Below the pieces are notes generated by a model. That model was not told where the DNA came from. It made no database searches and worked only from the letters and a program-made list of their open reading frames with translations. A DNA stretch of 64,000 bases from Nitrospira sp. GTDB lineage: Bacteria > Nitrospirota > Nitrospiria > Nitrospirales > Nitrospiraceae. Every line of letters starts with the position of its first letter. Within the stretch, counting starts at the first letter, position 1. This document shows positions 1-64,000 of the stretch, piece after piece. The stretch spans positions 12,540 to 76,539 of the forward strand of contig JARFPM010000004.1 of NCBI GenBank assembly GCA_030444405.1, in the 5' to 3' direction. The translations under genes and the position numbers were made by a program.

Positions 1-689
1 AGGCCGACACTTGCCATGAGCATCTTCAAGGCCTTGGTCGTATACAGATACCAGTGAAACGCTTGGTCATATTGCGAACCGATCCAGCGAGCGGGCGTCC
101 GCATCGGCAGATGAAACAGTCCGTTTGTGGCCCGTATAATCACGATCCCACCGGGTGCAAGGAGAGTCGCCACTTGTCCTAGCATGATCACCGGATCCGC
201 CACGGTTTCGAGCACGTTAATCAAGGTGACGACGTCAAAGTGCTGCGCCCACTCGCCCCTCTCAAGCGCGCGCGGCGACAAGATCGTCATCCCCTTTTGA
301 GCCGCGCGCATTGCGGCCTGTTTGGACAACTCGACTCCTGAACAGTTCCACCCTCCCTGCCGACAGAGGAGTAAGAATCCTCCATCTCCACATCCGACAT
401 CGAGTATGGATCCTGGTGGAGACCGATACAAAGACAGGTGCTTCAACACGCTCTGGTACACCGGCTGCCGATCCTCGGACGCCTCAACCGCTCCGTAGTC
501 GCCGTCGTAGGCTTCACGAAAATAGCCTTCTACCGATTCGCGAGTCGGACGAGGATAGAGAAACACGAGGTCACACGTTGGGCAGCGAACATATCGTCGT
601 GTTGGGGTATGAAACACCTCAACGGCCGGCACCATGGCTCCGCAAGGACATCCGACAACAGTTTCTTTGTTCGCAATTTCCGTGGTCAT
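1..689 (-). CDS. class I SAM-dependent methyltransferase with N-terminal Cys4 zinc ribbon; 3' end lies outside the window
   Basis: Absent from the ORF track because there is no stop in the window. Hand translation of the reverse strand from ATG 689-687 gives MTTEIANKETVVGCPCGAMVPAVEVFHTPTRRYVRCPTCDLVFLYPRPT...PPGSILDVGCGDGGFLLLC (SAM motif I). The frame stays open to base 1. ATGA start/stop overlap with the upstream glycosyltransferase gene. Confidence 0.8.
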   Translation of the reverse strand, partial: MTTEIANKETVVGCPCGAMVPAVEVFHTPTRRYVRCPTCDLVFLYPRPTRESVEGYFREAYDGDYGAVEASEDRQPVYQSVLKHLSLYRSPPGSILDVGCGDGGFLLLCRQGGWNCSGVELSKQAAMRAAQKGMTILSPRALERGEWAQHFDVVTLINVLETVADPVIMLGQVATLLAPGGIVIIRATNGLFHLPMRTPARWIGSQYDQAFHWYLYTTKALKMLMASVG

Positions 690-1861
690 GCCGCCTTTTT
701 GTGGACTTGTCCCTGAGCGACGTTTGAGGAACAACGCAACTCCGGCATCGCCTCTTCGATTACCCTGACCGTATCTTGAACCATCTTCCCCGCTGTAAAG
801 AGCGCTGCGACTTCTTTGTGCCCTGCCTTTCCCAAGCGAGCAGCCAAACACGGATCACGAAGCATGGTCCGAATCGCTGCTCCCAGTGCCTGGGGACTCT
901 GCGGCGGCACCAGCAAGCCAGTGATGCCGTCGTGGATGATCTCCGGAACACCATTGACATTCGTTGCCACGACAGGACGGGACATGGCCAGAGCTTCAAG
1001 CACCACAAAGGGAAACCCTTCAGAAAGAGACGGCAACACGACCACATCGGCTGCCGCATACCAGTCGACCAGCTCGTTCCGTACACCCACAAAACGGCAG
1101 GACTGCTCCACACCCTTCTCTCTTGCCAGATTCCGAAGCGCTTCTCGACAGTCGCCTTCTCCAACAAATAAACAGACGAGTGATGGCCACTCAGCCAACA
1201 CCCCGGGGAGGGCCTGGATCAGAAACCGATGCCCCTTTTGTTTCGTGAGTCTTGCAACGGTAAGAAGCACAGGCCCCTCGCCTACACACCATTCGTTCCT
1301 GATCTTGCCTCGGTTTCCAGGCACGGAGAACCAGACCGGATCGATCCCATTCCAGACCGTCCGCGTCAATGGAGCAGCAGCCGGACAGTCGATAAGCACA
1401 TCCCGCATAAGGGCATCCGACACACAAATAATTCGATCTGCCAGCGGAAGCGCCAGGCGCAGCAGATTCCGGTACATCCAGCGTTTAACGAGGCTCACGT
1501 CATAATCATGTATGGAGTTGTGTACGGTCGACACCACGCAGGGGACTCCCGCTAGCCAGGCAGCGAGACGCCCATACACATTCGCACGGGCCCCGTGGGT
1601 CTGAAGAATCCTGACGTTGTTTCGCTTCAACAACCACGTCAGGCGTATCAGTGCGAACGGGTTGAAGAGCGGCGCCAGATACACCACATCGGTCGGGACT
1701 CCTTTTGCCATCATCTTCCCGACAAACGGTCCAGGCTCCGGACAGATCAAGAGCGGAGCAAATTTTGTACGGTCCAACCTATCGAGGAGCAATTCCAGAT
1801 ACCGTTCCCCGCCGCCATAGCCAGCTGATCCGGCAAGCTCTGCTAAAACGACTGGCCGCAT
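686..1861 (-). CDS. glycosyltransferase family 4 (GT-B fold)
   Basis: ORF 686..1963. C-terminal GT1/GT4 block VVLPSLSEGFPFVVLEALAMSRPVVATNVNGVPEII. Start moved to MRPVVLAEL (ATG 1861-1859) because the upstream gene stops at 1843. Confidence 0.85.
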   Translation of the reverse strand: MRPVVLAELAGSAGYGGGERYLELLLDRLDRTKFAPLLICPEPGPFVGKMMAKGVPTDVVYLAPLFNPFALIRLTWLLKRNNVRILQTHGARANVYGRLAAWLAGVPCVVSTVHNSIHDYDVSLVKRWMYRNLLRLALPLADRIICVSDALMRDVLIDCPAAAPLTRTVWNGIDPVWFSVPGNRGKIRNEWCVGEGPVLLTVARLTKQKGHRFLIQALPGVLAEWPSLVCLFVGEGDCREALRNLAREKGVEQSCRFVGVRNELVDWYAAADVVVLPSLSEGFPFVVLEALAMSRPVVATNVNGVPEIIHDGITGLLVPPQSPQALGAAIRTMLRDPCLAARLGKAGHKEVAALFTAGKMVQDTVRVIEEAMPELRCSSNVAQGQVHKKAA

Positions 1862-2700
1862 GGTTTCCTTCCCACAATCAGAAGACTGCCGCGTAAATGC
1901 GGTACGAGATAGAACGGCCATTTGGCCCAATCGATGCCGTGCTGGCTCACAGACTGCCGGCATTGCTGTGTATCCTCGCCGAGAAAGAACCGGGACTCAG
2001 CGATGTCGAACCCGGTTTGGCGCAGTATGTCGACCAATTCATGCATGGCGTATTCGCGGGCATGGGGTCTCCACTCATCATCCGGATTGTTATATCCCGG
2101 TGGCGCAAGCCGGTCATTCGGCGTGCGCCCGATCAGAAGCTTGAACACATTCCCGATCCGTGTCACGTTCGGGGTCGTGAGCACCACATGTCCACCCGAT
2201 GGCAATAGGCGATAGGCTTCTGCGAGTAAATGGAACGGCGAGGTCAGATGCTCAATGATCTCCAGCGCAAACACGAGCTGTACCGAGGCATCTGGAAGAG
2301 GCACTTTCTCGGAATACCCTTTGCCCAGAAACTGCCCCCCTGCCGGATCGAGATTGACAGTATGAATGTCTACCTGCACATCTCGCTGCATGAAGTGAAC
2401 GAACTCGTCTGACACCATCAGACCTGCACCAAACAATTGAGCCGAGTGTGTGTAATTCAGCCTGCGCAAGAGTCTCAACAGGCTTCCAGGAAACGGGCCT
2501 AGATCGACGATCACCTGGTTCTCGGACGGCAATCTGCGTAAGCCACTCCTCAAGGCCACGTGCAATCGGTCTCGGCATTTCATTGCATGATGCATGGGAA
2601 TGGCAAAGCGTGTGTCGCCTTGCCCAAACGCCTCGTAGGAAGACGGCTGGTACGTCCTCAATAGCTCAAGAAAACGATGCCTGGTCAGTTCATATGACAT
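1843..2700 (-). CDS. class I SAM-dependent methyltransferase
   Basis: ORF 1843..2997. Motifs VIVDLGPFPGSLL, FALEIIEHL, GGHVVLTTPN. Start set at MSYELT (ATG 2700-2698), which shares one base with the TGA of the upstream gene (TGATG). Confidence 0.75.
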   Translation of the reverse strand: MSYELTRHRFLELLRTYQPSSYEAFGQGDTRFAIPMHHAMKCRDRLHVALRSGLRRLPSENQVIVDLGPFPGSLLRLLRRLNYTHSAQLFGAGLMVSDEFVHFMQRDVQVDIHTVNLDPAGGQFLGKGYSEKVPLPDASVQLVFALEIIEHLTSPFHLLAEAYRLLPSGGHVVLTTPNVTRIGNVFKLLIGRTPNDRLAPPGYNNPDDEWRPHAREYAMHELVDILRQTGFDIAESRFFLGEDTQQCRQSVSQHGIDWAKWPFYLVPHLRGSLLIVGRKPCGQSF

Positions 2701-4031
2701 CACACACTCGTTGTCTGTGGAGAGACTCGTCTCTGAAAAAGCAAAGATCGCACGGTCTGACGGTGCGGTATCAAAGCCACCGAAAGCATCATGAAGCATG
2801 GTAATACGGGCAACGCATAGCGACCAGCTTCCACGGTGAATGGAACATAGCCCGCCGTGAGTCCTACCGGAAAGAGATAGAGCGGCAGAAGATCCCGCCA
2901 TCGCTTTCGATAAACCCAGGCGCTGCACATGGCGACAAATATAAATCCAGGCATCAAGAAAAGTCGCTTGAGCAGACTGTAGATTGCCACGGCCCATCCT
3001 CGCTCGACAGCATCCGTCCGTAATCCCTGCACCAGACCGCCCTCCTCATTGACTAGATAGAACGAGTTGCCGATCCAGAAATCCCACACCCTTGTGAAGG
3101 TCAAACCGACATAGCCGATAGGGTCGGCTGCGATCCGACTCATGCCTTTTTTGCGCAACAGCTGATCGGTCTGCACATCGTACATCGCGTGCGCATAGGG
3201 GAGCGGGGTGATGCCGGCACTCTCCCAGATAGCTTGCTCGCGCGCCGGCGGCATCGGCCAACTTCCTCGAGAAACCGGATCACTGCCCATCCATAATCCC
3301 GCCCCCACCCCGGCTGACACAGGAATGATGTGATGAAATACGACGTAGTTTCGTACTGACCACGGCGCGACCAGCGTAAGGCAGGTCGCGCCATACACAA
3401 GGACGTAGGCCATCTTTTGCGAAAGTCGATCTGTGCTGACCCATATGAGCCCCGTCAGAAGCACCGCCAGAACCAGAACCACTGGTTTGCATAGGATGGT
3501 TAAGCCAGCTACGAGACCCATGAACGCATATTGACGTTGAGATGGGCTCTGGCCACACATGATAGCGGCCCACAGCCAGACGCTGATCAAAAGGGTGAGA
3601 AGCGCTTCGCTCCGAATCCTCGGATCATATGTCCAATAGGCGGGATAGATGAACACGAGAGCGGCGGTCCAAGCCCCGACCCATGAGCCCCACAATGCGG
3701 TTCCGACTCGATAGATACACCACGCAGTGCCAAGATCGAACAAGACGTGTAGAATCGGTACCCATTCCGGGCGATGGCCCACCACGACATAGAAGCATGC
3801 AAGCACCGCTGGATAGAGGGGACCAACGTGTGCAGCCGGATTGACTCCGTCGAGTGTGAACTGGTGGAGGGTCGCCAGATTCCACGCCAACGTATCGAAC
3901 AATTGATCGACGGCAAACGCATGGCCAGGAGCATGCCAAATGACCAAGGCTCGGGCGAAGAGACCGACAACAATTGCAGAGAGAAGGAGCATCAGGGGTT
4001 TCCCTATGATTGGATAATCGGAAGAATTCAT
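2700..4031 (-). CDS. polytopic membrane glycosyltransferase, GT39/ArnT-like (PMT_2 type)
   Basis: 443-aa ORF with many hydrophobic segments. Acidic first loop AVDQLFDTLAW, GPLYP motif, and an overall pattern typical of undecaprenyl-phosphate-sugar dependent GT-C transferases. Confidence 0.7.
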   Translation of the reverse strand: MNSSDYPIIGKPLMLLLSAIVVGLFARALVIWHAPGHAFAVDQLFDTLAWNLATLHQFTLDGVNPAAHVGPLYPAVLACFYVVVGHRPEWVPILHVLFDLGTAWCIYRVGTALWGSWVGAWTAALVFIYPAYWTYDPRIRSEALLTLLISVWLWAAIMCGQSPSQRQYAFMGLVAGLTILCKPVVLVLAVLLTGLIWVSTDRLSQKMAYVLVYGATCLTLVAPWSVRNYVVFHHIIPVSAGVGAGLWMGSDPVSRGSWPMPPAREQAIWESAGITPLPYAHAMYDVQTDQLLRKKGMSRIAADPIGYVGLTFTRVWDFWIGNSFYLVNEEGGLVQGLRTDAVERGWAVAIYSLLKRLFLMPGFIFVAMCSAWVYRKRWRDLLPLYLFPVGLTAGYVPFTVEAGRYALPVLPCFMMLSVALIPHRQTVRSLLFQRRVSPQTTSV

Positions 4032-4768
4032 TTGATACAGATCCCGATTAAATTGGTATCGTCTGCAATCCCTTCGCGATACTCGATATCGTCAGGAACA
4101 ATTTCATGTAGGGCCGGCCCTCCCTGTACTCGACTAATCACGCTTCCGAGCCAATGACGAATAGGTCGCGGAACGCAATTGCGGAGTCCCGCGGGATCCA
4201 AATTGCGCACGGTATCCATGGAGCGTTCAACCGTCTTGAGGCGATGTCCTTGGCGACGACCGTACCAGCGAATCGTTGGAAAATGGGGTGCGAGCAGGGC
4301 CTTGAATTCCTCATGCGTATATTCACGAACGTGATAGGGATCGTTGGGAATCACGCCCCGACCCTTTCCGTGCGGCGTGAAGATGACGAGCACGCCGTTT
4401 GATTTCAGCACCCGAGTCAGTTCAGACACAAAACGATGATCATCCTGGATATGCTCGATCGTGTCCTGCGAAACAATGCAGTCGAATGACGCATCACGGA
4501 AGCCCAATGCGCACCCATCCATCGCGAGAAATGCCACGTTCGATCGAGGATAATCAGCCCGGCTGTTAGCCACCACGTCCAGGGCACAGTCGATGCCCAC
4601 GATTCGACCAGCACGGGCACCCAAATAGTCGCTGCCGTAACCGGTTCCACATGAAAGGTCTAGAACGCACCGCTGTTCAAGCGGCCCAAGTTGGCGAGCC
4701 GCCCACACATACCCAGAGAAATTCACCACATGTTGCGTATCGGTCGGATAAGCTGCTCTTCGTTCCAC
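4028..4768 (-). CDS. class I SAM-dependent methyltransferase (Methyltransf_11 type)
   Basis: VLDLSCGTGYGSDYL (motif I), VGIDCALDVV, FDCIVSQDTIEHIQD, NGVLVIFTP. ATGA overlap with the downstream GT39-like gene. Confidence 0.85.
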   Translation of the reverse strand: MERRAAYPTDTQHVVNFSGYVWAARQLGPLEQRCVLDLSCGTGYGSDYLGARAGRIVGIDCALDVVANSRADYPRSNVAFLAMDGCALGFRDASFDCIVSQDTIEHIQDDHRFVSELTRVLKSNGVLVIFTPHGKGRGVIPNDPYHVREYTHEEFKALLAPHFPTIRWYGRRQGHRLKTVERSMDTVRNLDPAGLRNCVPRPIRHWLGSVISRVQGGPALHEIVPDDIEYREGIADDTNLIGICIK

Positions 4769-4783
4769 GTCAGATCGCTCCTC

Positions 4784-5746
4784 CTACTGTCCCGCCGCCG
4801 CTCCTGCCATCTGTGGTTGATCTTCCGTTGCCGTCCTCTGCCATAGACGTCGCACAACAGACCAATGGGCCTCGGCGGGCTGTCGTTCTCCCGCCACACT
4901 CGGCCCGTGCAGCAGCCGCACTACAGCGCCGACGGCGATCCACATTTTCATGATGAACCGTTTCAACGGAGAAAAATGCCGCTCTACGTAGCGGATACGG
5001 CTGAACTCCCATACGAGGTTGAGTCGGGTACGGTCTCGCTCTCCGCTCCGGCTGATCAGATGCACGATGTCGGCGTCGGCCAAGTGCCGAACACGATAGC
5101 CGCGCTGGTGAAGAGCTTGGCAGAAATCGACATCTTCAAAATACATAAAATAGCCTTCATCCAACCCACCGCATAACTTCATAAGATCCGTCCGGACCAT
5201 CAAACAGGCTCCATTGATCCAGTCCACGTCTTGTGATTTCGCGCAGTCGATGGCCTGCTCCGCCGCCAGCGCCTCTTGCCACGCCGGGGCGAGCTTGCGA
5301 AAAAACGCAGCGTGTCTGAGATGGTCATGGACCGACGGAAAGTGAAAGCACGATTGGTACAGCTGACCGTCTCCCGTCCATTGTTTGCACCCTACAGCGC
5401 CAATCTCCGGCTCCCCATCCAGACAAGCCGCCATCCGATCCAAGGCCTGTTTCAGCACACGTGTGTCGCTGTTCAGCATAAGCAGATATCGCCCAGAGCT
5501 GACGGCCAGTGCCTGATTCACAGCTTTTGAGAACCCCCGATTCTCTTGGTTCACGATGAGCCGTACCGAGGGATATTCAGCGTGAACTGCATCCACTGTC
5601 TCGTCTTTGGAGTTGTTGTCGACGACGATCACTTCGAATCGGATCTCTCGCGTGGATTCGAACACCGACCTGAGACAATCGAGCATGAGCACTTTGGTGT
5701 TATAACTCACGATCACAATAGAGAGATCCACGGAGCCGTCAGACAT
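4784..5746 (-). CDS. glycosyltransferase family 2
   Basis: ORF 4784..5776. LSIVIVSYNTKVLMLDCLRSV, VIVVDNNSKDET, DxD-like FEDVDF. Start set at MSDGSVDLS (ATG 5746-5744), overlapping the TAA of the flippase gene by one base (TAATG). Confidence 0.85.
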   Translation of the reverse strand: MSDGSVDLSIVIVSYNTKVLMLDCLRSVFESTREIRFEVIVVDNNSKDETVDAVHAEYPSVRLIVNQENRGFSKAVNQALAVSSGRYLLMLNSDTRVLKQALDRMAACLDGEPEIGAVGCKQWTGDGQLYQSCFHFPSVHDHLRHAAFFRKLAPAWQEALAAEQAIDCAKSQDVDWINGACLMVRTDLMKLCGGLDEGYFMYFEDVDFCQALHQRGYRVRHLADADIVHLISRSGERDRTRLNLVWEFSRIRYVERHFSPLKRFIMKMWIAVGAVVRLLHGPSVAGERQPAEAHWSVVRRLWQRTATEDQPQMAGAAAGQ

Positions 5747-7233
5747 TACACCCCTACCCGCGATTGATAGTTCCATAGTGTCTGGAGCCGCGGCCGCTCA
5801 ACCCACCAGAGATACCACCCGAATACTCCGGCCATCACCATGGCTAAGATCTCCGGCGTCCACGGTATAGCGATACGATTCTGACCTGCTCCGCTCAACA
5901 GCAATGCACCGGCCACGAAACCAATGAGTCCGGTTCGCCCAAGCGACGCAAACGTCTGGTTGGTCGACGTGCCAAGAAGTCGCCGCGTCTCCACCGCTTG
6001 CAGTACTGTGCCAAACACAAAGCTGGCCGTCAGCGAGATCGCGGCGCCGAACACTCCGAGTAATAACGTCATTGGAACGATCATCGTCATGTACAGAGCA
6101 CATTGTGCGACCCAACTGTTCACCTGAAGATCGGGTCGTCCCACGCCATAGTGCAATGAGGCCATGACGCTGGCATAACCAGCGCAGACAGAATAAATGC
6201 AAAAGACTTGTAGCGAGTCGCTGATGCTGGTCCATTGCGTACCGAACACAATCGGGACCATGATGGGCGCCAACGAACCTATCGTGACGGCAAGTGGAAT
6301 ATAGACGATGCCGATAAGCCCCATCTGCAGATCGAAGACACGAACCAGACCGAGTTGATCCCGCTGCAATGACGCATAGGTCGGCACGCTGATTTGCTGC
6401 ATGAGCGCTGTGGCACGAGCACCGATCAAGAGCGGAATCGCGAGTGCCACCTGATACAATCCCAACGACTCTGCCCCCAGTAGATAACCGATCACCAGCT
6501 CTCCCCCGGTCATGACGCCGAAGGCGCACAGCGTGGTCAGGTTCAACTGTCTGCCGTACTGCACAAAATAGGAGAGCGCTGATCTCTTGAAAGACCAAGA
6601 GGGAACAAACGGTGCGATTCGGAAAGAAAGAAGGCTCCCGATCATCAAGCCAACCAACTGTCCGATGACCAGCGCCCAGACGGTCCGGTAGAGGATGGCG
6701 ATGGTAAGAGTAACGACTGCTTCAACGACGCGCCGGACGACGTCGAGCGCGACTCTTCGGCGCAAGTCGAGTTTCTTCATCATGAGCGCCAATGCCGGAC
6801 TTTGGAGGCTTTGGATGATCAGGGCCCATGCATGGACTCGCAGTAGAGACTCCAGTGGCGACATGCGCATGACCTCACCGATCACGCCTGCCAGGATCCA
6901 GATTCCAGTTGCTATCAAGATCCCTCTGGCGACAGCCAGTGTCCAGGCCGCGGCGAGGTCGTCTTCGTTGACAATCTCTTTGGCAATAAGTGCCGAGTCC
7001 AACCCCAGCTCACTGATCGTGAGCATCATCAGCAATACGGCAGCAGAAGCTGCCATCACACCGAAATCAGCAGGAGTCAGAATTCTCACCAGTACCGCCA
7101 ATTGAACAGCTGCGATCACTTTATCGAGCAGGAATCCTCCTCCGGTCCACCAACCGGCTCGGAGAATCCGATGGCGTAAACGCAACGGACTCGATTCAGG
7201 ATCCTGAATATGCATCGCTGACAAGCCAGCCAT
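5746..7233 (-). CDS. polysaccharide flippase, Wzx/MOP superfamily
   Basis: ORF 5746..7296 with about 12-14 hydrophobic segments, typical of a lipopolysaccharide/EPS biosynthesis flippase. Start uncertain (MAGLSAMH at 7233 or MHIQD at 7215). Confidence 0.75.
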   Translation of the reverse strand: MAGLSAMHIQDPESSPLRLRHRILRAGWWTGGGFLLDKVIAAVQLAVLVRILTPADFGVMAASAAVLLMMLTISELGLDSALIAKEIVNEDDLAAAWTLAVARGILIATGIWILAGVIGEVMRMSPLESLLRVHAWALIIQSLQSPALALMMKKLDLRRRVALDVVRRVVEAVVTLTIAILYRTVWALVIGQLVGLMIGSLLSFRIAPFVPSWSFKRSALSYFVQYGRQLNLTTLCAFGVMTGGELVIGYLLGAESLGLYQVALAIPLLIGARATALMQQISVPTYASLQRDQLGLVRVFDLQMGLIGIVYIPLAVTIGSLAPIMVPIVFGTQWTSISDSLQVFCIYSVCAGYASVMASLHYGVGRPDLQVNSWVAQCALYMTMIVPMTLLLGVFGAAISLTASFVFGTVLQAVETRRLLGTSTNQTFASLGRTGLIGFVAGALLLSGAGQNRIAIPWTPEILAMVMAGVFGWYLWWVERPRLQTLWNYQSRVGV

Positions 7234-7256
7234 TGTCTTTGGACGTCGTGACGTGT

Positions 7257-8444
7257 TTAAGCCGCCGCTTTCATTCCGGCAATCGCGTGATAGCAAACCC
7301 GTTCAAGTTGCGCAGCGCGCGCCGCCCACGTATGAGATCGGACCACAGCCGTTCGTCCTCGTTCGCCCATACTTTTGCGAAGGTCCTGGTCAACTAGTAG
7401 ACAAAGAAGTTGACGAGCAAGATCGGTGGGATCATCTGCTTTAGCTGACAAACCACAGCGTAACTCTTCCACCGTCTCCCCATATCCGGGGCCGGCTGTT
7501 GCAACAACAGGGCGCCCACAAGCCAAGTATTCCCACAGCTTCATTGAATCCCCGGGATAGGAACGAGTCTGCCGATGCAGCACGACACAGACATCCGAAG
7601 CCGCGATCCATTTTGGGACCATGTCAAAGTCGACACGCCCGGTGAATTGAACGTGGGCCGAGAGTTGTAGTCGTTGAACCTGTTCTTCGAGAGCTCTCTT
7701 CGTTCGCCCATCTCCGATCAAGAGACATTGGACCGTCGGGCATGACTTCACGACGGCGGCAATGGCGTCAACAAGCGTGTCGAGGCCATGCCAGGGGAAG
7801 AACCCACCCACAAACACGATGTAGGGACCCTGAGCGGTGAGACCGAGTTCTGCTCTGACTTTTTCCTGAGGCTGTGGAAAGAAGCGATCCGGATCTACTC
7901 CGTTTCTGATGACCGAGCATCGGTTTACATCCACAGGTTCTAGGTTTCGCAGCCCAACCAATACCTCAGGACACACACTCACCAATGCAGTTGCTTTTCT
8001 CGATGCGAGACGAAGGCCATGGGTCAACCATTCACGAAAAGGAGGGCGGCGCCACAGACCCTGGACTTCTTCAAGGGGAAGGCCGTTCACAAAATACACA
8101 ACCGGACAGGTGCTGTTTCTGAGTGCCCAGAGCGGGGCCATCTGCCCCGGTGAATCAAACCACAACAACACCTCCGGACGGCTTGCCAGCAAGAGCTCTT
8201 TCAACATCGCCAGAGAACCCCAGAAAAAAGAAAAAGGGCGTAGCCCACCCCACCGTACAACCGGGACAAACGCAGTGTGCACCTGAGTCGACGGCGTGAG
8301 GGCGACTCTCTGTTGTTCGGATTGCGGAGCCACTAGGGTGACTTCATGGCCGGACAATGCGAGTGCATTGGCTAGTTCCAGCACTTGTCGGGAGCCACCG
8401 GCCGCCACCCCGATGTCTTCATCACAGTACGCGAGAATGTGCAT
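7257..8444 (-). CDS. glycosyltransferase family 4
   Basis: ORF 7257..8471. MHILAYCDEDIGVAAGGSRQVLELANALA N-terminus, GT-B C-terminal block DVCVVLHRQTRSYPGDSMKLWEYLACGRPVVAT. Confidence 0.85.
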   Translation of the reverse strand: MHILAYCDEDIGVAAGGSRQVLELANALALSGHEVTLVAPQSEQQRVALTPSTQVHTAFVPVVRWGGLRPFSFFWGSLAMLKELLLASRPEVLLWFDSPGQMAPLWALRNSTCPVVYFVNGLPLEEVQGLWRRPPFREWLTHGLRLASRKATALVSVCPEVLVGLRNLEPVDVNRCSVIRNGVDPDRFFPQPQEKVRAELGLTAQGPYIVFVGGFFPWHGLDTLVDAIAAVVKSCPTVQCLLIGDGRTKRALEEQVQRLQLSAHVQFTGRVDFDMVPKWIAASDVCVVLHRQTRSYPGDSMKLWEYLACGRPVVATAGPGYGETVEELRCGLSAKADDPTDLARQLLCLLVDQDLRKSMGERGRTAVVRSHTWAARAAQLERVCYHAIAGMKAAA

Positions 8445-9609
8445 GCCGGATGACTCCCAGGTCCTGGCCAACCCATTGACGCAGTTGCTCTACGATCGCC
8501 GTCCAGGAGAACCTCGTTTCGACAAATTGGCGCCCCTGCCTACCCAACACCGCACACAGACCAGGATCGTTCAACAGGGCAAGGATCGCATCGGCCAGCG
8601 GACTCGGATCGTCCGGCTGGACAAGCTGCACACCACTGTCCGAAGTAAATGTTGATACGACGCTCGGGATCGCGCTTGCGACAACCGGACGATGACAGGC
8701 TAAATAGTCAAAGAGTTTCACCGGCGACGTTTCTCCTCGATCCCCGCGGAATGGTGCAACACACACGCTCATGGCACCAATCCAAGTTGGCACCTCCCAG
8801 TAAGGGACTCGACCAACCCACATAATACTGCCATCGAGTCCCATCCCCTTGGCCTGTTGTTTCAGTTCTTCCGTCGCTTCCCCGTCCCCCACAAAGAGTA
8901 GCTCAGCCGCGGGATAGACCCGTTTGACAAAAATCATCGCGTCGAGCAGACAAGCCAACCCCTGGTATCGATAGAAGCTTCCTACGAACCCAACGTATGG
9001 ACAATTCGGCACAAGACCCAGTTCTAGGCGACAGGCCACCGCATCTCGCGCGGCAAACCGTTGCACATCGGTTCCACTCGGAAGGACGACGATCCGCTCG
9101 AGCGGGACCCCATACCGTTCCTGAAGCAATGCCCGCAACCCCTCCGTCAGAACAACAACGCGATCGCAGCGTTTCAACGCCAGCTGCGCCAACAGATGCT
9201 TGAACCCACGTACGAACTTTCTCTGGTTCCCAGGCCATTGGGGAACCGGTTCGCCGTTGACTTCGCAGACGCACGGCACGCGGAACAATTTGGCTAAGAT
9301 CAGCGCATGCGGACTGTCCATCCACCGGTAGTACACGATATCCGGTCTGGTCACGAGCGCCCGCATCAGGCCACGCATGAACGACAGTAGTGCGTACGAC
9401 AGCGGACGCACCAGCGGCAGATGGATCAGATGAATCGGAACGACGGCGCAAGCCCGTTGTATCAATGCCGACCGATACCGAGGTGGAAAGACCGTCACCC
9501 TGTCCCCCACTTTGGCCAGGGTATCGGCCAACCTCCAGATTCGGACCAGTCCGACCGGATCATGCGGGGCATCCGGCTCATACCAATAGCAAAAGAGAAA
9601 CCACGTCAC
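8422..9609 (-). CDS. glycosyltransferase family 4
   Basis: ORF 8422..9690. C-terminal block SVCVAPFRGDRGETSPVKLFDYLACHRPVVAS. Probable GTG start at 9609-9607, forming a GTGA overlap with the stop of the Wzy-like gene (9606-9608). Confidence 0.8.
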   Translation of the reverse strand: MTWFLFCYWYEPDAPHDPVGLVRIWRLADTLAKVGDRVTVFPPRYRSALIQRACAVVPIHLIHLPLVRPLSYALLSFMRGLMRALVTRPDIVYYRWMDSPHALILAKLFRVPCVCEVNGEPVPQWPGNQRKFVRGFKHLLAQLALKRCDRVVVLTEGLRALLQERYGVPLERIVVLPSGTDVQRFAARDAVACRLELGLVPNCPYVGFVGSFYRYQGLACLLDAMIFVKRVYPAAELLFVGDGEATEELKQQAKGMGLDGSIMWVGRVPYWEVPTWIGAMSVCVAPFRGDRGETSPVKLFDYLACHRPVVASAIPSVVSTFTSDSGVQLVQPDDPSPLADAILALLNDPGLCAVLGRQGRQFVETRFSWTAIVEQLRQWVGQDLGVIRHAHSRVL

Positions 9610-10988
9610 ACGGCCTCCTGTGGCTTGACCGATGGGTCGGCCTGTGTTGACAGGGTCGGCAATAGCATGACCAGCCCGGCACACAGCCAAAACGGCTCCA
9701 TAATGCGGATGATGATGAATGTGTTGGCTCCGATCCCGTGCGCGAGCATGGCGACGAGAGCCAAGAGAAACCCGTGGGCCAACCCTTTGGCAAAGGAGTC
9801 CGTTTGAGACAAGAAGGACTCACGCGCACAGCGCCAAAGACGGTAGATAATAAACCCGAAGGCGCCTAATCCAGCGAGACCGGTCTCTCCGATGATTTTG
9901 ACGTATTGCGCATCAGCCCATGCATACCCGGTAATTCCTCGCCCGAGGATAGGATCATGGACCCAGTCTTTGAGAACATAGGCCCATGACTTCAGGCGTT
10001 CCGTTGTCGAGAGGTCCAGGCCCACATTACCCACTTTGATCTCTCCGCCATATTGACGGCCAAAAAATGTTTCGTTGACCCGTTGTTTCACATTGGCAGG
10101 CGCCAGCAATGGAACCAATGCAATGATGACAAGCAAGACGGTAAGCACTCGCGGGCGTCTCCACTGAGTCAACCCGACCGCCATCAGCAGGACGACACCG
10201 GCCAGGTAAGAAGAACGCGACAAGGTGGCCATCAAGGCCAAGACGGCAAAACCACCGAGCACCAACAATGCGACGCGAATCGGACCAAACTGAACATGCA
10301 ATAAGAGCCCGGTCATGATGGCCAGCAGGAACACCAAGTAGCCGCCCAACGTATTCGGCTCTCCGATTTCACCTTCAAATGGCGCTGAGGCACGTTGGCC
10401 GCTTGGTATTTGTGAAATTGCGTACAAGCTGACAATAAGGCCAACGGTAAGCAGGGCCACCACGAGCCCTACCACCTGTTGCTGAGACCGCACGTGGTTG
10501 ACGACCATAAAAAATACGAAAAAATATTCGAAGTACTTCAGAACAAAGAAAAACCCTGTCATTGGTCTGACATGACCGTTCAGGACACCAACTAAAGTTG
10601 AGACAACACAGATCACCATGTACACAGCGATTGGTCGGTTCAGTGGTGTCTCACGAAATAAAGCCAGTTCACGATAGACGATGTTCTTGACCAACCAACT
10701 GAATCCAATGATAACTAATAAAATGTCGTCCATGCGAAACGACAGCTCTCGGCCCCCGACACCACGTCCTTCGATCCGCCCGATCGCGACCTCAGGCGAC
10801 AACAGCATGGAAGCAATCAGTAGGTAGAGAGCCGCAGAGACGGAGGTGAAGGCCGTCAGAACGATCAACAATCCCATGATGGCTTGTATGCCGACCGTGG
10901 GGGTCGTGAGTGTGAGACCAACTGCGATGACGGCGGCTAGTACAGCGATAACCAGACTATCTTGGGGACTGATGGTTGCTTGTTGCAT
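9606..10988 (-). CDS. O-antigen ligase / Wzy-type polymerase family membrane protein
   Basis: 460 aa with about 10-12 TM segments. Wzy_C-like loop LALMATLSRSSYLAGVVLLMAVG. Sits in the locus between Wzc and the GTs. Confidence 0.75.
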   Translation of the reverse strand: MQQATISPQDSLVIAVLAAVIAVGLTLTTPTVGIQAIMGLLIVLTAFTSVSAALYLLIASMLLSPEVAIGRIEGRGVGGRELSFRMDDILLVIIGFSWLVKNIVYRELALFRETPLNRPIAVYMVICVVSTLVGVLNGHVRPMTGFFFVLKYFEYFFVFFMVVNHVRSQQQVVGLVVALLTVGLIVSLYAISQIPSGQRASAPFEGEIGEPNTLGGYLVFLLAIMTGLLLHVQFGPIRVALLVLGGFAVLALMATLSRSSYLAGVVLLMAVGLTQWRRPRVLTVLLVIIALVPLLAPANVKQRVNETFFGRQYGGEIKVGNVGLDLSTTERLKSWAYVLKDWVHDPILGRGITGYAWADAQYVKIIGETGLAGLGAFGFIIYRLWRCARESFLSQTDSFAKGLAHGFLLALVAMLAHGIGANTFIIIRIMEPFWLCAGLVMLLPTLSTQADPSVKPQEAV

Positions 10989-11011
10989 GACACGGAGGCT
11001 CCTCTGTCGGG

Positions 11012-13168
11012 TTATCGGTGCTCATACCGATAGAGTCCGTACTCCGGCGTCACTTCCGACTTCACATTGGTCAGGACCACGCCAAGAACATTCGCCTGGG
11101 CATGGTCGAGTAGGAATTTGGCTCGCTTCAGGGCGTTCCGCCCGATCCGACCGACCTGATACACCAAGATGGTCCCATCGACACGCGAACTGAAGGCCAC
11201 CGCGTCCGTAACCGGAAGAATTGGTGGCGTATCGATCAGTACAATGTCGTAATCTTCTTGCATTTCCGATGTCAGCGTCTTGATCTTATTGATATTCAGG
11301 AATTCGTTCGGATTGCCCGCTTCTGACCCGCTCGTGAGGATATGAAGGTTGTCCAGTCCAGGTGTATTCATGACTCGATCGACACCAACGGTTCCAAGCA
11401 TGAGGTCCGTGGCCGAGCGGATGTAGGATCGCCATGACGTAGTCCCGAGCAAAGCATCAACCAATCCCGGTTTGCGATCCAAGCCCAACCGTTGATGTAC
11501 GATCGGTTTGCGGAGATCAGCATCCACCAACAACACCTTCATCCCTTCTTGAGCCATGGTGATCGCCAAATTGATGACGCAGGTACTCTTGCCCTCCCCT
11601 AGACCCGCACTGGTGAAAATAATCGATTTGACCCTGCGATCCATGCTGGCGAATTGAATGTTTGTTCGAAGCGAGCGAAGGCTTTCCGACAATACGGATT
11701 TTGGGTCGAGAAGGCAGATCAACTTCGATAAATCCTCCGCCACAGAGGATGGAGTATCTGGAGGCAAAGCCTCTTGGGCCATATCTTTGAGGGCTTTGTG
11801 ATCGAACTGGGGAATGATTCCCAGGACTGGAACTTTGAGGAACTCCTCGACTCCTTCAATGGTTCCTATGGACGTATCAAACGATTCACGACCGAACGCG
11901 AGCACAATGCCCAGAAAGCATCCCATCAGCGATCCGATCATCAGGTTCAATGTGATGTTCGAGGCATTGATCGGCTGCGTCGGGGTCATGGCTGGAGCGA
12001 TAATCGCCACTTCTTCAATACGCTCCGCTCCTTTGATCAACAATTCCTGGTGTTTGGCCTTCAAGGTCGCGAGAAGATCCGTATTTACTTTGACCTCGCG
12101 TTCCAAACGACTCATGTGAATCGCCGCCCGTGGATACCCAAGATAGCGCTGTCGATAGTGACTTCGCTGTTCTTGGAGCGCCCTCTCCCGATCGATGAGG
12201 GTAGCGACCTTTGACTTCAACTCTCGGACCATTTCGGATTTGACGTTGTCGATCTTCTTCTGTTGCTCGGTGACTTGGGGATGATCAGGCGTGTAATTGA
12301 TAAGCAATGTATCTCGTTCTTGGATCAGGTCCAGCAGCCGCTGATTTAGGATTGTGAGCAGAGCATTTTGCTCTTCGGTGAAGATCCGCCCCGTCTGATT
12401 GCCGATCACGGCATCTGATCGTTTCAAGACATCGATTTGTCGCTCGCCCTCGGCTCGCTTCCGCAATACTTCGTTATACTGTTCTTCAAGTTTAGTGAAG
12501 GTGTCCAACGCCGCTCTGGCTTCGTCCGAAAGGAACACTTGACCTTCATTTTCCTTAAATGCTCGCAGCGCTTCTTCTGAATCATTGAGACGCTTTTCCA
12601 AATTATCCACCTGTTCTTCTACGAACCGGCGGGATTCGGTAACGAGTCGATTGCGCGTGGCGATATTTTCTACTCGGTAGGCCGTCGCGGCGGAATTCGC
12701 CATTCGCTCCGCTTGATCCGGCTGATCCGAAGTGGCTGAGATACGGATAATGTTGGTATCACCCTCGCGTTGCGCCGTAATTTCTTGACCCAGATCGTAG
12801 ACAATATTCAAATAGGTGGCGGAACGCTTCTCCTCTTCCGATGCATTGTGAGTGACTCGTCCGAGATCCACCGCCACCCGCTCCATGACCGGGAAGCTCC
12901 GGATGAACTCGATCTGAGTACCAAGATCATTCACGTTGGAATAGGAGAGAGATTCCAACACTTGTTGGGCCATGGTCGTACTGCGCTCAAACTTCACTCT
13001 CGCGGCAGCTTCGTAAATCGGGCTCGGCTTGAGAAGCTCTGAAAAGAGGAATGTGAACAGGACCACCATGACGGTGGAAAGCAGGATCAAGTATTTGCGT
13101 TTCTTGAGGATCAGCCAGTAGTCGATGACGTTCAGTTCATATTGTGCCATGGGTCGCCTCGTCTCCAA
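11012..13168 (-). CDS. polysaccharide co-polymerase / tyrosine autokinase (Wzc/GumC-like)
   Basis: 718 aa. N-terminal Wzz-type TM and a long coiled coil. Second TM, then Walker A SAGLGEGKSTCVINLA, Walker A' VLLVDADLRKP, Walker B YDIVLIDTPPILPVTDA. Tyr-rich tail PEYGLYRYEH. Confidence 0.9.
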   Translation of the reverse strand: METRRPMAQYELNVIDYWLILKKRKYLILLSTVMVVLFTFLFSELLKPSPIYEAAARVKFERSTTMAQQVLESLSYSNVNDLGTQIEFIRSFPVMERVAVDLGRVTHNASEEEKRSATYLNIVYDLGQEITAQREGDTNIIRISATSDQPDQAERMANSAATAYRVENIATRNRLVTESRRFVEEQVDNLEKRLNDSEEALRAFKENEGQVFLSDEARAALDTFTKLEEQYNEVLRKRAEGERQIDVLKRSDAVIGNQTGRIFTEEQNALLTILNQRLLDLIQERDTLLINYTPDHPQVTEQQKKIDNVKSEMVRELKSKVATLIDRERALQEQRSHYRQRYLGYPRAAIHMSRLEREVKVNTDLLATLKAKHQELLIKGAERIEEVAIIAPAMTPTQPINASNITLNLMIGSLMGCFLGIVLAFGRESFDTSIGTIEGVEEFLKVPVLGIIPQFDHKALKDMAQEALPPDTPSSVAEDLSKLICLLDPKSVLSESLRSLRTNIQFASMDRRVKSIIFTSAGLGEGKSTCVINLAITMAQEGMKVLLVDADLRKPIVHQRLGLDRKPGLVDALLGTTSWRSYIRSATDLMLGTVGVDRVMNTPGLDNLHILTSGSEAGNPNEFLNINKIKTLTSEMQEDYDIVLIDTPPILPVTDAVAFSSRVDGTILVYQVGRIGRNALKRAKFLLDHAQANVLGVVLTNVKSEVTPEYGLYRYEHR

Positions 13169-13176
13169 GCATCGAT

Positions 13177-13971
13177 CTATGGCTTAAACGTCATCAACGC
13201 CGGGATCAGGTATGCCGGATAAATCGGCATGATGGCGACTTGAATAATCGGCATGATCTTCTGCGCCGCCTCTGTTGCATCGCCCAGATGCTCGCGGGGG
13301 ACAAAAATCACGTCATTTTCCTCCAGCGGGATGTTTCGTGAAAGATCCCCGTACGTGAAAAGACGGGCCAAATCGGCCGTCAAAATGGTCGGCTTGGTGA
13401 AATTTCCTCCTCGCACCACACGAATTTCTTCCAAGAGCGCAGTCCCATGATAGTTGTCCACGGCGGCCAACGCCTGCAGAACCGTCATGTTTCGAGCCAT
13501 GGGAACCATTCCTGGTTTCTTGACGTCTCCGAACACGAAGACACGCTTGACTTTGAGCAGCTTTTTTTTCAGGGCGATCTGAGCACGAGGCTCTCGCATG
13601 AATGGCTTGGCCGCCTCTTGCACACGCCGTTCGGCCTCAGCCACCGTGATTCCTCCGACGTCGACCTCCATGAATCCCACGGACACGGACCCGTTCTCGC
13701 GCACCAAACTGCTGTACTTTTCTTCCCCCGCCCCTCTACGAATGACTACTTCCAACGTATCCCCGGTCTCAATGGGGGTCTCCGCAGTCGGGACCGTCTC
13801 ATCCGCGTAGACATCCCCTTTCGGTAAGAGAGGGAGCGAGTGCGGAGCGGAACTCACGGCAGACGGAGGCAAAGTCGATTGTCCAGGATTTCGACAACCG
13901 GCTAGAAGCAGGAAACCGATTTCGGCCAACAATAGACCGACCGCTACTGGTTCTTTCGGAAGCCGTCGCAT
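13177..13971 (-). CDS. polysaccharide export outer-membrane lipoprotein (Wza-like, Poly_export + SLBB)
   Basis: ORF 13177..14061. Start set at MRRLPKEPVAVGLLLAEIGFLLLAGC (lipobox LAGC) because the upstream gene stops at 13982. GDTLEVVIRRGAGEE and an SLBB-like C-terminal half. Confidence 0.8.
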   Translation of the reverse strand: MRRLPKEPVAVGLLLAEIGFLLLAGCRNPGQSTLPPSAVSSAPHSLPLLPKGDVYADETVPTAETPIETGDTLEVVIRRGAGEEKYSSLVRENGSVSVGFMEVDVGGITVAEAERRVQEAAKPFMREPRAQIALKKKLLKVKRVFVFGDVKKPGMVPMARNMTVLQALAAVDNYHGTALLEEIRVVRGGNFTKPTILTADLARLFTYGDLSRNIPLEENDVIFVPREHLGDATEAAQKIMPIIQVAIMPIYPAYLIPALMTFKP

Positions 13972-13981
13972 ACAGTATCTC

Positions 13982-14935
13982 CTACGTGACCATCCTGGGT
14001 TGCAGGACCTCCACGATATGCGCGGACATGACTTGCGACAGATCCACTTCGCTTGTTTCACCGTGCTTCGAGATCGCCACCAGAGGCCGGAGCGGATAGC
14101 GCGAATTGACCCTTGTCACCGTTCCAATCTCTCCTGTATTGAGACGTACGTTACTTCCGATCGGATAGAGAGTGATCTGATCCCCCAACGCTTTCAAAAC
14201 ACGCAGAGAAAACGTCGCCTTGGCATGGAGAAGCAGTTCACGGACTCCCCGGTGAGGTGTTAAACGCTTGCGATAGGGTCTCATCGTTATCATCGCGTCC
14301 AATGTATCGACCATTCCAATGACCTGTGCCGCCTCGGCAATTTGCTGGCTTTGTAGACGACATGGGTATCCGCTGCCATCACACCGTTCATGTTCCTGTG
14401 CACTAATGGTAGAGACCCATTCAAAGACCCCAGTCTGAGCGGCGAGGATCCGACGGCCTCGTTCAGGATGAGTACGGAGAATATCTCGCTCTTCCTCCGA
14501 TAATGCTTCTCTTTTCTCGACGATCGCTACAGGTAGGGTCCACATACCGATGTCGTGCAACAGGCCTGCCAACGCCAGCCGCTCCACATCCTGCTGTGAG
14601 TAATTCAACCCCATCCCGACTTTAGCTCCCAAGATTGCGACATGGAGAGCATTATCGACGACATAGTCCTCGGTTTGGCCATCCAAGGCCCACCTGACGA
14701 GTTCGTCGCCGTGATTGAGAAGGTGCACCAACTGTCTGGCGAGATCGGTACATCCTGTGAGCTGCGGGCTCTTGCTTGAACCAACCGCCTCTCTGATCTT
14801 CCATAGCTCCTGTCTTGTCGAGGCACACCAAAAGCGGTTAGTGTTCAGAGATGAGGATCCCTCTGTCGGGGACAGAACCCTCCCGCTCTGCGAATCAGGC
14901 GTCCGCTCTCGGATCAAGTCAGAAAGCCGTGCCAC
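13982..14935 (-). CDS. HD-GYP domain protein (putative c-di-GMP phosphodiesterase)
   Basis: LAGLLHDIGMW (HD), HPERGRRIL, HERCDGSGYPCRL (GYP). Confidence 0.85.
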   Translation of the reverse strand: MARLSDLIRERTPDSQSGRVLSPTEGSSSLNTNRFWCASTRQELWKIREAVGSSKSPQLTGCTDLARQLVHLLNHGDELVRWALDGQTEDYVVDNALHVAILGAKVGMGLNYSQQDVERLALAGLLHDIGMWTLPVAIVEKREALSEEERDILRTHPERGRRILAAQTGVFEWVSTISAQEHERCDGSGYPCRLQSQQIAEAAQVIGMVDTLDAMITMRPYRKRLTPHRGVRELLLHAKATFSLRVLKALGDQITLYPIGSNVRLNTGEIGTVTRVNSRYPLRPLVAISKHGETSEVDLSQVMSAHIVEVLQPRMVT

Positions 14936-14974
14936 CCTTGTTGTTACTCCTGTGAATCTTGATACATCATGACC

Positions 14975-15151
14975 TTACTTATTCACGACCTTTCTCACGA
15001 CAGGGTCCGGCCGCGGGTTGAGCTTATTCAGTTCCCGCTCCAAGGTGGCGCGGATGAAACCGCTGGTCGTGTATCCCTGTTGCTTGAGGGCGTCGAGCTG
15101 CTCCTTCAACTCGACAGGAAGTTGAACAACAATGCGAACAAGCTTGGACAT
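14975..15151 (-). CDS. ribbon-helix-helix (CopG/Arc-like) DNA-binding protein
   Basis: ORF 14975..15199. Start set at MSKLVRIVVQLPVELKEQLDALKQQGYTTSGFIRATLEREL because AGGGAG lies 6 nt upstream of that ATG. Beta-strand then two helices. Confidence 0.6.
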   Translation of the reverse strand: MSKLVRIVVQLPVELKEQLDALKQQGYTTSGFIRATLERELNKLNPRPDPVVRKVVNK

Positions 15152-15193
15152 GGCGACTCCCTTTGGGCAAAGTACTACCCTGGCATCGAACTT

Positions 15194-15211
15194 CTGCACA
15201 TGCTGTGCCTT
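15194..15211 (-). promoter_or_regulatory. possible sigma-54 type -24/-12 element
   Basis: The minus strand reads AAGGCACAGCATGTGCAG, i.e. GG-N10-GC with GGCAC and GTGCA, about 44 nt upstream of the RHH start codon. Confidence 0.25.
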
Positions 15212-15377
15212 GCTAGCATCTCGTTAACGGCATGAAAAATCTGACACTTCTGCTGTGCTCCTCCAGCATTCCTGCCAGAAATGGCCAAAAACTGTCATTC
15301 AGTACCGATCTTGTACAGAAGAGGTGCGGTTCCCGGAGGATGGGGCTACCTGAACCGAAAAGGAAGAATGTTTGTCA

Positions 15378-17897
15378 TTATGAGAATTGGAGCAAGAGCC
15401 GGTACCAATTCTGGTACTCGCAACGCCAACGACAATGTGGAAAGTCAACCGGTTGCACAATAAGATCTCGCATGCGGCTCACCGTGAACTCGGATGTTGA
15501 GAGTCGTCCTGTCACCCAGATCGCTCCATCCCGATCCGTACGAAAGACCGTAATGTGTTGGTCTTGATAAGTTTGCAGTACCGAATCAACCGGATGCCCA
15601 TAAGGGTTAGCCGCACCGACCGAGACGACTGCATACTGCGGGTGGAGTTGCCGAAGCCAGTCCGGATCCAGCGAGGTACGCGCTCCGTGATGAGGTACTT
15701 TGAGTACGGTCACCGGTTGGTACCCTGCCTCGTTCAATCCCCTCAATCCAGCGACTTCAATGTCAGCTGAAAAAAGGATGGAAGAGGTTCCACACTGCAG
15801 TCGCGAGACGATGGATAGATTGTTCAAGAATGTCCCGGAATGGGGCTGAGTCGTCTCACGGACTACTGATGTTTCCGGTGGATTAAGAATCCTGAATCGG
15901 CACTGACCGGACTGTAACAGGTCTTGGCCACGCACAGCGGTGTATTGATCGATATGCTGATCACGAAGGGCTGCTTTAAGATCTTCAACGAATTTCTCAG
16001 AGCGTTCTATCCCCACACCCCAGTATCGTCCGACTGACATATGCCGGAGTATCCAAATCAATCCACCGACGTGATCCAATTGCTGGTGTGTCCCGATAAC
16101 ATGGGCAATATGGTGGATTCTCCGGCTCCACAAAAACGGGGCGACCACATTTCTTCCCATGTCAAATCGTTCATATCGAGATCCACCATCGATAAGAACG
16201 GTCTGGCCATCCGGCAACTCGACAACGGCACTATCCCCTTGTCCGACATCAAGGAATGTGACACGCCAACGATCGCCGTCTGCTTGCGGCACGGGGGGAC
16301 TCAGCCACCACCCGATCAACAATATCGACAGACCGGCGCCAGCAACTCGGACACGCCACGGTATGAGTTGAAGGCTTGCTATGAATAAGCCGGTGTAAAA
16401 CAGGACAATCGCTGGTATTGATGGTGCTGCCACATGCCACTCCACTCCCGGGAGGCGGGCACACCATTGCAATCCAAGAACCATCAACCCGAACAGTTGC
16501 TCTATCGCTGAGCCAAGGATCAAAGACTCGGTGTCCGTAATAATCGTCCACAGGGCGGCAAGCAGTCCCAATGGGACCAAGATGATACCGGTGAAGGGGA
16601 CGGCTATCAGATTGGTGATAGTTCCCATCCACGGAACCTGATTGAAATAGAACGCAACCATGGGCAAAGTAGCCACAGTCATAGCCCCGCTCATCGACAG
16701 GGCGCTGAGCGTATGGCTCATGAAGCGGTATTTCAGCCGACTGTCGGCCCCTCCGGCGTCGGCGTTCCATGATTTCGTGAGTATGATCATTCTGACCATC
16801 ACGAGTACGGACAGAAAAGAGAGTTGAAAGGAGATGTCAAAGATGGCGCGAGGATCGTGCAACAGGATCGCCAGGAGGGCCACAGCCATTGCATGACTCA
16901 GATGGCGTTCATACCCTAGCCACATTGCGATCATCGCCAGAGTGATCATGACGAGCGAACGCATGGTCGCTAACTCAGCCCCCGCAAGCATCGCATAGAG
17001 TGCCACAGCGGGCCAGGCGAGCAGAATGGCAATCTTCGAAGGTGTGACTGTTCGTGATAGGGCCAACAAGAGAGTGAGGGGAAGCCCAAGAACGAGTCTT
17101 TTCACTGTCCAAAAAGCTACGATGGCCACAAGCCCGAGATGTGAACCGGAGATCGAAAGCAGGTGAACTGTTCCGGTCACCATAAACCAGTCTTGGAGCT
17201 CCTGTTCAAGATAGCCCCGTTCCCCGATGATCATGCCGAGAAATAACCCGCGTGTGGGTTGGCTCAATGTGCTGATGGCAGCTGCACGTATCGTGGTCCT
17301 CCAATGATCGATCCGGTTCCATACGCTCCACAACCCGATTTGAGGCTCTGTGTCTAACAGCGTCACCGCCTGAGCACCGGTCACGGTGGTCAGAAAGTCG
17401 ATGCCCTGACGCTCCATATAGGCAGCATAGTCGAATCCACCCGGGTTCAACGACCCTCGTGGACGGTGAAGTCTTCCTCGAAACGAAATACGGTCGCCGT
17501 GATGAAGCGTGATACCAGGTTCGCGCCACACAAGACGTATGCGTCTCGATTCCGAATCTGATTCGTCTGTTTGAACCACGATGGTCTGACGCCCCACGCT
17601 GTGCTGAACGGGAGCTATAACTCGGCCGATAACCGAGGCTTGAACGGTCTCATGAAGCGGCGGCGACATCCGGGAAAACTCCGATGTCGGCGTGGCGAGA
17701 GTCCAGTAAGCGACCCCGGAGGCAAGGCTAGAATACAGGAGCAGTGCGGAGGGTAAGTCGATATAACGGACTCGCTCGAGAATACTGAAACCAACGGCAA
17801 TGCCGGCCAACAGAGCTATGACGGAGAGCGGGAAAAAGGAGATCTGGGCCCCACACAGAAGGCCGAGGAAAAACACTGCTGTGAGGGATGGGAGCAT
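15378..17897 (-). CDS. comEC: DNA internalization competence protein ComEC/Rec2
   Basis: 839 aa. N-terminal DUF4131-like region, polytopic competence domain, C-terminal metallo-beta-lactamase FLDVGQGDSAVVELPDGQTVLIDGG ... HQQLDHVGG ... VPHHGA. Confidence 0.9.
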   Translation of the reverse strand: MLPSLTAVFFLGLLCGAQISFFPLSVIALLAGIAVGFSILERVRYIDLPSALLLYSSLASGVAYWTLATPTSEFSRMSPPLHETVQASVIGRVIAPVQHSVGRQTIVVQTDESDSESRRIRLVWREPGITLHHGDRISFRGRLHRPRGSLNPGGFDYAAYMERQGIDFLTTVTGAQAVTLLDTEPQIGLWSVWNRIDHWRTTIRAAAISTLSQPTRGLFLGMIIGERGYLEQELQDWFMVTGTVHLLSISGSHLGLVAIVAFWTVKRLVLGLPLTLLLALSRTVTPSKIAILLAWPAVALYAMLAGAELATMRSLVMITLAMIAMWLGYERHLSHAMAVALLAILLHDPRAIFDISFQLSFLSVLVMVRMIILTKSWNADAGGADSRLKYRFMSHTLSALSMSGAMTVATLPMVAFYFNQVPWMGTITNLIAVPFTGIILVPLGLLAALWTIITDTESLILGSAIEQLFGLMVLGLQWCARLPGVEWHVAAPSIPAIVLFYTGLFIASLQLIPWRVRVAGAGLSILLIGWWLSPPVPQADGDRWRVTFLDVGQGDSAVVELPDGQTVLIDGGSRYERFDMGRNVVAPFLWSRRIHHIAHVIGTHQQLDHVGGLIWILRHMSVGRYWGVGIERSEKFVEDLKAALRDQHIDQYTAVRGQDLLQSGQCRFRILNPPETSVVRETTQPHSGTFLNNLSIVSRLQCGTSSILFSADIEVAGLRGLNEAGYQPVTVLKVPHHGARTSLDPDWLRQLHPQYAVVSVGAANPYGHPVDSVLQTYQDQHITVFRTDRDGAIWVTGRLSTSEFTVSRMRDLIVQPVDFPHCRWRCEYQNWYRLLLQFS

Positions 17898-17932
17898 GAG
17901 CTTCCCTCATATACCTGGGGAGGAGGGAACAC

Positions 17933-19282
17933 TCAGCCGATATGTTTTCGTACGACTCTGGCAAGGTCCTCAGCCACTTCCTTGACCAGGGTGGACTGTT
18001 CTCCTTCCACCATGATCCGCAACAGCGGCTCTGTCCCGGAATATCTGATGAGGACCCGCCCACACCCGTTCAGGCGGCGTTCGCTCTCTTGTATGGCGCA
18101 ATCAATGTCTGGAATCGAGTCCAATCGCGGCTTCTGCGTGACATGCACATTGACCAACACTTGTGGTACGGCAGTCATGGCCTTGGCCAACTCGGATAAC
18201 GGCTTCTTGGTTCGCTTTACCAATGATAACATCTGCAGAGCCGAGATGAGACCGTCTCCGGTTGTGTTATGGTCAAGGAATATGAAGTGTCCCGATTGCT
18301 CTCCACCGAAGTTATAGCCTTCTGCCAACATTCGTTCGAGCAAATACCGATCACCGACCGGCGTCCGAATCAGCTTGACGCCCGCTTTCGACATCGACAG
18401 CTCTAGCCCAAAGTTGCTCATGACGGTTCCGACCAAGGTCTGCTTGGCGAGGAGCCCGTTTCGATGAAGATCCAGGCCCAAGGCCGCCATCACATGATCG
18501 CCATCGATGACTGTTCCTTGCTCACAGACAAAGACGGCCCGATCGGCATCGCCGTCCAAAGCGATACCAAGATCCGCTTTGTAACAGCGGACCGACTCTT
18601 GCAGGATCTCAGGATGGACGGCACCGCAACCGGCATTGATATTCATCCCGTCCGGTTTATTACCGATGACTTCAACCGTAGCTCCCAATTCCCTGAGAAC
18701 CGTCGGAGCCACTTTGTATGCCGCGCCATTCGCGCAATCGACGACGAGCTTGATCCCTTGAAAATCCAAGTCCTTCGGCAACGACCGCTTTGCAAATTCA
18801 ATATAGCGCCCTTCCGCATCGTCGATGCGGTAGGCTTTGCCGATGAGGTCTGCCGTCGGACGAAGATGACTGATTTCATCCGATACAATCAGTTCTTCAA
18901 TACGAGCTTCCACTTCGTCGGGGAGCTTGAATCCGTCGCTTGAAAAGAATTTGATTCCGTTGTCTTGGTATGGATTGTGCGAAGCCGAAATGACCACCCC
19001 TGCATCAGCCCGTAGACTCCTGGTCAAAAACGCGATCGCCGGCGTGGGCATCGGTCCGACTAACAGCACATCGACCCCCATTGAGCATATTCCTGCCATC
19101 AAAGCAGACTCCAACATATATCCGGAGATACGGGTGTCTTTACCGATGACGATCTGATGGCGGCCCGCTCGTCGCATAAAGATATGCGCGGCGGCTCGTC
19201 CGAGCTGCATCGCCATTTCACTGGTCATAGGATCGAGATTGGCGACCCCTCGGACGCCGTCGGTTCCAAACAATTTACGCAT
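17933..19282 (-). CDS. glmM: phosphoglucosamine mutase
   Basis: FGTDGVRG, active-site [22 protein letters not shown]-type LDGDADR. Confidence 0.95.
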
Positions 19283-20174
19283 CGTGCTCCTGTCCGCAAG
19301 ATGACCAGCGTGGATTCAACGCCGCAGCCATCTTGACTACATCGATCATCATGGCAACATCATGGGCACGCACAATGTGAGCGCCGCGATCGACCGCCAA
19401 TGCCACCGCCGCTGCAGTCCCCCATCCTCGATCCTCAACAGACCGTTCAACCACTTTCCCGATAAACGCCTTCCGCGACAGGCCGACCAGTACTGGACGG
19501 TTCAATGCCGCTAAAGCAGCCAACCCATCAAGAAGGTTAAGGTTATGGACCAACAGCTTACCAAAACCAAAGCCCGGATCAAGAATGATGTTTGTTCGAG
19601 CAATCCCTGCACGGAGTGCAACATGCAAACGCTCATCAAGAAAGCGCTTTACTTCGCCAACCACGTCGGAATAATGCGGTGATTGTTGCATCGTTTGCGG
19701 AGATCCTTGCATATGCATCAGGACGACTCCCGCATCGGAGCGGGCGATGACCGACGCCATTGCAGCATCTTGCCGCAAGGCGCTTACATCATTGATGATG
19801 GATGCTCCGCAATCCAGGGCGGCCTCTGCTACTCGCGACTTGGTGGTATCGATCGAAATCGGAATCGGTACACAATGCACCAGTCCCTTCACCACCGGGA
19901 TAACGTGAGCCAATTCATCCTCTTCACTAACGGGTTGTGCGCCAGGCCGAGTCGACTCTCCCCCGACGTCGATGATGTCCGCCCCCTGCTCAACAAGTTC
20001 TAGTGCATGGGCGATAGCTCGTTCAGGTTCGACATATCGCCCCCCATCATAGAAGGAATCAGTCGTGACGTTTACGACGCCCATGATAAGTGGACGCCCT
20101 TTGCAATGAATCTCACGCCCTTTGGCGGAGAACCACTGTCGCGCAGTTACTGGCTGTGATGATACTCGATCCAA
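19275..20174 (-). CDS. folP: dihydropteroate synthase
   Basis: [38 protein letters not shown]. 8-nt overlap with glmM. Confidence 0.9.
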
Positions 20175-20307
20175 CTATTCCACCGACGATAGGAAAATGC
20201 AAACTGTCGCTCCGGCTATTCTGGAGGAATCAGAAGCAGTGCGGTCCATGGATACAGCACTATAGGGGCAACGGGTCCAACACGAACGAACCGTTGACAC
20301 AATACAT

Positions 20308-22119
20308 TTAGGCTGGAACTGTTTGAGAGGAGGATTGCAACAGAATGTGATCAATTTCCGGTGCGTCGAGCACTTCTTTTTCAAGTAGAGCTTCCGCCAG
20401 AGCCTTCAGACTCGTCATTTGCTCTGTCAGCACACGTTTGGCACGTTCATAATTTTCCGTGACGAAACGCTTGATCTCCAAATCAATTTCAAGTGCCACC
20501 TGATCACTGACATCTCGTTTAGTGGTAAAGTCTCGCCCGAGAAACACCGAATCTTCCTTTTGCCCAAAGGTCAAGGGCCCCAACTTCTCGCTCATACCCC
20601 ATTCGCATACCATCTTGCGGGCAAGGTCCGTCGCACGTTCAAGATCGTTACCGGCTCCGGTTGTAACATGTTTGAATACAAGCTCTTCTGCAACACGTCC
20701 ACCCATGAGAATCGCTAGGGTATTGTAAAGGAACTCTTTAGAATAGTTGTGCCGATCATCTGTCGGCAGCTGCATCGTTACGCCTAGCGCTCGACCTCTC
20801 GGAATGATCGTCACCTTATGAACAGGGTCTGTGCCAGGAAGAAGCTTCGCCATCAATGCGTGGCCGGCTTCGTGGTAGGCAGTGATCCGCTTTTCTTCAT
20901 CGGTGAGGATCATGCTCTTGCGCTCGGCACCCATCATCACCTTGTCCTTGGCCATCTCAAAGTCGATATTCTCGACTTCCTTCTTGTTCTGACGAGCAGC
21001 CCAGAGCGCCGCTTCGTTCACGAGATTTTCCAGATCAGCCCCTGAAAACCCAGGCGTTCCCCTGGCAATCTTTTCCAACTCCACATTCGCGGCGACAGGA
21101 ACCTTTTTCGTATGGACTTTCAAGATTTCCGAACGGCCTTTGAGGTCTGGGCGATTCACCACCACCTGTCGATCAAAGCGTCCAGGTCTCAACAAGGCAG
21201 GGTCGAGCACATCGGGTCGATTAGTCGCTGCGACCAAAATGACTCCCTCGGTTGTGTCGAAGCCGTCCATTTCCACTAACAACTGATTGAGCGTTTGCTC
21301 CCGTTCGTCATGGCCACCGCCGAGGCCTGCGCCTCGCAAGCGGCCAACCGCATCAATTTCATCGATGAAAATGATACACGGGGCATGTTTCTTCCCTTGC
21401 TCGAACAAATCCCGCACCCGTGAAGCCCCGACGCCGACAAACATCTCTACAAAGTCAGAACCGCTAATGCTGAAGAACGGCACCCCGGCTTCTCCGGCAA
21501 TAGCCTTCGCCAATAAAGTCTTTCCTGTGCCTGGAGGGCCGACGACGAGAACGCCTTTGGGGATGCGTCCACCAAGCTTCTGAAACTTCCGTGGGTCTTT
21601 CAGGAATTCAATGATTTCAAGGACTTCCTCTTTCGCCTCATCGACACCGGCCACGTCCGAAAAGGTAACCTTTTTTCGCTCTTCCGTCAGCATTCTTGCA
21701 CGACTCTTTCCAAAGGATAGAGCCTTGTTTCCACCGATTTGCATCTGACGCATCAGGAAAAACCAGAGACCGAGGAAGAGGATGAAAGGCCCCCAGGTTA
21801 CGAGAAACGTGATATACCACGGACTTTCGTCCGGGGGCTTGACTTCAATCTGAACCTCTTTTTCACGAAGAACTTTGACAAAGTCAGGGTAATCGGCTGA
21901 ATAGGTACGGATACGAGTCTTGTCCTTCAAGACCCCGCTGATGTGATTGCCTTTAATAATGACCTTTTCAAAATCACCCTTGTCGAGCTTTGCCATAAAA
22001 TCGCTGAATATCACTTCTTCTTCAGGTGCGTGAGTCGGAACACTGAACAGATTGAAGAGGAGAATCATGAACAAGCCAACCACCACCCAGAAGAGCAAGT
22101 TCTTGACCCGGGAATTCAT
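20308..22119 (-). CDS. ftsH: ATP-dependent zinc metalloprotease FtsH
   Basis: Two N-terminal TMs, Walker [14 protein letters not shown], Walker [20 protein letters not shown] zinc site. Confidence 0.97.
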
Positions 22120-22218
22120 CCAGTTCTCCTTCGCGACAACGTTGAATGCAACGTATTCCTAAATCGAGGTGATGTTAACATAGCCTTGCGCAAATTGACA
22201 ACAGCTCGCTCGAAAACT

Positions 22219-22761
22219 CTACTCTTCCTGCTGATTCAGTTGATCGAGGACAGCCAGGTACGGAAGGTTCCGGTACTTTTGTTGGTAATCGAGTCCGTAA
22301 CCGACGACGTACTGGTTCGGAATTCTGAACCCGATATATTGCAACGGCACATTGACGACGCGGCGCTCTGGTTTACTCAGCAAGGTACAAACCTTGATGC
22401 TTCTCGGTTTCTGTTTCGCCAACGCTTTTATGAGATATTGAACCGTCAATCCCGAATCGACAATGTCCTCTACCAGCAGCACATCTCTATCTTTGATCTT
22501 TTCGGTTAGCTCGGTTACGAGCTTGACCTTCCCGGACGTCTTCGCCTGTGTTCCGTAGCTCGTCACAATGATGAAGTCTACCTGCACTGGAATTCGGATC
22601 GCTCGTGCCAAATCGGCAAAAAACGCATAGGCCCCCTTTAATACTCCGACAAGCACGAGGTCTTTGCCCGCATAGTCGGCGCTGATCTGTCTTCCCAGCT
22701 CCCGAATACGGCTCCGCATTTGCTCCTGGGTGACGATCGGGCGTCCGAACATACGTTCCAT
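22219..22761 (-). CDS. hpt: hypoxanthine phosphoribosyltransferase
   Basis: PRPP motif VLLVEDIVDSGLT. Conserved tilS-hpt-ftsH order. Confidence 0.92.
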   Translation of the reverse strand: MERMFGRPIVTQEQMRSRIRELGRQISADYAGKDLVLVGVLKGAYAFFADLARAIRIPVQVDFIIVTSYGTQAKTSGKVKLVTELTEKIKDRDVLLVEDIVDSGLTVQYLIKALAKQKPRSIKVCTLLSKPERRVVNVPLQYIGFRIPNQYVVGYGLDYQQKYRNLPYLAVLDQLNQQEE

Positions 22762-22762
22762 T

Positions 22763-24256
22763 TCACTCAGTCCCTTCCCTCAGAGATAGATTATCAGAAG
22801 TGAACACCAAACAGCGTTCCGTTGCGGCAGTGGGTGCCCAGCGGGCATCCTGCCGATAACCAACGACCCACAGGATTCCCTCGGGAGCCACCACCAGAGG
22901 AATGCGAGATCGGGCCGCAATCGATATCTTCAGGTCCGTGAAAAAATCCTGCAGCTTCTTCGAATGTCCTCCCATGCCGGAGGGTTGGAATCTGTCTCCC
23001 GGCAACCAATTCCGTACCATCAGCGGCTGAGACACCCGATCGGCATCCACCAGAATCCGATCCTTTCCGAGGGGTGTACAAATCCGGCTTCTTGCCTGCT
23101 GTTGCACCTGAAGTCGTTGACCCGTTCCAGACCAGATAAGCTCTCCAGGTACAGATAAGAACTCCTGACGGCCGCTGTGCGGTTGTCCACCATGGGACAT
23201 CGCTCGTGCTTGAAGCGGAAGAAACCGTAGACGACGATCACCGACAACCACGCGCCACCCCTTCACATCGAGACTTGAACCGAACCCCTTCTTTAAGGCC
23301 AGGCGAATGATGCAATCCACCGTTCGGACATTGGGCGAGCGAAACTGACCTTCATTCTGGCGCAAGAGGTTTCGGATGCAACGTCGTTGAAGGGCGTGCG
23401 GAAGCTCCAAAAGAAAACTGCGATCGACCGCCCAACTTCCGGCAGACCCGCGTTTTACGGCAGAAGAGGAAAGGGCGTCAACCTGCTGGTCCAGACAACG
23501 ATCGTCTTCTCTGCAGATATCCGCAAGCTTGCAGAGCGCATCAACGCTGGAAGGGACCAGCCGATTCAGAATTGGTATGACCTCTCTCCTAACTCGGTTC
23601 CGCAAGTAATGCGGCTGGAAATTGCTGGAGTCCTCCCGAAACGACAACCCTCCCGTGCGAAGATACGTCACGATTTCTTGCCGCTTGGTGTCGTATAAAG
23701 GCCGAATAACCTTGTTATCGCGGAACGCCGGCATGCCGGAAAGACCGGTAAGTCCCGCACCACGAAGCATCCATAGCAAGACCGTCTCTGCCTGATCGTC
23801 TGCCGTATGGCCTACGGCAATACGGTCCGCCCCACACTTCTCAGCGATCTCCTGCATCACCCGATAGCGGAGGTCACGAGCTTCAGCCTGCAGTGAGGTC
23901 TTACGCCCACCAGTGTGTAATTCAACCCGTCGAACATGGAGAGGAACTCCGAGACCTCGGCAAAAGACCTCCACAAATTTTTGGTCCTCTTCGGATTCAG
24001 TCCCTCGCAGTCCATAGTTGCAATGAACGGCTGAAAGCGTCAGCTCCCAACTCGACCGGAGATGATGCAGACTCGATAGCAATGCGACGGAATCAGGGCC
24101 GCCCGAGACGGCGACCAATATGTGCTGTCCACGGTGAAAGAGGCTTCTGGACCGAACCGTTCGAAGGACCCGATGCAACAGCGGTGGCCAGGCTATCTTA
24201 CTGATGGATCTGTTTAAGGGCGGTTGCAAGGACTCATCGCCCTCCGATTGTTTCAT
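22763..24256 (-). CDS. tilS: tRNA(Ile)-lysidine synthase
   Basis: PP-loop VAVSGGPDSVAL and a C-terminal TilS substrate domain. The start may lie a few codons downstream of 24256. Confidence 0.9.
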   Translation of the reverse strand: MKQSEGDESLQPPLNRSISKIAWPPLLHRVLRTVRSRSLFHRGQHILVAVSGGPDSVALLSSLHHLRSSWELTLSAVHCNYGLRGTESEEDQKFVEVFCRGLGVPLHVRRVELHTGGRKTSLQAEARDLRYRVMQEIAEKCGADRIAVGHTADDQAETVLLWMLRGAGLTGLSGMPAFRDNKVIRPLYDTKRQEIVTYLRTGGLSFREDSSNFQPHYLRNRVRREVIPILNRLVPSSVDALCKLADICREDDRCLDQQVDALSSSAVKRGSAGSWAVDRSFLLELPHALQRRCIRNLLRQNEGQFRSPNVRTVDCIIRLALKKGFGSSLDVKGWRVVVGDRRLRFLPLQARAMSHGGQPHSGRQEFLSVPGELIWSGTGQRLQVQQQARSRICTPLGKDRILVDADRVSQPLMVRNWLPGDRFQPSGMGGHSKKLQDFFTDLKISIAARSRIPLVVAPEGILWVVGYRQDARWAPTAATERCLVFTSDNLSLREGTE

Positions 24257-25187
24257 GATATCGTCGCAGGATGTCCCTCGCAGAATTCACGTCGGCGCTA
24301 ATTTGTCGGCTCAGAGCTTCTCCACTGTCAAACTGCGCATCGCCTCGGATACGACCGATAAACTCAACAGTGAGCGTTTGTCCATACAGCTCGTGAATCC
24401 CATCCAGGATGGATACTTCCAATCCCCGTTCACCACCATCAAAGGTCGGTCTTGTACCGATATAGGCGACCGCATCATATCGCTCCTGGTCCAGGATTGC
24501 GACAGAAGCATAAATTCCGTCGGCAGGAACCACGCGGTCTGGAGGTAACCGAAGGTTCGCAGTAGGACACCCTAACGTTCGCCCCCTCCCCTCGCCGGGA
24601 GATACGACTCCGCTCAGAGCATAGTGGCGGCCGAGCAAGACAGCCGCTTGATCGACATGTCCTGCGACGATGAGCTGTCTGATTCTCGTCGAGCTGACTA
24701 TTACTCCATCAATCATCACGGGAGGCGTCGGATGGACGATGAAGCCGAATCGTTGGCCGAGCGCCGTCAAATCGGCGATCGTTCCTGCCCGCTTGTGCCC
24801 AAAGGCAAAATGTTGTCCGACAAAGATTTCTTTGAGTCCGAGCCCTTTGGAGAGAACCTGCTCGGCGAACATCTCTGGAGAGAGTGCAGCAAATGCTTGC
24901 GTGAACTCCAGGGAGACCACTTCGTCGATCCCGGCTTGTTCGAAACGAGCACGTTTCTCTTCCCCGCTCGTCAAGAACCGCAGATCAACGTGAGGCGCAA
25001 GGATTTTCACCGGGTGAGGGTCGAACGTCAGGACGATAGCCGTTCCATGGGCACCGCGTGCCGTCTCAACCACCTGTTTCAAGAGCGCATGGTGACCGAG
25101 ATGATGCCCGTCGAAATTCCCGATGGTTCCCACCGGATACGGCCGCACGACCTCGCCCGAATATCCGCGGGTCACTTTCATCGTCAA
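24234..25187 (-). CDS. ribF: bifunctional riboflavin kinase / FMN adenylyltransferase
   Basis: GNFDGHHLGHHAL, GFPTAN-like LGCPTANL, C-terminal kinase domain with E..F.G.iR pattern. Confidence 0.92.
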   Translation of the reverse strand: MTMKVTRGYSGEVVRPYPVGTIGNFDGHHLGHHALLKQVVETARGAHGTAIVLTFDPHPVKILAPHVDLRFLTSGEEKRARFEQAGIDEVVSLEFTQAFAALSPEMFAEQVLSKGLGLKEIFVGQHFAFGHKRAGTIADLTALGQRFGFIVHPTPPVMIDGVIVSSTRIRQLIVAGHVDQAAVLLGRHYALSGVVSPGEGRGRTLGCPTANLRLPPDRVVPADGIYASVAILDQERYDAVAYIGTRPTFDGGERGLEVSILDGIHELYGQTLTVEFIGRIRGDAQFDSGEALSRQISADVNSARDILRRYHETIGGR

Positions 25188-26159
25188 TCAAGGAAGCAGC
25201 TTGACAGCGTCTTTCGCAAAGTACGACAGGATCAGATCGGCTCCCGCCCGTTTGATCGCCAACAGCGATTCCATCATGGCACGTGATTCATCGAGCCACC
25301 CCGCCCTCGCTGCGGCCTTAATCATGCTGTACTCGCCGCTCACTTGATAGGCAGCAAGAGGAAGAAGCGTACGGGCGCGGGCAGTCGCGATAATGTCCAG
25401 ATAAGGCAGCGCCGGCTTGACCATCACGATATCGGCTCCTTCTTCGACATCCAGCTCGATTTCGCGAAGCGCTTCGCGCGCATTCGCCGGATCCATCTGA
25501 TAGGATTGCCGGTCGCCGAATTGAGGACTGGAGAACGCCGCATCACGAAAGGGGGCGTAGAAGCATGAAGAAAATTTTGCGGCGTAGGCCATGATCGGCA
25601 CATCTGAAAAGCCGGCTCGATCTAATTCGCCTCTGATGGCAGCGACACGACCATCCATCATATCGGACGGCGCCACCATATCGGCGCCCGCTGCTGCATG
25701 GGTGCGAGCCATAGCCGTGAGACACTCGAGCGTCTCATCATTAAGGATCTTCCCCTCCCTCACAATCCCACAGTGCCCGTGACTTGTGTATTCATCGATA
25801 CAGACGTCGGTAATGACCAGCAATCCCGGCACCTGCTTCTTGACTGCCCGGATCGCCCGCTGCACGATCCCGTTTGGATCCAAGCCCGAACTGCCCTGTT
25901 CATCCTTGTAGGCTGGGATGCCGAACAAGATAATTGCCGGAATGCCCAAGGCGTTGATTTCACCGGCCTCTTTGACCAGCAGATCAATCGACAGCCGAAA
26001 TTGGCCAGGCATCGAAGGGATTTCCTCACGACGATTTTCTCCCTCGACCACAAACAGCGGATAGATAAAATCCGACGGAGACAGCGCTGTCTCACGCACC
26101 ATCCGCCGCAGCGATTCATGTTGTCTCAGTCGCCGGAGACGCTGGATTGGGAACCCCAT
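25188..26159 (-). CDS. hemB: porphobilinogen synthase (ALA dehydratase)
   Basis: RRLR...[40 protein letters not shown]. Confidence 0.95.
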
Positions 26160-26167
26160 ATCCCGTC

Positions 26168-26560
26168 TTACTTTCGCGGAAGGTTGGTTAAGAACACAAC
26201 GAGATCGCGAACGGAGATGATCCCGACCAACTTGCCGTCGCGCGTGACACCAAGATGCCGGAGATGGGATTGTGCCATCAAATCGTTGGCATCCAGCAAC
26301 GTCTTGCTCTCCTCGATCGTCATGATAGGGGCCGACATGATCTGCTCGACCGTTGTCTTCGTGGCATCCGCCCCAGCGGCAACCACCCGGCGCATCATGT
26401 CTGTATCCGTGATGATTCCGATGATCTCCCGGTCGTTGGTTACGAACAAACTGCCGATCCCGCGATCGCGCATGATGCGGGCGGCCGTCTGTGTATCTGT
26501 ATCACGAGGCACCGTCACGAACTTTTCTCGGGGAATCATGAACGACTTTACAGGAACCAT
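26168..26560 (-). CDS. CBS-pair domain protein
   Basis: ORF 26168..26668. Start set at [12 protein letters not shown] because the upstream gene stops at 26610. Two CBS repeats. Close paralog of 56241..56675. Confidence 0.8.
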
Positions 26561-26609
26561 CGTGCCCTCCCTCCTTGTATAAGACCCTCGTACATCTTGC
26601 GTGCTTTCG

Positions 26610-28178
26610 TTACTGCAGAGCTCCCGTGGTAACGGGCTCACGGCTTCCATAATGGTGGGCGATCGCATCCACCAGTGCGGGAATCGTATTCTCGCTCGGC
26701 ATGATCGAAACCGTCAAACCATATTCCTCTGCTGTCTTGGCCGTGATGGGTCCGATGCAAGCGATCATGACGGATTGCAAGAGCGGTTTCACCGCTTCTA
26801 CACCGCCGAGCATCGCGACAAAGTTGCGGACCGTGGACGAGCTCGTAAACGTGACAACATGAATCCGATGATCCGTGAGCTCCTGCCGCCACCTCTCGGA
26901 ATCCTGGTCTGGTGTAAGCGTTCGGTACACGGAGATGACCTCGACATGCGCCCCGGCAGCACGAAGTTCGTCCGGCAAGAGCTCTCTGGCCACTTCCGCC
27001 CGAGGGATCAGGATACGGGATTTCTCTAAATCCTGCCGATTCAGTGTGGCTAACACTCCTTCTGCCTGATATTCTGCCGGAACCACATCCGCTCTGACAC
27101 CAAACTTTTCCAACTCCTGAGCTGTGCGAGGCCCAATGCAGCAAAGTTGCCGTCCAGCTAAGCAGCGTGAGTCAAAACCACGAGCCAACAGCCTAGTCAT
27201 GAAACGGCTCACGCCATTGACGCTGGTAAAAATAATCCAATTGTACGTCCCGATCTCGGAGATGGCTTGATCGACAGGCGCCCAGTCGAGAGGAGGAACG
27301 ATCTTGATCGTCGGAGCCTCGACCGGTTCCGCTCCATAGGCGGCCAATCGGGCAGCTATCTCACCAGCTTGTTCTTTCGCTCGCGTCATGAGCACCCGTT
27401 TTCCAAAGAGCGGGCGCTGCTCGAACCAGTTCAGTTTTTGCCTCAGTCGAACAACCTCCCCGACGACGATAACCGTCGGCGGTTCCATCTGCGCTGCGTC
27501 CGCTTTGTCCGCAATATCAGCCAGTGTGCCGACAACGGTCTGCTGTGAGACTCTCGTTCCCCACCGAATGATCGCCACGGGAGTAGACCCCGCTCGCCCT
27601 TCGGCCATTAAGGTCGCGGCGATCGTCGAAAGATTTTTCATGCCCATGAGAAAGACTACCGTACCCTGGCTCGTCGCAAGCCTTGACCAGTCCAAGGCCG
27701 TGGAAGGCTTTTCTTGATCTTCATGTCCAGTCACAATCGTCAGCGTAGACGCCAACGTTCGATGAGTCACCGGAATACCGGCATACGCAGGGGCGGCAAC
27801 AGCGGCGGTCACCCCAGGAACGATTTCGAATTCGATCCCAGCCGAAGCGAGCGCTTCCGCTTCCTCTCCTCCTCGCCCAAAGACAAACGGATCGCCTCCC
27901 TTCAACCGCACGACCACGTTGCCTGCGCTGGCTCGTTCAATCAGCAGATGATTGATCGCTTCCTGCTCAGGGTATTTTCCTTTGCCCCTCCGTCCGACAT
28001 AGACTCGCTCTGCTTGGTCCCGGGCATGGGCAAGGAGGGTGGGATTGGCAAGATAATCGTAGAGAACCACGTCAGCCTGCTCAAGACACTCTTTTCCTCG
28101 AAGGGTCAAAAGCCCAGGATCTCCAGGACCAGCTCCGACCAAATAGACCTTCCCTTTGTTCCCTCGTGCCATGTTCAC
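26610..28178 (-). CDS. cobA-hemD: fused uroporphyrinogen-III C-methyltransferase / uroporphyrinogen-III synthase
   Basis: N-terminal SUMT domain [18 protein letters not shown]...[14 protein letters not shown]-terminal ~250 aa resemble HemD ([11 protein letters not shown]...IFTSVNGV...FTSSSTV). Confidence 0.88.
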
Positions 28179-29122
28179 GCTGATCCGTAAATCTCCCGGA
28201 GAATTTTGTCTCCTCCCCGAGTCAGCAGTCGTTCAGCCAATTGAATACCCAACGCGTGAGCCTGCAGACGTGTCCCCTCAATCTGGTCGCGAAGGACGGT
28301 CCTCCCATCGACACTGGCAACCAGGCCATCCAATACAAGCTGCTCACCGGATAGGGTTGCGTGGGCTGCAATGGGCACCTGACACCCCCCCTCCAGGCGA
28401 TGCAAGAAAGCCCGCTCTGCGGTCACGGTCGTATGGGTTGTCTGATGATTGAGTCGAAATAAAACGGAACGCACGAACGCATCACTAATCCGACCTTCGA
28501 TCCCAAGAGCCCCTTGTCCGATCGCAGGCAGACTGAGGATGGGGGGAAGATATTCCGTGATGGCCTGAGACCACCCCAACCGGTGCAGACCAGCAGCCGC
28601 CAAGACGATGGCATCGAACTGGCCCTCTTTGAGTTTTCTCAGGCGCGTATCTAAATTGCCGCGTAGCATCGCGATCTTCAGGTCTGGCCTGGCCTGTAAT
28701 AGTTGCGCCTGACGTCGGAGACTTGCCGTCCCGATGCTGGCACCGAATGGAAGGTCCTGGAATGAGTAACCTTCACGACTGATGAGAGCGTCACGAGCAT
28801 CCTCACGCGGAGGAACACAGAGAATGTCGAGCCCTTCGGGCAATTGCGCCGGAACATCCTTCATGCTGTGAACAGCGAAATCGATCTCGCCGGCGAGTAA
28901 CGCGTCCTCAATCTCCTTGACGAACAGACCTTTCCCTCCGATTTTCGCCAATGGCACGTCGACAATCTTGTCGCCGGACGTCTGAATCTTCTTGAGCACG
29001 ACTTGGACCTCCGGCACCACCTCCTGAACCTTGGATTGGAACCATTCACTTTGACAAAGCGCCAATTTGCTCCCTCTCGTCCCAAGAACCAAGGTTGAGC
29101 GTTGGCCGTTCTGTATCGACAC
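28175..29122 (-). CDS. hemC: hydroxymethylbilane synthase (porphobilinogen deaminase)
   Basis: LGTRGSKLALCQ, GDK..D.PL, VHSMKDVP, RGNLDTRL, CQVPIAA. Confidence 0.95.
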   Translation of the reverse strand: MSIQNGQRSTLVLGTRGSKLALCQSEWFQSKVQEVVPEVQVVLKKIQTSGDKIVDVPLAKIGGKGLFVKEIEDALLAGEIDFAVHSMKDVPAQLPEGLDILCVPPREDARDALISREGYSFQDLPFGASIGTASLRRQAQLLQARPDLKIAMLRGNLDTRLRKLKEGQFDAIVLAAAGLHRLGWSQAITEYLPPILSLPAIGQGALGIEGRISDAFVRSVLFRLNHQTTHTTVTAERAFLHRLEGGCQVPIAAHATLSGEQLVLDGLVASVDGRTVLRDQIEGTRLQAHALGIQLAERLLTRGGDKILREIYGSA

Positions 29123-29149
29123 GTTGAGACGCTTTTCCTTACCCGCCGA

Positions 29150-30541
29150 TCAACGGGCTCGTTTATGGATTGATGTTTCTGAAACCGGATCCTCGGCACT
29201 CGACTCTGCAGAGCTCTCACTATGATACCGCGGCGACTCTCTATAGGTCTCGATCTGTTGAACAGACGGAGAGTGCCGGTCGAGAGAAAAAAATCGACGG
29301 GCCGCTTCGACGAACGCCGGGCCGCTCGAAGAGTTGACTTCGGCCTTGAGGGTGACCATCGTGCGATGAATCAATTTATTGACGATCGAGGAGGCAAGGC
29401 CTTCAACCAGTTCGCGGTCCTGAGGAGACAGATGCGGCAATCGCGCGAGTACCTTGTCGACCTCCGCCCGCTTCAGATCATCGACGTGATTCCTGAGCGC
29501 GACGATCGTTGGAGTGACCTCCAAGGATTTCATCCAGTCAAGCACGGTAGTCACTTCTTCCAGAACCATTCTCTCGGCCTTCTCCGCCTCCTGCACGCGC
29601 TCGGCTCGGTTCTGTTCGACTCGATGTTTCAGATCATCAATGTCGAAGAGAAACGCATTGTCGACATGGCGAACAGCCGGGTCAATGTTCCGCGGAACCG
29701 AAATATCAATCAAGAACATCGGACGGTTCATGCGCTCTTCGACGGCACGATGCACATCCTCTGCGCCGACAAGATAATGTGCCGCGCCGGTGGAAACCAG
29801 GACAATGTCCGCTGAGGCCATATCATCCTTGAACTGATCGAATGGGACCGCCGTCCCACCGAACTTGGCGGCGAGATCAACCGCATGCTGCGGAGTCCTC
29901 GTCGTGATACGCACGTGCCCCACGCCATGAGCGATCAAATGCTTGGCCGCCAACTTCGCCATTTCACCGGCACCGACCAACAGCACGGTCTTCTCGTGCA
30001 GATTCGAGAAGATCTTCTTGGCCAACTCGACGGCGGCATAGCTGACCGACACCGCCATTTCTGAAATTTTCGTTTCGGTCCGCACGCGTTTGGCCACTGA
30101 AATAGCCTTCTTGACGACCTTGTTCATGATCAGACCGGTCGTCTTATGGGCCAGCGCAACTTCAAACGCATCCTTGAGTTGTCCTAGGATTTGAGATTCT
30201 CCGATGATCATAGAATCAAGACTGGCTGCAACCCTGAACAAGTGACCGATCGCTCGATCCCCGGTATGCCAATAGAGGTGAGGGGTCAACTGTTCGGAAG
30301 ACAACGACAGATGCGTGTCGGCAAGAAACTCCTGAATACGTCCATATCCGGCTTCAACATCATCGACAACCGAGTAGACCTCGACTCGATTGCAGGTCGA
30401 GAGCAGGATGCCTTCTTTGACCCCAGGGTACGAACAGAGGCGAGTGAGAGCCTCGCCAAGACGGCTTTCGGGAACCGCGAGTCGCTCTCGGATTTCGACC
30501 GGAGCCGTCTTGTGACTCAACCCAACGACAATCAGATGCAT
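29150..30541 (-). CDS. hemA: glutamyl-tRNA reductase
   Basis: VVGLSHKTAPVEIRE, LSTCNRVEVY, GESQILGQ, NAD site VGAGEMA. Confidence 0.95.
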   Translation of the reverse strand: MHLIVVGLSHKTAPVEIRERLAVPESRLGEALTRLCSYPGVKEGILLSTCNRVEVYSVVDDVEAGYGRIQEFLADTHLSLSSEQLTPHLYWHTGDRAIGHLFRVAASLDSMIIGESQILGQLKDAFEVALAHKTTGLIMNKVVKKAISVAKRVRTETKISEMAVSVSYAAVELAKKIFSNLHEKTVLLVGAGEMAKLAAKHLIAHGVGHVRITTRTPQHAVDLAAKFGGTAVPFDQFKDDMASADIVLVSTGAAHYLVGAEDVHRAVEERMNRPMFLIDISVPRNIDPAVRHVDNAFLFDIDDLKHRVEQNRAERVQEAEKAERMVLEEVTTVLDWMKSLEVTPTIVALRNHVDDLKRAEVDKVLARLPHLSPQDRELVEGLASSIVNKLIHRTMVTLKAEVNSSSGPAFVEAARRFFSLDRHSPSVQQIETYRESPRYHSESSAESSAEDPVSETSIHKRAR

Positions 30542-30572
30542 GTGACCATCAAGCGCATAGTTTGACCAAACG

Positions 30573-31364
30573 CTAGGTTTCTTTCAGCACCACGCCGACT
30601 AATGTGAGAATGACACAAGCGAACCCGATAACCGTCAGGTAGGCCGCGCGCTTTGCCCTCCACCCTACGGTCAGCCTTCCCACCAACACGACGAAATAGA
30701 AGACCCAGGTGACAAGCGCCCCGACTTGCTCCGGGTTCCAACTGACATAGGATCCGCGCGCAAACTCGGCCGAGATGGCTCCCGTTACGATTCCCAAGGT
30801 AAGCAAGGGGAACCCCAATACGATAGATTGCTGATTGAGATGATCGAGAAAGTCGAGCGCCGGCAACTTGCTGTAGAGGACGTTGAACTGTTTCGACTTG
30901 AGGAGTCGATCCTGTATCAGGTACATCACACCCGCCACGAATGCAACGGTAAATCCCACAGCGCCCAGCATGCTGAGCGTGACATGAAACCACAAGGTCT
31001 TGAACACAGGCTGAAGAGTGGGTACCGTTTCCGGAAGAGCTGCGGACGAGACCAAGGAGACCAAGGCTAAGGGCACCATGAAGGACCCAAGCACATGAAT
31101 CCGATGGCGGAACTCGACGATCACAAACACAAGAATGATCATCCAGGAGAAAAAGGAAAGGGCGTCTGAGAAGCTGGGCGGAGCCGATGATGAGACCTCG
31201 ACCATTCTGATGACGAGACCAATGGTATGGGAAATGAAGCCGGCAGCCGTAATAGCCAATGACACATTCGACAAGGCTTCGGAGCGTCGCAGCAAATAGG
31301 CAAGAAACGACACCGTGGCCACGAAGTACAGGACCATAGTGACCATGAAACAGACGGCTGCCAT
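30573..31364 (-). CDS. cytochrome c assembly family membrane protein (CcsA/HemX-like)
   Basis: 263 aa with 8 hydrophobic segments. Trp-rich segment SYVSWNPEQVGALVTWVFY. Sits directly upstream of hemA, as in hemAX-type operons. Confidence 0.75.
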   Translation of the reverse strand: MAAVCFMVTMVLYFVATVSFLAYLLRRSEALSNVSLAITAAGFISHTIGLVIRMVEVSSSAPPSFSDALSFFSWMIILVFVIVEFRHRIHVLGSFMVPLALVSLVSSAALPETVPTLQPVFKTLWFHVTLSMLGAVGFTVAFVAGVMYLIQDRLLKSKQFNVLYSKLPALDFLDHLNQQSIVLGFPLLTLGIVTGAISAEFARGSYVSWNPEQVGALVTWVFYFVVLVGRLTVGWRAKRAAYLTVIGFACVILTLVGVVLKET

Positions 31365-31425
31365 AGGGATGCCCCTGCGCTGACTAGAGACCTAGCATCG
31401 ACGAGATAAAGGTGAAATTATATCG

Positions 31426-32229
31426 ATGCCGCCCAAACAGAGTCAACAAAACGCTGGCGCTGCAATGACTTCGGTCAGCCGGCCATATCGGAGCGGAACG
31501 CTCTACGTGGTAGCGGTCCCCATCGGACATCCCGACGATGTGACCCTGCGCGCCCTTCGAATTCTCGGCATGGTAGACCTGATCGCGTCCGAAGATCCAA
31601 AGGTGACACAACAACTCCTGATGCATCACGGCATTCAGGCAACCGTGACGAGCTACGGACCCAGAAATCTTCAGGAAAAAGCAGCGGTTCTCTTGCAACG
31701 TTTACAGCAGGGAATTGACGTCGCGTTAGTATCGGATTGTGGATCCCCCCTCGTCGCCGACCCCGGCCATTTTCTTGTAGCGGCCGCCCATACGCATGGC
31801 ATCCCGGTGGTTCCAGTACCCGGTCCTTCTGCGATTATCGCGGCTTTAAGCGCCGCGGGATTCTCTTGCGATTCCTTCTGTTTTCTTGGACATCTGCCGA
31901 GCGCCCCCTCTCGTATCACCCCATACCTTATCGATTCCCTCAAGAGGGAGGGTCCAACCGTTGCGTTCTGCACTGGAACAGAAGTCGCACGCATACTGAG
32001 AACCCTTGGCGGCATCTCTCCTCGACGCTCCGTCGCTGTGGCCTACGACTTAACGAAACCGAATGAACACATCATCCGTGGAACGGCTTTTGAGGTACTT
32101 GAGAGACTAGGCCCAACTCGGAGACTGGACGTGACACTCGTGCTTGCAGGAAAAGATGGAACAGAATTGGATGCCCAAGGCGTGCGCCGCGCTCAGTCGC
32201 TCTCCTCTCGACGGATCAAGACCCGATAA
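31426..32229 (+). CDS. rsmI: 16S rRNA (cytidine1402-2'-O)-methyltransferase
   Basis: Tetrapyrrole-methylase fold LYVVAVPIGHPDDVTLRALRILGMVDLIASEDPK, VALVSDCGSPLVADPG. The start may be MTSVS at 31465. Confidence 0.85.
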   Translation: MPPKQSQQNAGAAMTSVSRPYRSGTLYVVAVPIGHPDDVTLRALRILGMVDLIASEDPKVTQQLLMHHGIQATVTSYGPRNLQEKAAVLLQRLQQGIDVALVSDCGSPLVADPGHFLVAAAHTHGIPVVPVPGPSAIIAALSAAGFSCDSFCFLGHLPSAPSRITPYLIDSLKREGPTVAFCTGTEVARILRTLGGISPRRSVAVAYDLTKPNEHIIRGTAFEVLERLGPTRRLDVTLVLAGKDGTELDAQGVRRAQSLSSRRIKTR

Positions 32230-32456
32230 GCTTGCTCGACTCGTTCCTGCGACAATACCGTATGGCCTTCGTTCTCAACGCTACGAGGGACATTGCGGAT
32301 GGGATCTCCATCATCGAGAATCACCGACAGCACCTGTCCCTGCTTCAGCGTCTCCAGCTTGAGCTTCGTCTTCACGAAGTTGTAAGGACAAATCACTCCA
32401 CGAAGATCAAGTTCGGACACCGGCGCCTCCGGTAAATTCTGATTCTCATTCATCAT
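32193..32456 (-). CDS. TusA/SirA-like sulfur carrier protein
   Basis: LDLRGVICPYNFVKTKLKL (CPxP-type active Cys) in an 87-aa protein. The 3' end overlaps the 3' end of rsmI by 37 nt (convergent). Confidence 0.8.
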   Translation of the reverse strand: MMNENQNLPEAPVSELDLRGVICPYNFVKTKLKLETLKQGQVLSVILDDGDPIRNVPRSVENEGHTVLSQERVEQAYRVLIRREESD

Positions 32457-32535
32457 GTCAATTCGAGAGAAAAAACAATACAGTCACATTGTCAGACTAT
32501 CAAGAATGCTGGAATTGAGTAAGTAAGACCCAAAC

Positions 32536-32562
32536 GAAAAAGGGGCAGCGGAAGCTGCCCCT
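32536..32562 (-). terminator. rho-independent terminator
   Basis: Stem ggggcagc/gctgcccc with loop ggaa, followed on the minus strand by TTTTT. Lies ~30 nt after the stop of 32591..33352. Confidence 0.7.
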
Positions 32563-32590
32563 TGTCCAGAATTCGCAGACGCGATGTTAC

Positions 32591-33352
32591 CTACTGCATT
32601 CCCTTCACAAGATTCGGCTTCGTCCCATCCGTTCCATAATCCGACTTTGTTTGACTCTGATAGCCCCACCCTGGCTGCGGGTCGCAATTCCAGCAGGGAG
32701 CTGAACCAGTGTATTCACCAATAGTGGTATCCACTGTCCCAGTAATCTTCCCAGGGAGGACTGCACCAGGGACGCCGCCTGTCACACCGCCGCCATCCAC
32801 CACGATTGCACGATCGTTGGTTGGGTCAGGCCGTTGGCCAAGTCCTCCGAATCCCTTCCTCGTTGCCACGACATTCGTGACGGACACCTCGGACACCAAT
32901 TTCTTTCCGGTTCCGAAAGGCTGCTGCTGAGTCGTTTCCTCCATGACCTGAACCGTGACTTCGTCTCCGACGTTGAGTTCTCGGATAGCTTGCATGTTCG
33001 ATCGATCGGTGAGATACAGCGTCACGATCGTACGAGCGCCATAACCGGCCTTGCCTTCCTGACCTTCGTCTTGCAACCGGCCTGCTCCGCCCGTTTCAAC
33101 CATGAGCCTGCGCTGCGGCAAATCCAGTGCGAATACACGTCCCATCACTGTTTCGGGCTGAGAGAGACGATCGAGAAAGGTGTTCCGATCGAACGTCTGA
33201 ACACGATTTGCGCTTCCGGAGACGTCCCCTACACTTGTTCCGACGCCAAGCGATGACCCACCAGATGACTGCTGTAGTCGCTCTTGAGCCACTGCAACAT
33301 TCATAGAGCCGACACAAAGCATTGCGGCTCCTAGTGCCAACACTTTACGCAT
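32591..33352 (-). CDS. secreted hypothetical protein
   Basis: Signal peptide MRKVLALGAAMLCVGSMNVAVAQE. Gly/Thr-rich C-terminal half ending CWNCDPQPGWGY. I recognise no family. Confidence 0.6.
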   Translation of the reverse strand: MRKVLALGAAMLCVGSMNVAVAQERLQQSSGGSSLGVGTSVGDVSGSANRVQTFDRNTFLDRLSQPETVMGRVFALDLPQRRLMVETGGAGRLQDEGQEGKAGYGARTIVTLYLTDRSNMQAIRELNVGDEVTVQVMEETTQQQPFGTGKKLVSEVSVTNVVATRKGFGGLGQRPDPTNDRAIVVDGGGVTGGVPGAVLPGKITGTVDTTIGEYTGSAPCWNCDPQPGWGYQSQTKSDYGTDGTKPNLVKGMQ

Positions 33353-33620
33353 GTGCTGCCTCCTTAAGAGATAAGTGAACAGTAAATACTATAAATACTA
33401 TGGGAAGAATTCGAACGATGACGCTTGTACTATGCATCGATGACTGCAATAGGAATCGATCATCTATCAAATTATCGAGAAATACGGCAAGAACCTAGGC
33501 TAATAGTACCGCGCTGTCAAGAGGGTAATTGATGTTGAACGCCGAAAAGTCCCCTCGCCATCCGCTCCCTCAAGAGCATCGAGCGCCGTAGCGCATGAAT
33601 GCTGCGATTCTTGATATTGC

Positions 33621-33707
33621 TGGTGCCCGGAGGGAGGGTCGAACTCCCACTCTCTTGCGAGAACCGGATTTTGAGTCCGGCGCGTCTGCCAGTTCCGCCA
33701 TCCGGGC
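33621..33707 (-). tRNA. tRNA-Leu (anticodon CAA), CCA encoded
   Basis: Hand fold: acceptor GCCCGGA/TCCGGGC, D arm GCG..CGC, anticodon stem CCGGA/TCCGG with loop CTCAAAA, long variable arm, T arm GGGAG-TTCGACC-CTCCC, 3' ACCA. Confidence 0.92.
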
Positions 33708-33873
33708 CAACCTCTGCTGTAGTTCTGTAGTTCTGTCGTAGGCCGCTCTTCTAACATGTCATCATGATGGGGTCAATTAGGATATCAACCCTTTCCTTCA
33801 TCTCGATAAGTCTGGTAGGATGAAATAAAATTGGAAAATTGTGAACCAAGCTGTCAAAAGGAGTACGGTGGTT

Positions 33874-34155
33874 ATGGGAGAGGTTTCGTGTATTACATGC
33901 GGACAAACCGGTGAAGCCATTACAGCCCCATTGTTTCTAGGCAAGCTTGAAGCAGAAGTAAAAAGCAAGGTTTGCACCAGCTGCTGGAAAAAGTGGGAAG
34001 GCATGCGGGTGATGGTCATCAATGAATATCAAGTCAATCTCGGCGATGAGAGTGGACGTGAACTCGTTCGCAAGCAGATGAAGGCATTCTTGAAACTAGG
34101 AGAACAGGTCGATTCGTCCAAGGTCGCCGAAAACTATCGTCCGCCAACCAGCTGA
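33874..34155 (+). CDS. YggX-like Fe(2+)-trafficking / oxidative damage protection protein
   Basis: MGEVSCITCGQTGEAI...CTSCWKKWEGMRVMVINEYQVNLGDESGRELVRKQMKAFL matches the YggX pattern (W..W......iNE..lN). Start chosen at the ATG inside ORF 33841..34155. Confidence 0.7.
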   Translation: MGEVSCITCGQTGEAITAPLFLGKLEAEVKSKVCTSCWKKWEGMRVMVINEYQVNLGDESGRELVRKQMKAFLKLGEQVDSSKVAENYRPPTS

Positions 34156-34309
34156 TCATGTATTTCTTTCGGAAGAGTTGTAGCGAGTCAGCTTCCAGTT
34201 TTCCCTTGGATTGTCGCTGGGTTCGTTGACATCATAAATCCAAAAGTGCTAGGTTGTCGCGTCCTGCCATTCTCCTGATGAATGGTGGAAGAGAGGATTC
34301 GGTTCGGCG

Positions 34310-34765
34310 GTGATCACGCAGATGCAGGTCAAGGGGCTCATGTTTGACCCCTACAACAATGCGTATATCGTCATACTCCGAGACGATGATCAGTCGGAAA
34401 TGCTACCGATCTGGGTCGGGAAATCGGAAGCAAGCTCGATCAGCCTGGCGATCGAGAATGTCGCCCCTCCCCGTCCCATGACTCACGACTTCATGAAGTC
34501 ATACTTGGATGCCTTCAACGCTAAGGTCATTAGTGTGGTGATTACGGACCTCAACGAACATACCTATTTCGCCAAAGTACATTTGACCTATGCAGACTCG
34601 GAATATACCGTCGATTCCCGTCCCAGCGACGCCATCGCCCTCGCTCTCCGGACCGAGGCTCCGATTTTTGCGAGTGAGTCCGTGATTCGAAAGCAGAGTT
34701 CGGAAGAACTCGATCAGTGGCTGGAAAACCTGAAGCCTGAGGACTTTGGGAAATTGGACTCCTGA
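34310..34765 (+). CDS. bifunctional nuclease family protein (DUF151/BFN), copy 1
   Basis: LPIWVGKSEASSISLAIENVAPPRPMTHDF ... VDSRPSDAIALALRTEAPIF. Confidence 0.8.
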   Translation: MITQMQVKGLMFDPYNNAYIVILRDDDQSEMLPIWVGKSEASSISLAIENVAPPRPMTHDFMKSYLDAFNAKVISVVITDLNEHTYFAKVHLTYADSEYTVDSRPSDAIALALRTEAPIFASESVIRKQSSEELDQWLENLKPEDFGKLDS

Positions 34766-34784
34766 CGAATTTGTTGATGGTTGT

Positions 34785-35264
34785 ATGGAAGAGCAAACAA
34801 CCGAACCGTTGATACAACTTACAGTCAATCGAGTCGTAGAAGACTCGAATACGGATACCAGGATCGTCGTATTGACTCGAACCGACGGCGCGTCGGAGCA
34901 TTTCATGATATGGGTTGGAGCATCGGAGGGTGAAGCGATCAGACGTGCCTTGGACACATCGACGACACCACGACCGATGAGCCACGATCTGATCAAGAGT
35001 TTCGGCGAACACCTCGGCATCAAGATGGAACGAGCGGTCCTCACGGACGTCAAGAGCAGCACGTACTATGCAATCGTCTACCTCGAAAACAAAGGAGTCG
35101 TACGCACCATCGATTCCAGACCGAGCGACGCCATCGCATTGGCTCTCCGCTGCCAGGCGCCCATTTATGTGACACAGGACGTTTGGAGACGACGCAGCGG
35201 TCAGAATCTGGACGCGTGGTTGTCCAAGCTGGAAACGAAGAATATCGGTGCGCAAGAAGTCTAA
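34785..35264 (+). CDS. bifunctional nuclease family protein (DUF151/BFN), copy 2
   Basis: ORF 34746..35264, start set at MEEQTTEPL. FMIWVGASEGEAIRRALDTSTTPRPMSHDL ... IDSRPSDAIALALRCQAPIY. Confidence 0.8.
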   Translation: MEEQTTEPLIQLTVNRVVEDSNTDTRIVVLTRTDGASEHFMIWVGASEGEAIRRALDTSTTPRPMSHDLIKSFGEHLGIKMERAVLTDVKSSTYYAIVYLENKGVVRTIDSRPSDAIALALRCQAPIYVTQDVWRRRSGQNLDAWLSKLETKNIGAQEV

Positions 35265-35306
35265 CACCCCTCAAATGCTGACAGAGTTGCAGCGGTGGAG
35301 AAAAAG

Positions 35307-35738
35307 ATGATGATGACGTATTTCGAGAATCCGACTCAAGTGAAAGAAAGCTGGCATCTGGTGAACGCGGAGGGGAAAACCCTAGGCCGATTGGCCGCAC
35401 GAGTGGCGAGCATCTTACGGGGGAAACATCGCCCGACATTCACACCGAATGTCGATATGGGTGACCATGTGGTCATCGTGAATGCGGAGAAGATTCAATT
35501 GACCGGCGACAAGATGGAGACCAAACTATACCGGCGCCATTCAGGGTATCCGGGAGGGTTGAAAACCGCCTCCGCCGCACACGTGTTTCGGAAAGACCCT
35601 ACGCAGCTCTTGACAAAAGCGATCAAGGGCATGCTTCCTAAAACTCCGCTCGGCAATGGCATGGCGCGTAAGCTCCGCGTCTATGTCGGACCCAACCATC
35701 CGCATCACGCTCAACGTCCTGAACCTATTTCTCTCTAG
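35307..35738 (+). CDS. rplM: 50S ribosomal protein L13
   Basis: WHLVNAEGKTLGRLAARVASILRGKHRPTFTP. ATG at 35307 follows GGTGGAG. Confidence 0.95.
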   Translation: MMMTYFENPTQVKESWHLVNAEGKTLGRLAARVASILRGKHRPTFTPNVDMGDHVVIVNAEKIQLTGDKMETKLYRRHSGYPGGLKTASAAHVFRKDPTQLLTKAIKGMLPKTPLGNGMARKLRVYVGPNHPHHAQRPEPISL

Positions 35739-35771
35739 AGACATGTCCTCAAACGGAAGGAGACGAGTCGC

Positions 35772-36164
35772 ATGGCAGTGGTGACACAATACGCAACGGG
35801 GCGGAGAAAGTGCGCAGTCGCCCGAGCCTGGGTCACAGGCACCGCGGGCGATATTACCGTGAACGATAAGCCGTTGGAGAAGGCGTTTCCTCGCCTCACC
35901 CTCCGGCAAATTATCCAGCTCCCTCTTGAGATGGCCGGCCTGATGGGCAAGTATTCGATCAGCGCCACCGTCTATGGGGGCGGCCCTACCGGGCAAGCCG
36001 GCGCTCTCCGTCATGCCATCGCGAGGGCGCTTGTCGCGATGACCCCTTCCACCCGTAGCCCCCTGAAGAAGGAGGGGTTGCTCACTCGTGATTCGCGCGT
36101 GAAGGAACGAAAGAAGTACGGACAAAAGGGCGCACGCAAGAGGTTCCAGTACTCCAAGCGTTAG
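35772..36164 (+). CDS. rpsI: 30S ribosomal protein S9
   Basis: ATGRRKCAVARAWV, GGGPTGQAGALRHAIARAL, C-terminal KKYGQKGARKRFQYSKR. Confidence 0.95.
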   Translation: MAVVTQYATGRRKCAVARAWVTGTAGDITVNDKPLEKAFPRLTLRQIIQLPLEMAGLMGKYSISATVYGGGPTGQAGALRHAIARALVAMTPSTRSPLKKEGLLTRDSRVKERKKYGQKGARKRFQYSKR

Positions 36165-36187
36165 GCGCAGGGGCTGACGATCTAGAA

Positions 36188-36218
36188 AAAGGGAAGGCTC
36201 CATGCCTTCCCTTTTTTG
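36188..36218 (+). terminator. rho-independent terminator after rpsI
   Basis: Stem gggaaggc/gccttccc with loop tccat, followed by tttttt. Confidence 0.8.
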
Positions 36219-36267
36219 TGTCTTCCTTGTGGAAGTGACCGGCGGCCCAGGATATGGGCGGTGAGCC

Positions 36268-37320
36268 ATGAATAAGAAATTTCGAATCGCCATCGCAGGA
36301 GCCAGCGGATATGCCGGTGCAGAACTTGTTCGGCTTGCGACGGCCCATCCCTATTTCACCATCACCGCCGTGACGTCTGAAAAGTCAGCGGGTCAGTCGG
36401 TCTCATCCGTATTTCCCAGCTTCAAGGGAATCGTCAATCATCAATTTGAAGCCTTGGCGCCTGAAGCCCTGACGGAGCGGGCGGATGCCATTTTTCTCGC
36501 ACTACCCCATACCAAATCACAGGACCCCGTTGCGGCCTGTATCAAGGCAGGCAAGCCCGTCGTCGACCTCAGTGCAGATTATCGGCTGAAGGACGTCGGC
36601 GTCTATGAGAAGTGGTATCACACTCCGCATAGCCATCCACATTTGCTCCAAGACGCGGTGTACGGTTTACCGGAACTTCATCGGACCGCGATTGCCAAAT
36701 CAAAACTGGTTGCTTCGCCTGGATGTTATCCCACCGCCGCCGTCCTACAGTTGGCGCCCCTCTTCGCCAAAAGGCTCGCGCAGCCGGAGACGATTGTGAT
36801 CGACGCAAAGTCTGGCGTGTCAGGAGCGGGACGAAGCCCGGCCTTGGCCTACCATTTCCCGGAAGCGCATGAATCCTTAGAGCCCTACAAGATTGGTCAA
36901 CATCGCCATATTCCTGAAATCGAACAGGAACTTTCAGAACTCATGGACACAGTCGGCTCCGTGATCGTGACATTCACACCTCATCTTGTCCCGATGAATC
37001 GCGGCATCCTGAGTACGGCATATTGTAAGCTGACGCAGACCATGCAACTTTCGGATCTTCAGGACTTGTACCGAGAGTTCTATACAGGTGAACGCTTCAT
37101 CCGACTCTACGAAGATCTCGTTCCTAATCCGCGTTACATCAAGGGAACGAACTATTGCGACATCGGCGTGTACACGGATTCGCGGGCCGGATGGGTCGTC
37201 ACAGTGGCGGCGGTGGACAATCTCGTCAAGGGAGCCGCTGGTCAGGCCATTCAAGCCATGAATTTGATGCTCGGCATTCCGGAGGACACCGGTCTCACTG
37301 CACCAGGCAGTTATCCCTAA
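36268..37320 (+). CDS. argC: N-acetyl-gamma-glutamyl-phosphate reductase
   Basis: IAIAGASGYAGAELVRL, active site ASPGCYPTA. Confidence 0.93.
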   Translation: MNKKFRIAIAGASGYAGAELVRLATAHPYFTITAVTSEKSAGQSVSSVFPSFKGIVNHQFEALAPEALTERADAIFLALPHTKSQDPVAACIKAGKPVVDLSADYRLKDVGVYEKWYHTPHSHPHLLQDAVYGLPELHRTAIAKSKLVASPGCYPTAAVLQLAPLFAKRLAQPETIVIDAKSGVSGAGRSPALAYHFPEAHESLEPYKIGQHRHIPEIEQELSELMDTVGSVIVTFTPHLVPMNRGILSTAYCKLTQTMQLSDLQDLYREFYTGERFIRLYEDLVPNPRYIKGTNYCDIGVYTDSRAGWVVTVAAVDNLVKGAAGQAIQAMNLMLGIPEDTGLTAPGSYP

Positions 37321-37373
37321 GCACCCTCCTTGACGATCGCGTGACTGAACCGTAACGCGACCGAGAAATCAAT

Positions 37374-38579
37374 ATGAGACCAAAACACGTCGGCATCACC
37401 GCACCGCTGGGGTTTCAAGCCGCCGGCATCCATTGTGGAATCAAAAAACCAGATCTGCTCGATTTAGCACTCTGTGTGTCCGACGTCGGCGGACCAATCG
37501 CCGGCCTGTTCACAAAGAATCGCGTTGTTGCTGCGCCGGTACTCCTGGATCGACACCATCTTCGGTCCCGTCGCGGGCGAGCTATCATTGTCAACAGTGG
37601 GAATGCCAATGCCTGCACGGGTGAACAAGGGCTGGTGGCGGCAAAAGCGATGGCCACGGCCGTAGCGGAGCAGCTTTCCATTCCCGTGCGCCAAGTATTC
37701 GTGGGTTCGACCGGTGTGATCGGTCGTGCACTGCCGATTGATCGCATCACCGCAGCTGTCCCAACATTGATCGCATGTCTCAGCATTTCAGGAGGCGATC
37801 AAGCAGCACAAGCGATTATGACCACGGACTTGCGGCCAAAAACCGTCGCGAGAGAAGCGAGAATCGGCGGTCGCGCCGTCACCATCGGCGGCATGGCTAA
37901 GGGTTCGGGCATGATCCATCCGAATATGGCCACGATGCTTGCCTATCTGACGACGGATGCAGCGATTGCTCCAGCGGCCCTCCAGCAGGCGTTGCGATCA
38001 GCAGTCGATCAATCCTTCAACTGCATTACGGTGGACGGTGATACCAGCACGAACGACACGGTTCTGTGTCTGGCTAACGGCCTCGCCAAGAACCGACCTA
38101 TTCAACAAGGCACCAGGCCCTATCGCGACTTCGAACGACTCTTAACAGATGCTACCCAGGAATTGGCACTCATGATATGCCGCGATGGAGAAGGAGTCAC
38201 CAAGGTCGTACGGATTCTCGTGCAAGGAGCCATCACGAAGGCAGCGGCGAAACGAGTCGCTGACACAATTGCGACATCCAATCTGGTCAAGACCGCCTTG
38301 TTTGGGGAAGATGCCAATTGGGGCAGAGTCATGGCTGCCATCGGGCGATCGGGCGTTGCGATCGACCCAGGTAAAGTCACGGTGCGATTCGATGACATTG
38401 TCATGGTACGGGGCGGGGTCGGAATGGGGCTGGAGGCGGAGCAGAAGATCGCGCAGGTCTTCAAACAAAAGGAGTTCACTGTCACCGTCCAGCTTGGGCA
38501 GGGTCAAGCTCATGCCCACATGTGGACGACCGACCTCTCGTATGACTATGTCCGCATTAACGCCAGCTATCGCTCCTAA
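37374..38579 (+). CDS. argJ: bifunctional ornithine acetyltransferase / N-acetylglutamate synthase
   Basis: GF.AAGIHCGIKK, autoprocessing site ATMLAYLTTDA, C-terminal SYDYVRINASYRS. Confidence 0.93.
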   Translation: MRPKHVGITAPLGFQAAGIHCGIKKPDLLDLALCVSDVGGPIAGLFTKNRVVAAPVLLDRHHLRSRRGRAIIVNSGNANACTGEQGLVAAKAMATAVAEQLSIPVRQVFVGSTGVIGRALPIDRITAAVPTLIACLSISGGDQAAQAIMTTDLRPKTVAREARIGGRAVTIGGMAKGSGMIHPNMATMLAYLTTDAAIAPAALQQALRSAVDQSFNCITVDGDTSTNDTVLCLANGLAKNRPIQQGTRPYRDFERLLTDATQELALMICRDGEGVTKVVRILVQGAITKAAAKRVADTIATSNLVKTALFGEDANWGRVMAAIGRSGVAIDPGKVTVRFDDIVMVRGGVGMGLEAEQKIAQVFKQKEFTVTVQLGQGQAHAHMWTTDLSYDYVRINASYRS

Positions 38580-38793
38580 CTCAAAAAGACTGCGGGCAGC
38601 TTGAAACCTCGGCAGGACTATGGTAGCGTCCTCGATCTGGGTCCGACAGGGGGTTCGTTGCTGGTACAAAGCGAACGGCCCCATTCAATAAAATCACTAT
38701 CAGCGTCGATACGCTGCAAGGCTTGAGAATAAGGGAAGCGATTCCCTCGCCCGATATGGTGGGTGCTCTGCAAGCTTGAAGGGAGGTGAAGGC

Positions 38794-39567
38794 ATGGGAG
38801 TAGTGGCGATCAAGGAGTTGTTGGAAGCCGGCGTTCATTTCGGGCACCAGACCAACCGCTGGAATCCCAAGATGAAGAGGTTTTTGTTCGGTGAACGCAG
38901 TGGCATTTATATCATCGATCTTCAGCAAACCGTCGCGCGGATGGAGCAAACCTATGCCTTCCTCCGAGACCTTGTTGCAGCCGGAGAATCTGTCTTGTTC
39001 GTCGGCACGAAGCGGCAGGCAGCGGAAATCCTCGAAGAAGAAGCCAAGCGAGCCAACATGTTTTTCGTCAACCAGCGCTGGCTGGGTGGGATGTTGACCA
39101 ACTTTCAAACTATTCGACGCAGCATCGATAAGATGAAGAAGATGGAGACGACGCTCCTGAACCCCAGTGATCATGGCCTTAAAAAGAAAGAAGTCCTTCT
39201 CATGCAGAAGGATATCGTCAAGCTCCAGAAATACCTGTCCGGCATCAAGAACATGCGCGGCCTTCCGGGAGCAGTCTTTATTTTGGATACGAGAATCGAA
39301 AAAATTGCCGTTCAAGAAGCGAAACGACTCGATATCCCGGTCATCGCCATCTTGGACAGCAACTGTGACCCTGACGACATCGCCTACCCGATTCCTGGTA
39401 ATGACGACGCTATTCGCTCGATCAAACTGATTACGTCCAAGATCGCCGATGCCTGTATCGAGGGCGCGCATTTGAAAGCCCAGCGAGAAGAAGCAGAGTT
39501 TCAAGCGACTCCCGCCAGCGGCGAAAAGAAACCAGCCATGCGCGTTGAAAGCGTTCCAGTTTCGTAA
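38794..39567 (+). CDS. rpsB: 30S ribosomal protein S2
   Basis: ORF 38776..39567. [32 protein letters not shown]. Confidence 0.95.
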
Positions 39568-39628
39568 ACTAACACAATTGATCCATCAACGGCTCATCTT
39601 CATCGAGAGAGCGAAGGAATAACGAATC

Positions 39629-40225
39629 ATGTCAGGATCCAGTCAACTCGTGAAAGAGCTTCGAGAAAAAACAGGGGCCGGCATTCTGGATTGTCAGAAT
39701 GCCCTCAATGAAAACGGGAATGACGTCGAAAAATCCATCGACTATCTGCGGCAAAAAGGCCTCGCGGCTGCTGCTAAGAAAGCCGGGCGAGAAACCAACC
39801 AAGGGCTAATTCATTCCTACATTCATATGGGCGGCAAGATCGGTGTATTGATCGAGGTGAACTGCGAAACCGATTTCGTCGCGCGGAATGAGGAATTCAA
39901 AGCTTTCGTCAACGATCTTGCTCTTCAGGTGGCGGCCGCAAAGCCATCATTCGTGAAGCGCGAGGATGTTCCAACTGATGTTGCCGAGAAGGAGAAAACG
40001 ATCTACGAAGGACAGGCCAAGGAAATGGGCAAGCCTCCCGCCGCATGGCCGAAGATCGTCGAAGGCAAGCTTGACAAGTTCTACCAGGAAAACTGCCTGT
40101 TGGAACAATCATTCATCAAAGACCCAGCCGTCACTATCAAGGATCTACTCGCTCAGAAGATCGCTAAGATCGGCGAAAACATGAACGTCCGCCGATTCAC
40201 CCGCTATCAGTTAGGCGAAGCATGA
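39629..40225 (+). CDS. tsf: elongation factor Ts
   Basis: [19 protein letters not shown], short (198-aa) EF-Ts form. Confidence 0.93.
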
Positions 40226-40947
40226 GCTCTGCCAAATACCAACGCCTCCTTCTGAAAGTCAGCGGGGAGATGTTGGCCGGTGAGCAGGGTTACGGCATCC
40301 AGCCATCCATCCTGGAAGACCTCGCGGAGGAAATTGCTTCCGTCGTCGCCCTTGAGGTTCAAGTGGCGGTCGTCATCGGTGGAGGCAATATTTTTCGCGG
40401 GATCGCGGCAAGTGCGTCCGGTATGGAACGGGCCTCGGCTGATTACATGGGGATGCTGGCGACGGTGCTCAATGCGTTGGCACTCCAGAATGCGCTGGAA
40501 CGAGCTGGGATCATGACCCGTGTTCAATCCGCCATCGAAATGCGCCAGCTCGCAGAGGGGTACATCCGTCGGAGAGCGATCCGCCACCTTGAAAAGAGCC
40601 GGGTGGTCATTTTTGCCGCTGGCACGGGCAACCCCTATTTCTCGACCGATACGGCCGCCGTTCTACGGGCCATGGAGATCAGTGCGCAAGTGATCATGAA
40701 AGGGACGAAAGTTGACGGCATCTATGATGCCGACCCTGTCACCAATCCGTCGGCGAAGAAGTATGAGAAGATTTCATTTCTGTCCATCCTCAACCAGAAG
40801 CTCAAGGTCATGGATTCCACGGCGATCAGTCTCTGTATGGACAATAGATTGCCTCTCATCGTGTTCAACCTGAAAGTCAAAGGTAACTTTAAACGTGTAG
40901 CCTTAGGCGAGCCGATCGGAACCCTCGTTACGCTCGGTGATCGCTGA
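40222..40947 (+). CDS. pyrH: UMP kinase
   Basis: [39 protein letters not shown] overlap with tsf. Confidence 0.95.
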
Positions 40948-40967
40948 CCCCATCAAGAGGTGTCTTC

Positions 40968-41531
40968 ATGTCCAACGCAGCCCCGGTTCGGCAGGTATTC
41001 ATCACCCATATGGATCAGGCTCTCGAACATCTGCGGAAAGACCTGTCCGGCCTCCGAACAGGGCGGGCCTCCGTCGCTCTGCTCGACGGCATCCGGGTCG
41101 ACTATTATGGAACCATGACCCCGCTCAAACAGATCGCGAATGTCTCCACCCCCGAAGCACGACTCATCACCATTCAACCCTGGGAACCGAAACTGATCAA
41201 AGAAATCGAGAAAGCCATATCCAATTCAGGGTTGGGTGTGACGCCTTCAAACGACGGCAAAGTGATCCGAGTCCCGCTTCCGCCCCTGACGGAAGAACGC
41301 CGCAAGGAGTTGACGAAGATCTGCAAAAAGCATGGTGAAGAGACGAAGGTTCAGATTCGAGGTTTTCGGCGAGACGCGAACGAAGAGTTAAAGAAACTCC
41401 AAAAAGATGCAAAGCTCACCGAAGACGAACTGCGCAAGGCCGAGCAAGAGACCCAGAAGCTGATCGATCAATATGGGCAGAAGATCGATGACGTGATTAA
41501 GAAAAAGGAACAGGAAATCATGGAGGTCTGA
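40968..41531 (+). CDS. frr: ribosome recycling factor
   Basis: LRTGRASVALLDGIRVDYYG, PLPPLTEERRKEL, IRGFRRDANEELKK. Confidence 0.95.
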   Translation: MSNAAPVRQVFITHMDQALEHLRKDLSGLRTGRASVALLDGIRVDYYGTMTPLKQIANVSTPEARLITIQPWEPKLIKEIEKAISNSGLGVTPSNDGKVIRVPLPPLTEERRKELTKICKKHGEETKVQIRGFRRDANEELKKLQKDAKLTEDELRKAEQETQKLIDQYGQKIDDVIKKKEQEIMEV

Positions 41532-41560
41532 GTCTGACTTCCTGATTCTCACCTCTTCGC

Positions 41561-42694
41561 GTGTCGAGTACTCCGACATTCCGCCCGACCGTCGCCACTG
41601 TAGATCTGACGGCGCTTACCCACAATCTCTCCCAATTTCGTCGGATTCTTTCCCCTGGATGCGACATCATGGCGGTCGTCAAAGCCAACGCCTACGGCCA
41701 TGGCGCGATCGAAACGTCACGCACACTGATACGGCATCGTGTCACCCGCCTTGCCGTCTTCTCGACGGAAGAAGGAGTCGCACTTCGGCAAGCCGGCATC
41801 ACTGTGCCGATCGTCGTCCTCGGTCCGCTCTTCCAAGAACAATTCGATGATCTCTTTGCCCACCAACTCACTCCGGTGGTGAGCGATCCTTCCGTGCTCA
41901 CGGCGTTGGGGCAGGCCGCTGCATCGCATGCGACTCCATACCCAATACATCTCAAAATCGAGACGGGTATGGGTCGATTAGGTCTCACGCACGATCAACT
42001 AGAGGCACTCATCAACTCCCGTCGGTTTCCGGCTTCCCTACAATTGGAAGGGCTCATGACTCATCTGTCCGATGCTGATGGATCCGACCCGGATTCGACC
42101 GAACAGCAAATCACCCGATTCAACAAGGCTAAGAAGCTCGTTCTGGAGAGCGGGTTCCAGGTACCTCTCGTTCATGTGTCCAATAGCGGTGGAGCAGTTC
42201 GCTTCCCGTCAGCCCACTTCACCCTCGTGCGGCCAGGCATCATGTTGTATGGGTATCATACCCTTCCTGGCACGGTTGAGGCTCCGGACCTAAGGCCGGT
42301 GCTCTCGCTTAAGACCTGTATTGCTCATCTCCAAACCATCCAGCCAGGGGGAACGGTCAGTTATAATCGGACCTTCACCGCAAAGTGCCTCACACGGATT
42401 GCCGTCCTCCCGATCGGTTATGCAGGTGGGTTGAACCGACACCTTTCAAATCGAGGCTATGTTCTCGTCCGGGGACAGCGGGCCCCCATCGCAGGATTGG
42501 TTTGCATGGATATGGTGATGGTGGACGTCACAGCGATCGCGGGTGCCGCCGTCGGTGATGAGGCTGTGCTCATTGGGCAGCAGGGAAACGAGCAAATTAC
42601 GGCCAGCGATATCGCAGAATGGACCGGTACCATCCCATACGAAGTTCTGTGCGCAATCGGTCAACGGATTCCGAGGGTATACCATTCTACCTAG
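41561..42694 (+). CDS. alr: alanine racemase
   Basis: PLP-Lys motif AVVKANAYGHG, C-terminal YEVLCAIGQRIPRVY. Confidence 0.92.
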   Translation: MSSTPTFRPTVATVDLTALTHNLSQFRRILSPGCDIMAVVKANAYGHGAIETSRTLIRHRVTRLAVFSTEEGVALRQAGITVPIVVLGPLFQEQFDDLFAHQLTPVVSDPSVLTALGQAAASHATPYPIHLKIETGMGRLGLTHDQLEALINSRRFPASLQLEGLMTHLSDADGSDPDSTEQQITRFNKAKKLVLESGFQVPLVHVSNSGGAVRFPSAHFTLVRPGIMLYGYHTLPGTVEAPDLRPVLSLKTCIAHLQTIQPGGTVSYNRTFTAKCLTRIAVLPIGYAGGLNRHLSNRGYVLVRGQRAPIAGLVCMDMVMVDVTAIAGAAVGDEAVLIGQQGNEQITASDIAEWTGTIPYEVLCAIGQRIPRVYHST

Positions 42695-42764
42695 ATTATC
42701 TTCCAGACTATTCCTCGTAACTGTGTAGAGCTGCATTTCAGTGAGCAGTTGAGAAGGCTCTTTG

Positions 42765-44207
42765 CTAGAAGCTGGCTCGGACGGAAATCCCGCCGCTGTA
42801 TAAGATGCTCGAGTAAAGTCCGTTCACCGCTTCGCGAATCCCGGTATTTCCCGAGACGGTTCTTTGCTCATAAAGCGCAGCCTGGAATGACAAATCCACG
42901 CCGACAAGTTTCGCCTTTACTGGTCCGATTCCAAGACTCCCGCAGGGGATCAATCCCAGGAACGATCCATTGCCCTTGCACAGTAGTCCGAGGCCTGTTG
43001 AAATGATATGAACGTCGGCCGATGGGATACCGGGATTGAAGGTGAGATCCGGCACCTGAGTTTGCTGGTTCGTATAGCCGCCTCGCACAGCTACCTCCCA
43101 GCCAGGCAGTCGATCTATCTTCAGCCATCGATATTCGGTCCCGATCAAAATGGCGTAAGTGCTCTCCCAATTTTGAGGTCGTGGGATGATGACCGTTCCA
43201 TCGGGACTTCGGATATCCAAGTTCCTGACCGATTTCCAGCCTACATAGTCTACGTTCAACTCAACTTTCCACTCGCGTTCAGCATTTCGGACGGGCCACA
43301 CGGCGATTCCGCCTGTAATGACTTGTGGCAAAACCAACGTAGTGGTGGCATCTTGGACCTTGACGCCGTTGACCAACAAGGCTCCGTCCAAATGCAACGT
43401 CGCCTGACTGCGGTACACCACTGCGAGATTTGCGATTGGTTGCCCATCTGCATTCCGCAACGCTGTGTATAGAGCGCCGACGTTGAATCCCGGAGCGGTG
43501 CCTTTGCCGTTCAGTTCGACCTTACTCCCGGCCGGTGCCAATCCGCCCGGTGAAATAAGCTGAGATTCCGCCTGGCCTTCGCCGAAAAAACTCGCAAAGG
43601 TGTAGATGTCTGCTCCCACCCCGATTGAAAGATCGGGGAGTAGCTGATAGGCAAACGTCGGCTTGATGTCGAATAGGGGCAGTGCGGTAAAAGTGGTGAC
43701 GGCCGAAAAAGGGCCGTTATCCGGCCATCTCTGCACCGAACCAAACGGAGTCGTGATACCCACCCCTAGCGTCAGCTTGTCAAGTAGAGAGCCACCAAGG
43801 CCTTGGAGATTCGCCGTGATATAGGCATGACCGGGAGCAGGCCACGCGATGGTGCCACCATGGTTACCCGTTGCCGTAATTCCGCTCCGACTTGTAAAGT
43901 CGGTCGTTCCGCCAACGAGGTACCCCCCCGCCATCATTTGCACGCCACCAAGCTGCGTCATACCCGCAGGATTGTAATGGAGGGCGGATGGATTGTCGGC
44001 CTGCGCGGCGAAGGCATTACCCATCCCAGACGCAGCGGCTCCCTGACCATAGACTCGAGGCACTTGAGCTAAGACCGGGGAAGCTGTGCAGACGATGACG
44101 GCCAATGCAAGAAGAGTGAGCCCCCAGTGCGCACGAACCCGAACGCTATTCCAGGAGAAATGCCATCGCCAGCCCTCGGACAGTCTCCAATGGCTCAGAG
44201 CGCGCAT
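42765..44207 (-). CDS. outer-membrane hydrophobic-compound transport protein (OMPP1/FadL/TodX family)
   Basis: Signal peptide, N-terminal hatch GAAASGMGNAFAAQADNPSALHYNPAGM, alternating beta-strand pattern, C-terminal aromatic residue (..VRASF). Confidence 0.8.
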   Translation of the reverse strand: MRALSHWRLSEGWRWHFSWNSVRVRAHWGLTLLALAVIVCTASPVLAQVPRVYGQGAAASGMGNAFAAQADNPSALHYNPAGMTQLGGVQMMAGGYLVGGTTDFTSRSGITATGNHGGTIAWPAPGHAYITANLQGLGGSLLDKLTLGVGITTPFGSVQRWPDNGPFSAVTTFTALPLFDIKPTFAYQLLPDLSIGVGADIYTFASFFGEGQAESQLISPGGLAPAGSKVELNGKGTAPGFNVGALYTALRNADGQPIANLAVVYRSQATLHLDGALLVNGVKVQDATTTLVLPQVITGGIAVWPVRNAEREWKVELNVDYVGWKSVRNLDIRSPDGTVIIPRPQNWESTYAILIGTEYRWLKIDRLPGWEVAVRGGYTNQQTQVPDLTFNPGIPSADVHIISTGLGLLCKGNGSFLGLIPCGSLGIGPVKAKLVGVDLSFQAALYEQRTVSGNTGIREAVNGLYSSILYSGGISVRASF

Positions 44208-44217
44208 CGTATCCCCG

Positions 44218-47079
44218 TCATGCGCGTCGGAACCACCGACCCATGGTTTGCTGAAGCTGGCTGGCGTCGAATGGCTTGAGCAGGTAGGCTTGGGCTCCCA
44301 ACCCGATAGCCCTCACGGCGAGTTCCTGGGATCCCGACGCCGTAATCATGATAATAGGAAGGCGCTGATTCGTCAGACGCACCCGGCGTAGCACTTCCAG
44401 ACCGTCGATCTGACCGATTCCGATGTCGAGGATCATCCCATCGAACTCCCTTGATTGGAGAATCGCCAGCGCTTGCCGACCATCGAACGCCGAGAATGTC
44501 TGGTAGCCTCCTGCCTTCAGCCGGTCATGAAGCAGTTGCTGAATGTCGGTATCATCATCCACGACCAAGATTTGTTGGCCCATGAGATGGGACTCCAGCA
44601 TCGGTGGCGTCTGCACGGCATGGATTGGAACCGTGAAAGACAGTTCCGCACCGCCCTCTGGACGATTACAAGCCGTCACCATCCCTCCTTGCAACTCCAC
44701 CAACGTTTTCACGATTGATAGTCCAAGTCCCAGCCCTTTGGGGGCCGTGCGCTGGCCTTGCTGGATGCGGAAGAACGGGTCAAAAATCTTGTCAAGGTAT
44801 TCCGAAGCAATACCGGGGCCCGTATCCTGAACCAGAACAGTTGCCGTACGGTGATTCAGCAACTGGCAGGCGACTGACACGGTTCCGCCTGGTGGGGTGA
44901 ATTTGATGGCATTCTGCACCAGATTGACGACGGTCTGAATCAAACGATCCCGATCCGCCCAGACGACCACTTCCGTGTTGGCACAACGGAATTCCAGTGA
45001 TTGCTGTTTTGCCTGAGCCAACGGCTTCAGTTGCTCGATCACGTCGGCGAGACAGGGTTCAAGCTCGACATCGGCCGGATGGACCTCCAAGCGCCCGGTC
45101 TCAATGCGGGTGCGATCAAGCAGATCCTCGATCATCCGAACCAGCCGATCCGAGTTTTCCGACATGCGCACGAGATAGCGCTGCTGCTTCTCGTTCAACG
45201 GTCCGGTCAGTCCGTCCAACAGATTTTGAATGAATCCCTTGATGGACGTGAGCGGTGTTCTCAGTTCATGGGATACATGCGAAAGGAATTGCGCTCGCAA
45301 GCGGTCGGCCCGCTCAAGGGCTTCGGTGCGCTCTTTGACTTTGACCTCCAACCCCTGATTCCATTCCTCGATCTGCTGGTAGGCTGAGGCGTTATCCAAC
45401 GCGATGGAGACTTGACTCGCGACCGTCGTCATCAACTCCAAATCGTCTTCTGTCACGCTTTGATTGTGTGAACGATCGACCGTCAACATCCCCCAGATAC
45501 GGTCCTTGGTTTTGATGGGAACCACAACCAAAGCTTTAGTTCCGCTCAATTCGGCTAAACGTTGATTGAGGGGATGGAGGTTGTGTCGTATCGACTCGAT
45601 ATCTTTGACCAACAGTGGGAGTCCTTGAAGGACCACCGTCCCCTCTGGACTCTCGCGATCGGTGATTGGAATCCGACAGGACTGTGCGAACGTTTCAACC
45701 TCAGGAGGCGCACCGATCAGACGGATATGTCGGACGGTATGCTCACAGGGATCAAACATGGAGACCATGGCGCTGTTGTAGTTAAGCTCGTGCGTCAAGG
45801 CTTCCAGTACCTGGTGGAGCAGCGCGTCTCGTTCGAATGTCGAGCCGAATGATAAGCCCGCTCGATGCAGCGCCGTGAGTTGGGCCACTTTTCGACGCAA
45901 TTCCACCCGCATCTGCTCTTGTTCTAGGTATGCTTCGCGTAGTTCTTCGTGGCGGGATTCAACGAAGGTTATTTGCTCTTGAATCAAGGCCTCGCGTCGT
46001 TCGCTTTCGCGGAGTAATCGGCGATTGACTACGATACCGACCGCAAGGACTGGACATAATCCAACCAACAACACTTCGCCGAGGCTGGCAGTCGGATTGA
46101 GTATCCCTACTCCTGCCATGAGGGCCAAACCCACCACTCCGCCCCATACGAACCATGTAACACTTTGCCGAGCATGATGGGGGGAAGTCTCGACACGGCT
46201 GGTTGTCGCTGGATGGGTGTCTTGCGACTGCTCCATGCCGGTGGCCGACTCGCTGCTCAATCGAGCAGGACGCGCCTCTTCGATCGGGGAGGTCACGCGC
46301 CAGAATCGTTTCCGATACCGGCTCTCATGCTGCCATCGGATCGTCCACTGGCACCATTCATCGTCATTGCCGATGCAGGAGGTTTCGATCGCTTCCGCCT
46401 GAGAGAGGCCGTGGATGCGATCAGCCATGGCGACCATGATGCCCTGTGCAGACTGACAGACCAGGCAGGCACACCGTCTGCGGTAGGGCCCAAACTGCCG
46501 AAGGGTCCGGTCGGTAAACCGCATCCCCACCGCAGCCGTGCTGCTCGTGACTTCCGCCACGCGGAACTCGACAGAGCCGGACGTAAACTTGTTCCCAAAG
46601 TAGGGAAACATCGTGTAAATCTGTGAGAGGGAAAAGGGGCGAGTCAGGGCCAGCATGATGGGAGACACCTTTTCCGCTCCCGCCTTGAAGGCAAAGCGTG
46701 AGTCGCCCGAGATGCGTTCACAGAATTCATACAGATACGAGGTAAATTCGTACGAGTAGCTGTTCCAAGGGTTCTTCAAGAATTCCGGAGTCACATGATA
46801 GATGGGATCCTTGATGCGGTCATTCAAGAGTCGGCACAACTCCTCGACTGCTTCTTTTCCGGCCGAGGCTCCTCCCTCGGAGGTTACCAACTTCTCTAAG
46901 AAGACCGTCACAGCTCTGATACTGACACCGCTGAGGTCTCGGATCGTCTGACCCTGTTCATCCAAACCGAACGGGCGAAATACCATTGCGCCCTGCTCAA
47001 GAATAGTTCGATCCTTGGGGAAGAGTTCGACGTTCGGGATGGACTTGGCCTCAACAATGTCGAGCGTGCTGCCTGTCAT
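44218..47079 (-). CDS. hybrid sensor histidine kinase: unknown/V4R-like N-domain, 2 TM, GAF, HisKA, HATPase, receiver
   Basis: H-box SHVSHELRTPLTSI. N/G boxes VNLVQNAIKFTPPGG, DTGPGI, GLGLGLSIV. C-terminal receiver ILVVDDDTDI..MILDIGIG..PIIMITA. The N-terminal ~270-aa soluble domain ends ETSCIGNDDEWCQWTIRW. Confidence 0.88.
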   Translation of the reverse strand: MTGSTLDIVEAKSIPNVELFPKDRTILEQGAMVFRPFGLDEQGQTIRDLSGVSIRAVTVFLEKLVTSEGGASAGKEAVEELCRLLNDRIKDPIYHVTPEFLKNPWNSYSYEFTSYLYEFCERISGDSRFAFKAGAEKVSPIMLALTRPFSLSQIYTMFPYFGNKFTSGSVEFRVAEVTSSTAAVGMRFTDRTLRQFGPYRRRCACLVCQSAQGIMVAMADRIHGLSQAEAIETSCIGNDDEWCQWTIRWQHESRYRKRFWRVTSPIEEARPARLSSESATGMEQSQDTHPATTSRVETSPHHARQSVTWFVWGGVVGLALMAGVGILNPTASLGEVLLVGLCPVLAVGIVVNRRLLRESERREALIQEQITFVESRHEELREAYLEQEQMRVELRRKVAQLTALHRAGLSFGSTFERDALLHQVLEALTHELNYNSAMVSMFDPCEHTVRHIRLIGAPPEVETFAQSCRIPITDRESPEGTVVLQGLPLLVKDIESIRHNLHPLNQRLAELSGTKALVVVPIKTKDRIWGMLTVDRSHNQSVTEDDLELMTTVASQVSIALDNASAYQQIEEWNQGLEVKVKERTEALERADRLRAQFLSHVSHELRTPLTSIKGFIQNLLDGLTGPLNEKQQRYLVRMSENSDRLVRMIEDLLDRTRIETGRLEVHPADVELEPCLADVIEQLKPLAQAKQQSLEFRCANTEVVVWADRDRLIQTVVNLVQNAIKFTPPGGTVSVACQLLNHRTATVLVQDTGPGIASEYLDKIFDPFFRIQQGQRTAPKGLGLGLSIVKTLVELQGGMVTACNRPEGGAELSFTVPIHAVQTPPMLESHLMGQQILVVDDDTDIQQLLHDRLKAGGYQTFSAFDGRQALAILQSREFDGMILDIGIGQIDGLEVLRRVRLTNQRLPIIMITASGSQELAVRAIGLGAQAYLLKPFDASQLQQTMGRWFRRA

Positions 47080-47400
47080 GGCGTCATCCCTAAGACGACA
47101 GATCGACGGGACGGAAGTGGGCGTGATGCTTCGCGCGGTTAACCATTACGACGGCCGAGGGACGCACAAGGGGACAGGTTTTATTCACCTGCACAATTCA
47201 CATACAGGAATAGCATGTATGGCTCGGCGAGTATATCGGCGACCGCGTGAGCTTTGCAATACGAAGTGTTCTCCCCCTGCATCGGTGGGGGAGAACCGGT
47301 CAAAAGATGGGACTGTCAGTGGGAGGGACAATGCCTGAAGAGCTGACCCTCTCAACTCGCGAGAGACATCTACTAGCAAAGCATCAGAGGGTGTGCCCTC

Positions 47401-47709
47401 TTATTGTCTAACCGACCGCTTGAGTTTCTTTTCAACGCTGGCAACCTTGCTCTGGAGGCGTCCGGAATAGCCTTTTCGGTAGTCCACTTTGATCGTGCAG
47501 GAAATCCGGTCGCAATCCTTCTTCATCCGCTCATAGCATTGCTGCACCACTGAGAAGACTTGCTCCCATTCACCTTCTAAGACTGTTCCCATCGGGTTCA
47601 ATCGATATGAAACTCCGCTCTTATCAATAATATCGAGTGAACGGGCCACATATTTCCCAACACTTTCTCCCTTTCCCAACGGCGACATGCTGAATTCCAG
47701 TAGAACCAT
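47401..47709 (-). CDS. MTH1187/YkoF-like (DUF77) putative thiamine-binding protein
   Basis: ORF 47401..47778, start set at MVLLEFSMSPLGKGESVGKYVA, followed by NPMGTVLEGEWEQV. Confidence 0.7.
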   Translation of the reverse strand: MVLLEFSMSPLGKGESVGKYVARSLDIIDKSGVSYRLNPMGTVLEGEWEQVFSVVQQCYERMKKDCDRISCTIKVDYRKGYSGRLQSKVASVEKKLKRSVRQ

Positions 47710-47720
47710 CGTTGCTCCTA

Positions 47721-48392
47721 TTATTCCCCCGTGTGAGGTTGTCTGTTCGTCACGGTCTCGGCCCGTCTTTCCAACCATACTTTTGGATATCGCACCTTGC
47801 CGAGGAAACGAAAACCGTCTAAGGCGTCACGGAGCAGTGCCCGCCGCTTCTCGGCATCCGGCTCATTCGCTTTGGCCTGTTCACGCAGTTGCCCCAACCA
47901 CTCGACATAATCGATGAATTCCGCATCGAGGATCTGTTCCAGATCTTCTTTCATGAATCCGGAAAGAGCCGGTGCTACTCCGCTTGTACTGATCGCGACT
48001 CGCACATGTCCAACTGCCACGACTGCCGGCATCGTGACGCTGCTTGCCTCCGGGTAGTCTACCGACCAGAGCAGCACACGCTTCTCTCTGGCTTTAGCCA
48101 ACAGCATCTGAGCGAATTCACGATCGCCTCGAATGGTATTGAGAATGAGAATGGCGTGTTCAAGATCCGTTTCGCGAAACTGTCGCCCGCGATGGATGAT
48201 CTTACCCGAAGCCGCCAGCAGACGGAGTGGTTCATTCAGCGTAGGACTGATCACCGTGACCCGCGCACCGGACTCGAGCAGGCGTTGGGATTTTTCCGAT
48301 GCCTCCTCATCGCCACCGATCACCAGAACCGGCCAGCCTCTTACGTCCAAAACCAAGGGAAAACCAGGATTGGCAGCCATGACAACTCCCAT
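47721..48392 (-). CDS. sirC: precorrin-2 dehydrogenase / sirohydrochlorin ferrochelatase (SirC/Met8, CysG N-domain type)
   Basis: Rossmann VLVIGGDEEASEKSQRLLESGARVTVISP, plus VAISTSGVAPALSGFMKEDLE. Confidence 0.78.
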   Translation of the reverse strand: MGVVMAANPGFPLVLDVRGWPVLVIGGDEEASEKSQRLLESGARVTVISPTLNEPLRLLAASGKIIHRGRQFRETDLEHAILILNTIRGDREFAQMLLAKAREKRVLLWSVDYPEASSVTMPAVVAVGHVRVAISTSGVAPALSGFMKEDLEQILDAEFIDYVEWLGQLREQAKANEPDAEKRRALLRDALDGFRFLGKVRYPKVWLERRAETVTNRQPHTGE

Positions 48393-48603
48393 TCAACCGA
48401 GAGGTTCAGTATCCGAAAATAGACCTTCATCATGCAAGAGGGATTTCAGGGATTCACACTCCATTTCCCATTTCGATCAGCCCGTCGCTATAATGCAGCA
48501 CACTCGAAAGGCTGCATGACTTCGCGCACGGCTTTGGAAGAATGACTGGAGAGATAGCGATTGCGGATACACTATCCGCAGAGGGTCTTTTCAAAATCGA
48601 GCG

Positions 48604-49149
48604 TTACGTATCTGCCGGATCTGCATCAAGCTCCATATTCCAATAAAGATAATCACGCCAGCTTTCCGGCGTGTTACGAATGCCGATGGTAATGGTAATG
48701 ACGGGGCTCCAGCGAGGCTTCACGGGTCGTTTCTTTAACTTCATCCCGGCTTCGTCCGGCGTACGCCCGCTCTTGCGGTTGTTGCATCGCCAGCAGGCAG
48801 TCACAATGTTTTCCCATGTCTTTTTTCCACCCTTGGCGATGGGCACGACATGATCAAACGTCAGCTCCTCGGTCCGAAACCTGTAGTTACAGTATTGGCA
48901 GCAGTATCCGTCTCGGGTGAAAATGTTGATGCGGGAAAACTTGACGGCACGATGACTATCTTTCAGTCTAACCAGTTTCAGCAACCGCATAACAGCAGGA
49001 AGTTTGATCGACAGCGAAATCCCATGGATTTCCCTGTCGTAGACCTCCAAGACTTCGACTTTTCCTTGCCAGAGAAGGGCGATCGCTTTTTGCCAATGTA
49101 CGACCCGCAGGGGTTCATAGGTCGCGTTGAGCAGGAGGGTCATTTCCAT
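48604..49149 (-). CDS. HNH endonuclease
   Basis: CQYCNYRFRTEELTFDHVVPIAKGGKKTWENIVTACWRCNNRKSGRTP (HNH with CxxC...CxxC zinc site). Confidence 0.85.
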   Translation of the reverse strand: MEMTLLLNATYEPLRVVHWQKAIALLWQGKVEVLEVYDREIHGISLSIKLPAVMRLLKLVRLKDSHRAVKFSRINIFTRDGYCCQYCNYRFRTEELTFDHVVPIAKGGKKTWENIVTACWRCNNRKSGRTPDEAGMKLKKRPVKPRWSPVITITIGIRNTPESWRDYLYWNMELDADPADT

Positions 49150-49298
49150 GCAGGGACCTCATCCCTAATCGGGCCTCCACAGCGGCCAGGGAGTGTTTCC
49201 GCGAGGCAGGGCTACACGCTGATAGTTCTATGCCATAAGGTGGCGTTGAAATCAAGCAAGCGCCCTTCTGACGCCACATGCGGCACACCGATGGAGAG

Positions 49299-49637
49299 AT
49301 GACCATGATGCACAATTTCGTCAGAGTGGCCTTCACGCACGAGATCCCCCCCGGCACGGGACGCACCGTGGAAGTCGATGGGATTTGGATTGCGGTCTTC
49401 AACGTGGATGGAGCTTTTTACGCAGTCGATAACTCCTGTCCCCATGCAGGCGGCCCGCTCGGAGAAGGGAAACTGTGCGAGGCGACCGTGGAATGCCCCT
49501 GGCATGGGTGGAAATTCAGCGTCATCTCAGGAGAACGAGTCGGCAACCCGAACTTCCAGGTCGCTTGCTGCGAGGTTCAGATCCAAGGGGATGAAGTTCG
49601 GATCGCCATCCCACCGGCGCTCAGAGGACCAACTTAG
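49299..49637 (+). CDS. Rieske [2Fe-2S] domain protein (NirD-like small subunit type)
   Basis: CPHAGGPLGEG....CPWHGWKFS. Start set at MTMMHNF inside ORF 49278..49637. Confidence 0.8.
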   Translation: MTMMHNFVRVAFTHEIPPGTGRTVEVDGIWIAVFNVDGAFYAVDNSCPHAGGPLGEGKLCEATVECPWHGWKFSVISGERVGNPNFQVACCEVQIQGDEVRIAIPPALRGPT

Positions 49638-49639
49638 CG

Positions 49640-50116
49640 TTATGACGGCGCGGGCGGTTGCAGAGCAGGTCGTTGGTCCGTATCGGACGGCATCGGCGTC
49701 ACTCCATCCGCCGGCAAAGAGGCAGCATTGACCTTCTTGAGTTCAAGATGTGCATGCCAGATGAATTCTCGCTCGAACCATTGGCCGCGCATTCCCTGAT
49801 CGCGAAGCTGCACACGAATCTCGTAGATATCTCCCTCCACATGCTTCACTCGCCATTCCCCGAGTCGAACCCCCTGTCCGCGATCCTTCATCGTTCGGAC
49901 ATGCTCGTTCATGGCTTGCAGGATGGTAGGGTGCCCGATCGCCGGATGACTCTGCACCAAGGCCAGTGCCTCGGCTTCTCGCTTGTCTCTCGACGGAGTT
50001 GTCGACGGCAACGTAGTCCATGCATAGTAGAGTCCACTCAACAGCAGGATCGCGGCAACGGCATACCGGACGAGATGGATGCCGGGCGATCGAGAGAAGC
50101 CAGTGCTGTCGGTCAT
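49640..50116 (-). CDS. membrane-anchored hypothetical protein
   Basis: Single N-terminal TM VRYAVAAILLLSGLYYAW, then a soluble domain. No recognisable family. Confidence 0.5.
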   Translation of the reverse strand: MTDSTGFSRSPGIHLVRYAVAAILLLSGLYYAWTTLPSTTPSRDKREAEALALVQSHPAIGHPTILQAMNEHVRTMKDRGQGVRLGEWRVKHVEGDIYEIRVQLRDQGMRGQWFEREFIWHAHLELKKVNAASLPADGVTPMPSDTDQRPALQPPAPS

Positions 50117-50313
50117 GCCGGGTGCTGTCTCAGTGTAGGAGGCTCAAATCGGGGAACCTTGTTGACTGTTGGGCATCTTAGGAAGGCAAAGACGCCCTTG
50201 TCAATGCAGCATCGAGAACTGGTCGTGACGAGAGCCGCTTGTCTGGTGAAAAGCCGGTGTGCTACAAGTACCAGCGGAGTTCAACACGGTCGGCCTCAGA
50301 ATGAGTACGGTGC

Positions 50314-50757
50314 ATGAAGTTCTTTCTGTACGGTGATCTCCTCAATCCCTCACAACTCAAGCGGCGTGCCCCGGAACACAAATTTCTCTACCTCGCAACC
50401 TTGTCGGACCATACCGTCAAATTTTGCCGATGGTCGTCACAATGGCGGTGCGGGCTTGCTAGTATCGTCCCTTCACCAGGAGAAAAGACTTGGGGCGGTG
50501 TGTTTGAGCTTACGGACGAAGACGCGAAGATCATGGATCAGTTTGAACAGGATGTGCCGCAGGGAGCGTATCGCCACCTGCAAGTCACCATCTCAACCGA
50601 TCACGGAGACAAGGAACTCGTCACCACCTACGCAGCAAGCCCGATCGGGAAGTTCAAGCCCAAAGATCATTATCTGGATTGGGTGCTGAAAGGGCTCAAG
50701 CAATGGAAGTTTCCTGAGGAAGTGATCCAGGAATGGGAATCGTATCGGCCGCGATAG
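50314..50757 (+). CDS. gamma-glutamylcyclotransferase (AIG2/GGCT-like) family protein
   Basis: N-terminal FLYGDLLNP...L and overall size typical of GGCT-like proteins. Confidence 0.6.
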   Translation: MKFFLYGDLLNPSQLKRRAPEHKFLYLATLSDHTVKFCRWSSQWRCGLASIVPSPGEKTWGGVFELTDEDAKIMDQFEQDVPQGAYRHLQVTISTDHGDKELVTTYAASPIGKFKPKDHYLDWVLKGLKQWKFPEEVIQEWESYRPR

Positions 50758-50804
50758 GCGGACCGTAGACACATAATCCATGTCGATTTCTTATTGAGGA
50801 GGCT

Positions 50805-51131
50805 ATGCCAAAACCTAAATATCACATTCTCGTCTGTACCAATTCCCGTCCTCCCGGCCACCCTAAACCGTCATGCGGGTCGGCCGGTGCTGCGCAGCTG
50901 CTGATGGCGTTCAATATGGGGCTGATGCAACGTGCCGTACCGCCCGGAGAGGTTCTGGTGAGTGCGACGGGCTGTCTCGGTCCCTGCGAGCAGGGTCCCA
51001 CCGTCGTCATCTATCCGGACAATACCTGGTATTCCAAGGTCACCGAGACGGACGTTGCCACCATCCTTGATGAGCATGTCGCGAAAGGAACACCGGCCGC
51101 GAAGCTGAATCCGGACTCTGTGTGGAAATAA
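50805..51131 (+). CDS. thioredoxin-like [2Fe-2S] ferredoxin
   Basis: HILVCTNSRPPGHPKPSCG ... GCLGPCEQGPTVVIYPDNTWY. Confidence 0.8.
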   Translation: MPKPKYHILVCTNSRPPGHPKPSCGSAGAAQLLMAFNMGLMQRAVPPGEVLVSATGCLGPCEQGPTVVIYPDNTWYSKVTETDVATILDEHVAKGTPAAKLNPDSVWK

Positions 51132-51220
51132 GCGTACTCCACTGACGGCCGGCTTCGAGCGTCAGGTGAAATGGAAGCTTGATTGCATAACCTGATTGCT
51201 GATAGCGTATCCCTTGGCGC

Positions 51221-51733
51221 ATGACTACACCCAGCCATCACGAACACAAAGCCCATGCACCCAGCTCAATCGGGTGCATGGTCATTACCTGTAGCGATAC
51301 CCGTACGCCTGAAACCGACACCAGTGGTCAACTGATTCGCAAGCTCCTAGAAGAGCGAGGCCATACGGTGGTCGGGTACCATCTCGTGAAGGACGACCCG
51401 GCGCAGATCCAACTGTGGATCGCGCGAAGCACGGCCAACGAAGCGGTGCAGGCCATCGTTATCAATGGCGGCACCGGCATTTCCCGTCGGGATTCAACGT
51501 TCGAGGCGGTGGATGCCATGTTGGAAAAGCGGCTCGATGGATTCGGCGAAATCTTTCGGTTGCTGACCTACCAAGACATTGGCTCACCAGCGATCATGAG
51601 TCGGGCCACTGCCGGCATCATCAAAGGCCGGGCTCTCTTTTCCACTCCGGGCTCAGAAGACGCCGTCCGCCTCGCGATGGAAAAGCTGATTCTTCCGGAG
51701 CTGGGCCACCTTATCCAACAGCTCACCAGGTAG
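51221..51733 (+). CDS. moaB: molybdenum cofactor biosynthesis protein B
   Basis: MogA/MoaB fold: VITCSDTRTPETDTSGQ, INGGTGISRRDSTFEAV, FSTPGSEDAV. Confidence 0.88.
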   Translation: MTTPSHHEHKAHAPSSIGCMVITCSDTRTPETDTSGQLIRKLLEERGHTVVGYHLVKDDPAQIQLWIARSTANEAVQAIVINGGTGISRRDSTFEAVDAMLEKRLDGFGEIFRLLTYQDIGSPAIMSRATAGIIKGRALFSTPGSEDAVRLAMEKLILPELGHLIQQLTR

Positions 51734-51878
51734 CCCCTCTTCCCGACTCTCGACGCCTTCCTCCTAAGTTCGGCTCATCCGACCTGACAGCCGTTTCTGA
51801 CTCCCCCTCAAGAATCCCGTCCCATCCGTCGATAAGTACATAGGCCGGTCCAACTACGAGTTCGAGGTATGCCGAAAA

Positions 51879-52724
51879 ATGGTAATTAGGGCGTTTCGTA
51901 ACCATGTGGTAGGCTGGCGGCCGCATGGGAACAGGGCCCAATCGGATTTTGGGTGTGCAGCCAACTTCTTGTGGGGACGCAAACGCGTCTTTTGTGGTTC
52001 GTTTCGCGTCAATCGGACTCGGCGCGGCTATGTCAAATGCCGCACCTGTCACAGACAGAAGAGCCTCGCGAAACTCCGGCGCGAGATTGCGATCCTGGAG
52101 GGGGTTCTATCAGCAGGTCCCAGCCTATTGGTTGGCGGATGACCTGGGGGTCGATCCCAAGGTCATCAGTCGGGTCTACCAGAAATTGCGGGCGGCGTTG
52201 TTCCACGTCGCCGAATTGGAAGGCATGGCCAGTAAACTCTCGGGCGAGATCGAGCTGGACGAAGCCTATTTCGGCGGGCGACGCAAGGGCCACGTCGGTC
52301 GGGGAGCCGCTGGCAAAAGCGTCGTCTTCGGGCTACTGGAGCAGGATGGGCGCATGTATACAGAAGGTGGGGGAGCATGTGTCGGCGGAAACCCTCATGG
52401 CCCACATTTAGACCACCACCCGCAAAGGCTCCGTCTACTACACGATGCCTTCCGGGGCTATCAATCGTTGCGGCGCTATGGTAAACATCACACCGTCAAT
52501 CACAAAGAGCCTGGTCGATGCCAGGACCAAGAACCATATCAACGGAATCGACGGCTTCTCGTCGTTTGCCAAGCATATTTTGCACAATTACCGAGTCGTG
52601 TCCAAGTATCACTTCCCGAAGTATCTGGAAGTATCTGAAGGAAATTGAGTACCGGTTCAACCACCGCAAGGAAAACCTCTTCAAGCTCTTCTTGCGGTGT
52701 TTCTTCGGTTACGTTTCGCCCTAA
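51879..52724 (+). pseudogene. IS1595/ISXO2-like transposase, multiply frameshifted
   Basis: Homologous segments are scattered over three frames. They are the zinc ribbon YVKCRTCHRQKSL (ORF 51879), IELDEAYFGGRRKGHVGRGAAGKSVVFGLLEQDG and DAFRGYQSLRRYGKHHTVNH (ORF 51925), HVSAETLMAHI (ORF 51953), HINGIDGFSSFAKH (ORF 52445) and EIEYRFNHRKENLFKLFL (ORF 52518). At least four frame changes are needed to join them. Confidence 0.8.
51881..51903. repeat. IS left terminal inverted repeat
   Basis: GGTAATTAGGGCGTTTCGTAACC. The reverse complement of the right end is GGTAATTAGGGCGAAACGTAACC. Confidence 0.85.
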
Positions 52725-52729
52725 TTACC
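52707..52729. repeat. IS right terminal inverted repeat
   Basis: GGTTACGTTTCGCCCTAATTACC. Confidence 0.85.
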
Positions 52730-52736
52730 CGAAAAA

Positions 52737-55022
52737 ATGATCATTATGCCATCTGATTCAGACAAGCCCCATGGTCTGACACGTCGGGAACTGGTCCGAC
52801 TACTGGGCACATCGGCCGGTCTGGCCTGTCTCGCCCCCCTGGCCGGCTGTGGCAGCTTCTGGGAACGCCAAGCGGCCATCCCCGTCGATAGCTGGCACAA
52901 GGGTGTCTGCCGATTCTGCGGAACCGGTTGCGGCGTCATGATTGGCCTCAAAGACAACAAGGTGGCGGACGTCAAGGGAGACGACGACGCCCACAACCGC
53001 GGCCGCCTCTGTATCAAGGGCCTGGCCACCCGCGACATTCTTTATTCAGAGGGCCGCGCCCTCCACCCGATGATCCGGAAGAACGGCGAGCTCCAGCGTG
53101 CGAGCTGGGATGAAGCCATGACGCTGGTCACCCAGCGGTTCAAAGAGGCCATCCAGACCCACGGGCCGGACAGCGTCGCCTTCTACGGCAGCGGGCAGCT
53201 CTACACGCAGGAAAGCTACACCGCAAACAAACTCTTCAAGGCCGGCATTGGCACGAACAATGTGGACGGCAACCCGCGGCTGTGCATGGCCTCGGCGGTC
53301 ACCGGCTACACCACAACCTTCGGCAAGGACGAGCCAGCCGGCTGCTACGAGGACATTGACCACGCCGAGTGTTTCTTCATCACGGGCTCGAATACCCTGG
53401 AGTGCCATCCGATCATATGGGAGCGAGTGCGGGACCGCAAGCGGAGCCATCCCACCACGAAAATCATCCTCGTCGATCCACGCAAGACCCCCACAGCACG
53501 ACACGTGGACCTGCACCTGCCGATCCTACCCGGCACGGACGTCTCGCTGTACAACGCGATGATCCACGTCTTTCTGGAAGAGAATTTCATCGACGCGGAC
53601 ATGGTCGAGCACTACCTGTCGTTCCAGGAGGGCGAGCAAAAACGGACCTTCGACGACTTCAAACGACACATCGCGAAATATCAGCCGGAAACGGCGGCTA
53701 AAACCTGCGGCGTGACCGCGCGAGACATCCGCAAGGCGGCCTTCCTGTTCGCCTCGTCGAAAGCTACCCTGTCGCTGTGGACGATGGGCCTGAACCAGCA
53801 GGTGCAGGGGACTGCCTCCAACCGCTTGGTCAGTGCCATGCATCTCCTGACGGGGCACTTCGGCCGACCCGGCGCCACGCCGTTTTCGTTGACGGGCCAG
53901 CCGAACGCCTGCGGCGGCGTGCGCGACACCGGCTCGCTCGCGCATGCGCTGCCGAACGGGCGCCTCGTCGCCAACCCGAAACACCGCGAGGAAATGGAGG
54001 ACCTGTGGAAAGTCCCCCGCGGACGAATTAGCCCCAAACCGGGCTACCACACCGTCGCCCTGTTCGACGCGATGAACCGCGGAGCCGTGAAGTGCTGCCT
54101 CGTAATGTGTACGAACCCCGGTCAGACGCTCCCAAACGTCACAGCCTACCGGGAGGGTATGGAGAAAACCTTCTTGGTCGTGGTGGATGCCTTTCATCCG
54201 ACGGAAACGACAAAATTCGCCGACGTGGTGCTGCCTGCTGCACTATGGGTGGAGAAGGAAGGAGTGACAGGCAACACAGAACGGCGATACCACCTCTACC
54301 CGAAGCTCGTCGATCCGCCAGGCGAGGCCAAGAGCGACCTGGAGATTCTCGTCGATCTGGCGACCCGTCTTGGCCACGGTGATCTGATCGTGACCCGCAC
54401 GCCACGGGACGTCTGGGACGAATGGCGTAAGGTGTCGGCTCACTCGAAATACAACTTCGAGGGCATCACCTACGAACGGCTGCAGAAGGAACGCGGCATC
54501 CTCTGGCCCTGCCCCACGGAGACGCATCCGGGCACCAAGCGGCGGTACGTCCCAGGACAGGACCCCATGGCCTCAGGCACTGGCCGGTTCGACTTCTACG
54601 GCAAACCGGACGGCCGGGCCGTGGTCTGGCTCGATCACCAGGAGGAACCACTGGATCTGTACACAAACGAATACCCGCTGATCTTCAACACGGGCCGGAT
54701 CCTGGAGCACTGGCACACAATGACCATTACCGGCCAAGCGCCGACGCTCAAGGACATCCATCCCGACTACCTAGAGATCCATCCCTACGACGCCAACCGG
54801 TTCAAGATCACGGACGGTGATCCGGTGATCGTGAAGAGCCGCCGCGGGGAAGTCGAGTTGCGCGCCCGCCTGTCCGATATCGTGCAGCCCGGCATGGTGT
54901 TCGCGACGATGCACTCGGCCAGGCACCTGATCAATCAAGCCACCCACGATGCGCACGACCCCTTTTCAAAACAACCGGCGTTCAAGCGGTGCGCGGTATC
55001 GGTCCGGACGAAAACGGCCTAG
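52737..55022 (+). CDS. napA: Tat-exported bis-MGD molybdoenzyme, periplasmic nitrate reductase NapA-like (monomeric ~760-aa class)
   Basis: Twin-arginine signal LTRRELVRLLG followed by LAPLAGCGS. [4Fe-4S] motif CRFCGTGCG...RGRLCIKG. Mo-ligand region NPRLCMASAVTGY. GSNTLECHPIIWERV. Confidence 0.75.
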   Translation: MIIMPSDSDKPHGLTRRELVRLLGTSAGLACLAPLAGCGSFWERQAAIPVDSWHKGVCRFCGTGCGVMIGLKDNKVADVKGDDDAHNRGRLCIKGLATRDILYSEGRALHPMIRKNGELQRASWDEAMTLVTQRFKEAIQTHGPDSVAFYGSGQLYTQESYTANKLFKAGIGTNNVDGNPRLCMASAVTGYTTTFGKDEPAGCYEDIDHAECFFITGSNTLECHPIIWERVRDRKRSHPTTKIILVDPRKTPTARHVDLHLPILPGTDVSLYNAMIHVFLEENFIDADMVEHYLSFQEGEQKRTFDDFKRHIAKYQPETAAKTCGVTARDIRKAAFLFASSKATLSLWTMGLNQQVQGTASNRLVSAMHLLTGHFGRPGATPFSLTGQPNACGGVRDTGSLAHALPNGRLVANPKHREEMEDLWKVPRGRISPKPGYHTVALFDAMNRGAVKCCLVMCTNPGQTLPNVTAYREGMEKTFLVVVDAFHPTETTKFADVVLPAALWVEKEGVTGNTERRYHLYPKLVDPPGEAKSDLEILVDLATRLGHGDLIVTRTPRDVWDEWRKVSAHSKYNFEGITYERLQKERGILWPCPTETHPGTKRRYVPGQDPMASGTGRFDFYGKPDGRAVVWLDHQEEPLDLYTNEYPLIFNTGRILEHWHTMTITGQAPTLKDIHPDYLEIHPYDANRFKITDGDPVIVKSRRGEVELRARLSDIVQPGMVFATMHSARHLINQATHDAHDPFSKQPAFKRCAVSVRTKTA

Positions 55023-55035
55023 CGAAGGACGGACG

Positions 55036-55782
55036 ATGGCACGGACGCACCAGCAATCCCTCATCGCATTCCTGACCGTGGCCAGCCTGTGGGCCGTACC
55101 GGCCTGGGCGGCCGGCGCGCACGACGTTGTATCAAGCGAGGACATCATCCGCAGCATCGGCATCGCCGCCTCGGTGGCCGGCATCCTGCTGCTCATCCTT
55201 GTGCAGTACGTGTACCGGGAGCGCCTCCCACATGGCACCTACCACCGGCTGCTCCTGGTCGGCGTGTTCCTCCTGCCCCTCGCCGCAACCTGGAGCACGA
55301 CGGCAACGGTGATGGAAGGCACCAAGTCGGTGCAGGCCTGTAGATCCTGCCACGTCATGCATCCGTTCGTGAATGACATGACCAGCGCGAGCAGCCCCAC
55401 GCTGGCCGCCCGGCACTACCGAAACAACTGGATCGCGAAAGACCAGTGCTACGCCTGTCACGTCACCTATGGCGCGACCGGAACTCTGGCGGGCAAACGG
55501 GACGGCTTCCGGCACTGGTTGCATTATGTGACCAACACCTACCCTGACCCCATCCAGTACGTGGGAAGCTACGCCAACTCCAATTGCCTGTCGTGTCACC
55601 AGGGGACCGAGAAATGGGAGCGCGTGAAAAGCCACCAGACACTCGTGGGGGAACTGTGGGCAGATCGCATCGCGTGCATCACGTGCCATGGACCGCCGCA
55701 TCCCCTCCCTCGCGAGCGAACCGTCGCGGTGGCGAGCCGGGATGCGTCGCGCGGAACGGCGGGAGGACTTCATGGACAGTGA
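55036..55782 (+). CDS. napC: tetraheme cytochrome c, NapC/NirT/NrfH family, with N-terminal extension
   Basis: Four CxxCH motifs: CRSCH, CYACH, CLSCH, CITCH. TM segment then TATVMEGTKSVQACRSCHVM as in NapC. ATG 55036 preceded by GAAGGACGG. ORF 54949..55782. Confidence 0.72.
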   Translation: MARTHQQSLIAFLTVASLWAVPAWAAGAHDVVSSEDIIRSIGIAASVAGILLLILVQYVYRERLPHGTYHRLLLVGVFLLPLAATWSTTATVMEGTKSVQACRSCHVMHPFVNDMTSASSPTLAARHYRNNWIAKDQCYACHVTYGATGTLAGKRDGFRHWLHYVTNTYPDPIQYVGSYANSNCLSCHQGTEKWERVKSHQTLVGELWADRIACITCHGPPHPLPRERTVAVASRDASRGTAGGLHGQ

Positions 55783-56011
55783 CAAACCCAGAGCCTCGTA
55801 TCAGACGTCCACATGGGTGACCCGGCAATTGACGCTAGCCGTCAACTGCGCCATAGTCGGCCTCGCCTGTATACTGCTCTTCCTCTGGCACGAGTTTGGG
55901 GCCTGGACGATCGGCCTGGGCACCTTCGTTGGCATCCCCCTGCTGGGGGTCGCCGTGCTGCTCTACATCGGCGCCGTCATCACCGACCTGAAAACGAGGA
56001 ATGCGCTGTAA
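55772..56011 (+). CDS. small two-TM membrane protein
   Basis: MDSDKPRASYQTSTWVTRQLTLAVNCAIVGLACILLFLW...GIPLLGVAVLLYIGAVI. 11-nt overlap with the napC-like gene. No family recognised. Confidence 0.45.
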   Translation: MDSDKPRASYQTSTWVTRQLTLAVNCAIVGLACILLFLWHEFGAWTIGLGTFVGIPLLGVAVLLYIGAVITDLKTRNAL

Positions 56012-56030
56012 GGCGACCGTCCGCCGGAGC

Positions 56031-56180
56031 TTGCCTCCATCAGTCAGCCGCGCGACGGCCGGCCACTACAAGGGCCCCCTCGTCATTTCCTCGCCTGGGT
56101 CCGAAGGGGCCGTGAATTTGAGGATGGAAAAGCTGATCCTGCCGGAAGTGGGCCACTTGGTGCAACAACTCTCGAAGTGA
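56031..56180 (+). pseudogene. relic of a second moaB 3' end (last ~50 codons, no start)
   Basis: In-frame translation ..[44 protein letters not shown] aligns without gaps to the intact MoaB tail [44 protein letters not shown]. Confidence 0.75.
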
Positions 56181-56183
56181 GTC

Positions 56184-56235
56184 CTGAGTGCTGGGCGCTG
56201 AGTATCCGGAGCACTCAGCTCTCAGCACCCAGCAC
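56184..56235. terminator. compound hairpin between convergent genes (possible bidirectional terminator / REP-like element)
   Basis: ctgagtgc (56184-91) pairs with gcactcag (56211-18). gtgctgggcgctgag (56188-202) pairs with ctcagcacccagcac (56221-35) with one mismatch. Confidence 0.4.
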
Positions 56236-56240
56236 TTACA

Positions 56241-56675
56241 TTAGTCTTGTCCGATCTTCGGCTCCGAATACCCCATCTCCTGTGAAATCTTAGACTGTGC
56301 ATAACGCTTATAATGCAACAGCAGGTCACGCACGGAGACGATTCCGACGATTTCACCGTTTTTTGTGACGCCGAGATGGCGCACGCCCAACTCAGCCATC
56401 ATATCTTGTGCATCATCGACCGTCTGACTCCCTTCGATTGTACAGATCGGAGTCGTCATGATCTTCTCAACCGTCAACTTGCCCAGTGGTTTGCCGCTCG
56501 CGACCGCGAGGCGCACGATATCCGTGTCCGTCACGATGCCGGTCAATTGCTTTCCCTTTTTTACGAGCAGAGAGCCAACACGAGCCTGACGCATCGCCTT
56601 GGCGGCGCTGGCGATTGATGTCTTCGGCCCGATGGACTTTGGACGTTTGGCCATAATCTGACTCACAGTAGACAT
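56241..56675 (-). CDS. CBS-pair domain protein
   Basis: Two CBS repeats. GIVTDTDIVRLAV..., VRHLGVTKNGEIVGIVSVRDLL. Paralog of 26168..26560. Confidence 0.8.
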   Translation of the reverse strand: MSTVSQIMAKRPKSIGPKTSIASAAKAMRQARVGSLLVKKGKQLTGIVTDTDIVRLAVASGKPLGKLTVEKIMTTPICTIEGSQTVDDAQDMMAELGVRHLGVTKNGEIVGIVSVRDLLLHYKRYAQSKISQEMGYSEPKIGQD

Positions 56676-56835
56676 ACGTTTTCCCCTTTCATGTCATGTG
56701 GTTGATTGTCAATCTTTGAACGCTGGCCATGTTCGGTCTGAATGAAACTAGGGTAGCACAGAACACTGGGAAGGCTCAAAACGGACAGTGACAGAATCCA
56801 GGCCACTAGCGGCGGGTGGCGCAAGGTTGGAATGC

Positions 56836-57864
56836 TCAACAGGTGAGTACGATCTTGCCGAAAAACTTCCGGCTCGCCATCAATTCTTGAGCTGCACGCG
56901 CTTCTTCCAAAGGGAAAGTTCGATCAATGACGGCCTTCAAGCGCCCTTGGCCCATCAATTCTGCTGCTTTCACGAGTTCAGCTCGCGTACCCATATAGGA
57001 TCCCTTGATCGTGAGTTGTCTAGAAAACACGTAGCGCAAGTTCAACTTAACGTCTCCACCGGTTGTCGCTCCGCAAGTGATCAACCGTCCACCTTTGGCA
57101 AGGGATTCAACGCAATTGTCCCACACCTCTGGTCCGATGTGTTCGACGACGACATCGACCCCTCGCCCATCCGTCAGTAACCTGACTCGCTCCGCGACCC
57201 GTTCCTTGGCATGGTTGATCACGGCGTCAGCTCCCAGAGCCAGGGCTTTAGGAATCTTGTCGTCGCTCCCGACCGTCGTCAGGACGCGTGCCCCTGCGAG
57301 TTTGGCCATTTGCACAGCCATCATCCCGACACCGCTCCCCGCCCCCATGACAAGCACCGTTTCGCCATGCTGAAGCGCGGCCAAAGGAAACAGCATATGC
57401 GCCGCCGTCACAGAAACGAGAGGAAAGGCTGCCGCTTGTTCGAAGCTCAGATTTTCAGACATCGAGAGCACATTCCGAAACGGCACCTTGACATATTCGG
57501 CATAACCACCATGGGTCACGGCTCCGAGAAGATTATAGGTCCGGCACATGTTGTCCCGGCCCTCCAGGCAATACTGGCACTGCCAGCAACTGATTCCCGG
57601 CGACAAGAAAACCCGTGCTCCAACGGAAACGCCTTCCACTTGGGAACCGACCTTTTCAACAATCCCTGAGACATCCGACCCTCCTACATGCGGTAACGGC
57701 ATGGGGTAGGCAGGGTTTCCTTGCCTGATCCAAATATCGAGATGGTTCACCGCACAGGCCTTTACTCGAATCAAGACCTCTTGCGGACCGATCTGCGGCA
57801 TCGGCATGTCTTCATACGAAAGCTTATCCGGCCCACCGTGTTCCTTAAATGCAACAGCTTTCAT
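56836..57864 (-). CDS. zinc-type alcohol dehydrogenase / quinone oxidoreductase (MDR superfamily)
   Basis: ORF 56836..57903, start at MKAVAFKEHGG. GSDVSGIVEKVG, cofactor site VLVMGAGSGVGMMAVQMAK. Confidence 0.85.
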   Translation of the reverse strand: MKAVAFKEHGGPDKLSYEDMPMPQIGPQEVLIRVKACAVNHLDIWIRQGNPAYPMPLPHVGGSDVSGIVEKVGSQVEGVSVGARVFLSPGISCWQCQYCLEGRDNMCRTYNLLGAVTHGGYAEYVKVPFRNVLSMSENLSFEQAAAFPLVSVTAAHMLFPLAALQHGETVLVMGAGSGVGMMAVQMAKLAGARVLTTVGSDDKIPKALALGADAVINHAKERVAERVRLLTDGRGVDVVVEHIGPEVWDNCVESLAKGGRLITCGATTGGDVKLNLRYVFSRQLTIKGSYMGTRAELVKAAELMGQGRLKAVIDRTFPLEEARAAQELMASRKFFGKIVLTC

Positions 57865-58017
57865 GTGGATATTTCTCACCTCACCGTTATCCAGCGTCGA
57901 CACTGTGTCGGAAGAATCTGGTGAGATCTTGAGGGAGTTCCGGGCACCAGACTCTGAACCCCGAGCAGAAAACCGATTCTCATCCTCCTGCTTGGGACTG
58001 AGTACCAGGCATCTTTG

Positions 58018-58947
58018 TCAGAACGTCAGGGTCCCTTCCACCACCATCACACACTGCCCACCGACCTTCACACCTTGGATCACGTCGTCGTCCGACACAA
58101 CTTGCACCAGAATCCGTGATGGCCGATCGATTTCGTAGCCCTGTTCGATGAGGATGTCCGTTGTCGGTCCGACTTCTACGACGCCGTTATGAACCAGGTA
58201 GGCGCCCAGGGCGCCGCCGGCGCTGCCAGTCGCAGGATCCTCCAAAATACCGATCTTGGGTGCGAACATCCTCGCGTGGACGGAGGCAAACGATTCAACC
58301 GTCACCGTCGTGAGGACCATGATTCCATTGGCTCCGAATCGCTCGCAGACGTTGATGATGGCCGACGCATCAGGGTTGATCGACCGAACGGCCGTCAATG
58401 TTCGCACCGGCACGATCAAGACCGGCAAGCCGGTCGACACGACTTGGAGGGGCCATTTTGTATCGGCGATCACATGCTTCGGCAAGCCAAGGGCTCCACC
58501 GACCAGATGCACATCCTCAATGGCGTCGATAGGATCAAGAAATTCCGGTTTAGGTTGAGACATGACGACCCGTACCACATGGCTCTGTTCCGCATGCAAT
58601 TCGACAGAAAACAACCCGATATTACATTCCTGCGTGACATGGGTCACCGGTTCCCGAGTGGAAATCCTTCCGAGCTCAGCCAACACGTAAAACGTCCCCA
58701 ACACCGGATGGCCGGCAAAGGGAATTTCCTGTGTCGGGGTAAAGATCCGCAATCTGGCTACGGCAGCAGGATCGGTCGGTGGAAAGACGAACACCGTCTC
58801 CGAGAGATTCATCTCCCGCGCAATCTGTTGCAGCTCGTCGTCCGTCAGTCCATCCGCATCAGGAAAGACCGCAACAGGATTGCCGCCGAAGGGTTGAGAG
58901 GTAAAGACGTCAGCCTGATAGAATTTTAGAGCCCGGTGTTCAGCCAT
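58018..58947 (-). CDS. PhzF-family isomerase
   Basis: ORF 58018..59007, start at MAEHRALKFYQADVFTSQPFGGNPVAV. SETVFV, GHPVLGT, EDPATGSAGGALGAY. Confidence 0.85.
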   Translation of the reverse strand: MAEHRALKFYQADVFTSQPFGGNPVAVFPDADGLTDDELQQIAREMNLSETVFVFPPTDPAAVARLRIFTPTQEIPFAGHPVLGTFYVLAELGRISTREPVTHVTQECNIGLFSVELHAEQSHVVRVVMSQPKPEFLDPIDAIEDVHLVGGALGLPKHVIADTKWPLQVVSTGLPVLIVPVRTLTAVRSINPDASAIINVCERFGANGIMVLTTVTVESFASVHARMFAPKIGILEDPATGSAGGALGAYLVHNGVVEVGPTTDILIEQGYEIDRPSRILVQVVSDDDVIQGVKVGGQCVMVVEGTLTF

Positions 58948-59052
58948 AGTCACTCCCAAACTCGTCTGGATAACATCTGAGAACCTGTTCGTACCGTGAG
59001 CAAGCATCCGCCATCATTTGACAGGTCTCGCCCTCTTTGGCAGACTCCGCCC

Positions 59053-59310
59053 ATGGATCGCATCACCGAGCAGGACGTCGCCCATGCGCTGGACATTCTG
59101 GGCCTCACACTCCCCATCACCACTGAAGATCTGGAACGGGCGAAGCGGGTCCAGCTCTACAACTGGAATCCCGCACGCTATGCCGGCCTCAGCAACAATC
59201 CAAAGCAATACATGCAACAGTATCGGAAAGCCGAGGAGATGACTCGGACGGTTGAGGCCGCCTATGCGCTGATTTCAGCGGTCTTTGTTCCCGACGACTC
59301 CGGACCGTAA
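59053..59310 (+). CDS. hypothetical protein (weak J-domain-like helix pattern)
   Basis: ORF 58996..59310. ILGLTLPITTEDLERAKRVQLYNWNPARY is vaguely DnaJ-like but lacks HPD. Coding status uncertain. Confidence 0.35.
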   Translation: MDRITEQDVAHALDILGLTLPITTEDLERAKRVQLYNWNPARYAGLSNNPKQYMQQYRKAEEMTRTVEAAYALISAVFVPDDSGP

Positions 59311-59324
59311 TCGTCAAACGCCAC

Positions 59325-59338
59325 TTGTCATTCGTCAA
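59325..59338. repeat. 14-bp motif TTGTCATTCGTCAA, copy 1
   Basis: Exact copy of 61282..61295. Lies ~55 nt past the stop of the first radical SAM gene (minus-strand sense). Confidence 0.6.
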
Positions 59339-59389
59339 TCGTGGAGCTGGAGATCTGTCCATCTCATTAACGTGCGGCGTCTCCCCCCT

Positions 59390-61270
59390 TCACCCGGCAT
59401 CGTGACTGGTGACACGTGCCATTCCCTCGTCGCCTTGTGTATGGGCCACCGGCCAGGTAATTAAGCCTGACACCCCCTCGGGAGATCCGACCGGCTGCGT
59501 CTGCTGGGCGTAGATTTGTGGCAACCGGTTCGTCCCAAACTTCGAGATATAGAGGAAGACATGCTCACGCGAGTTCACACGTACGGCCCAAGGGTGAAAA
59601 TCATGCTTGTAGAATTCTTCGCAGAGCTGCATCGCGTCGAGACATGACAGGGTACTGGGGTCATTCAAGGTGTAGTAGTAGTCCAACGGCAGATCGTACT
59701 CGTCCTGCTTGTGAATCGTAATGCCGAATTTTTCAGGGTGGCGAACTATCGGCGTATGGCGATAAGCCACAAAGTAGAACAATTCCAGCGAGTGAATCAC
59801 CGGCTGGTTCTCAAGGACGAACTGCCGGGTTTCCATCGCTTCCTCAATCGTTTCGCCAGGAAACCCGTAGAACGCCATCACATGGTTCCAAATCCCGGCT
59901 TTCGCCGCCATCTGGAGATTGCGCTCGATCACGCTCTTCTTGGCGTGTTTGTCCATGAGATTCAAGACCCGTTCATTGGCCGATTCCATCCCGTAATAGA
60001 GTGTGCAGCAGCCGGCCTTGGCCGCAAGATTCCACGTGGCCTGATCTTGCAGCGTCTCTTCAAAACGAATGAGTGTTGTCCACTTAATGTCCACGTTCTG
60101 ATCGACGAGCATCTGCGAGACCTTCTTGAACAGCGCCGGCGGGTAAGATTCATCGCTGAACAAAAAGTGTCGGCAGTGGTACTTGTCTCGAAGGGCCTTA
60201 ATCTGGTCGACCACGAACTGGGCCGGCATCCCTCGATACTGATCGAAGTAGCCCTGACCATGGTCGCAAAAGGTGCAGCGGCCCCAATAGCAGCCACGTG
60301 TCGCTAGGTAGGGAATGATCAGTTCCGGGACGAAGTAGCGATCCAGCGGCATCCCATCAAAATCCGGCAAGGGAAGCGAGGTTGTTTTCTCGGTATAGAT
60401 TTCAGCATTCCGATGCAGGCCAGACTCATCCCGATAAATCAGGTTGGGTACGGAAGTGAGTGGTCGTTGCCCGTTCAGAGCTTCGATGAGCCACAACAGT
60501 GCATGCTCTCCCTCATAGAGAATCGCTGAATCAAATACTTCCGTGAAGAACCTCTTGTGATTGATAAGGTCTTCTTGCAGTCGAGTAATGATGTTGCCGC
60601 CCACTACCACGTAGATCTGCGGGAAGGCCTCCTTGATCAACTTTGCGAAGGTCAGGCCCGCCAAGAGCTGCATCTGCGTCCCAATAGAAATCCCGATCAC
60701 ATCCGGTCTCTCCTTGGCCACTTCGGGCATGACCAACTGATTGCAGAGATCCCGATAGACGTTCACCTGTTCATCTTCCAAGCAAGCAAACACTTCCTTC
60801 GAGACTCCGGGGCGGTAGCCTAAATTGCTTTCCATCGGATAGAAGACAAGCGACGCAGGATAGTAGGCAGCGGAGATATAGGCCATCGTCTCACGGAACG
60901 TGTTGAGCGCCCCGTCCAATATCTCGGCGTCATAGAACCGTTCGCCACGAACGATCCGCTTAGCATCTTCCGCTCGATCCGCGAGATAGAACACATCGAC
61001 GGCATCGGCTTGCTCCACCACCGCCTTCTGATCTACATCCCGTTCTGTAAGAAGCCCGGCCTTCTCTTTGTCCTGTAGCGCCTTGAGCTGCATCCCCAGC
61101 CGGCCCTTCACCCAAATCAGGAACTCCATGCTAAAGAAATGGTCCCACATCCCGATGTTGATGTCGCGCTGAATGACCGTATGCCCCGCTTCCCGCAGCA
61201 CTGCGGTCAGCGAAGGCAGAGCGAGATACGGAGCCGTCGGGACCCACTCAGGCGGTCTGTACAAGACCAC
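59390..61270 (-). CDS. B12-binding-domain-type radical SAM protein, unusual CX4CX2C motif (paralog 1)
   Basis: 626 aa with a GTG start and an in-frame TGA just upstream. N-terminal LPSLTAVLREAGHTVIQRDIN, PDVIGISI, VVVGGNIITR. Cluster motif YLATRGCYWGRCTFCDHG. YGMESANERVL, YGFPGETIEEA. Confidence 0.85.
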   Translation of the reverse strand: MVLYRPPEWVPTAPYLALPSLTAVLREAGHTVIQRDINIGMWDHFFSMEFLIWVKGRLGMQLKALQDKEKAGLLTERDVDQKAVVEQADAVDVFYLADRAEDAKRIVRGERFYDAEILDGALNTFRETMAYISAAYYPASLVFYPMESNLGYRPGVSKEVFACLEDEQVNVYRDLCNQLVMPEVAKERPDVIGISIGTQMQLLAGLTFAKLIKEAFPQIYVVVGGNIITRLQEDLINHKRFFTEVFDSAILYEGEHALLWLIEALNGQRPLTSVPNLIYRDESGLHRNAEIYTEKTTSLPLPDFDGMPLDRYFVPELIIPYLATRGCYWGRCTFCDHGQGYFDQYRGMPAQFVVDQIKALRDKYHCRHFLFSDESYPPALFKKVSQMLVDQNVDIKWTTLIRFEETLQDQATWNLAAKAGCCTLYYGMESANERVLNLMDKHAKKSVIERNLQMAAKAGIWNHVMAFYGFPGETIEEAMETRQFVLENQPVIHSLELFYFVAYRHTPIVRHPEKFGITIHKQDEYDLPLDYYYTLNDPSTLSCLDAMQLCEEFYKHDFHPWAVRVNSREHVFLYISKFGTNRLPQIYAQQTQPVGSPEGVSGLITWPVAHTQGDEGMARVTSHDAG

Positions 61271-61281
61271 TCGCGCTCATT

Positions 61282-61295
61282 TTGTCATTCGTCAA
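61282..61295. repeat. 14-bp motif TTGTCATTCGTCAA, copy 2
   Basis: Exact copy of 59325..59338, in the 93-bp spacer between the two radical SAM genes. Confidence 0.6.
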
Positions 61296-61320
61296 ATGTC
61301 AATCATCCTTCGTGAACCGC

Positions 61321-61363
61321 CTCAGCACTCCGGACTCACCATTGCCAAGTCTCAGCACTCAGG
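61321..61363. repeat. direct repeat of CTCAGCACTC (61321-30, 61351-60), related to the 56184-56235 hairpin
   Basis: cagcactcagg (61352-62) is the reverse complement of cctgagtgctg (56183-93). Confidence 0.5.
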
Positions 61364-63262
61364 TCACATCTTCCCGGCTAATGTGTGCGTAACCCCTGGC
61401 ATCTTCACAGCTTGATACTGTAGATCCGGCAACTTTCCTAAACCAAACTTTGAGATATAGAGAAAGATGTATTCGCGGATATACAGCCTCAGATCCCAGC
61501 CCGGATGATGGTTCCGTTCAAATTCTTCGAACACCCGCTCGGCCTCCTCGATGTTCATCCCGTTCTTCACCGTATAGTAGTAGTCGAGCGCCAAGTCCCA
61601 CTCCGGATTCTTGTAGGCCGTCACACCCCACTTCTCCGGGTGTTTCGCTACCGGGTTGTGCCGCCCCAGATCGAACGTCCCGAACCCGAGTGAATGAACA
61701 TGGTCCTTGTTCTGCTCGAGGAACTGCACCGACTGCCAGGCCTCTTCCTTCGTCTCACCAGGAAAGCCGAAGAAGCCCATGCAGTGGTTCCAGATCCCCG
61801 CTTCCGCCGTGAGCTTGAGATGTTTCGCCATCACCTCAGTCGTCGTCGCCTTGTCCATCAGCTGCAGCACCCGCTCAACTCCCGACTCGTAGCCGAAGTG
61901 CAGATAGCGGCAGCCGGACTTCTTCGCGTCTTGCCAGACTTGTTCATCGAGCAGGCTCTTCTCAAACCGCATGTGCGTCGTCCAGAAGATACCCATCCGG
62001 CTCTCGATCAACCCGCGCGCGAGCTTGCGGAATAAGGCCGGCGGATAAGACTCGTCAGTGAAATGAAAATGCTTGGCACCGTACTTGTCGCGCAGATAGG
62101 CGATGTCGGCGAGAATGTCCTGGATCTTCTTCGATCGATAGCCCGCCGTATAGCCCTCGCCATGGTCGCAGAACTCGCAGCGGCCCCAGTAGCAACCGCG
62201 CGTCGCCAGATAGGGCAAGATCCTCGTCGGCACAAAATACTTCTCCAGCGGCAAACCGTCAAAGTCCGGTGGCGGCAGTGTCGCCAGATCCTCCGCGTAG
62301 CTGGTGGGTGATGTATGGATTCCGGTTTCGTCCTTATAAATGGCGTTGGGTACCTCAGCAAGACTTCGCTTTGCGCCCACTGCCGACACCAGCTGTACAA
62401 AAGCCGTCTCCCCTTCATAAACCACGGCACTGTCGAAGTACTGGAACAATGGCGACTGCGGCAGTACATCGCGTAGGCGCGTCACCGTGTTCCCGCCGAT
62501 CGCGATATGGATGTGGGGAAAGTGCTGCTTGATGAGGGCACAGAAGGTCATGGTCGAGAACATCTGCTGTTGTAGAACGATCGAGATGCCGATCACGTCC
62601 GGCTGTTCTGCTTTAATCGCCGGCTTTATAAGATGATCGAACACATCGCGATAGATATTCACCTGCGTATCGTTCACCGCATCCATGATCTCGGAGGAGA
62701 CATAGACCTTGTACGACAGGTCCGTCTCCATCGGCGGCATGCAGATTCTCGCCGGGAAATAGACCATGGAGACGACCGACATAACATCGCGAAAGACTTG
62801 AATAGACCATTCTAACTTGTTTATATTATAGCACTGTTCACTTCTAATAATGCGCTTCGCTTCCTCAGCGTTTTGAATTAACTTCGCCATCCGTTGATGG
62901 GTCACGTCGCAGAGCGCCAGCTGCAAATCCATCTCGGCTTCACTCAGCTCCCGCTTCTTCGAGAGCTTCCGGAGCCGATCCAACTGCTGCGGCACCCGGC
63001 GCAGAACCTTCTTCAAAAAGTCCTCGCTGAAGTACCAGTCCCACATCTCACAGTTGATGTCTTCTTGAATGACCGTATGACCGGCTTGTCGAAGAACAGC
63101 GGTAAGAGAGGGCAGCGAAAGATAGGGTTCGGAGGGAAACCAATCAGGCGGGAAGATCAGCATCACCTTCATCTTCCGGCCGCTGAAGGCTTCAAGCTGT
63201 TGGCGATTCAATAGGATGAGTTCTTTGGAGGCTCGCTCACCCTTCGAATACTGTATTTTCAT
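61364..63262 (-). CDS. B12-binding-domain-type radical SAM protein, unusual CX4CX2C motif (paralog 2)
   Basis: 632 aa. LPSLTAVLRQAGHTVIQEDIN, PDVIGISI, IAIGGNTVTR, YLATRGCYWGRCEFCDHG, FGYESGVERVL, FGFPGETKEEA. Start uncertain: ATG 63262 has AAGGAAGGG ~11 nt upstream. The alternative is MKVMLIFPP at 63172. Confidence 0.85.
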   Translation of the reverse strand: MKIQYSKGERASKELILLNRQQLEAFSGRKMKVMLIFPPDWFPSEPYLSLPSLTAVLRQAGHTVIQEDINCEMWDWYFSEDFLKKVLRRVPQQLDRLRKLSKKRELSEAEMDLQLALCDVTHQRMAKLIQNAEEAKRIIRSEQCYNINKLEWSIQVFRDVMSVVSMVYFPARICMPPMETDLSYKVYVSSEIMDAVNDTQVNIYRDVFDHLIKPAIKAEQPDVIGISIVLQQQMFSTMTFCALIKQHFPHIHIAIGGNTVTRLRDVLPQSPLFQYFDSAVVYEGETAFVQLVSAVGAKRSLAEVPNAIYKDETGIHTSPTSYAEDLATLPPPDFDGLPLEKYFVPTRILPYLATRGCYWGRCEFCDHGEGYTAGYRSKKIQDILADIAYLRDKYGAKHFHFTDESYPPALFRKLARGLIESRMGIFWTTHMRFEKSLLDEQVWQDAKKSGCRYLHFGYESGVERVLQLMDKATTTEVMAKHLKLTAEAGIWNHCMGFFGFPGETKEEAWQSVQFLEQNKDHVHSLGFGTFDLGRHNPVAKHPEKWGVTAYKNPEWDLALDYYYTVKNGMNIEEAERVFEEFERNHHPGWDLRLYIREYIFLYISKFGLGKLPDLQYQAVKMPGVTHTLAGKM

Positions 63263-63284
63263 CGAGAGCTAGCCCTTCCTTATC

Positions 63285-63408
63285 CAGGATGCTCAAAACG
63301 GCGTCTCGCTAGGCCGCAGGCAAGCCAACACCGGAGGCGTACCCTCTGGGGTACGTTGAGGATGGTGGCGAGCCGAGAACGACGCGAGAGGTTGTTTTCA
63401 GCATCCTG
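63285..63408. repeat. long imperfect inverted repeat / hairpin in the radical SAM leader
   Basis: Outer arms 63285-63309 and 63384-63408 pair over ~25 positions with 2 mismatches and 2 G-U pairs. An inner perfect hairpin cgtaccc-tctg-gggtacg lies at 63338-63355. Confidence 0.55.
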
Positions 63409-63867
63409 CTGGAGGCCCGTTCGCCCTTGGAGAACTCAATCTTCACGTCGGCCTGATCCTTCCCAGAAACTGGCCCAAAGTGACAGCAAAGCCAATGGGT
63501 TAGGCTTAGAAGAAGTATTGTACGGGGGTGAAAGAAGGAGATGCAAGGGTGGGACTAGGCTGGACTCGCTCAAGGCCAGAGCCCTGCTGCCCGCTCGACC
63601 AGCCGGCTTAGCCCTCATTGTCAGAGGGAAAAGCGGAAGGTGGATGGAACCGCGGGCCCAATAGCAACTGGACGGGGGGATGTCGTATTTTTTCTTTGAG
63701 TAATCCCCGTTCGGTGTGTCTGGTGGAAGCACGGAGTGTTATACGGACCATAGCAAGCACCACTTTGGGTAAAATGTCTACTAGCATTACCGCCTCGACC
63801 CAGCTCCCATGACCAGTTGAGTTGGTCCTAAGCATCGAGTTCATCAATTGTTGCGACGGAGGAACTT

Positions 63868-64000
63868 TCAATTAATTATTGGTCGTGGCAAACCAATTCC
63901 GAACTGCTCTGAGAGGACCTGAACCTGATACCCGTCTTGGATTAGCTTTTTTCCAAACGTCTCCACATGATCAGCTCCGCAAACGAATAGAATATTCTCT
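63868..64000 (-). CDS. possible 3' end of a gene that starts beyond the window
   Basis: Hand translation of the reverse strand from 63999: ENILFVCGADHVETFGKKLIQDGYQVQVLSEQFGIGLPRPIIN then TGA at 63868-63870. No family assigned. Only 43 codons are visible. Confidence 0.3.
   Translation of the reverse strand, partial: ENILFVCGADHVETFGKKLIQDGYQVQVLSEQFGIGLPRPIIN

Follow-up and report, generated by a model that had tools for sequence, protein, structure and literature searches.

In soils, waters, and treatment plants the dominant nitrite oxidisers are Nitrospira, whose reduction of nitrate under anaerobic conditions is as a rule ascribed to NXR working in reverse. Some genomic islands and integrative elements, integrase-less cis-mobilisable ones included, insert at the 3' end of a gene or tRNA, which they restore; Campbell-type integration by a single crossover is also established, as are recombination hot spots located between core genes that are conserved. 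NXR and NarGHIJ have been discussed as options for nitrate reduction in Nitrospira in a 2025 comparative-genomics study, the supplement of which tabulates NapA (K02567) for some Nitrospirales genomes, with no discussion of it in the text (PMC12342949). Four layouts of the nap operon (napEDABC, napDAGHB, napCMADGH, napAGHBFLD) are listed in a 2026 review (PMC13223375).

The window analyzed here, a stretch of 64,000 nucleotides assigned to Nitrospira, contains 4.3 kb enclosed by an intact moaB and a start-less copy of the last ~47 codons of that gene. Within the interval lie a decayed IS1595-type element, a Desulfovibrio-type monomeric napA, a tetrahaem napC/nrfH-like gene, and a gene for a 79-aa protein with two transmembrane segments (2-TM; Table 1). 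The locus resembles islands that target 3' ends in that direct repeats of such an end border it on both sides (51592-51733 and 56038-56180), moaB has remained intact, the composition is deviant, and different cargo has reused the site; it differs from them in that no integrase lies in or near any copy and the repeats, which span 22 to ~47 codons, are 65-95% identical. With Campbell-type integration it shares duplicated homology on both sides, a chimeric junction (in the related locus L085), and a hypervariable interval between convergent genes; it differs in that the homology is short and divergent and no circular intermediate has been observed. We regard it as fairly likely that window positions 51734-56180 are a horizontally acquired accessory cassette that entered by recombination at the moaB 3' end, with Campbell-type topology.

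The cassette and its moaB borders

Table 1. Features of the moaB to CBS interval, in window positions
Feature	Position	Strand	Evidence
moaB, intact, 170 aa	51221..51733	+	PF00994 E 2.4e-27
Left direct repeat: functional moaB 3' end, ~47 codons + stop	51592..51733	+	BLASTP 31/48 vs relic; profile positions 12-153 of moaB 3'-end model
Cassette-linked spacer, 147 bp, from moaB stop toward napA	51734..51880	+	88% (130/147) to L085 2761-2915
Decayed IS1595 (ISXO2-like) element	51881..52729	+	23-nt terminal inverted repeats, flanking 8-bp repeat, partial PF12762
napA, monomeric-type periplasmic nitrate reductase catalytic subunit, 761 aa	52737..55022	+	DdNapA match, three Pfam domains
napC/nirT/nrfH-family tetrahaem cytochrome c gene	55033..55782	+	PF03264, four CXXCH
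79-aa two-transmembrane protein gene, third conserved cassette gene	55772..56011	+	Conserved 3' of napC-like gene
Cassette tail with ACCGTCCGCC at 56016-56025	56012..56043	+	End of DNA common to copies elsewhere
Right direct repeat: moaB 3' relic, ~47 codons + TGA	56038..56180	+	nhmmer E 7e-25
Inverted repeat (hairpin) between relic and convergent CBS gene	56187..56236	.	16-nt arms, 94% complementary
CBS-domain gene	56241..56675	-	PF00571 E 2.2e-24

The IS element and the napA-like, napC-like, and 2-TM genes that a first-pass annotation placed between two moaB ends are all present at or near where it had put them, and the moaB that it took to be intact is complete. Over its full length this gene resembles that of L001, the nearest cassette-free relative (92% amino acid identity and dS 0.48, with 0.54-0.60 for flanking genes), and nucleotide identity in 57-nt windows falls from 0.93 to 0.82 without a sharp break. 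The second moaB end was described as a gap-free match to the MoaB C-terminus with clearly lower DNA identity, and on both counts the description is accurate. The frame ending at 56180 aligns without gaps with MoaB residues 123-170 (31/48 identical, BLASTP E 9e-20; 20/27 over the final 27 residues, as counted by hand), and a profile of 81 Nitrospira moaB 3' ends matches the DNA at 56038-56179 (nhmmer, E 7e-25). At the DNA level the two copies are 65% identical over 144 nt, with 16, 9, and 26 differences at codon positions 1, 2, and 3, and a repeat search pairs 51676-51731 with 56123-56178 at 79%. That the frame is start-less is true in part: it lacks the moaB start and the 5' two-thirds of the gene, spanning only residues ~124-170, but it does contain an ATG at 56001 that overlaps the end of the 2-TM gene, with MoaB homology beginning only at ~56038-56044.

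The relic does not amount to a second moaB and is a fragment of the gene. It lacks a complete MoCF_biosynth domain and any Pfam match, matches NCBIfam MoaC/MoaB at E 3.4e-5, and is accompanied by no further MoaB-like sequence in the other frames of 55900-56240. Relative to the intact copy it shows pS 0.65 and pN 0.25, compared with pN ~0.07 for functional pairs, and the genus consensus disagrees with it at 51 of 153 positions and with the intact copy at 25. Its identity to the sampled moaB 3' ends is 62-72% throughout (64% to L001, 67% to L086), and a mosaic (change-point) test on it was not significant (p 0.65); it may come from the displaced resident gene or from a donor. To its right, the order of relic end, hairpin, and CBS gene is collinear with that of moaB end, hairpin, and CBS gene in L048, L051, L063, L043, L047, and L060; the CBS gene is the native right-hand neighbor of moaB in the genus, and the hairpin is probably a native bidirectional terminator.

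Predicted function of the cargo

The closest described relative of the NapA is the enzyme of Desulfovibrio desulfuricans ATCC 27774 (DdNapA; PDB 2NAP, 2JIO), to which it aligns over its full length in one stretch (residues 51-757 against 2jio; E 4e-245, 819 bits), whereas alignments to 3ml1, 2nya, and 1ogy break into two to three stretches. The two proteins are alike in size (~755-760 aa), in the lack of heterodimeric-type insertions, and in having no adjoining napB, which places the cassette enzyme in the monomeric subgroup; a napB-like gene was found neither within the cassette nor among genes identified in the flanks to a distance of ~3 kb on each side. Also in common are a twin-arginine (Tat) signal, recognized here from sequence only (LTRRELVRLLGTSAGLACLAPLAG at residues 14-37, including LTRRELVRL and followed by a Cys), an N-terminal [4Fe-4S] motif (C58-x2-C61-x3-C65-x27-C93, aligning to that of DdNapA), and the Mo-ligand Cys183 in NPRLCMAS, a segment identical in the alignment to the one around Cys140 of DdNapA. 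Translation may in fact begin at the ATG at 52746 and not at the annotated start, 52737. The protein stays below the equivalog cut-offs of NCBIfam NF010055 / TIGR01706 (613 and 594 bits vs 904 and 931), as is expected for the monomeric clade because these models were built on the larger heterodimeric type.

The napC-like gene adjoins napA in all related loci, and its product belongs to the NapC/NirT/NrfH family by its PF03264 score (37.1 bits, above the gathering cut-off of 24.1), its four CXXCH motifs (residues 103, 139, 185, and 215), its hydrophobic N-terminus, and the adjacency of its gene to that of a reductase. It differs from the described members in an N-terminal extension of ~100 residues with extra hydrophobic segments and is far from the curated equivalogs (NrfH 47 bits vs a cut-off of 134; NapC 20 bits). 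The 79-aa protein matches neither a Pfam nor an NCBIfam family with the threshold relaxed to E <= 1; its gene is conserved 3' of the napC-like gene in almost all of the related loci, with identities of 32-87%. Only napA, the napC-like gene, and the 2-TM gene are common to the ~35 loci, a set that has neither the napD nor the gene order of canonical nap operons. Compared with napCMADGH of D. desulfuricans, napM, napD, napG, and napH are absent, and the arrangement is not among the four operon structures of the review (PMC13223375). Since it is without napD and napB and falls outside those four types, the three-gene cluster is a candidate minimal Nap system. All three genes are under purifying selection, with omega values of 0.09 (NapA), 0.21 (NapC-like), and 0.17 (2-TM) for changes between the window and the state common to L084 and L085.

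The cargo would constitute a minimal periplasmic nitrate-reduction module composed of a Tat-exported monomeric NapA, carrying Mo-bisPGD and one [4Fe-4S] cluster, a membrane-anchored tetrahaem NapC/NrfH-type protein that is presumed to be a quinol dehydrogenase, and the 2-TM protein. NapA is predicted to be expressed and active, and electrons would pass from quinol through the NapC-like cytochrome and NapA to nitrate, with nitrite released in the periplasm; because the cassette shows no napD or napB, maturation and electron path are assumptions. Like reverse NXR and the rare NarGHI(J), such a module would reduce nitrate to nitrite for a nitrite oxidiser under anoxia, but the enzyme is of the Nap type and is predicted to be fed from the quinol pool via the NapC-like cytochrome. 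For a nitrite oxidiser, this would add a way of reducing nitrate that does not depend on reverse NXR. If it functions as predicted, a periplasmic nitrate reductase that is transferable and fed by quinol would provide some lineages with a second nitrate-to-nitrite route, which would affect models of nitrite/nitrate cycling and of NOB survival under anoxia. The first-pass annotation held that a Nap-type enzyme would be noteworthy in this lineage; it is less surprising than was assumed because NapA had already been tabulated for Nitrospirales (PMC12342949).

Horizontal transfer into the window lineage

The cassette was transferred horizontally into the window lineage after its split from the nearest sampled relative; the direction of transfer is one that we infer. 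The cassette-free comparison set comprised the 80 GTDB species-representative loci of the genus Nitrospira with the most similar moaB, all of which have the gene order AIG2-Fdx-moaB-CBS-ADH-PhzF, with moaB followed directly by CBS and no cassette between them. In the 74 of the 80 whose DNA reaches CBS, that gene lies 17-1438 bp downstream of moaB. No napA, napC-like, or 2-TM homologue was found within the DNA compared, up to 10 kb on each side, and no homologue of the spacer 51734..51880 was found downstream of moaB in any of these loci. At least nine further Nitrospira contigs do have the same three genes in the interval from moaB to CBS (L082, L083, L085, L086, L087, L092, L123/124, L125-127, and the P0012 contig).

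Comparison with L085 separates the histories of cassette and flanks. The flanking AIG2, Fdx, and MoaB genes of the two are saturated at synonymous sites (pS 0.72-0.79), whereas dS is only 0.22 for NapA and 0.16 for NapC, and the L085 counterpart of the spacer adjoins a napA copy that is 96% identical. Because these values are below the flank dS of ~0.5 between the window and cassette-free L001, the ancestor of the cassette shared with L085/L084 is younger than the species split. Window positions 52724-56043 (3320 nt) align without gaps and at 94% identity to L084 and L119-121, where the flanks are unrelated, and the alignment stops at 56043. The flank tree scatters cassette carriers over three or more positions among genomes that have none, with the cassette-free L001 as sister of the window; in the tree built from NapA, the window falls with L085/L084 and next with L086, a deep-clade genome, not with L123 and L083, which are closer by their flanks. 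The compositional shift reported by the first-pass annotation is real but smaller than the 67-70% GC of its hand-checked lines: in 400-nt windows GC is 0.595-0.655 in the cassette and 0.49-0.59 in the flanks. A check of sliding GC and GC3 agrees, with GC3 values of 0.80, 0.80, and 0.82 for the three cassette genes, 0.68 for moaB, and 0.61±0.05 for 33 long window ORFs, a mean that includes NapA itself. The central proposal of that annotation, that recombination at moaB brought in a nitrate-reductase cassette linked to this gene and left behind a second 3' end of it, is thus supported on the three points set beforehand: the shift in composition is real, the relic alignment is significant, and the relatives are cassette-free by synteny, with strongly incongruent histories of cassette and flanks.

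The IS element belongs to the IS1595 family by its 23-nt terminal inverted repeats (51881-51903 and 52707-52729, 87% complementary), its 8-bp target duplication (CGAAAAAT at 51873-51880 and CGAAAAAA at 52730-52737, 7/8 matching), and its DDE_Tnp_IS1595 transposase; the copy is decayed, its transposase ORF being split over frames and matching PF12762 (E 1.5e-7) only over profile positions 1-48 of 153. It lies 8 bp upstream of the annotated napA start, may separate the nap operon from its promoter, and interrupts a spacer that is continuous in L085. It was absent from all 122 loci searched (L001-L122) and from every other cassette copy.

Two other accounts of how the nap genes came to lie here can be set against these data. 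Delivery by an IS1595-type element, as a transposon or composite transposon, is suggested by the position of the IS directly upstream of napA and by a DDE_Tnp_1 transposase ~400 bp downstream of the cassette in L084-type copies. It is scarcely credible for the window, and was rejected, as the IS is a single copy with its own target duplication that breaks an otherwise continuous spacer, is missing from all other copies and loci searched, and is matched by no second IS or inverted repeat bounding the cassette; the IS is a later passenger, not the vehicle. Vertical inheritance, in which the cassette is ancestral between moaB and CBS, was lost many times, and the relic is a remnant of an ancient second moaB, is compatible with the single NapA clade that holds all moaB-site copies and with a cassette GC near that of the flanks in the deep clade (L092, L125, and L086). 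For the window lineage, however, it is contradicted by low cassette dS beside saturated flanks, the conflict between NapA and flank trees, the 80 empty sites, and a cassette GC3 roughly 3-4 standard deviations above that of the window genes, and is very improbable.

The moaB 3' end as a landing site

Acquisition at moaB is not unique to the window or to nap genes. Significant moaB 3' relics are also present in L086, L082, L085, L050, L068, and N. moscoviensis (L016; E 8e-7), in the last of which the relic follows a ParE toxin pair, and none is detectable in the cassette-bearing L083 and L123. Because such relics follow other cargo in other Nitrospira, and with diverse ORFs in the gap, the moaB-CBS junction is an insertion hot spot; the same site has been reused by several cassette variants and by other cargo. 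The 5' limits of the relics lie at profile positions 67-80 (codons 143-147) in 5/7 loci, at ~124 in the window, and at ~133 in L085. In L086, moaB and its own relic share 47 identical nt. The cassette-adjacent fragment of L085 is a chimera of the kind that a crossover should produce: over its 5' part it is almost the same as the moaB of L085 itself, and from ~codon 164 it is of the window type, with the last moaB codon (AGG) and everything downstream common to both. The motif G/A-C-C/T-GTCCG that follows the 2-TM stop codon recurs in L082, L086, and L087 and in L086 continues into the relic, and a nested methyltransferase module in L082 is flanked by short CGTCCGC repeats (ACCGTCCGC and GACGTCCGC). 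The locus is a clean natural example of a respiratory module spreading within a genus, in which the conserved end of a gene has served repeatedly as a landing pad and the repeats are a record of the events.

In the crossover reading favored here, moaB-derived sequence is carried at both ends of the cassette: the last codon(s) of moaB with the 147-bp spacer make up the left end, and a short tail together with the relic the right one. A direct repeat of the last ~47 codons around the insert is what would remain after one reciprocal crossover of the moaB 3' end in the chromosome with a circular molecule bearing a single moaB 3' fragment. Recombination between the repeats would free such a circle again, and the unit could thereby move among Nitrospira lineages that have the conserved moaB end. 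The intermediate was presumably circular and catalysis RecA-type rather than site-specific, although neither a circular form nor an excised or empty allele within one population has been observed. Weighing against the crossover are the low repeat identity (65% nt in the window), the cassettes without a detectable relic in L083 and L123, and the shortness of the block conserved between lineages, ~15-47 identical nt, which is marginal for RecA-dependent recombination.

The clustered relic limits and the CGTCCGC repeats of L082 fit a site-specific enzyme better than general recombination. The moaB 3' end might be the attachment site of an integrase-less, cis-mobilisable cassette that brings a replacement 3' end and depends for its movement on a recombinase of the tyrosine or serine type, whose gene would lie at another place in the genome or on a different element. 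This would suit the occurrence of relics with at least four cargo types (Nap; Nap plus methyltransferase; a ~240-bp module in L050/L068; and the ParE pair of N. moscoviensis), the presence of the motif after the 2-TM stop in all cassette lineages examined, and two independent breakpoints within 1 nt of it (L082/L087 and window/L084). We nevertheless think it fairly unlikely: apart from the IS remnant, the window insert holds only the three cargo genes and no integrase or recombinase gene, no such Pfam match occurs within 8-10 kb in any annotated locus, and no recombinase family is represented among the called genes of L081-L083, L123-L130, and the P0012 contig; moreover, the limits vary in the window and L085, the shared motif is explicable by common descent of the cassette tail, and no inverted-repeat core is evident. 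It is also conceivable that the relic is older, local, and unrelated to the acquisition, stemming from a prior partial tandem duplication of the moaB end or an earlier insertion, and that the Nap cassette arrived by double crossover in homologous flanks, with moaB serving as the left one and the stretch of relic, hairpin, and CBS as the right one. Cassette-free L050 and L068 do show moaB, ~250 bp, and then a relic, the window relic is strongly divergent (its 51/153 mismatches to consensus and pN of 0.25), and L083 and L123 demonstrate that cassette and relic are separable. Such an origin is improbable, as none of the ~25 nearest flank-tree relatives of the window has a relic and the related cassette copies in L086 and L082 likewise end in one; nor is it required, because the decay about matches neutral evolution over the cassette's own branch (dS ~0.13, or ~17 substitutions in 135 nt).

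A wider proposal, possible but fairly unlikely, is that the moaB 3' end is the attachment point of a so far undescribed family of small integrase-less Nitrospira cassettes. Each with its own moaB end, these would leave as circles through recombination between the repeats and integrate again in other lineages. A trans-acting recombinase recognizing the conserved GCCGTCCGC...ATGGAGAAGCTGATCCTGCC block might be involved, and the nap module, the N. moscoviensis ParE toxin-antitoxin pair, and the methyltransferase would be cargoes. Excision and integration are examinable in culture, as N. moscoviensis is cultured, has a complete genome, and carries a relic at the same site. Signs of tandem accretion at the site are seen in L082 and L085.

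Layout and occupancy of the moaB-to-CBS interval

The interval between moaB and the convergent CBS-domain gene holds, in the window, a cassette of three genes (napA, a tetrahaem napC-like gene and a gene for a 79-aa protein with two transmembrane segments, 2-TM), a decayed insertion sequence (IS) and, to the right of the cassette, a start-less second copy of the moaB 3' end, here called the relic. The IS and the napA-like, napC-like and 2-TM genes that the first-pass annotation had placed between two moaB ends are all present, and its identification of the relic was sound: the relic aligns gap-free with MoaB residues 123-170 (31/48 identical; BLASTP E 9e-20), is matched at E 7e-25 by a DNA profile built from 81 moaB ends of Nitrospira, and is indeed identical to MoaB at 20 of 27 terminal residues, with the reported lower DNA identity amounting to 65% between the intact moaB 3' end and the relic. 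An ATG at 56001 in the relic frame overlaps the last 2-TM codons and gives a 59-aa ORF (window 56001-56180); a 47-residue C-terminal fragment of MoaB is unlikely to fold alone.

Features of the moaB-to-CBS interval in the window and in other Nitrospira loci
Locus	Feature	Position	Strand	Detail
Window	Intact moaB	51221-51733	+	170 aa; PF00994 E 2.4e-27
Window	Spacer	51734-51880		147 bp
Window	Decayed IS1595-family element	51881-52729		
Window	Molybdopterin oxidoreductase	52737-55022		761 aa
Window	Tetrahaem NapC/NirT-family cytochrome	55033-55782		249 aa
Window	Two-TM protein	55772-56011		79 aa, no family
Window	Tail	56012-56043		32 nt
Window	Relic	56038-56180		start-less copy of last ~47 moaB codons
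Window	Hairpin	56187-56236		
Window	CBS-domain gene	56241-56675	-	convergent
L016 (N. moscoviensis NSP M-1)	moaB relic	11101-11159		E 8e-7; after ParE toxin pair
L050	Non-coding module	3787-4162		
L068	Non-coding module	2293-2660		
L025	Non-coding module	4426-4663		
L076	Non-coding module	10885-11072		

A MoaB scan in which each GTDB species was represented by a single genome yielded the 80 loci with the most similar moaB, all of them from Nitrospira or Nitrospiraceae (best MoaB 92% identical). As far as the DNA extends, all 80 have the gene order AIG2-like, ferredoxin-like (Fdx), moaB, followed directly on the opposite strand by CBS, alcohol dehydrogenase and PhzF genes, with a moaB-to-CBS gap of 17-1438 bp in the 74 loci whose DNA reaches CBS; homologues of NapA-like, NapC-like and 2-TM proteins were found in none of the 80 within the fetched DNA of up to 10 kb on each side. 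Measured against this cassette-free order, which all 80 loci share and which is that of the genus, the cassette is an insertion. A NapA search returned thousands of homologues, one of which is named "nitrate reductase [Nitrospira sp.]" by NCBI, and context look-ups located the same trio between moaB and CBS in L082, L083, L085, L086, L087 and L092, and also in L123/124, L125-127 and the contig of protein match P0012. Close copies of the cassette lie in unrelated contexts in L084, L093, L100, L119-121, L081, L088-091 and L128-130.

Cassette genes, predicted function and transfer

The oxidoreductase aligns end-to-end, in one stretch, with NapA of Desulfovibrio desulfuricans (2jio/2nap; E 4e-245), and with heterodimeric NapA enzymes it can be aligned in pieces only. 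It carries a twin-arginine signal (LTRRELVRL), the cluster motif C-x2-C-x3-C-x27-C and a Mo-ligand cysteine within NPRLCMAS; its score of 613 bits falls below the cut-off of 904 of the NCBI NapA equivalog model, which reflects the larger heterodimeric type. Its sequence marks it as a true NapA that belongs to the small, monomeric type. The napC-like product has four CXXCH motifs and scores above the Pfam NapC/NirT threshold. The 2-TM protein lacks any Pfam or NCBIfam match even at E <= 1, on which ground its assignment to NapE or another known family was rejected, and its gene lies 3' of the napC-like gene in nearly all related loci, distant ones included. The cassette contains none of napB, napD, napG/H and napM, and its gene order is not among the four nap operon structures listed in a 2026 review (PMC13223375). 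From established knowledge of these families, electrons would pass from quinol via the NapC-like cytochrome to NapA and on to nitrate. The three genes have been under purifying selection, with omega values (window copy against L084=L085) of 0.09, 0.21 and 0.17 for napA, napC-like and 2-TM, respectively. The trio is also kept as a unit well outside Nitrospira (P0016, P0034-P0056, P0067, P0120; L094-L117), where the 2-TM protein is likewise without a described family; NapA is 60-80% identical in matches named Tectomicrobia, Acidobacteria, Poribacteria, Rhodothermus marinus, Balneolales, Armatimonadaceae and Oscillochloris.

Divergence differs markedly between the cassette and its surroundings. 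Between the window and L085, whose cassette is the closest of those at the moaB site, AIG2, Fdx and MoaB are saturated (pS 0.72-0.79), whereas dS is 0.22 for napA and 0.16 for the napC-like gene; between the window and L001, the nearest sampled cassette-free relative, flanking-gene dS is about 0.5. The window and L085/L084 cassettes therefore have a common ancestor younger than the window/L001 split. Direct evidence that the cassette unit moves comes from L084 and L119-121, which match window positions 52724-56043 at 94% with no gaps and have unrelated flanks. In a neighbour-joining tree of AIG2 and Fdx, cassette carriers are scattered among cassette-free genomes in at least three distinct places and the window is sister to L001, whereas the NapA tree joins the window first to L085/L084 and next to L086, which belongs to a distant deep clade (L092, L125, L086), and puts L123 and L083, carriers that are closer by their flanks, on a different NapA branch. 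The two phylogenies are thus in conflict. A compositional shift is also evident when computed: GC is 0.60-0.655 in the cassette and 0.49-0.59 in the flanks, and GC3 of the three genes is 0.80-0.82 against 0.61±0.05 for 33 long window ORFs. Most hosts have a cassette richer in GC than its flanks; deep-clade L092 does not. In L084, whose type represents the closest cassettes outside the moaB site (94% at the nucleotide level), a DDE_Tnp_1 transposase ORF (8463-9224) lies about 400 bp downstream of the cassette and hints at a different, IS-associated relocation route.

Relics and cargo at the moaB end

The moaB|CBS site is a hot spot. A moaB-end profile detects significant 3' relics in seven loci: 3' of the cassette in the window, in L086 and, with a nested methyltransferase, in L082; 5' of the cassette in L085; and, without a cassette, after a module of ~240 bp in L050 and L068 and after a toxin pair in the cultured type strain Nitrospira moscoviensis. 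In the last (L016, NZ_CP011801.1), a ~92-95-aa ORF and then a ParE-family toxin gene (PF05016 E 9e-12) lie between moaB and CBS at 10534-11159, and the decayed relic, with indels, has the window topology with different cargo. The L086 relic has 47 identical nucleotides in common with moaB, and that of L050 is 91% identical to the moaB of L022 as against 77% to its own. On the 5' side, five of the seven relics reach codons 143-147, the window relic ~124 and the L085 relic ~133. Every cassette lineage examined has the motif G/A-C-C/T-GTCCG after the stop codon of the 2-TM gene. The methyltransferase module of L082 is bounded by ACCGTCCGC and GACGTCCGC; this SAM-methyltransferase module (PF13649 E 9e-12, minus strand; L082 13283-14046, L087 4084-4271) is nested between the cassette tail and the moaB relic.

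All sampled moaB ends are 62-72% identical to the window relic. A mosaic origin (old or foreign 5' two-thirds, native 3' third) was considered, the best identity to any relative being 63% in the former and 87% in the latter, and was dropped because comparison with a consensus built from 81 moaB ends shows no significant change-point (28/79 vs 13/58 mismatches; permutation p 0.65). Amino-acid states in common with deep-clade MoaBs (Y134, G146, QQ, S169) are suggestive only, and GC3 over the same 45 codons, 0.82 in the relic and 0.71 in intact moaB, does not differ significantly at that length. The relic may be the resident's displaced end or an end brought by the donor. Its pN is 0.25, compared with about 0.07 for functional moaB pairs, an excess about equal to neutral decay along the cassette's own branch (dS about 0.13).

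A 2025 comparative study (PMC12342949) already lists NapA (K02567) in its supplement for several Nitrospirales genomes, and its text discusses NXR, NarGHIJ and NrfAH only. Monomeric NapA, NapC-type cytochromes, IS1595 elements and hot-spot islets are known kinds; as far as literature searches reach, three points appear undescribed, namely that a minimal nap cluster of three genes forms a mobile unit, that it has a fixed landing site at the end of moaB, and that moaB relics recur, in N. moscoviensis among others.

In other genomes, unrelated low-GC ORFs occupy the larger moaB|CBS gaps. The gaps of L001 (10511-11287), L004 (2222-3069) and L031 (10511-11948) encode ORFs of 217-235 aa in DNA of 45-48% GC, against about 55% for the genomes, and are further foreign cargo at this site. 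In L082 the relic is followed by a PhdYeFM antitoxin gene instead of CBS, suggesting further accreted cargo. A non-coding module of ~170-240 bp just 3' of moaB is common to several cassette-free Nitrospira and is followed by the relic in L050 and L068; a second common module occupies the same interval in L085 (2310-2610), L076 (10557-10854), L071 and L062. In a group of five close relatives (L048, L047, L051, L060, L063; moaB at 10001-10510 or equivalent), moaB has a dS of 1.31 to the window and AIG2 and Fdx ~0.5, with amino-acid identities of 77-78% for MoaB and 89-97% for AIG2 and Fdx, which suggests that the moaB allele itself has been replaced by recombination.

Borders, mode of insertion and the IS1595 element

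Intact moaB is similar to that of L001 over its full length, with identity declining gently from 0.93 to 0.82 (57-nt windows), and a sharp recombination breakpoint within the gene was rejected for want of a break. The last moaB codon, AGG (Arg), is uncommon in the genus; with the spacer it is 88% identical to a napA-adjacent fragment in L085, and cassette-free loci hold no equivalent of the spacer, which places the imported left edge within the last moaB codons. The L085 fragment is a chimera, almost identical to L085's own moaB in its 5' part (from ~codon 133) and window-type from ~codon 164 onward, and looks like the product of a homologous crossover. At the right border, homology to the other-context copies stops at 56043 and the relic starts at ~56038-56044; relic end, hairpin and CBS are collinear with moaB end, hairpin and CBS of short-gap relatives. 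The insert thus lies between two directly repeated copies of the moaB 3' end. A search for a decayed relic 3' of the L084 cassette gave a local alignment score (24) no better than that of shuffles (22.7±3.1).

Acquisition of the cassette by recombination at moaB, as put forward in the first-pass annotation, draws support from the dS contrast, the tree conflict, the composition and the bracketing repeat. Horizontal acquisition of the cassette, through recombination at the 3' end of moaB and with a Campbell-type result, is probable: one reciprocal crossover with a circle bearing a single moaB fragment would produce the topology of the direct repeat around the insert, and the resulting repeats would permit excision and then re-insertion in other Nitrospira. 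The main rival, a site-specific recombinase working in trans, would suit the clustering of relic limits and the short repeats at the nested insertion, but those limits are also variable and no recombinase gene occurs within 8-10 kb in annotated loci, so that this route seems rather unlikely. It is improbable that the relic pre-existed and a double crossover delivered the cassette later. Vertical descent with losses, with which the conflicting NapA and flank trees are not congruent, is very improbable, and delivery by the IS the least credible of all; the IS was rejected as a vehicle on account of its own 8-bp flanking repeat and its absence from all 122 comparison loci (L001-L122).

The IS is a passenger. 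It has 23-nt terminal inverted repeats, is flanked by CGAAAAAT/CGAAAAAA (51873-51880 / 52730-52737), and encodes a broken transposase that covers profile positions 1-48 of 153 only, with other motifs in other frames; a similarity search of PLSDB plasmids gave no matches. Once it is removed, the spacer-to-napA junction is equivalent to that of L085. It is located 8 bp before the annotated napA start and may affect napA expression; a promoter/terminator consensus scan of 51600-56400 yielded no match better than expected from shuffled sequence and was uninformative for the spacer. In L085, a MITE-like element of ~200 bp (2911-3122; terminal inverted repeats CTGTAAAGTTTGATT, flanked by CCGAAAGAG) lies upstream of napA at the exact spot of the window IS1595 insertion (target CGAAAAA), and its right part is common to L084 (4605-4768), L093 and L100 at 86%. 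The same 8-9-bp target has thus been struck by two different mobile elements.

Follow-up and report, generated by a model that had tools for sequence, protein, structure and literature searches.

The window, a 64,000-nucleotide stretch of Nitrospira sp. DNA, carries two tandem paralogous genes for radical SAM proteins with a B12-binding domain, which raises the question of what reaction such a pair catalyses and on which substrate. The open reading frame calls bear out two co-directional genes on the minus strand, separated by 93 bp. Gene A, the upstream paralogue (61364..63262), starts with ATG and encodes 632 aa; gene B (59390..61270) encodes 626 aa from a GTG, and an in-frame TGA two codons 5' of this start bounds it. 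The two proteins are alike from end to end: BLASTP aligns them over 602 aa at 46% identity (66% positives, 4 gap positions), and all of the shared sequence blocks quoted in the earlier note are found in both.

The architecture proposed in that note is also recovered. The B12-binding model PF02310 matches A and B with 43.7 and 38.2 bits (Pfam cut-off 32.1), and PF04055 matches with 56.5 and 55.6 bits (cut-off 29.5; residues 353–515 of A); the Pfam search finds neither a SPASM nor a twitch tail in either protein. In the AlphaFold2 model of A (pLDDT 92, pTM 0.90), Rossmann strands b1 (32–37) and b2 (63–68) are separated from b3 (223–227) and b4 (252–256) by a mostly helical insertion of ~135 aa, close to the ~130 aa originally estimated (residues 69 to ~203; 62654..63058, minus strand), which is present in the family consensus as well. 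On the basis of PF04055, the alignment with OxsB and the motif positions, the partial TIM-barrel core spans residues ~345–560 (61583..62230, minus strand) and includes D403-E404, GIWNH at 489 and GFPGET at 499. The 20 invariant residues of the family alignment, three Cys included, are all kept in A and in B, and I226 and S227 of the 'GISI' block and D403-E404 (A numbering) are among the nearly invariant positions. The best Foldseek matches of the model are the cobalamin enzymes TsrM, OxsB, MgmA and CysS; AprD4, a further structural match that is not known to use B12, has a similar fold. Judged by the retained residues and the model, A and B are very probably catalytically intact class B radical SAM enzymes, and cobalamin binding is predicted.

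The only clustered cysteines form the cluster-binding motif, C357-YWGR-C362-EF-C365 in A (CYWGRCEFC, residues 357–365; 62168..62194, minus strand) and C327-YWGR-C332-TF-C335 in B (CYWGRCTFC, residues 327–335; 60266..60292, minus strand). These three Cys are invariant across the aligned family, and the remaining cysteines are scattered, with C451 of A and C421 of B the sole shared one. The earlier note read the motif correctly, but the CX4CX2C spacing is no unprecedented departure from the class B CX3CX2C and is not new. OxsB uses CX4CX2C (PMC9204698), GenD1 houses a Cx4Cx2C motif and is likened in the same sentence to GenK and Sis14 (PMC4340712), and a CX4CX2C megacluster is listed at RadicalSAM.org (PMC9477430). 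Moreover, the motif is kept in 142 of the 150 closest representatives (50% clusters) of the A/B family, and is therefore the family norm. By the earlier note's own standard this refutes the novelty of the motif, but not that of the substrate.

OxsB, from oxetanocin A biosynthesis (PDB 5UL2–5UL4), is the best PDB sequence match (E 2.6e-7) and among the best by fold. It resembles A in its CX4CX2C motif (C-DYSR-C-TF-C as against C-YWGR-C-EF-C), in the Asp-Glu of its 'ADE' GGE motif, with which D403-E404 aligns, and in having its Rossmann B12 domain ahead of the radical SAM core. However, sequence similarity to A and B is marginal (28–32 bits; 13–16% identity in structural alignments), and domain I of OxsB is a separate N-terminal unit, whereas the helical insert of A and B lies inside the Rossmann domain. 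Furthermore, OxsB acts with its partner OxsA on a deoxyadenosine phosphate, where it catalyses ring contraction, not methylation; no OxsA-like gene occurs at the A-B locus. A and B belong to a large uncharacterised family in which, as in OxsB, the [4Fe-4S] cluster is bound via CX4CX2C and the 'GGE' position is occupied by Asp-Glu.

No characterised class B family accommodates the pair, as the note had held, every NCBIfam match being far under its cut-off. The top scores are 124.7 bits to the RiPP C-methyltransferase model TIGR03975 'rSAM_ocin_1' (range 105–125, cut-off 281.85, matched stretch limited to model positions ~120–465) and 145.7 bits to PhpK (cut-off 600), the top curated model for B; ApyD scores 88–96 bits against a cut-off of 750. 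TIGR03975 and ApyD are the highest-scoring curated models for all 40 family members tested, as for A. The similar length of ~600 aa and the PqqD/RRE-like C-terminal peptide-binding tail found in 70 of 137 full-length family representatives fit with such RiPP enzymes, but A and B have no PqqD/RRE domain, and no NHLP/Nif11-type or other precursor is encoded nearby. The PhpK-family P-methyltransferases and the aminoglycoside C-methyltransferases GenD1 and GenK, the latter two similar in size to A and B, have the class B architecture in common with the pair. Their phosphinate or aminoglycoside cluster genes, however, are absent from the A-B locus, and the host, a chemolithoautotroph, is no antibiotic producer. 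The best HMM similarities (TIGR03975, PhpK and ApyD) and the RRE tails together point to a peptide or protein substrate. By analogy with these relatives, a protein, peptide or protein-bound cofactor would be likelier than a lipid, and we put a protein or peptide substrate at a little short of even odds.

Within Nitrospira the pair appears to be core rather than accessory, given that A is 83–92% identical across 80 genomes, that B orthologues are 79–93% identical, and that N. moscoviensis, N. defluvii and N. kreftii share the A-B synteny with the rest of the genus. In the tree, the A clade is sister to the B clade (bootstrap 100), and the two genes appear to have arisen by an old duplication. 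The B clade includes orthologues from Nitrospina gracilis, N. watsonii and Nitromaritima (bootstrap 100), with 51–53% identity in Nitrospinota. On the basis of the best 120 matches per search and 80 metagenome loci, the pair seems confined to nitrite-oxidising bacteria. A second clade with 100% support contains only anammox- or Nitrospinota-named sequences, two MAG labels excepted. The nearest sisters of the A/B clade lie in unrelated contexts (an Opp transporter; a glycosyltransferase).

The earlier note saw no context genes, but the window, which stops 738 bp upstream of A, is too short to decide this by itself. For Nitrospira the statement holds. No precursor, protease or exporter was found in the Nitrospira loci examined, in line with the reported absence of a precursor peptide and transporter, and neither the window nor the 10 kb around A-B in any of 82 Nitrospira loci contains an nxr gene. 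A convergent 104-aa ORF (58996..59310, plus strand) is syntenic with B throughout the genus, its tblastn matches (41–91% identity) adjoining B in most sufficiently long loci; it has no Pfam or NCBIfam match and counts as context only. Beyond this convergent gene, a PhzF-like isomerase and a Zn-dependent dehydrogenase are syntenic with A-B in most sufficiently long loci, an association known within one genus. In addition, 53 Nitrospira loci have moaB 5–8 kb away from A, and in 20 a further radical SAM gene, of 412 aa, is found beside A-B; it also occurs near a family member in Nitrospinota.

For relatives in Scalindua, Nitrospina and archaea, which have informative neighbours, the same statement fails. 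A family member in the anammox bacterium Ca. Scalindua sits inside the co-directional series nxrC-nxrB-x-narJ-x-nxrA-[rSAM]-NapG-like ferredoxin-mrp-moaA-moaC, where NxrA scores 1268 bits to PDB 7B04, and the same nitrite oxidoreductase (NXR) arrangement recurs in three more loci; in Brocadia, the orthologue lies outside any nxr cluster. Genes for a NarJ-like chaperone, an NxrC-like protein and a homologue of one Scalindua nxr-operon gene lie 5.6–8.6 kb from the B orthologue of N. gracilis. Molybdenum cofactor genes occur near family members in three phyla: moaA and moaC in Scalindua, moaA at a Nitrospinota locus (L118) and moaB in Nitrospira. The Scalindua-containing clade is not sister to the A/B clade (~34% identity), so that transfer of function across the family is weak.

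These observations lead us to the reading that A and B are a class B pair, probably C-methyltransferases, that would act on a protein or cofactor tied to the periplasmic NXR system, a reading to which we assign a probability of roughly 35%. Of its parts, methyltransferase activity is slightly favoured, while a link of the substrate to NXR or the molybdenum cofactor is on its own rather unlikely. If class B chemistry applies, a reduced [4Fe-4S] cluster would cleave SAM to give a 5'-deoxyadenosyl radical, which would take a hydrogen from an unactivated carbon; methyl-cobalamin in the Rossmann domain would then, as is most often so in this class, donate a methyl group. A and B could act at two sites of one substrate, in two steps of its modification, or together as a heterodimer, and the most likely target would be a periplasmic-type NXR system or its molybdenum cofactor. 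The functional analogy is with Mmp10 and QCMT/MgmA, which post-translationally methylate methyl-coenzyme M reductase: in both cases a B12 radical SAM gene would lie beside, and its enzyme would modify, the catalytic subunit of the energy enzyme that defines the lineage. MgmA is a top-4 structural match of the A model, the Scalindua member directly follows nxrA, and archaeal RRE-bearing family members lie three genes downstream of mcrA. However, Mmp10 and QCMT are not of the same family (TIGR04014, 41–53 bits, cut-off 360), and the Nitrospira pair is not beside nxr genes. The literature searched held nothing linking nxrA with radical SAM enzymes, and neither a modified residue of NXR nor its post-translational methylation is known to have been reported. 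The enzyme kind and the motif are the known part, and the possible tie of the pair to nitrite oxidation is the lead.

An alternative is a small-molecule substrate, on which A and B would act in two consecutive radical reactions, be they methylations or a rearrangement like that of OxsB; it could be a molybdopterin or other cofactor intermediate, or a product of the PhzF-like isomerase and the Zn-dependent dehydrogenase. OxsB, the nearest relative by sequence with a solved structure, works on a nucleotide; PhpK, one of the two best HMM matches, and GenK/GenD1 are class B small-molecule enzymes; A and B lack an RRE; and the two syntenic metabolic genes, the moa genes in three phyla and the recurrent 412-aa radical SAM gene are all consistent with it. 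Considering that the convergent gene separates the metabolic genes from A-B and that their association is seen in one genus only, that transporter or pathway genes are absent, and that half of the family carries a peptide-binding RRE, we regard this alternative as improbable, if worth keeping in mind. Ordinary RiPP C-methylation, with the precursor peptide encoded elsewhere in the genome, draws on the TIGR03975 and ApyD similarities and the frequent RRE, and on the recurrence of tandem or fused paralogues: a family member was called in 72 metagenome loci, of which 14 carry two, and P0123 is a two-copy fusion preceded by a SPASM maturase and a 69-aa ORF. SPASM maturases also adjoin members in some other loci. 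It is nevertheless unlikely, because A and B have no RRE and score far under the TIGR03975 cut-off, the Nitrospira loci examined contain no precursor, protease or exporter, a comparison of 20 Nitrospira genomes reveals no small conserved ORF upstream of A, and such high identity with fixed genus-wide synteny is atypical of secondary-metabolite clusters.

The guess of the earlier note, that the pair modifies a membrane lipid or another hydrophobic compound (of hopanoid, ladderane-like or membrane-spanning type) in two C-C or C-methyl steps, finds no support. Nitrospira has characteristic methyl-branched fatty acids, and there is weak similarity to HpnJ (72 bits), to TIGR04072, a ladderane-associated lipid B12 radical SAM model (68 bits), and to HpnR (48–57 bits). 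However, the lipid-type models as a group reach 47–72 bits against cut-offs of 360–650, 5 to 13 times under them and below the scores to peptide and phosphinate methylases. No lipid genes were seen in any neighbourhood examined, and the CMAS-type methyltransferase upstream of the pair in N. kreftii does not adjoin it in N. moscoviensis. The RRE domains in half of the family argue for peptide and against lipid substrates, and we consider a lipid substrate very improbable.

Finally, the 600-bp noncoding leader described upstream of A resolves into a conserved promoter-like block and a repeat insertion. Among 20 Nitrospira genomes, with N. moscoviensis and N. defluvii in the set, a single upstream block is strongly conserved, and it contains a predicted sigma-70-like promoter (63517..63546, minus strand; −35 TTGCAT at 63546–63541, 18-nt spacer, −10 TACAAT at 63522–63517) ~255 bp 5' of the ATG, and we infer that it drives the A-B operon. 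The consensus scan does not list this promoter. Between it and the ATG sits a lineage-specific insertion of ~184 bp (63263..63445, minus strand), which the A leaders of N. moscoviensis and N. defluvii lack and which matches no Rfam family. It consists of a palindromic interspersed repeat and a 36-nt degenerate duplicate (63410–63445) of the first 12 codons of A, a direct repeat of 75% identity. The inverted repeat arms are 25 nt, the hairpin is predicted at −79.7 kcal/mol (z −2.9), and the repeat is multi-copy, with 58 copies in 30 Nitrospira loci.

Gene A (61364..63262, minus strand, 632 aa, ATG start) and its downstream paralogue, gene B (59390..61270, minus strand, 626 aa, GTG start), are separated by 93 bp, and the open reading frames together with BLASTP confirm the tandem, co-directional, paralogous arrangement that an earlier note had read from the sequence. 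BLASTP aligns the two proteins end to end over 602 residues, of which 46% are identical and 66% positive, with 4 gap positions, in line with the estimate that about half the positions are identical. Pfam finds only PF02310 (B12-binding; 43.7 bits for A and 38.2 bits for B, gathering score 32.1) and PF04055 (Radical_SAM; 56.5 and 55.6 bits, gathering score 29.5) in the pair, and no SPASM or twitch domain, as the earlier note had proposed. The only clustered cysteines in both copies indeed read C-YWGR-C-xF-C, in the form CYWGRCEFC at residues 357-365 of A and CYWGRCTFC at residues 327-335 of B. These three Cys residues are invariant in an alignment of 40 family members; the remaining Cys residues are scattered, and the sole shared one is C451 of A and C421 of B.

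An AlphaFold2 model of A, built from a 40-sequence alignment (mean pLDDT 92, pTM 0.90), agrees with Pfam on the architecture recognized earlier, a Rossmann domain that is split by a helical insert and followed by a radical SAM core. In the predicted structure, strands b1 (residues 32-37) and b2 (63-68) precede a mostly helical insertion at residues ∼69-203, after which come b3 to b5 and then the barrel of the radical SAM core. A Foldseek search against the PDB, a check that had been suggested at the outset, matches many radical SAM structures at a probability of 1.00, and the best matches are the cobalamin-class folds of TsrM, OxsB, MgmA (QCMT) and CysS, all class B, as well as AprD4. To our knowledge, AprD4 uses no B12 though its fold is similar, and therefore the fold alone is no proof of cobalamin use. 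The three-Cys motif, the Pfam score and the partial TIM-barrel fold place A and B in the radical SAM superfamily, and the Rossmann-type B12-binding domain N-terminal to the core places them in class B. Both proteins are intact radical SAM enzymes of the class B type, with cobalamin binding predicted. Looking up the exact sequences of A (with two candidate start sites) and B returned no record, and the gene context of the pair was taken from 90%-identical homologues.

The spacing of the cluster motif had been regarded as a novelty, which the wider comparison refutes. OxsB uses CX4CX2C in place of CX3CX2C (review, PMC9204698), GenD1, likened in the same sentence to GenK and Sis14, is said to house Cx4Cx2C (PMC4340712), and a CX4CX2C megacluster is listed by RadicalSAM.org (PMC9477430). 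HMMER, run exhaustively against 1.84 billion cluster representatives, returned 2,169 relatives at E ≤ 1e-30, and the C-x4-C-x2-C spacing occurs in 142 of the best 150 of these, nearly always as RGCYWxxCxFC. Considering these relatives and the three precedents, CX4CX2C is the family norm and a variant already described. By sequence, the PDB entry that matches best is OxsB, which has C-DYSR-C-TF-C as its version of the motif. In OxsB the "GGE" motif is Ala-Asp-Glu, and the Glu contacts cobalamin (PMC9204698). Like OxsB (5ul2_A), A and B have both the CX4CX2C spacing and an aligned Asp-Glu at the GGE position (D403-E404 in A); the sequence relationship to OxsB is not close, at only 28-32 bits. 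An OxsA-type HD-domain partner gene appears in none of the neighborhood listings.

Among the curated NCBIfam models, the best scores are to TIGR03975 (rSAM_ocin_1, a RiPP C-methyltransferase; 124.7 bits for A and 105.4 bits for B with partial coverage, cut-off 281.85), to the PhpK P-methyltransferase model TIGR04479 (122.5 and 145.7 bits, cut-off 600) and to the ApyD model (88 and 96 bits, cut-off 750). Lower scores are seen with the lipid-type models HpnJ (71.9 and 59.7 bits, cut-off 577.6), HpnR (47.6 and 56.6 bits, cut-off 650) and the ladderane-type TIGR04072 (67.7 and 65.2 bits, cut-off 360), with BchE (69.4 and 80.4 bits, cut-off 481.35), and with QCMT, the glutamine C-methyltransferase of methyl-coenzyme M reductase (MCR) (TIGR04014; 52.7 and 40.8 bits, cut-off 360). 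The same ranking is obtained with 40 diverse family members. With all scores far under the cut-offs, no curated NCBIfam family fits A or B, and the earlier view that they cannot be placed in a characterized family stands. The suggestion of lipid modification is left unsupported by the HpnJ, HpnR and TIGR04072 scores. Many homologues carry a BchE-type name that JGI assigned automatically, "anaerobic Mg-protoporphyrin IX monomethyl ester cyclase", which is generic. Judged by sequence, A and B belong to an uncharacterized, OxsB-like CX4CX2C family within a well-known enzyme class. Among the distant matches, at 27-29% identity, are three database proteins of 2,096-2,331 aa (P0135, P0143 and P0189) with four or five tandem B12-type radical SAM modules that carry the canonical CX3CX2C.

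The lengths of the family representatives are bimodal, about 530-620 aa and about 650-780 aa, and the C-terminal end of the long forms is a PqqD-like RiPP recognition element (RRE). PF05402 is found above the gathering score in one such protein (P0131), and an HMM made from the tails detects the RRE in 70 of 137 full-length representatives and in neither A nor B. In one relative, located behind a SPASM maturase and a 69-aa ORF, two family copies are fused, and of the 72 metagenome loci with a called family member, 14 have two family genes. RRE-bearing archaeal members lie three genes after mcrA in mcrBDGA operons. The RRE tails, the fusion, the tandem pairs and the members in mcr operons suggest that the family as a whole leans to peptide or protein substrates. 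Upstream of A, ORFs of 87 to 98 aa are not conserved, leaving no precursor-peptide candidate there, and the neighborhoods of the pair in N. kreftii and N. moscoviensis contain no precursor peptide genes. The archaeal RRE members behind mcrA, of 715-735 aa, lie on metagenome contigs (L090, L091 and L092) beside a conserved 105-aa ORF on the opposite strand; they may be further MCR modification enzymes or belong to an adjacent RiPP system.

A neighbor-joining tree was calculated for 206 family members and an 88-sequence subset was bootstrapped, with 553 trimmed columns. A and B are mutually closest at 46% identity, with all others at ≤39%, and bootstrap support is 100% for the A clade, for the B clade and for the two combined (A+B). 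The B clade holds sequences assigned by database search to Nitrospinota (Nitrospina gracilis 3/211, N. watsonii, Ca. Nitromaritima and Ca. Nitrohelix; 51-53% identity), and the A clade holds 57-58% identical orthologues from a low-GC organism (loci L095 and L096). On the aligned sequences, A and B arose by an old duplication, with the core pair in Nitrospira and orthologues in Nitrospinota. The A-B pair has so far been found, in a limited taxon sampling, only in nitrite oxidizers. A separate clade with 100% support contains the anammox bacteria Ca. Scalindua and Ca. Brocadia, two Nitrospinota groups, and two MAG sequences labeled Thermodesulfobacteriota and Nitrospirae; its members share ∼34% identity with A and B, to which the clade is not sister.

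Within Nitrospira, which supplies all of the closest homologues of A (88-93% identity), a scan with one genome per species finds A in 80 Nitrospira/Nitrospiraceae genomes at 83-92% identity, including N. moscoviensis, Ca. N. defluvii, N. lenta and Ca. N. kreftii. In loci that are long enough, the gene order is A, B, a convergent ORF of ∼100 aa, a PhzF-like gene and a Zn-dependent dehydrogenase, and 53 loci have moaB at a distance of 5-8 kb downstream of A. In N. kreftii, A is preceded by genes for a CMAS-like methyltransferase and two small ORFs; these were considered as partners and rejected, as they are not conserved beside the pair in N. moscoviensis. Since the pair is conserved across the genus in a fixed order and the genes upstream of A are not conserved, it behaves as a core operon and not as a mobile biosynthetic cluster. 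The convergent ORF of the window (58996-59310, plus strand, 104 aa) keeps its position across Nitrospira at 41-91% identity and is matched by no Pfam or NCBIfam model; on visual inspection, its center appears loosely J-domain-like without the HPD motif. Between this ORF and the PhzF-like gene, 20 Nitrospira loci (among them L046, ∼14294-15529, and L074, L100, L102, L103 and L130), those of N. moscoviensis and N. defluvii included, carry an extra 412-aa radical SAM gene that is absent from the window. Its product has a CPVKCEFC motif and a weak PF04055 match, with no informative family beyond.

Two further features of the window lie beyond these genes. The stretch 51925-55782 holds an IS1595-type transposase fragment and, after it, genes for a NapA/formate-dehydrogenase-like molybdoenzyme of 761 aa and an overlapping multiheme cytochrome of the NrfH/NapC type; this block looks like an insertion in this genome, because in Ca. 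N. kreftii only a small CBS-domain gene separates the dehydrogenase and moaB. The 181-aa ORF at 48604-49149 (minus strand) has an HNH region that weakly matches IscB/Cas9d-type models (46 bits, far under the cut-off) and is probably an HNH endonuclease, as annotated at the syntenic N. kreftii site.

The earlier note had seen no context genes for the pair. For Nitrospira this holds, with no precursor genes near the pair in N. kreftii and N. moscoviensis and no nxr genes (encoding nitrite oxidoreductase, NXR) in the window or within 10 kb in 82 Nitrospira loci; it does not hold for the relatives in Scalindua, N. gracilis and one Nitrospinota locus (L118), which lie near nxr genes or genes for the molybdenum cofactor (Moco). 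In a 4.1-Mb MAG of Ca. Scalindua (L172, 1625-15362), a co-directional nxr cluster runs from an nxrC-like gene (EB_dh) through an nxrB-like gene, a 200-aa gene, a NarJ-type chaperone and a 333-aa gene to nxrA (1148 aa), and directly after nxrA comes the family's radical SAM gene, followed by genes for a NapG/NapF-like ferredoxin and an Mrp/NUBPL ATPase and then by moaA and moaC. With 1268 bits to the Kuenenia protein (7B04), the Scalindua NxrA is a genuine one, and the arrangement of nxrA, radical SAM gene and ferredoxin recurs in three metagenome loci (L158, L108 and L112). In N. gracilis, the divergent gene beside the B orthologue encodes a 490-aa protein with the Scalindua-type ferredoxin domain, and 5.6-8.6 kb from the B orthologue lie genes that encode a NarJ-like chaperone and an NxrC-like protein, together with a homologue of the Scalindua 333-aa gene. 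In L118, moaA is directly upstream of the family member, and downstream are a Scalindua-type ferredoxin and, at 11170-12372, a homologue (55% identity) of the 412-aa radical SAM gene of Nitrospira. The Ca. Brocadia orthologue is not in an nxr cluster; argG comes before it, and sensor-regulator genes and HPP/FocA-type transporters come after it. Relatives from organisms that are not nitrite oxidizers (P0134, P0127, P0131 and P0191) have a nondescript context of Lon/Clp genes, a glycosyltransferase, a phage-like region and an Opp transporter. A ∼620-aa protein with no clear domain and a faint methyltransferase-like match lies beside family members in three Nitrospinota loci and, in a single Nitrospira locus, ∼2 kb upstream of A (L173 of N. 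gracilis, 11927-13786; L113; L118; L053).

Nitrite oxidation and the nitrite/nitrate couple of anammox have NXR as their key enzyme, and the periplasmic type of NXR is a trait common to Nitrospira, Nitrospinota and anammox bacteria. From class B chemistry, we infer that A and B would cleave SAM reductively, abstract hydrogen from an unactivated carbon and then, most often, transfer a methyl group from methylcobalamin. The two proteins might serve two sites or steps, or form a heterodimer, which is consistent with the recurrent tandem pairs and the fusion protein. Going by the relatives, the substrate would be a protein, a peptide or a cofactor that is linked with the NXR system of the periplasmic type, and the associated ferredoxin is a plausible dedicated reductant. 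The most far-reaching interpretation, to which we assign a probability of roughly one in five, is that the A/B pair and the anammox/Nitrospinota clade are dedicated maturation enzymes of the periplasmic/anammoxosomal NXR, installing radical, probably C-methyl, modifications on NxrA, another NXR subunit or Moco. A Moco-directed role is kept open by the nearby moaA, moaB and moaC. The tie to NXR is a lead and not a result, since the Scalindua clade is distant from A and B and not their sister, nxr linkage is absent in Nitrospira and sampling is limited.

The interest of the pair stems from its occurrence, so far, in nitrite oxidizers only and from the relative inside the Ca. Scalindua nxr operon, beside Fe-S/Moco maturation genes. 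What is new, as a lead, is this link to nitrite-oxidizer lineages and to an nxr operon; the kind of enzyme and the cysteine motif are already known. We know of no post-translational or cofactor modification described for NXR. Literature searches combining Nitrospira, Nitrospina or nxrA with radical SAM found nothing on these genes, and no paper was found on the family gene in the Scalindua nxr cluster. By analogy with Mmp10 and QCMT, which modify MCR, NXR maturation by the A/B pair and the anammox/Nitrospinota clade would be a nitrogen-cycle counterpart. If A and B do modify NXR or its cofactor, this would add a new layer to NXR biochemistry and might help explain the difficult expression of NXR in heterologous hosts.

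The region upstream of A, taken earlier as a single 600-bp noncoding leader, resolves into a conserved promoter block and a lineage-specific repeat insertion of ∼184 bp. In an alignment of 20 Nitrospira genomes, the sole strongly conserved block reads as a sigma-70 promoter, with a putative TTGCAT (63546-63541) and TACAAT (63522-63517) on the minus strand, separated by an 18-nt spacer and located ∼255 bp 5' of the ATG. A consensus scan for promoters and terminators gave counts at or below shuffle expectation and missed this conserved promoter. The insertion (63263-63445, minus strand) lies between the promoter and the ATG of A in this genome and its closest relatives, with N. moscoviensis and N. 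defluvii lacking it upstream of A. It is bounded by a 36-nt direct repeat that is a degenerate 75% copy of the first 12 codons of A, carries 25-nt inverted repeat arms and folds as a long hairpin just 5' of the start codon (−79.7 kcal/mol, z −2.9), which could affect translation or mRNA stability. The insertion contains a copy of a multi-copy, palindromic, intergenic Nitrospira repeat of ∼125 bp with 58 matches in 30 loci (L074, L050, L049, L082 and others). No Rfam family reaches its gathering score in the leader, either for a riboswitch, for which cobalamin or SAM would be plausible ligands, or for any known RNA, and a relaxed threshold gives only one 15.7-bit chance match. Finally, the 14-nt TTGACGAATGACAA, present in none of 175 other loci, has exactly two copies in the 64-kb window, against a chance expectation of none, both on the minus strand: 12-25 nt upstream of the B start (61282-61295) and 52-65 nt past the B stop (59325-59338).
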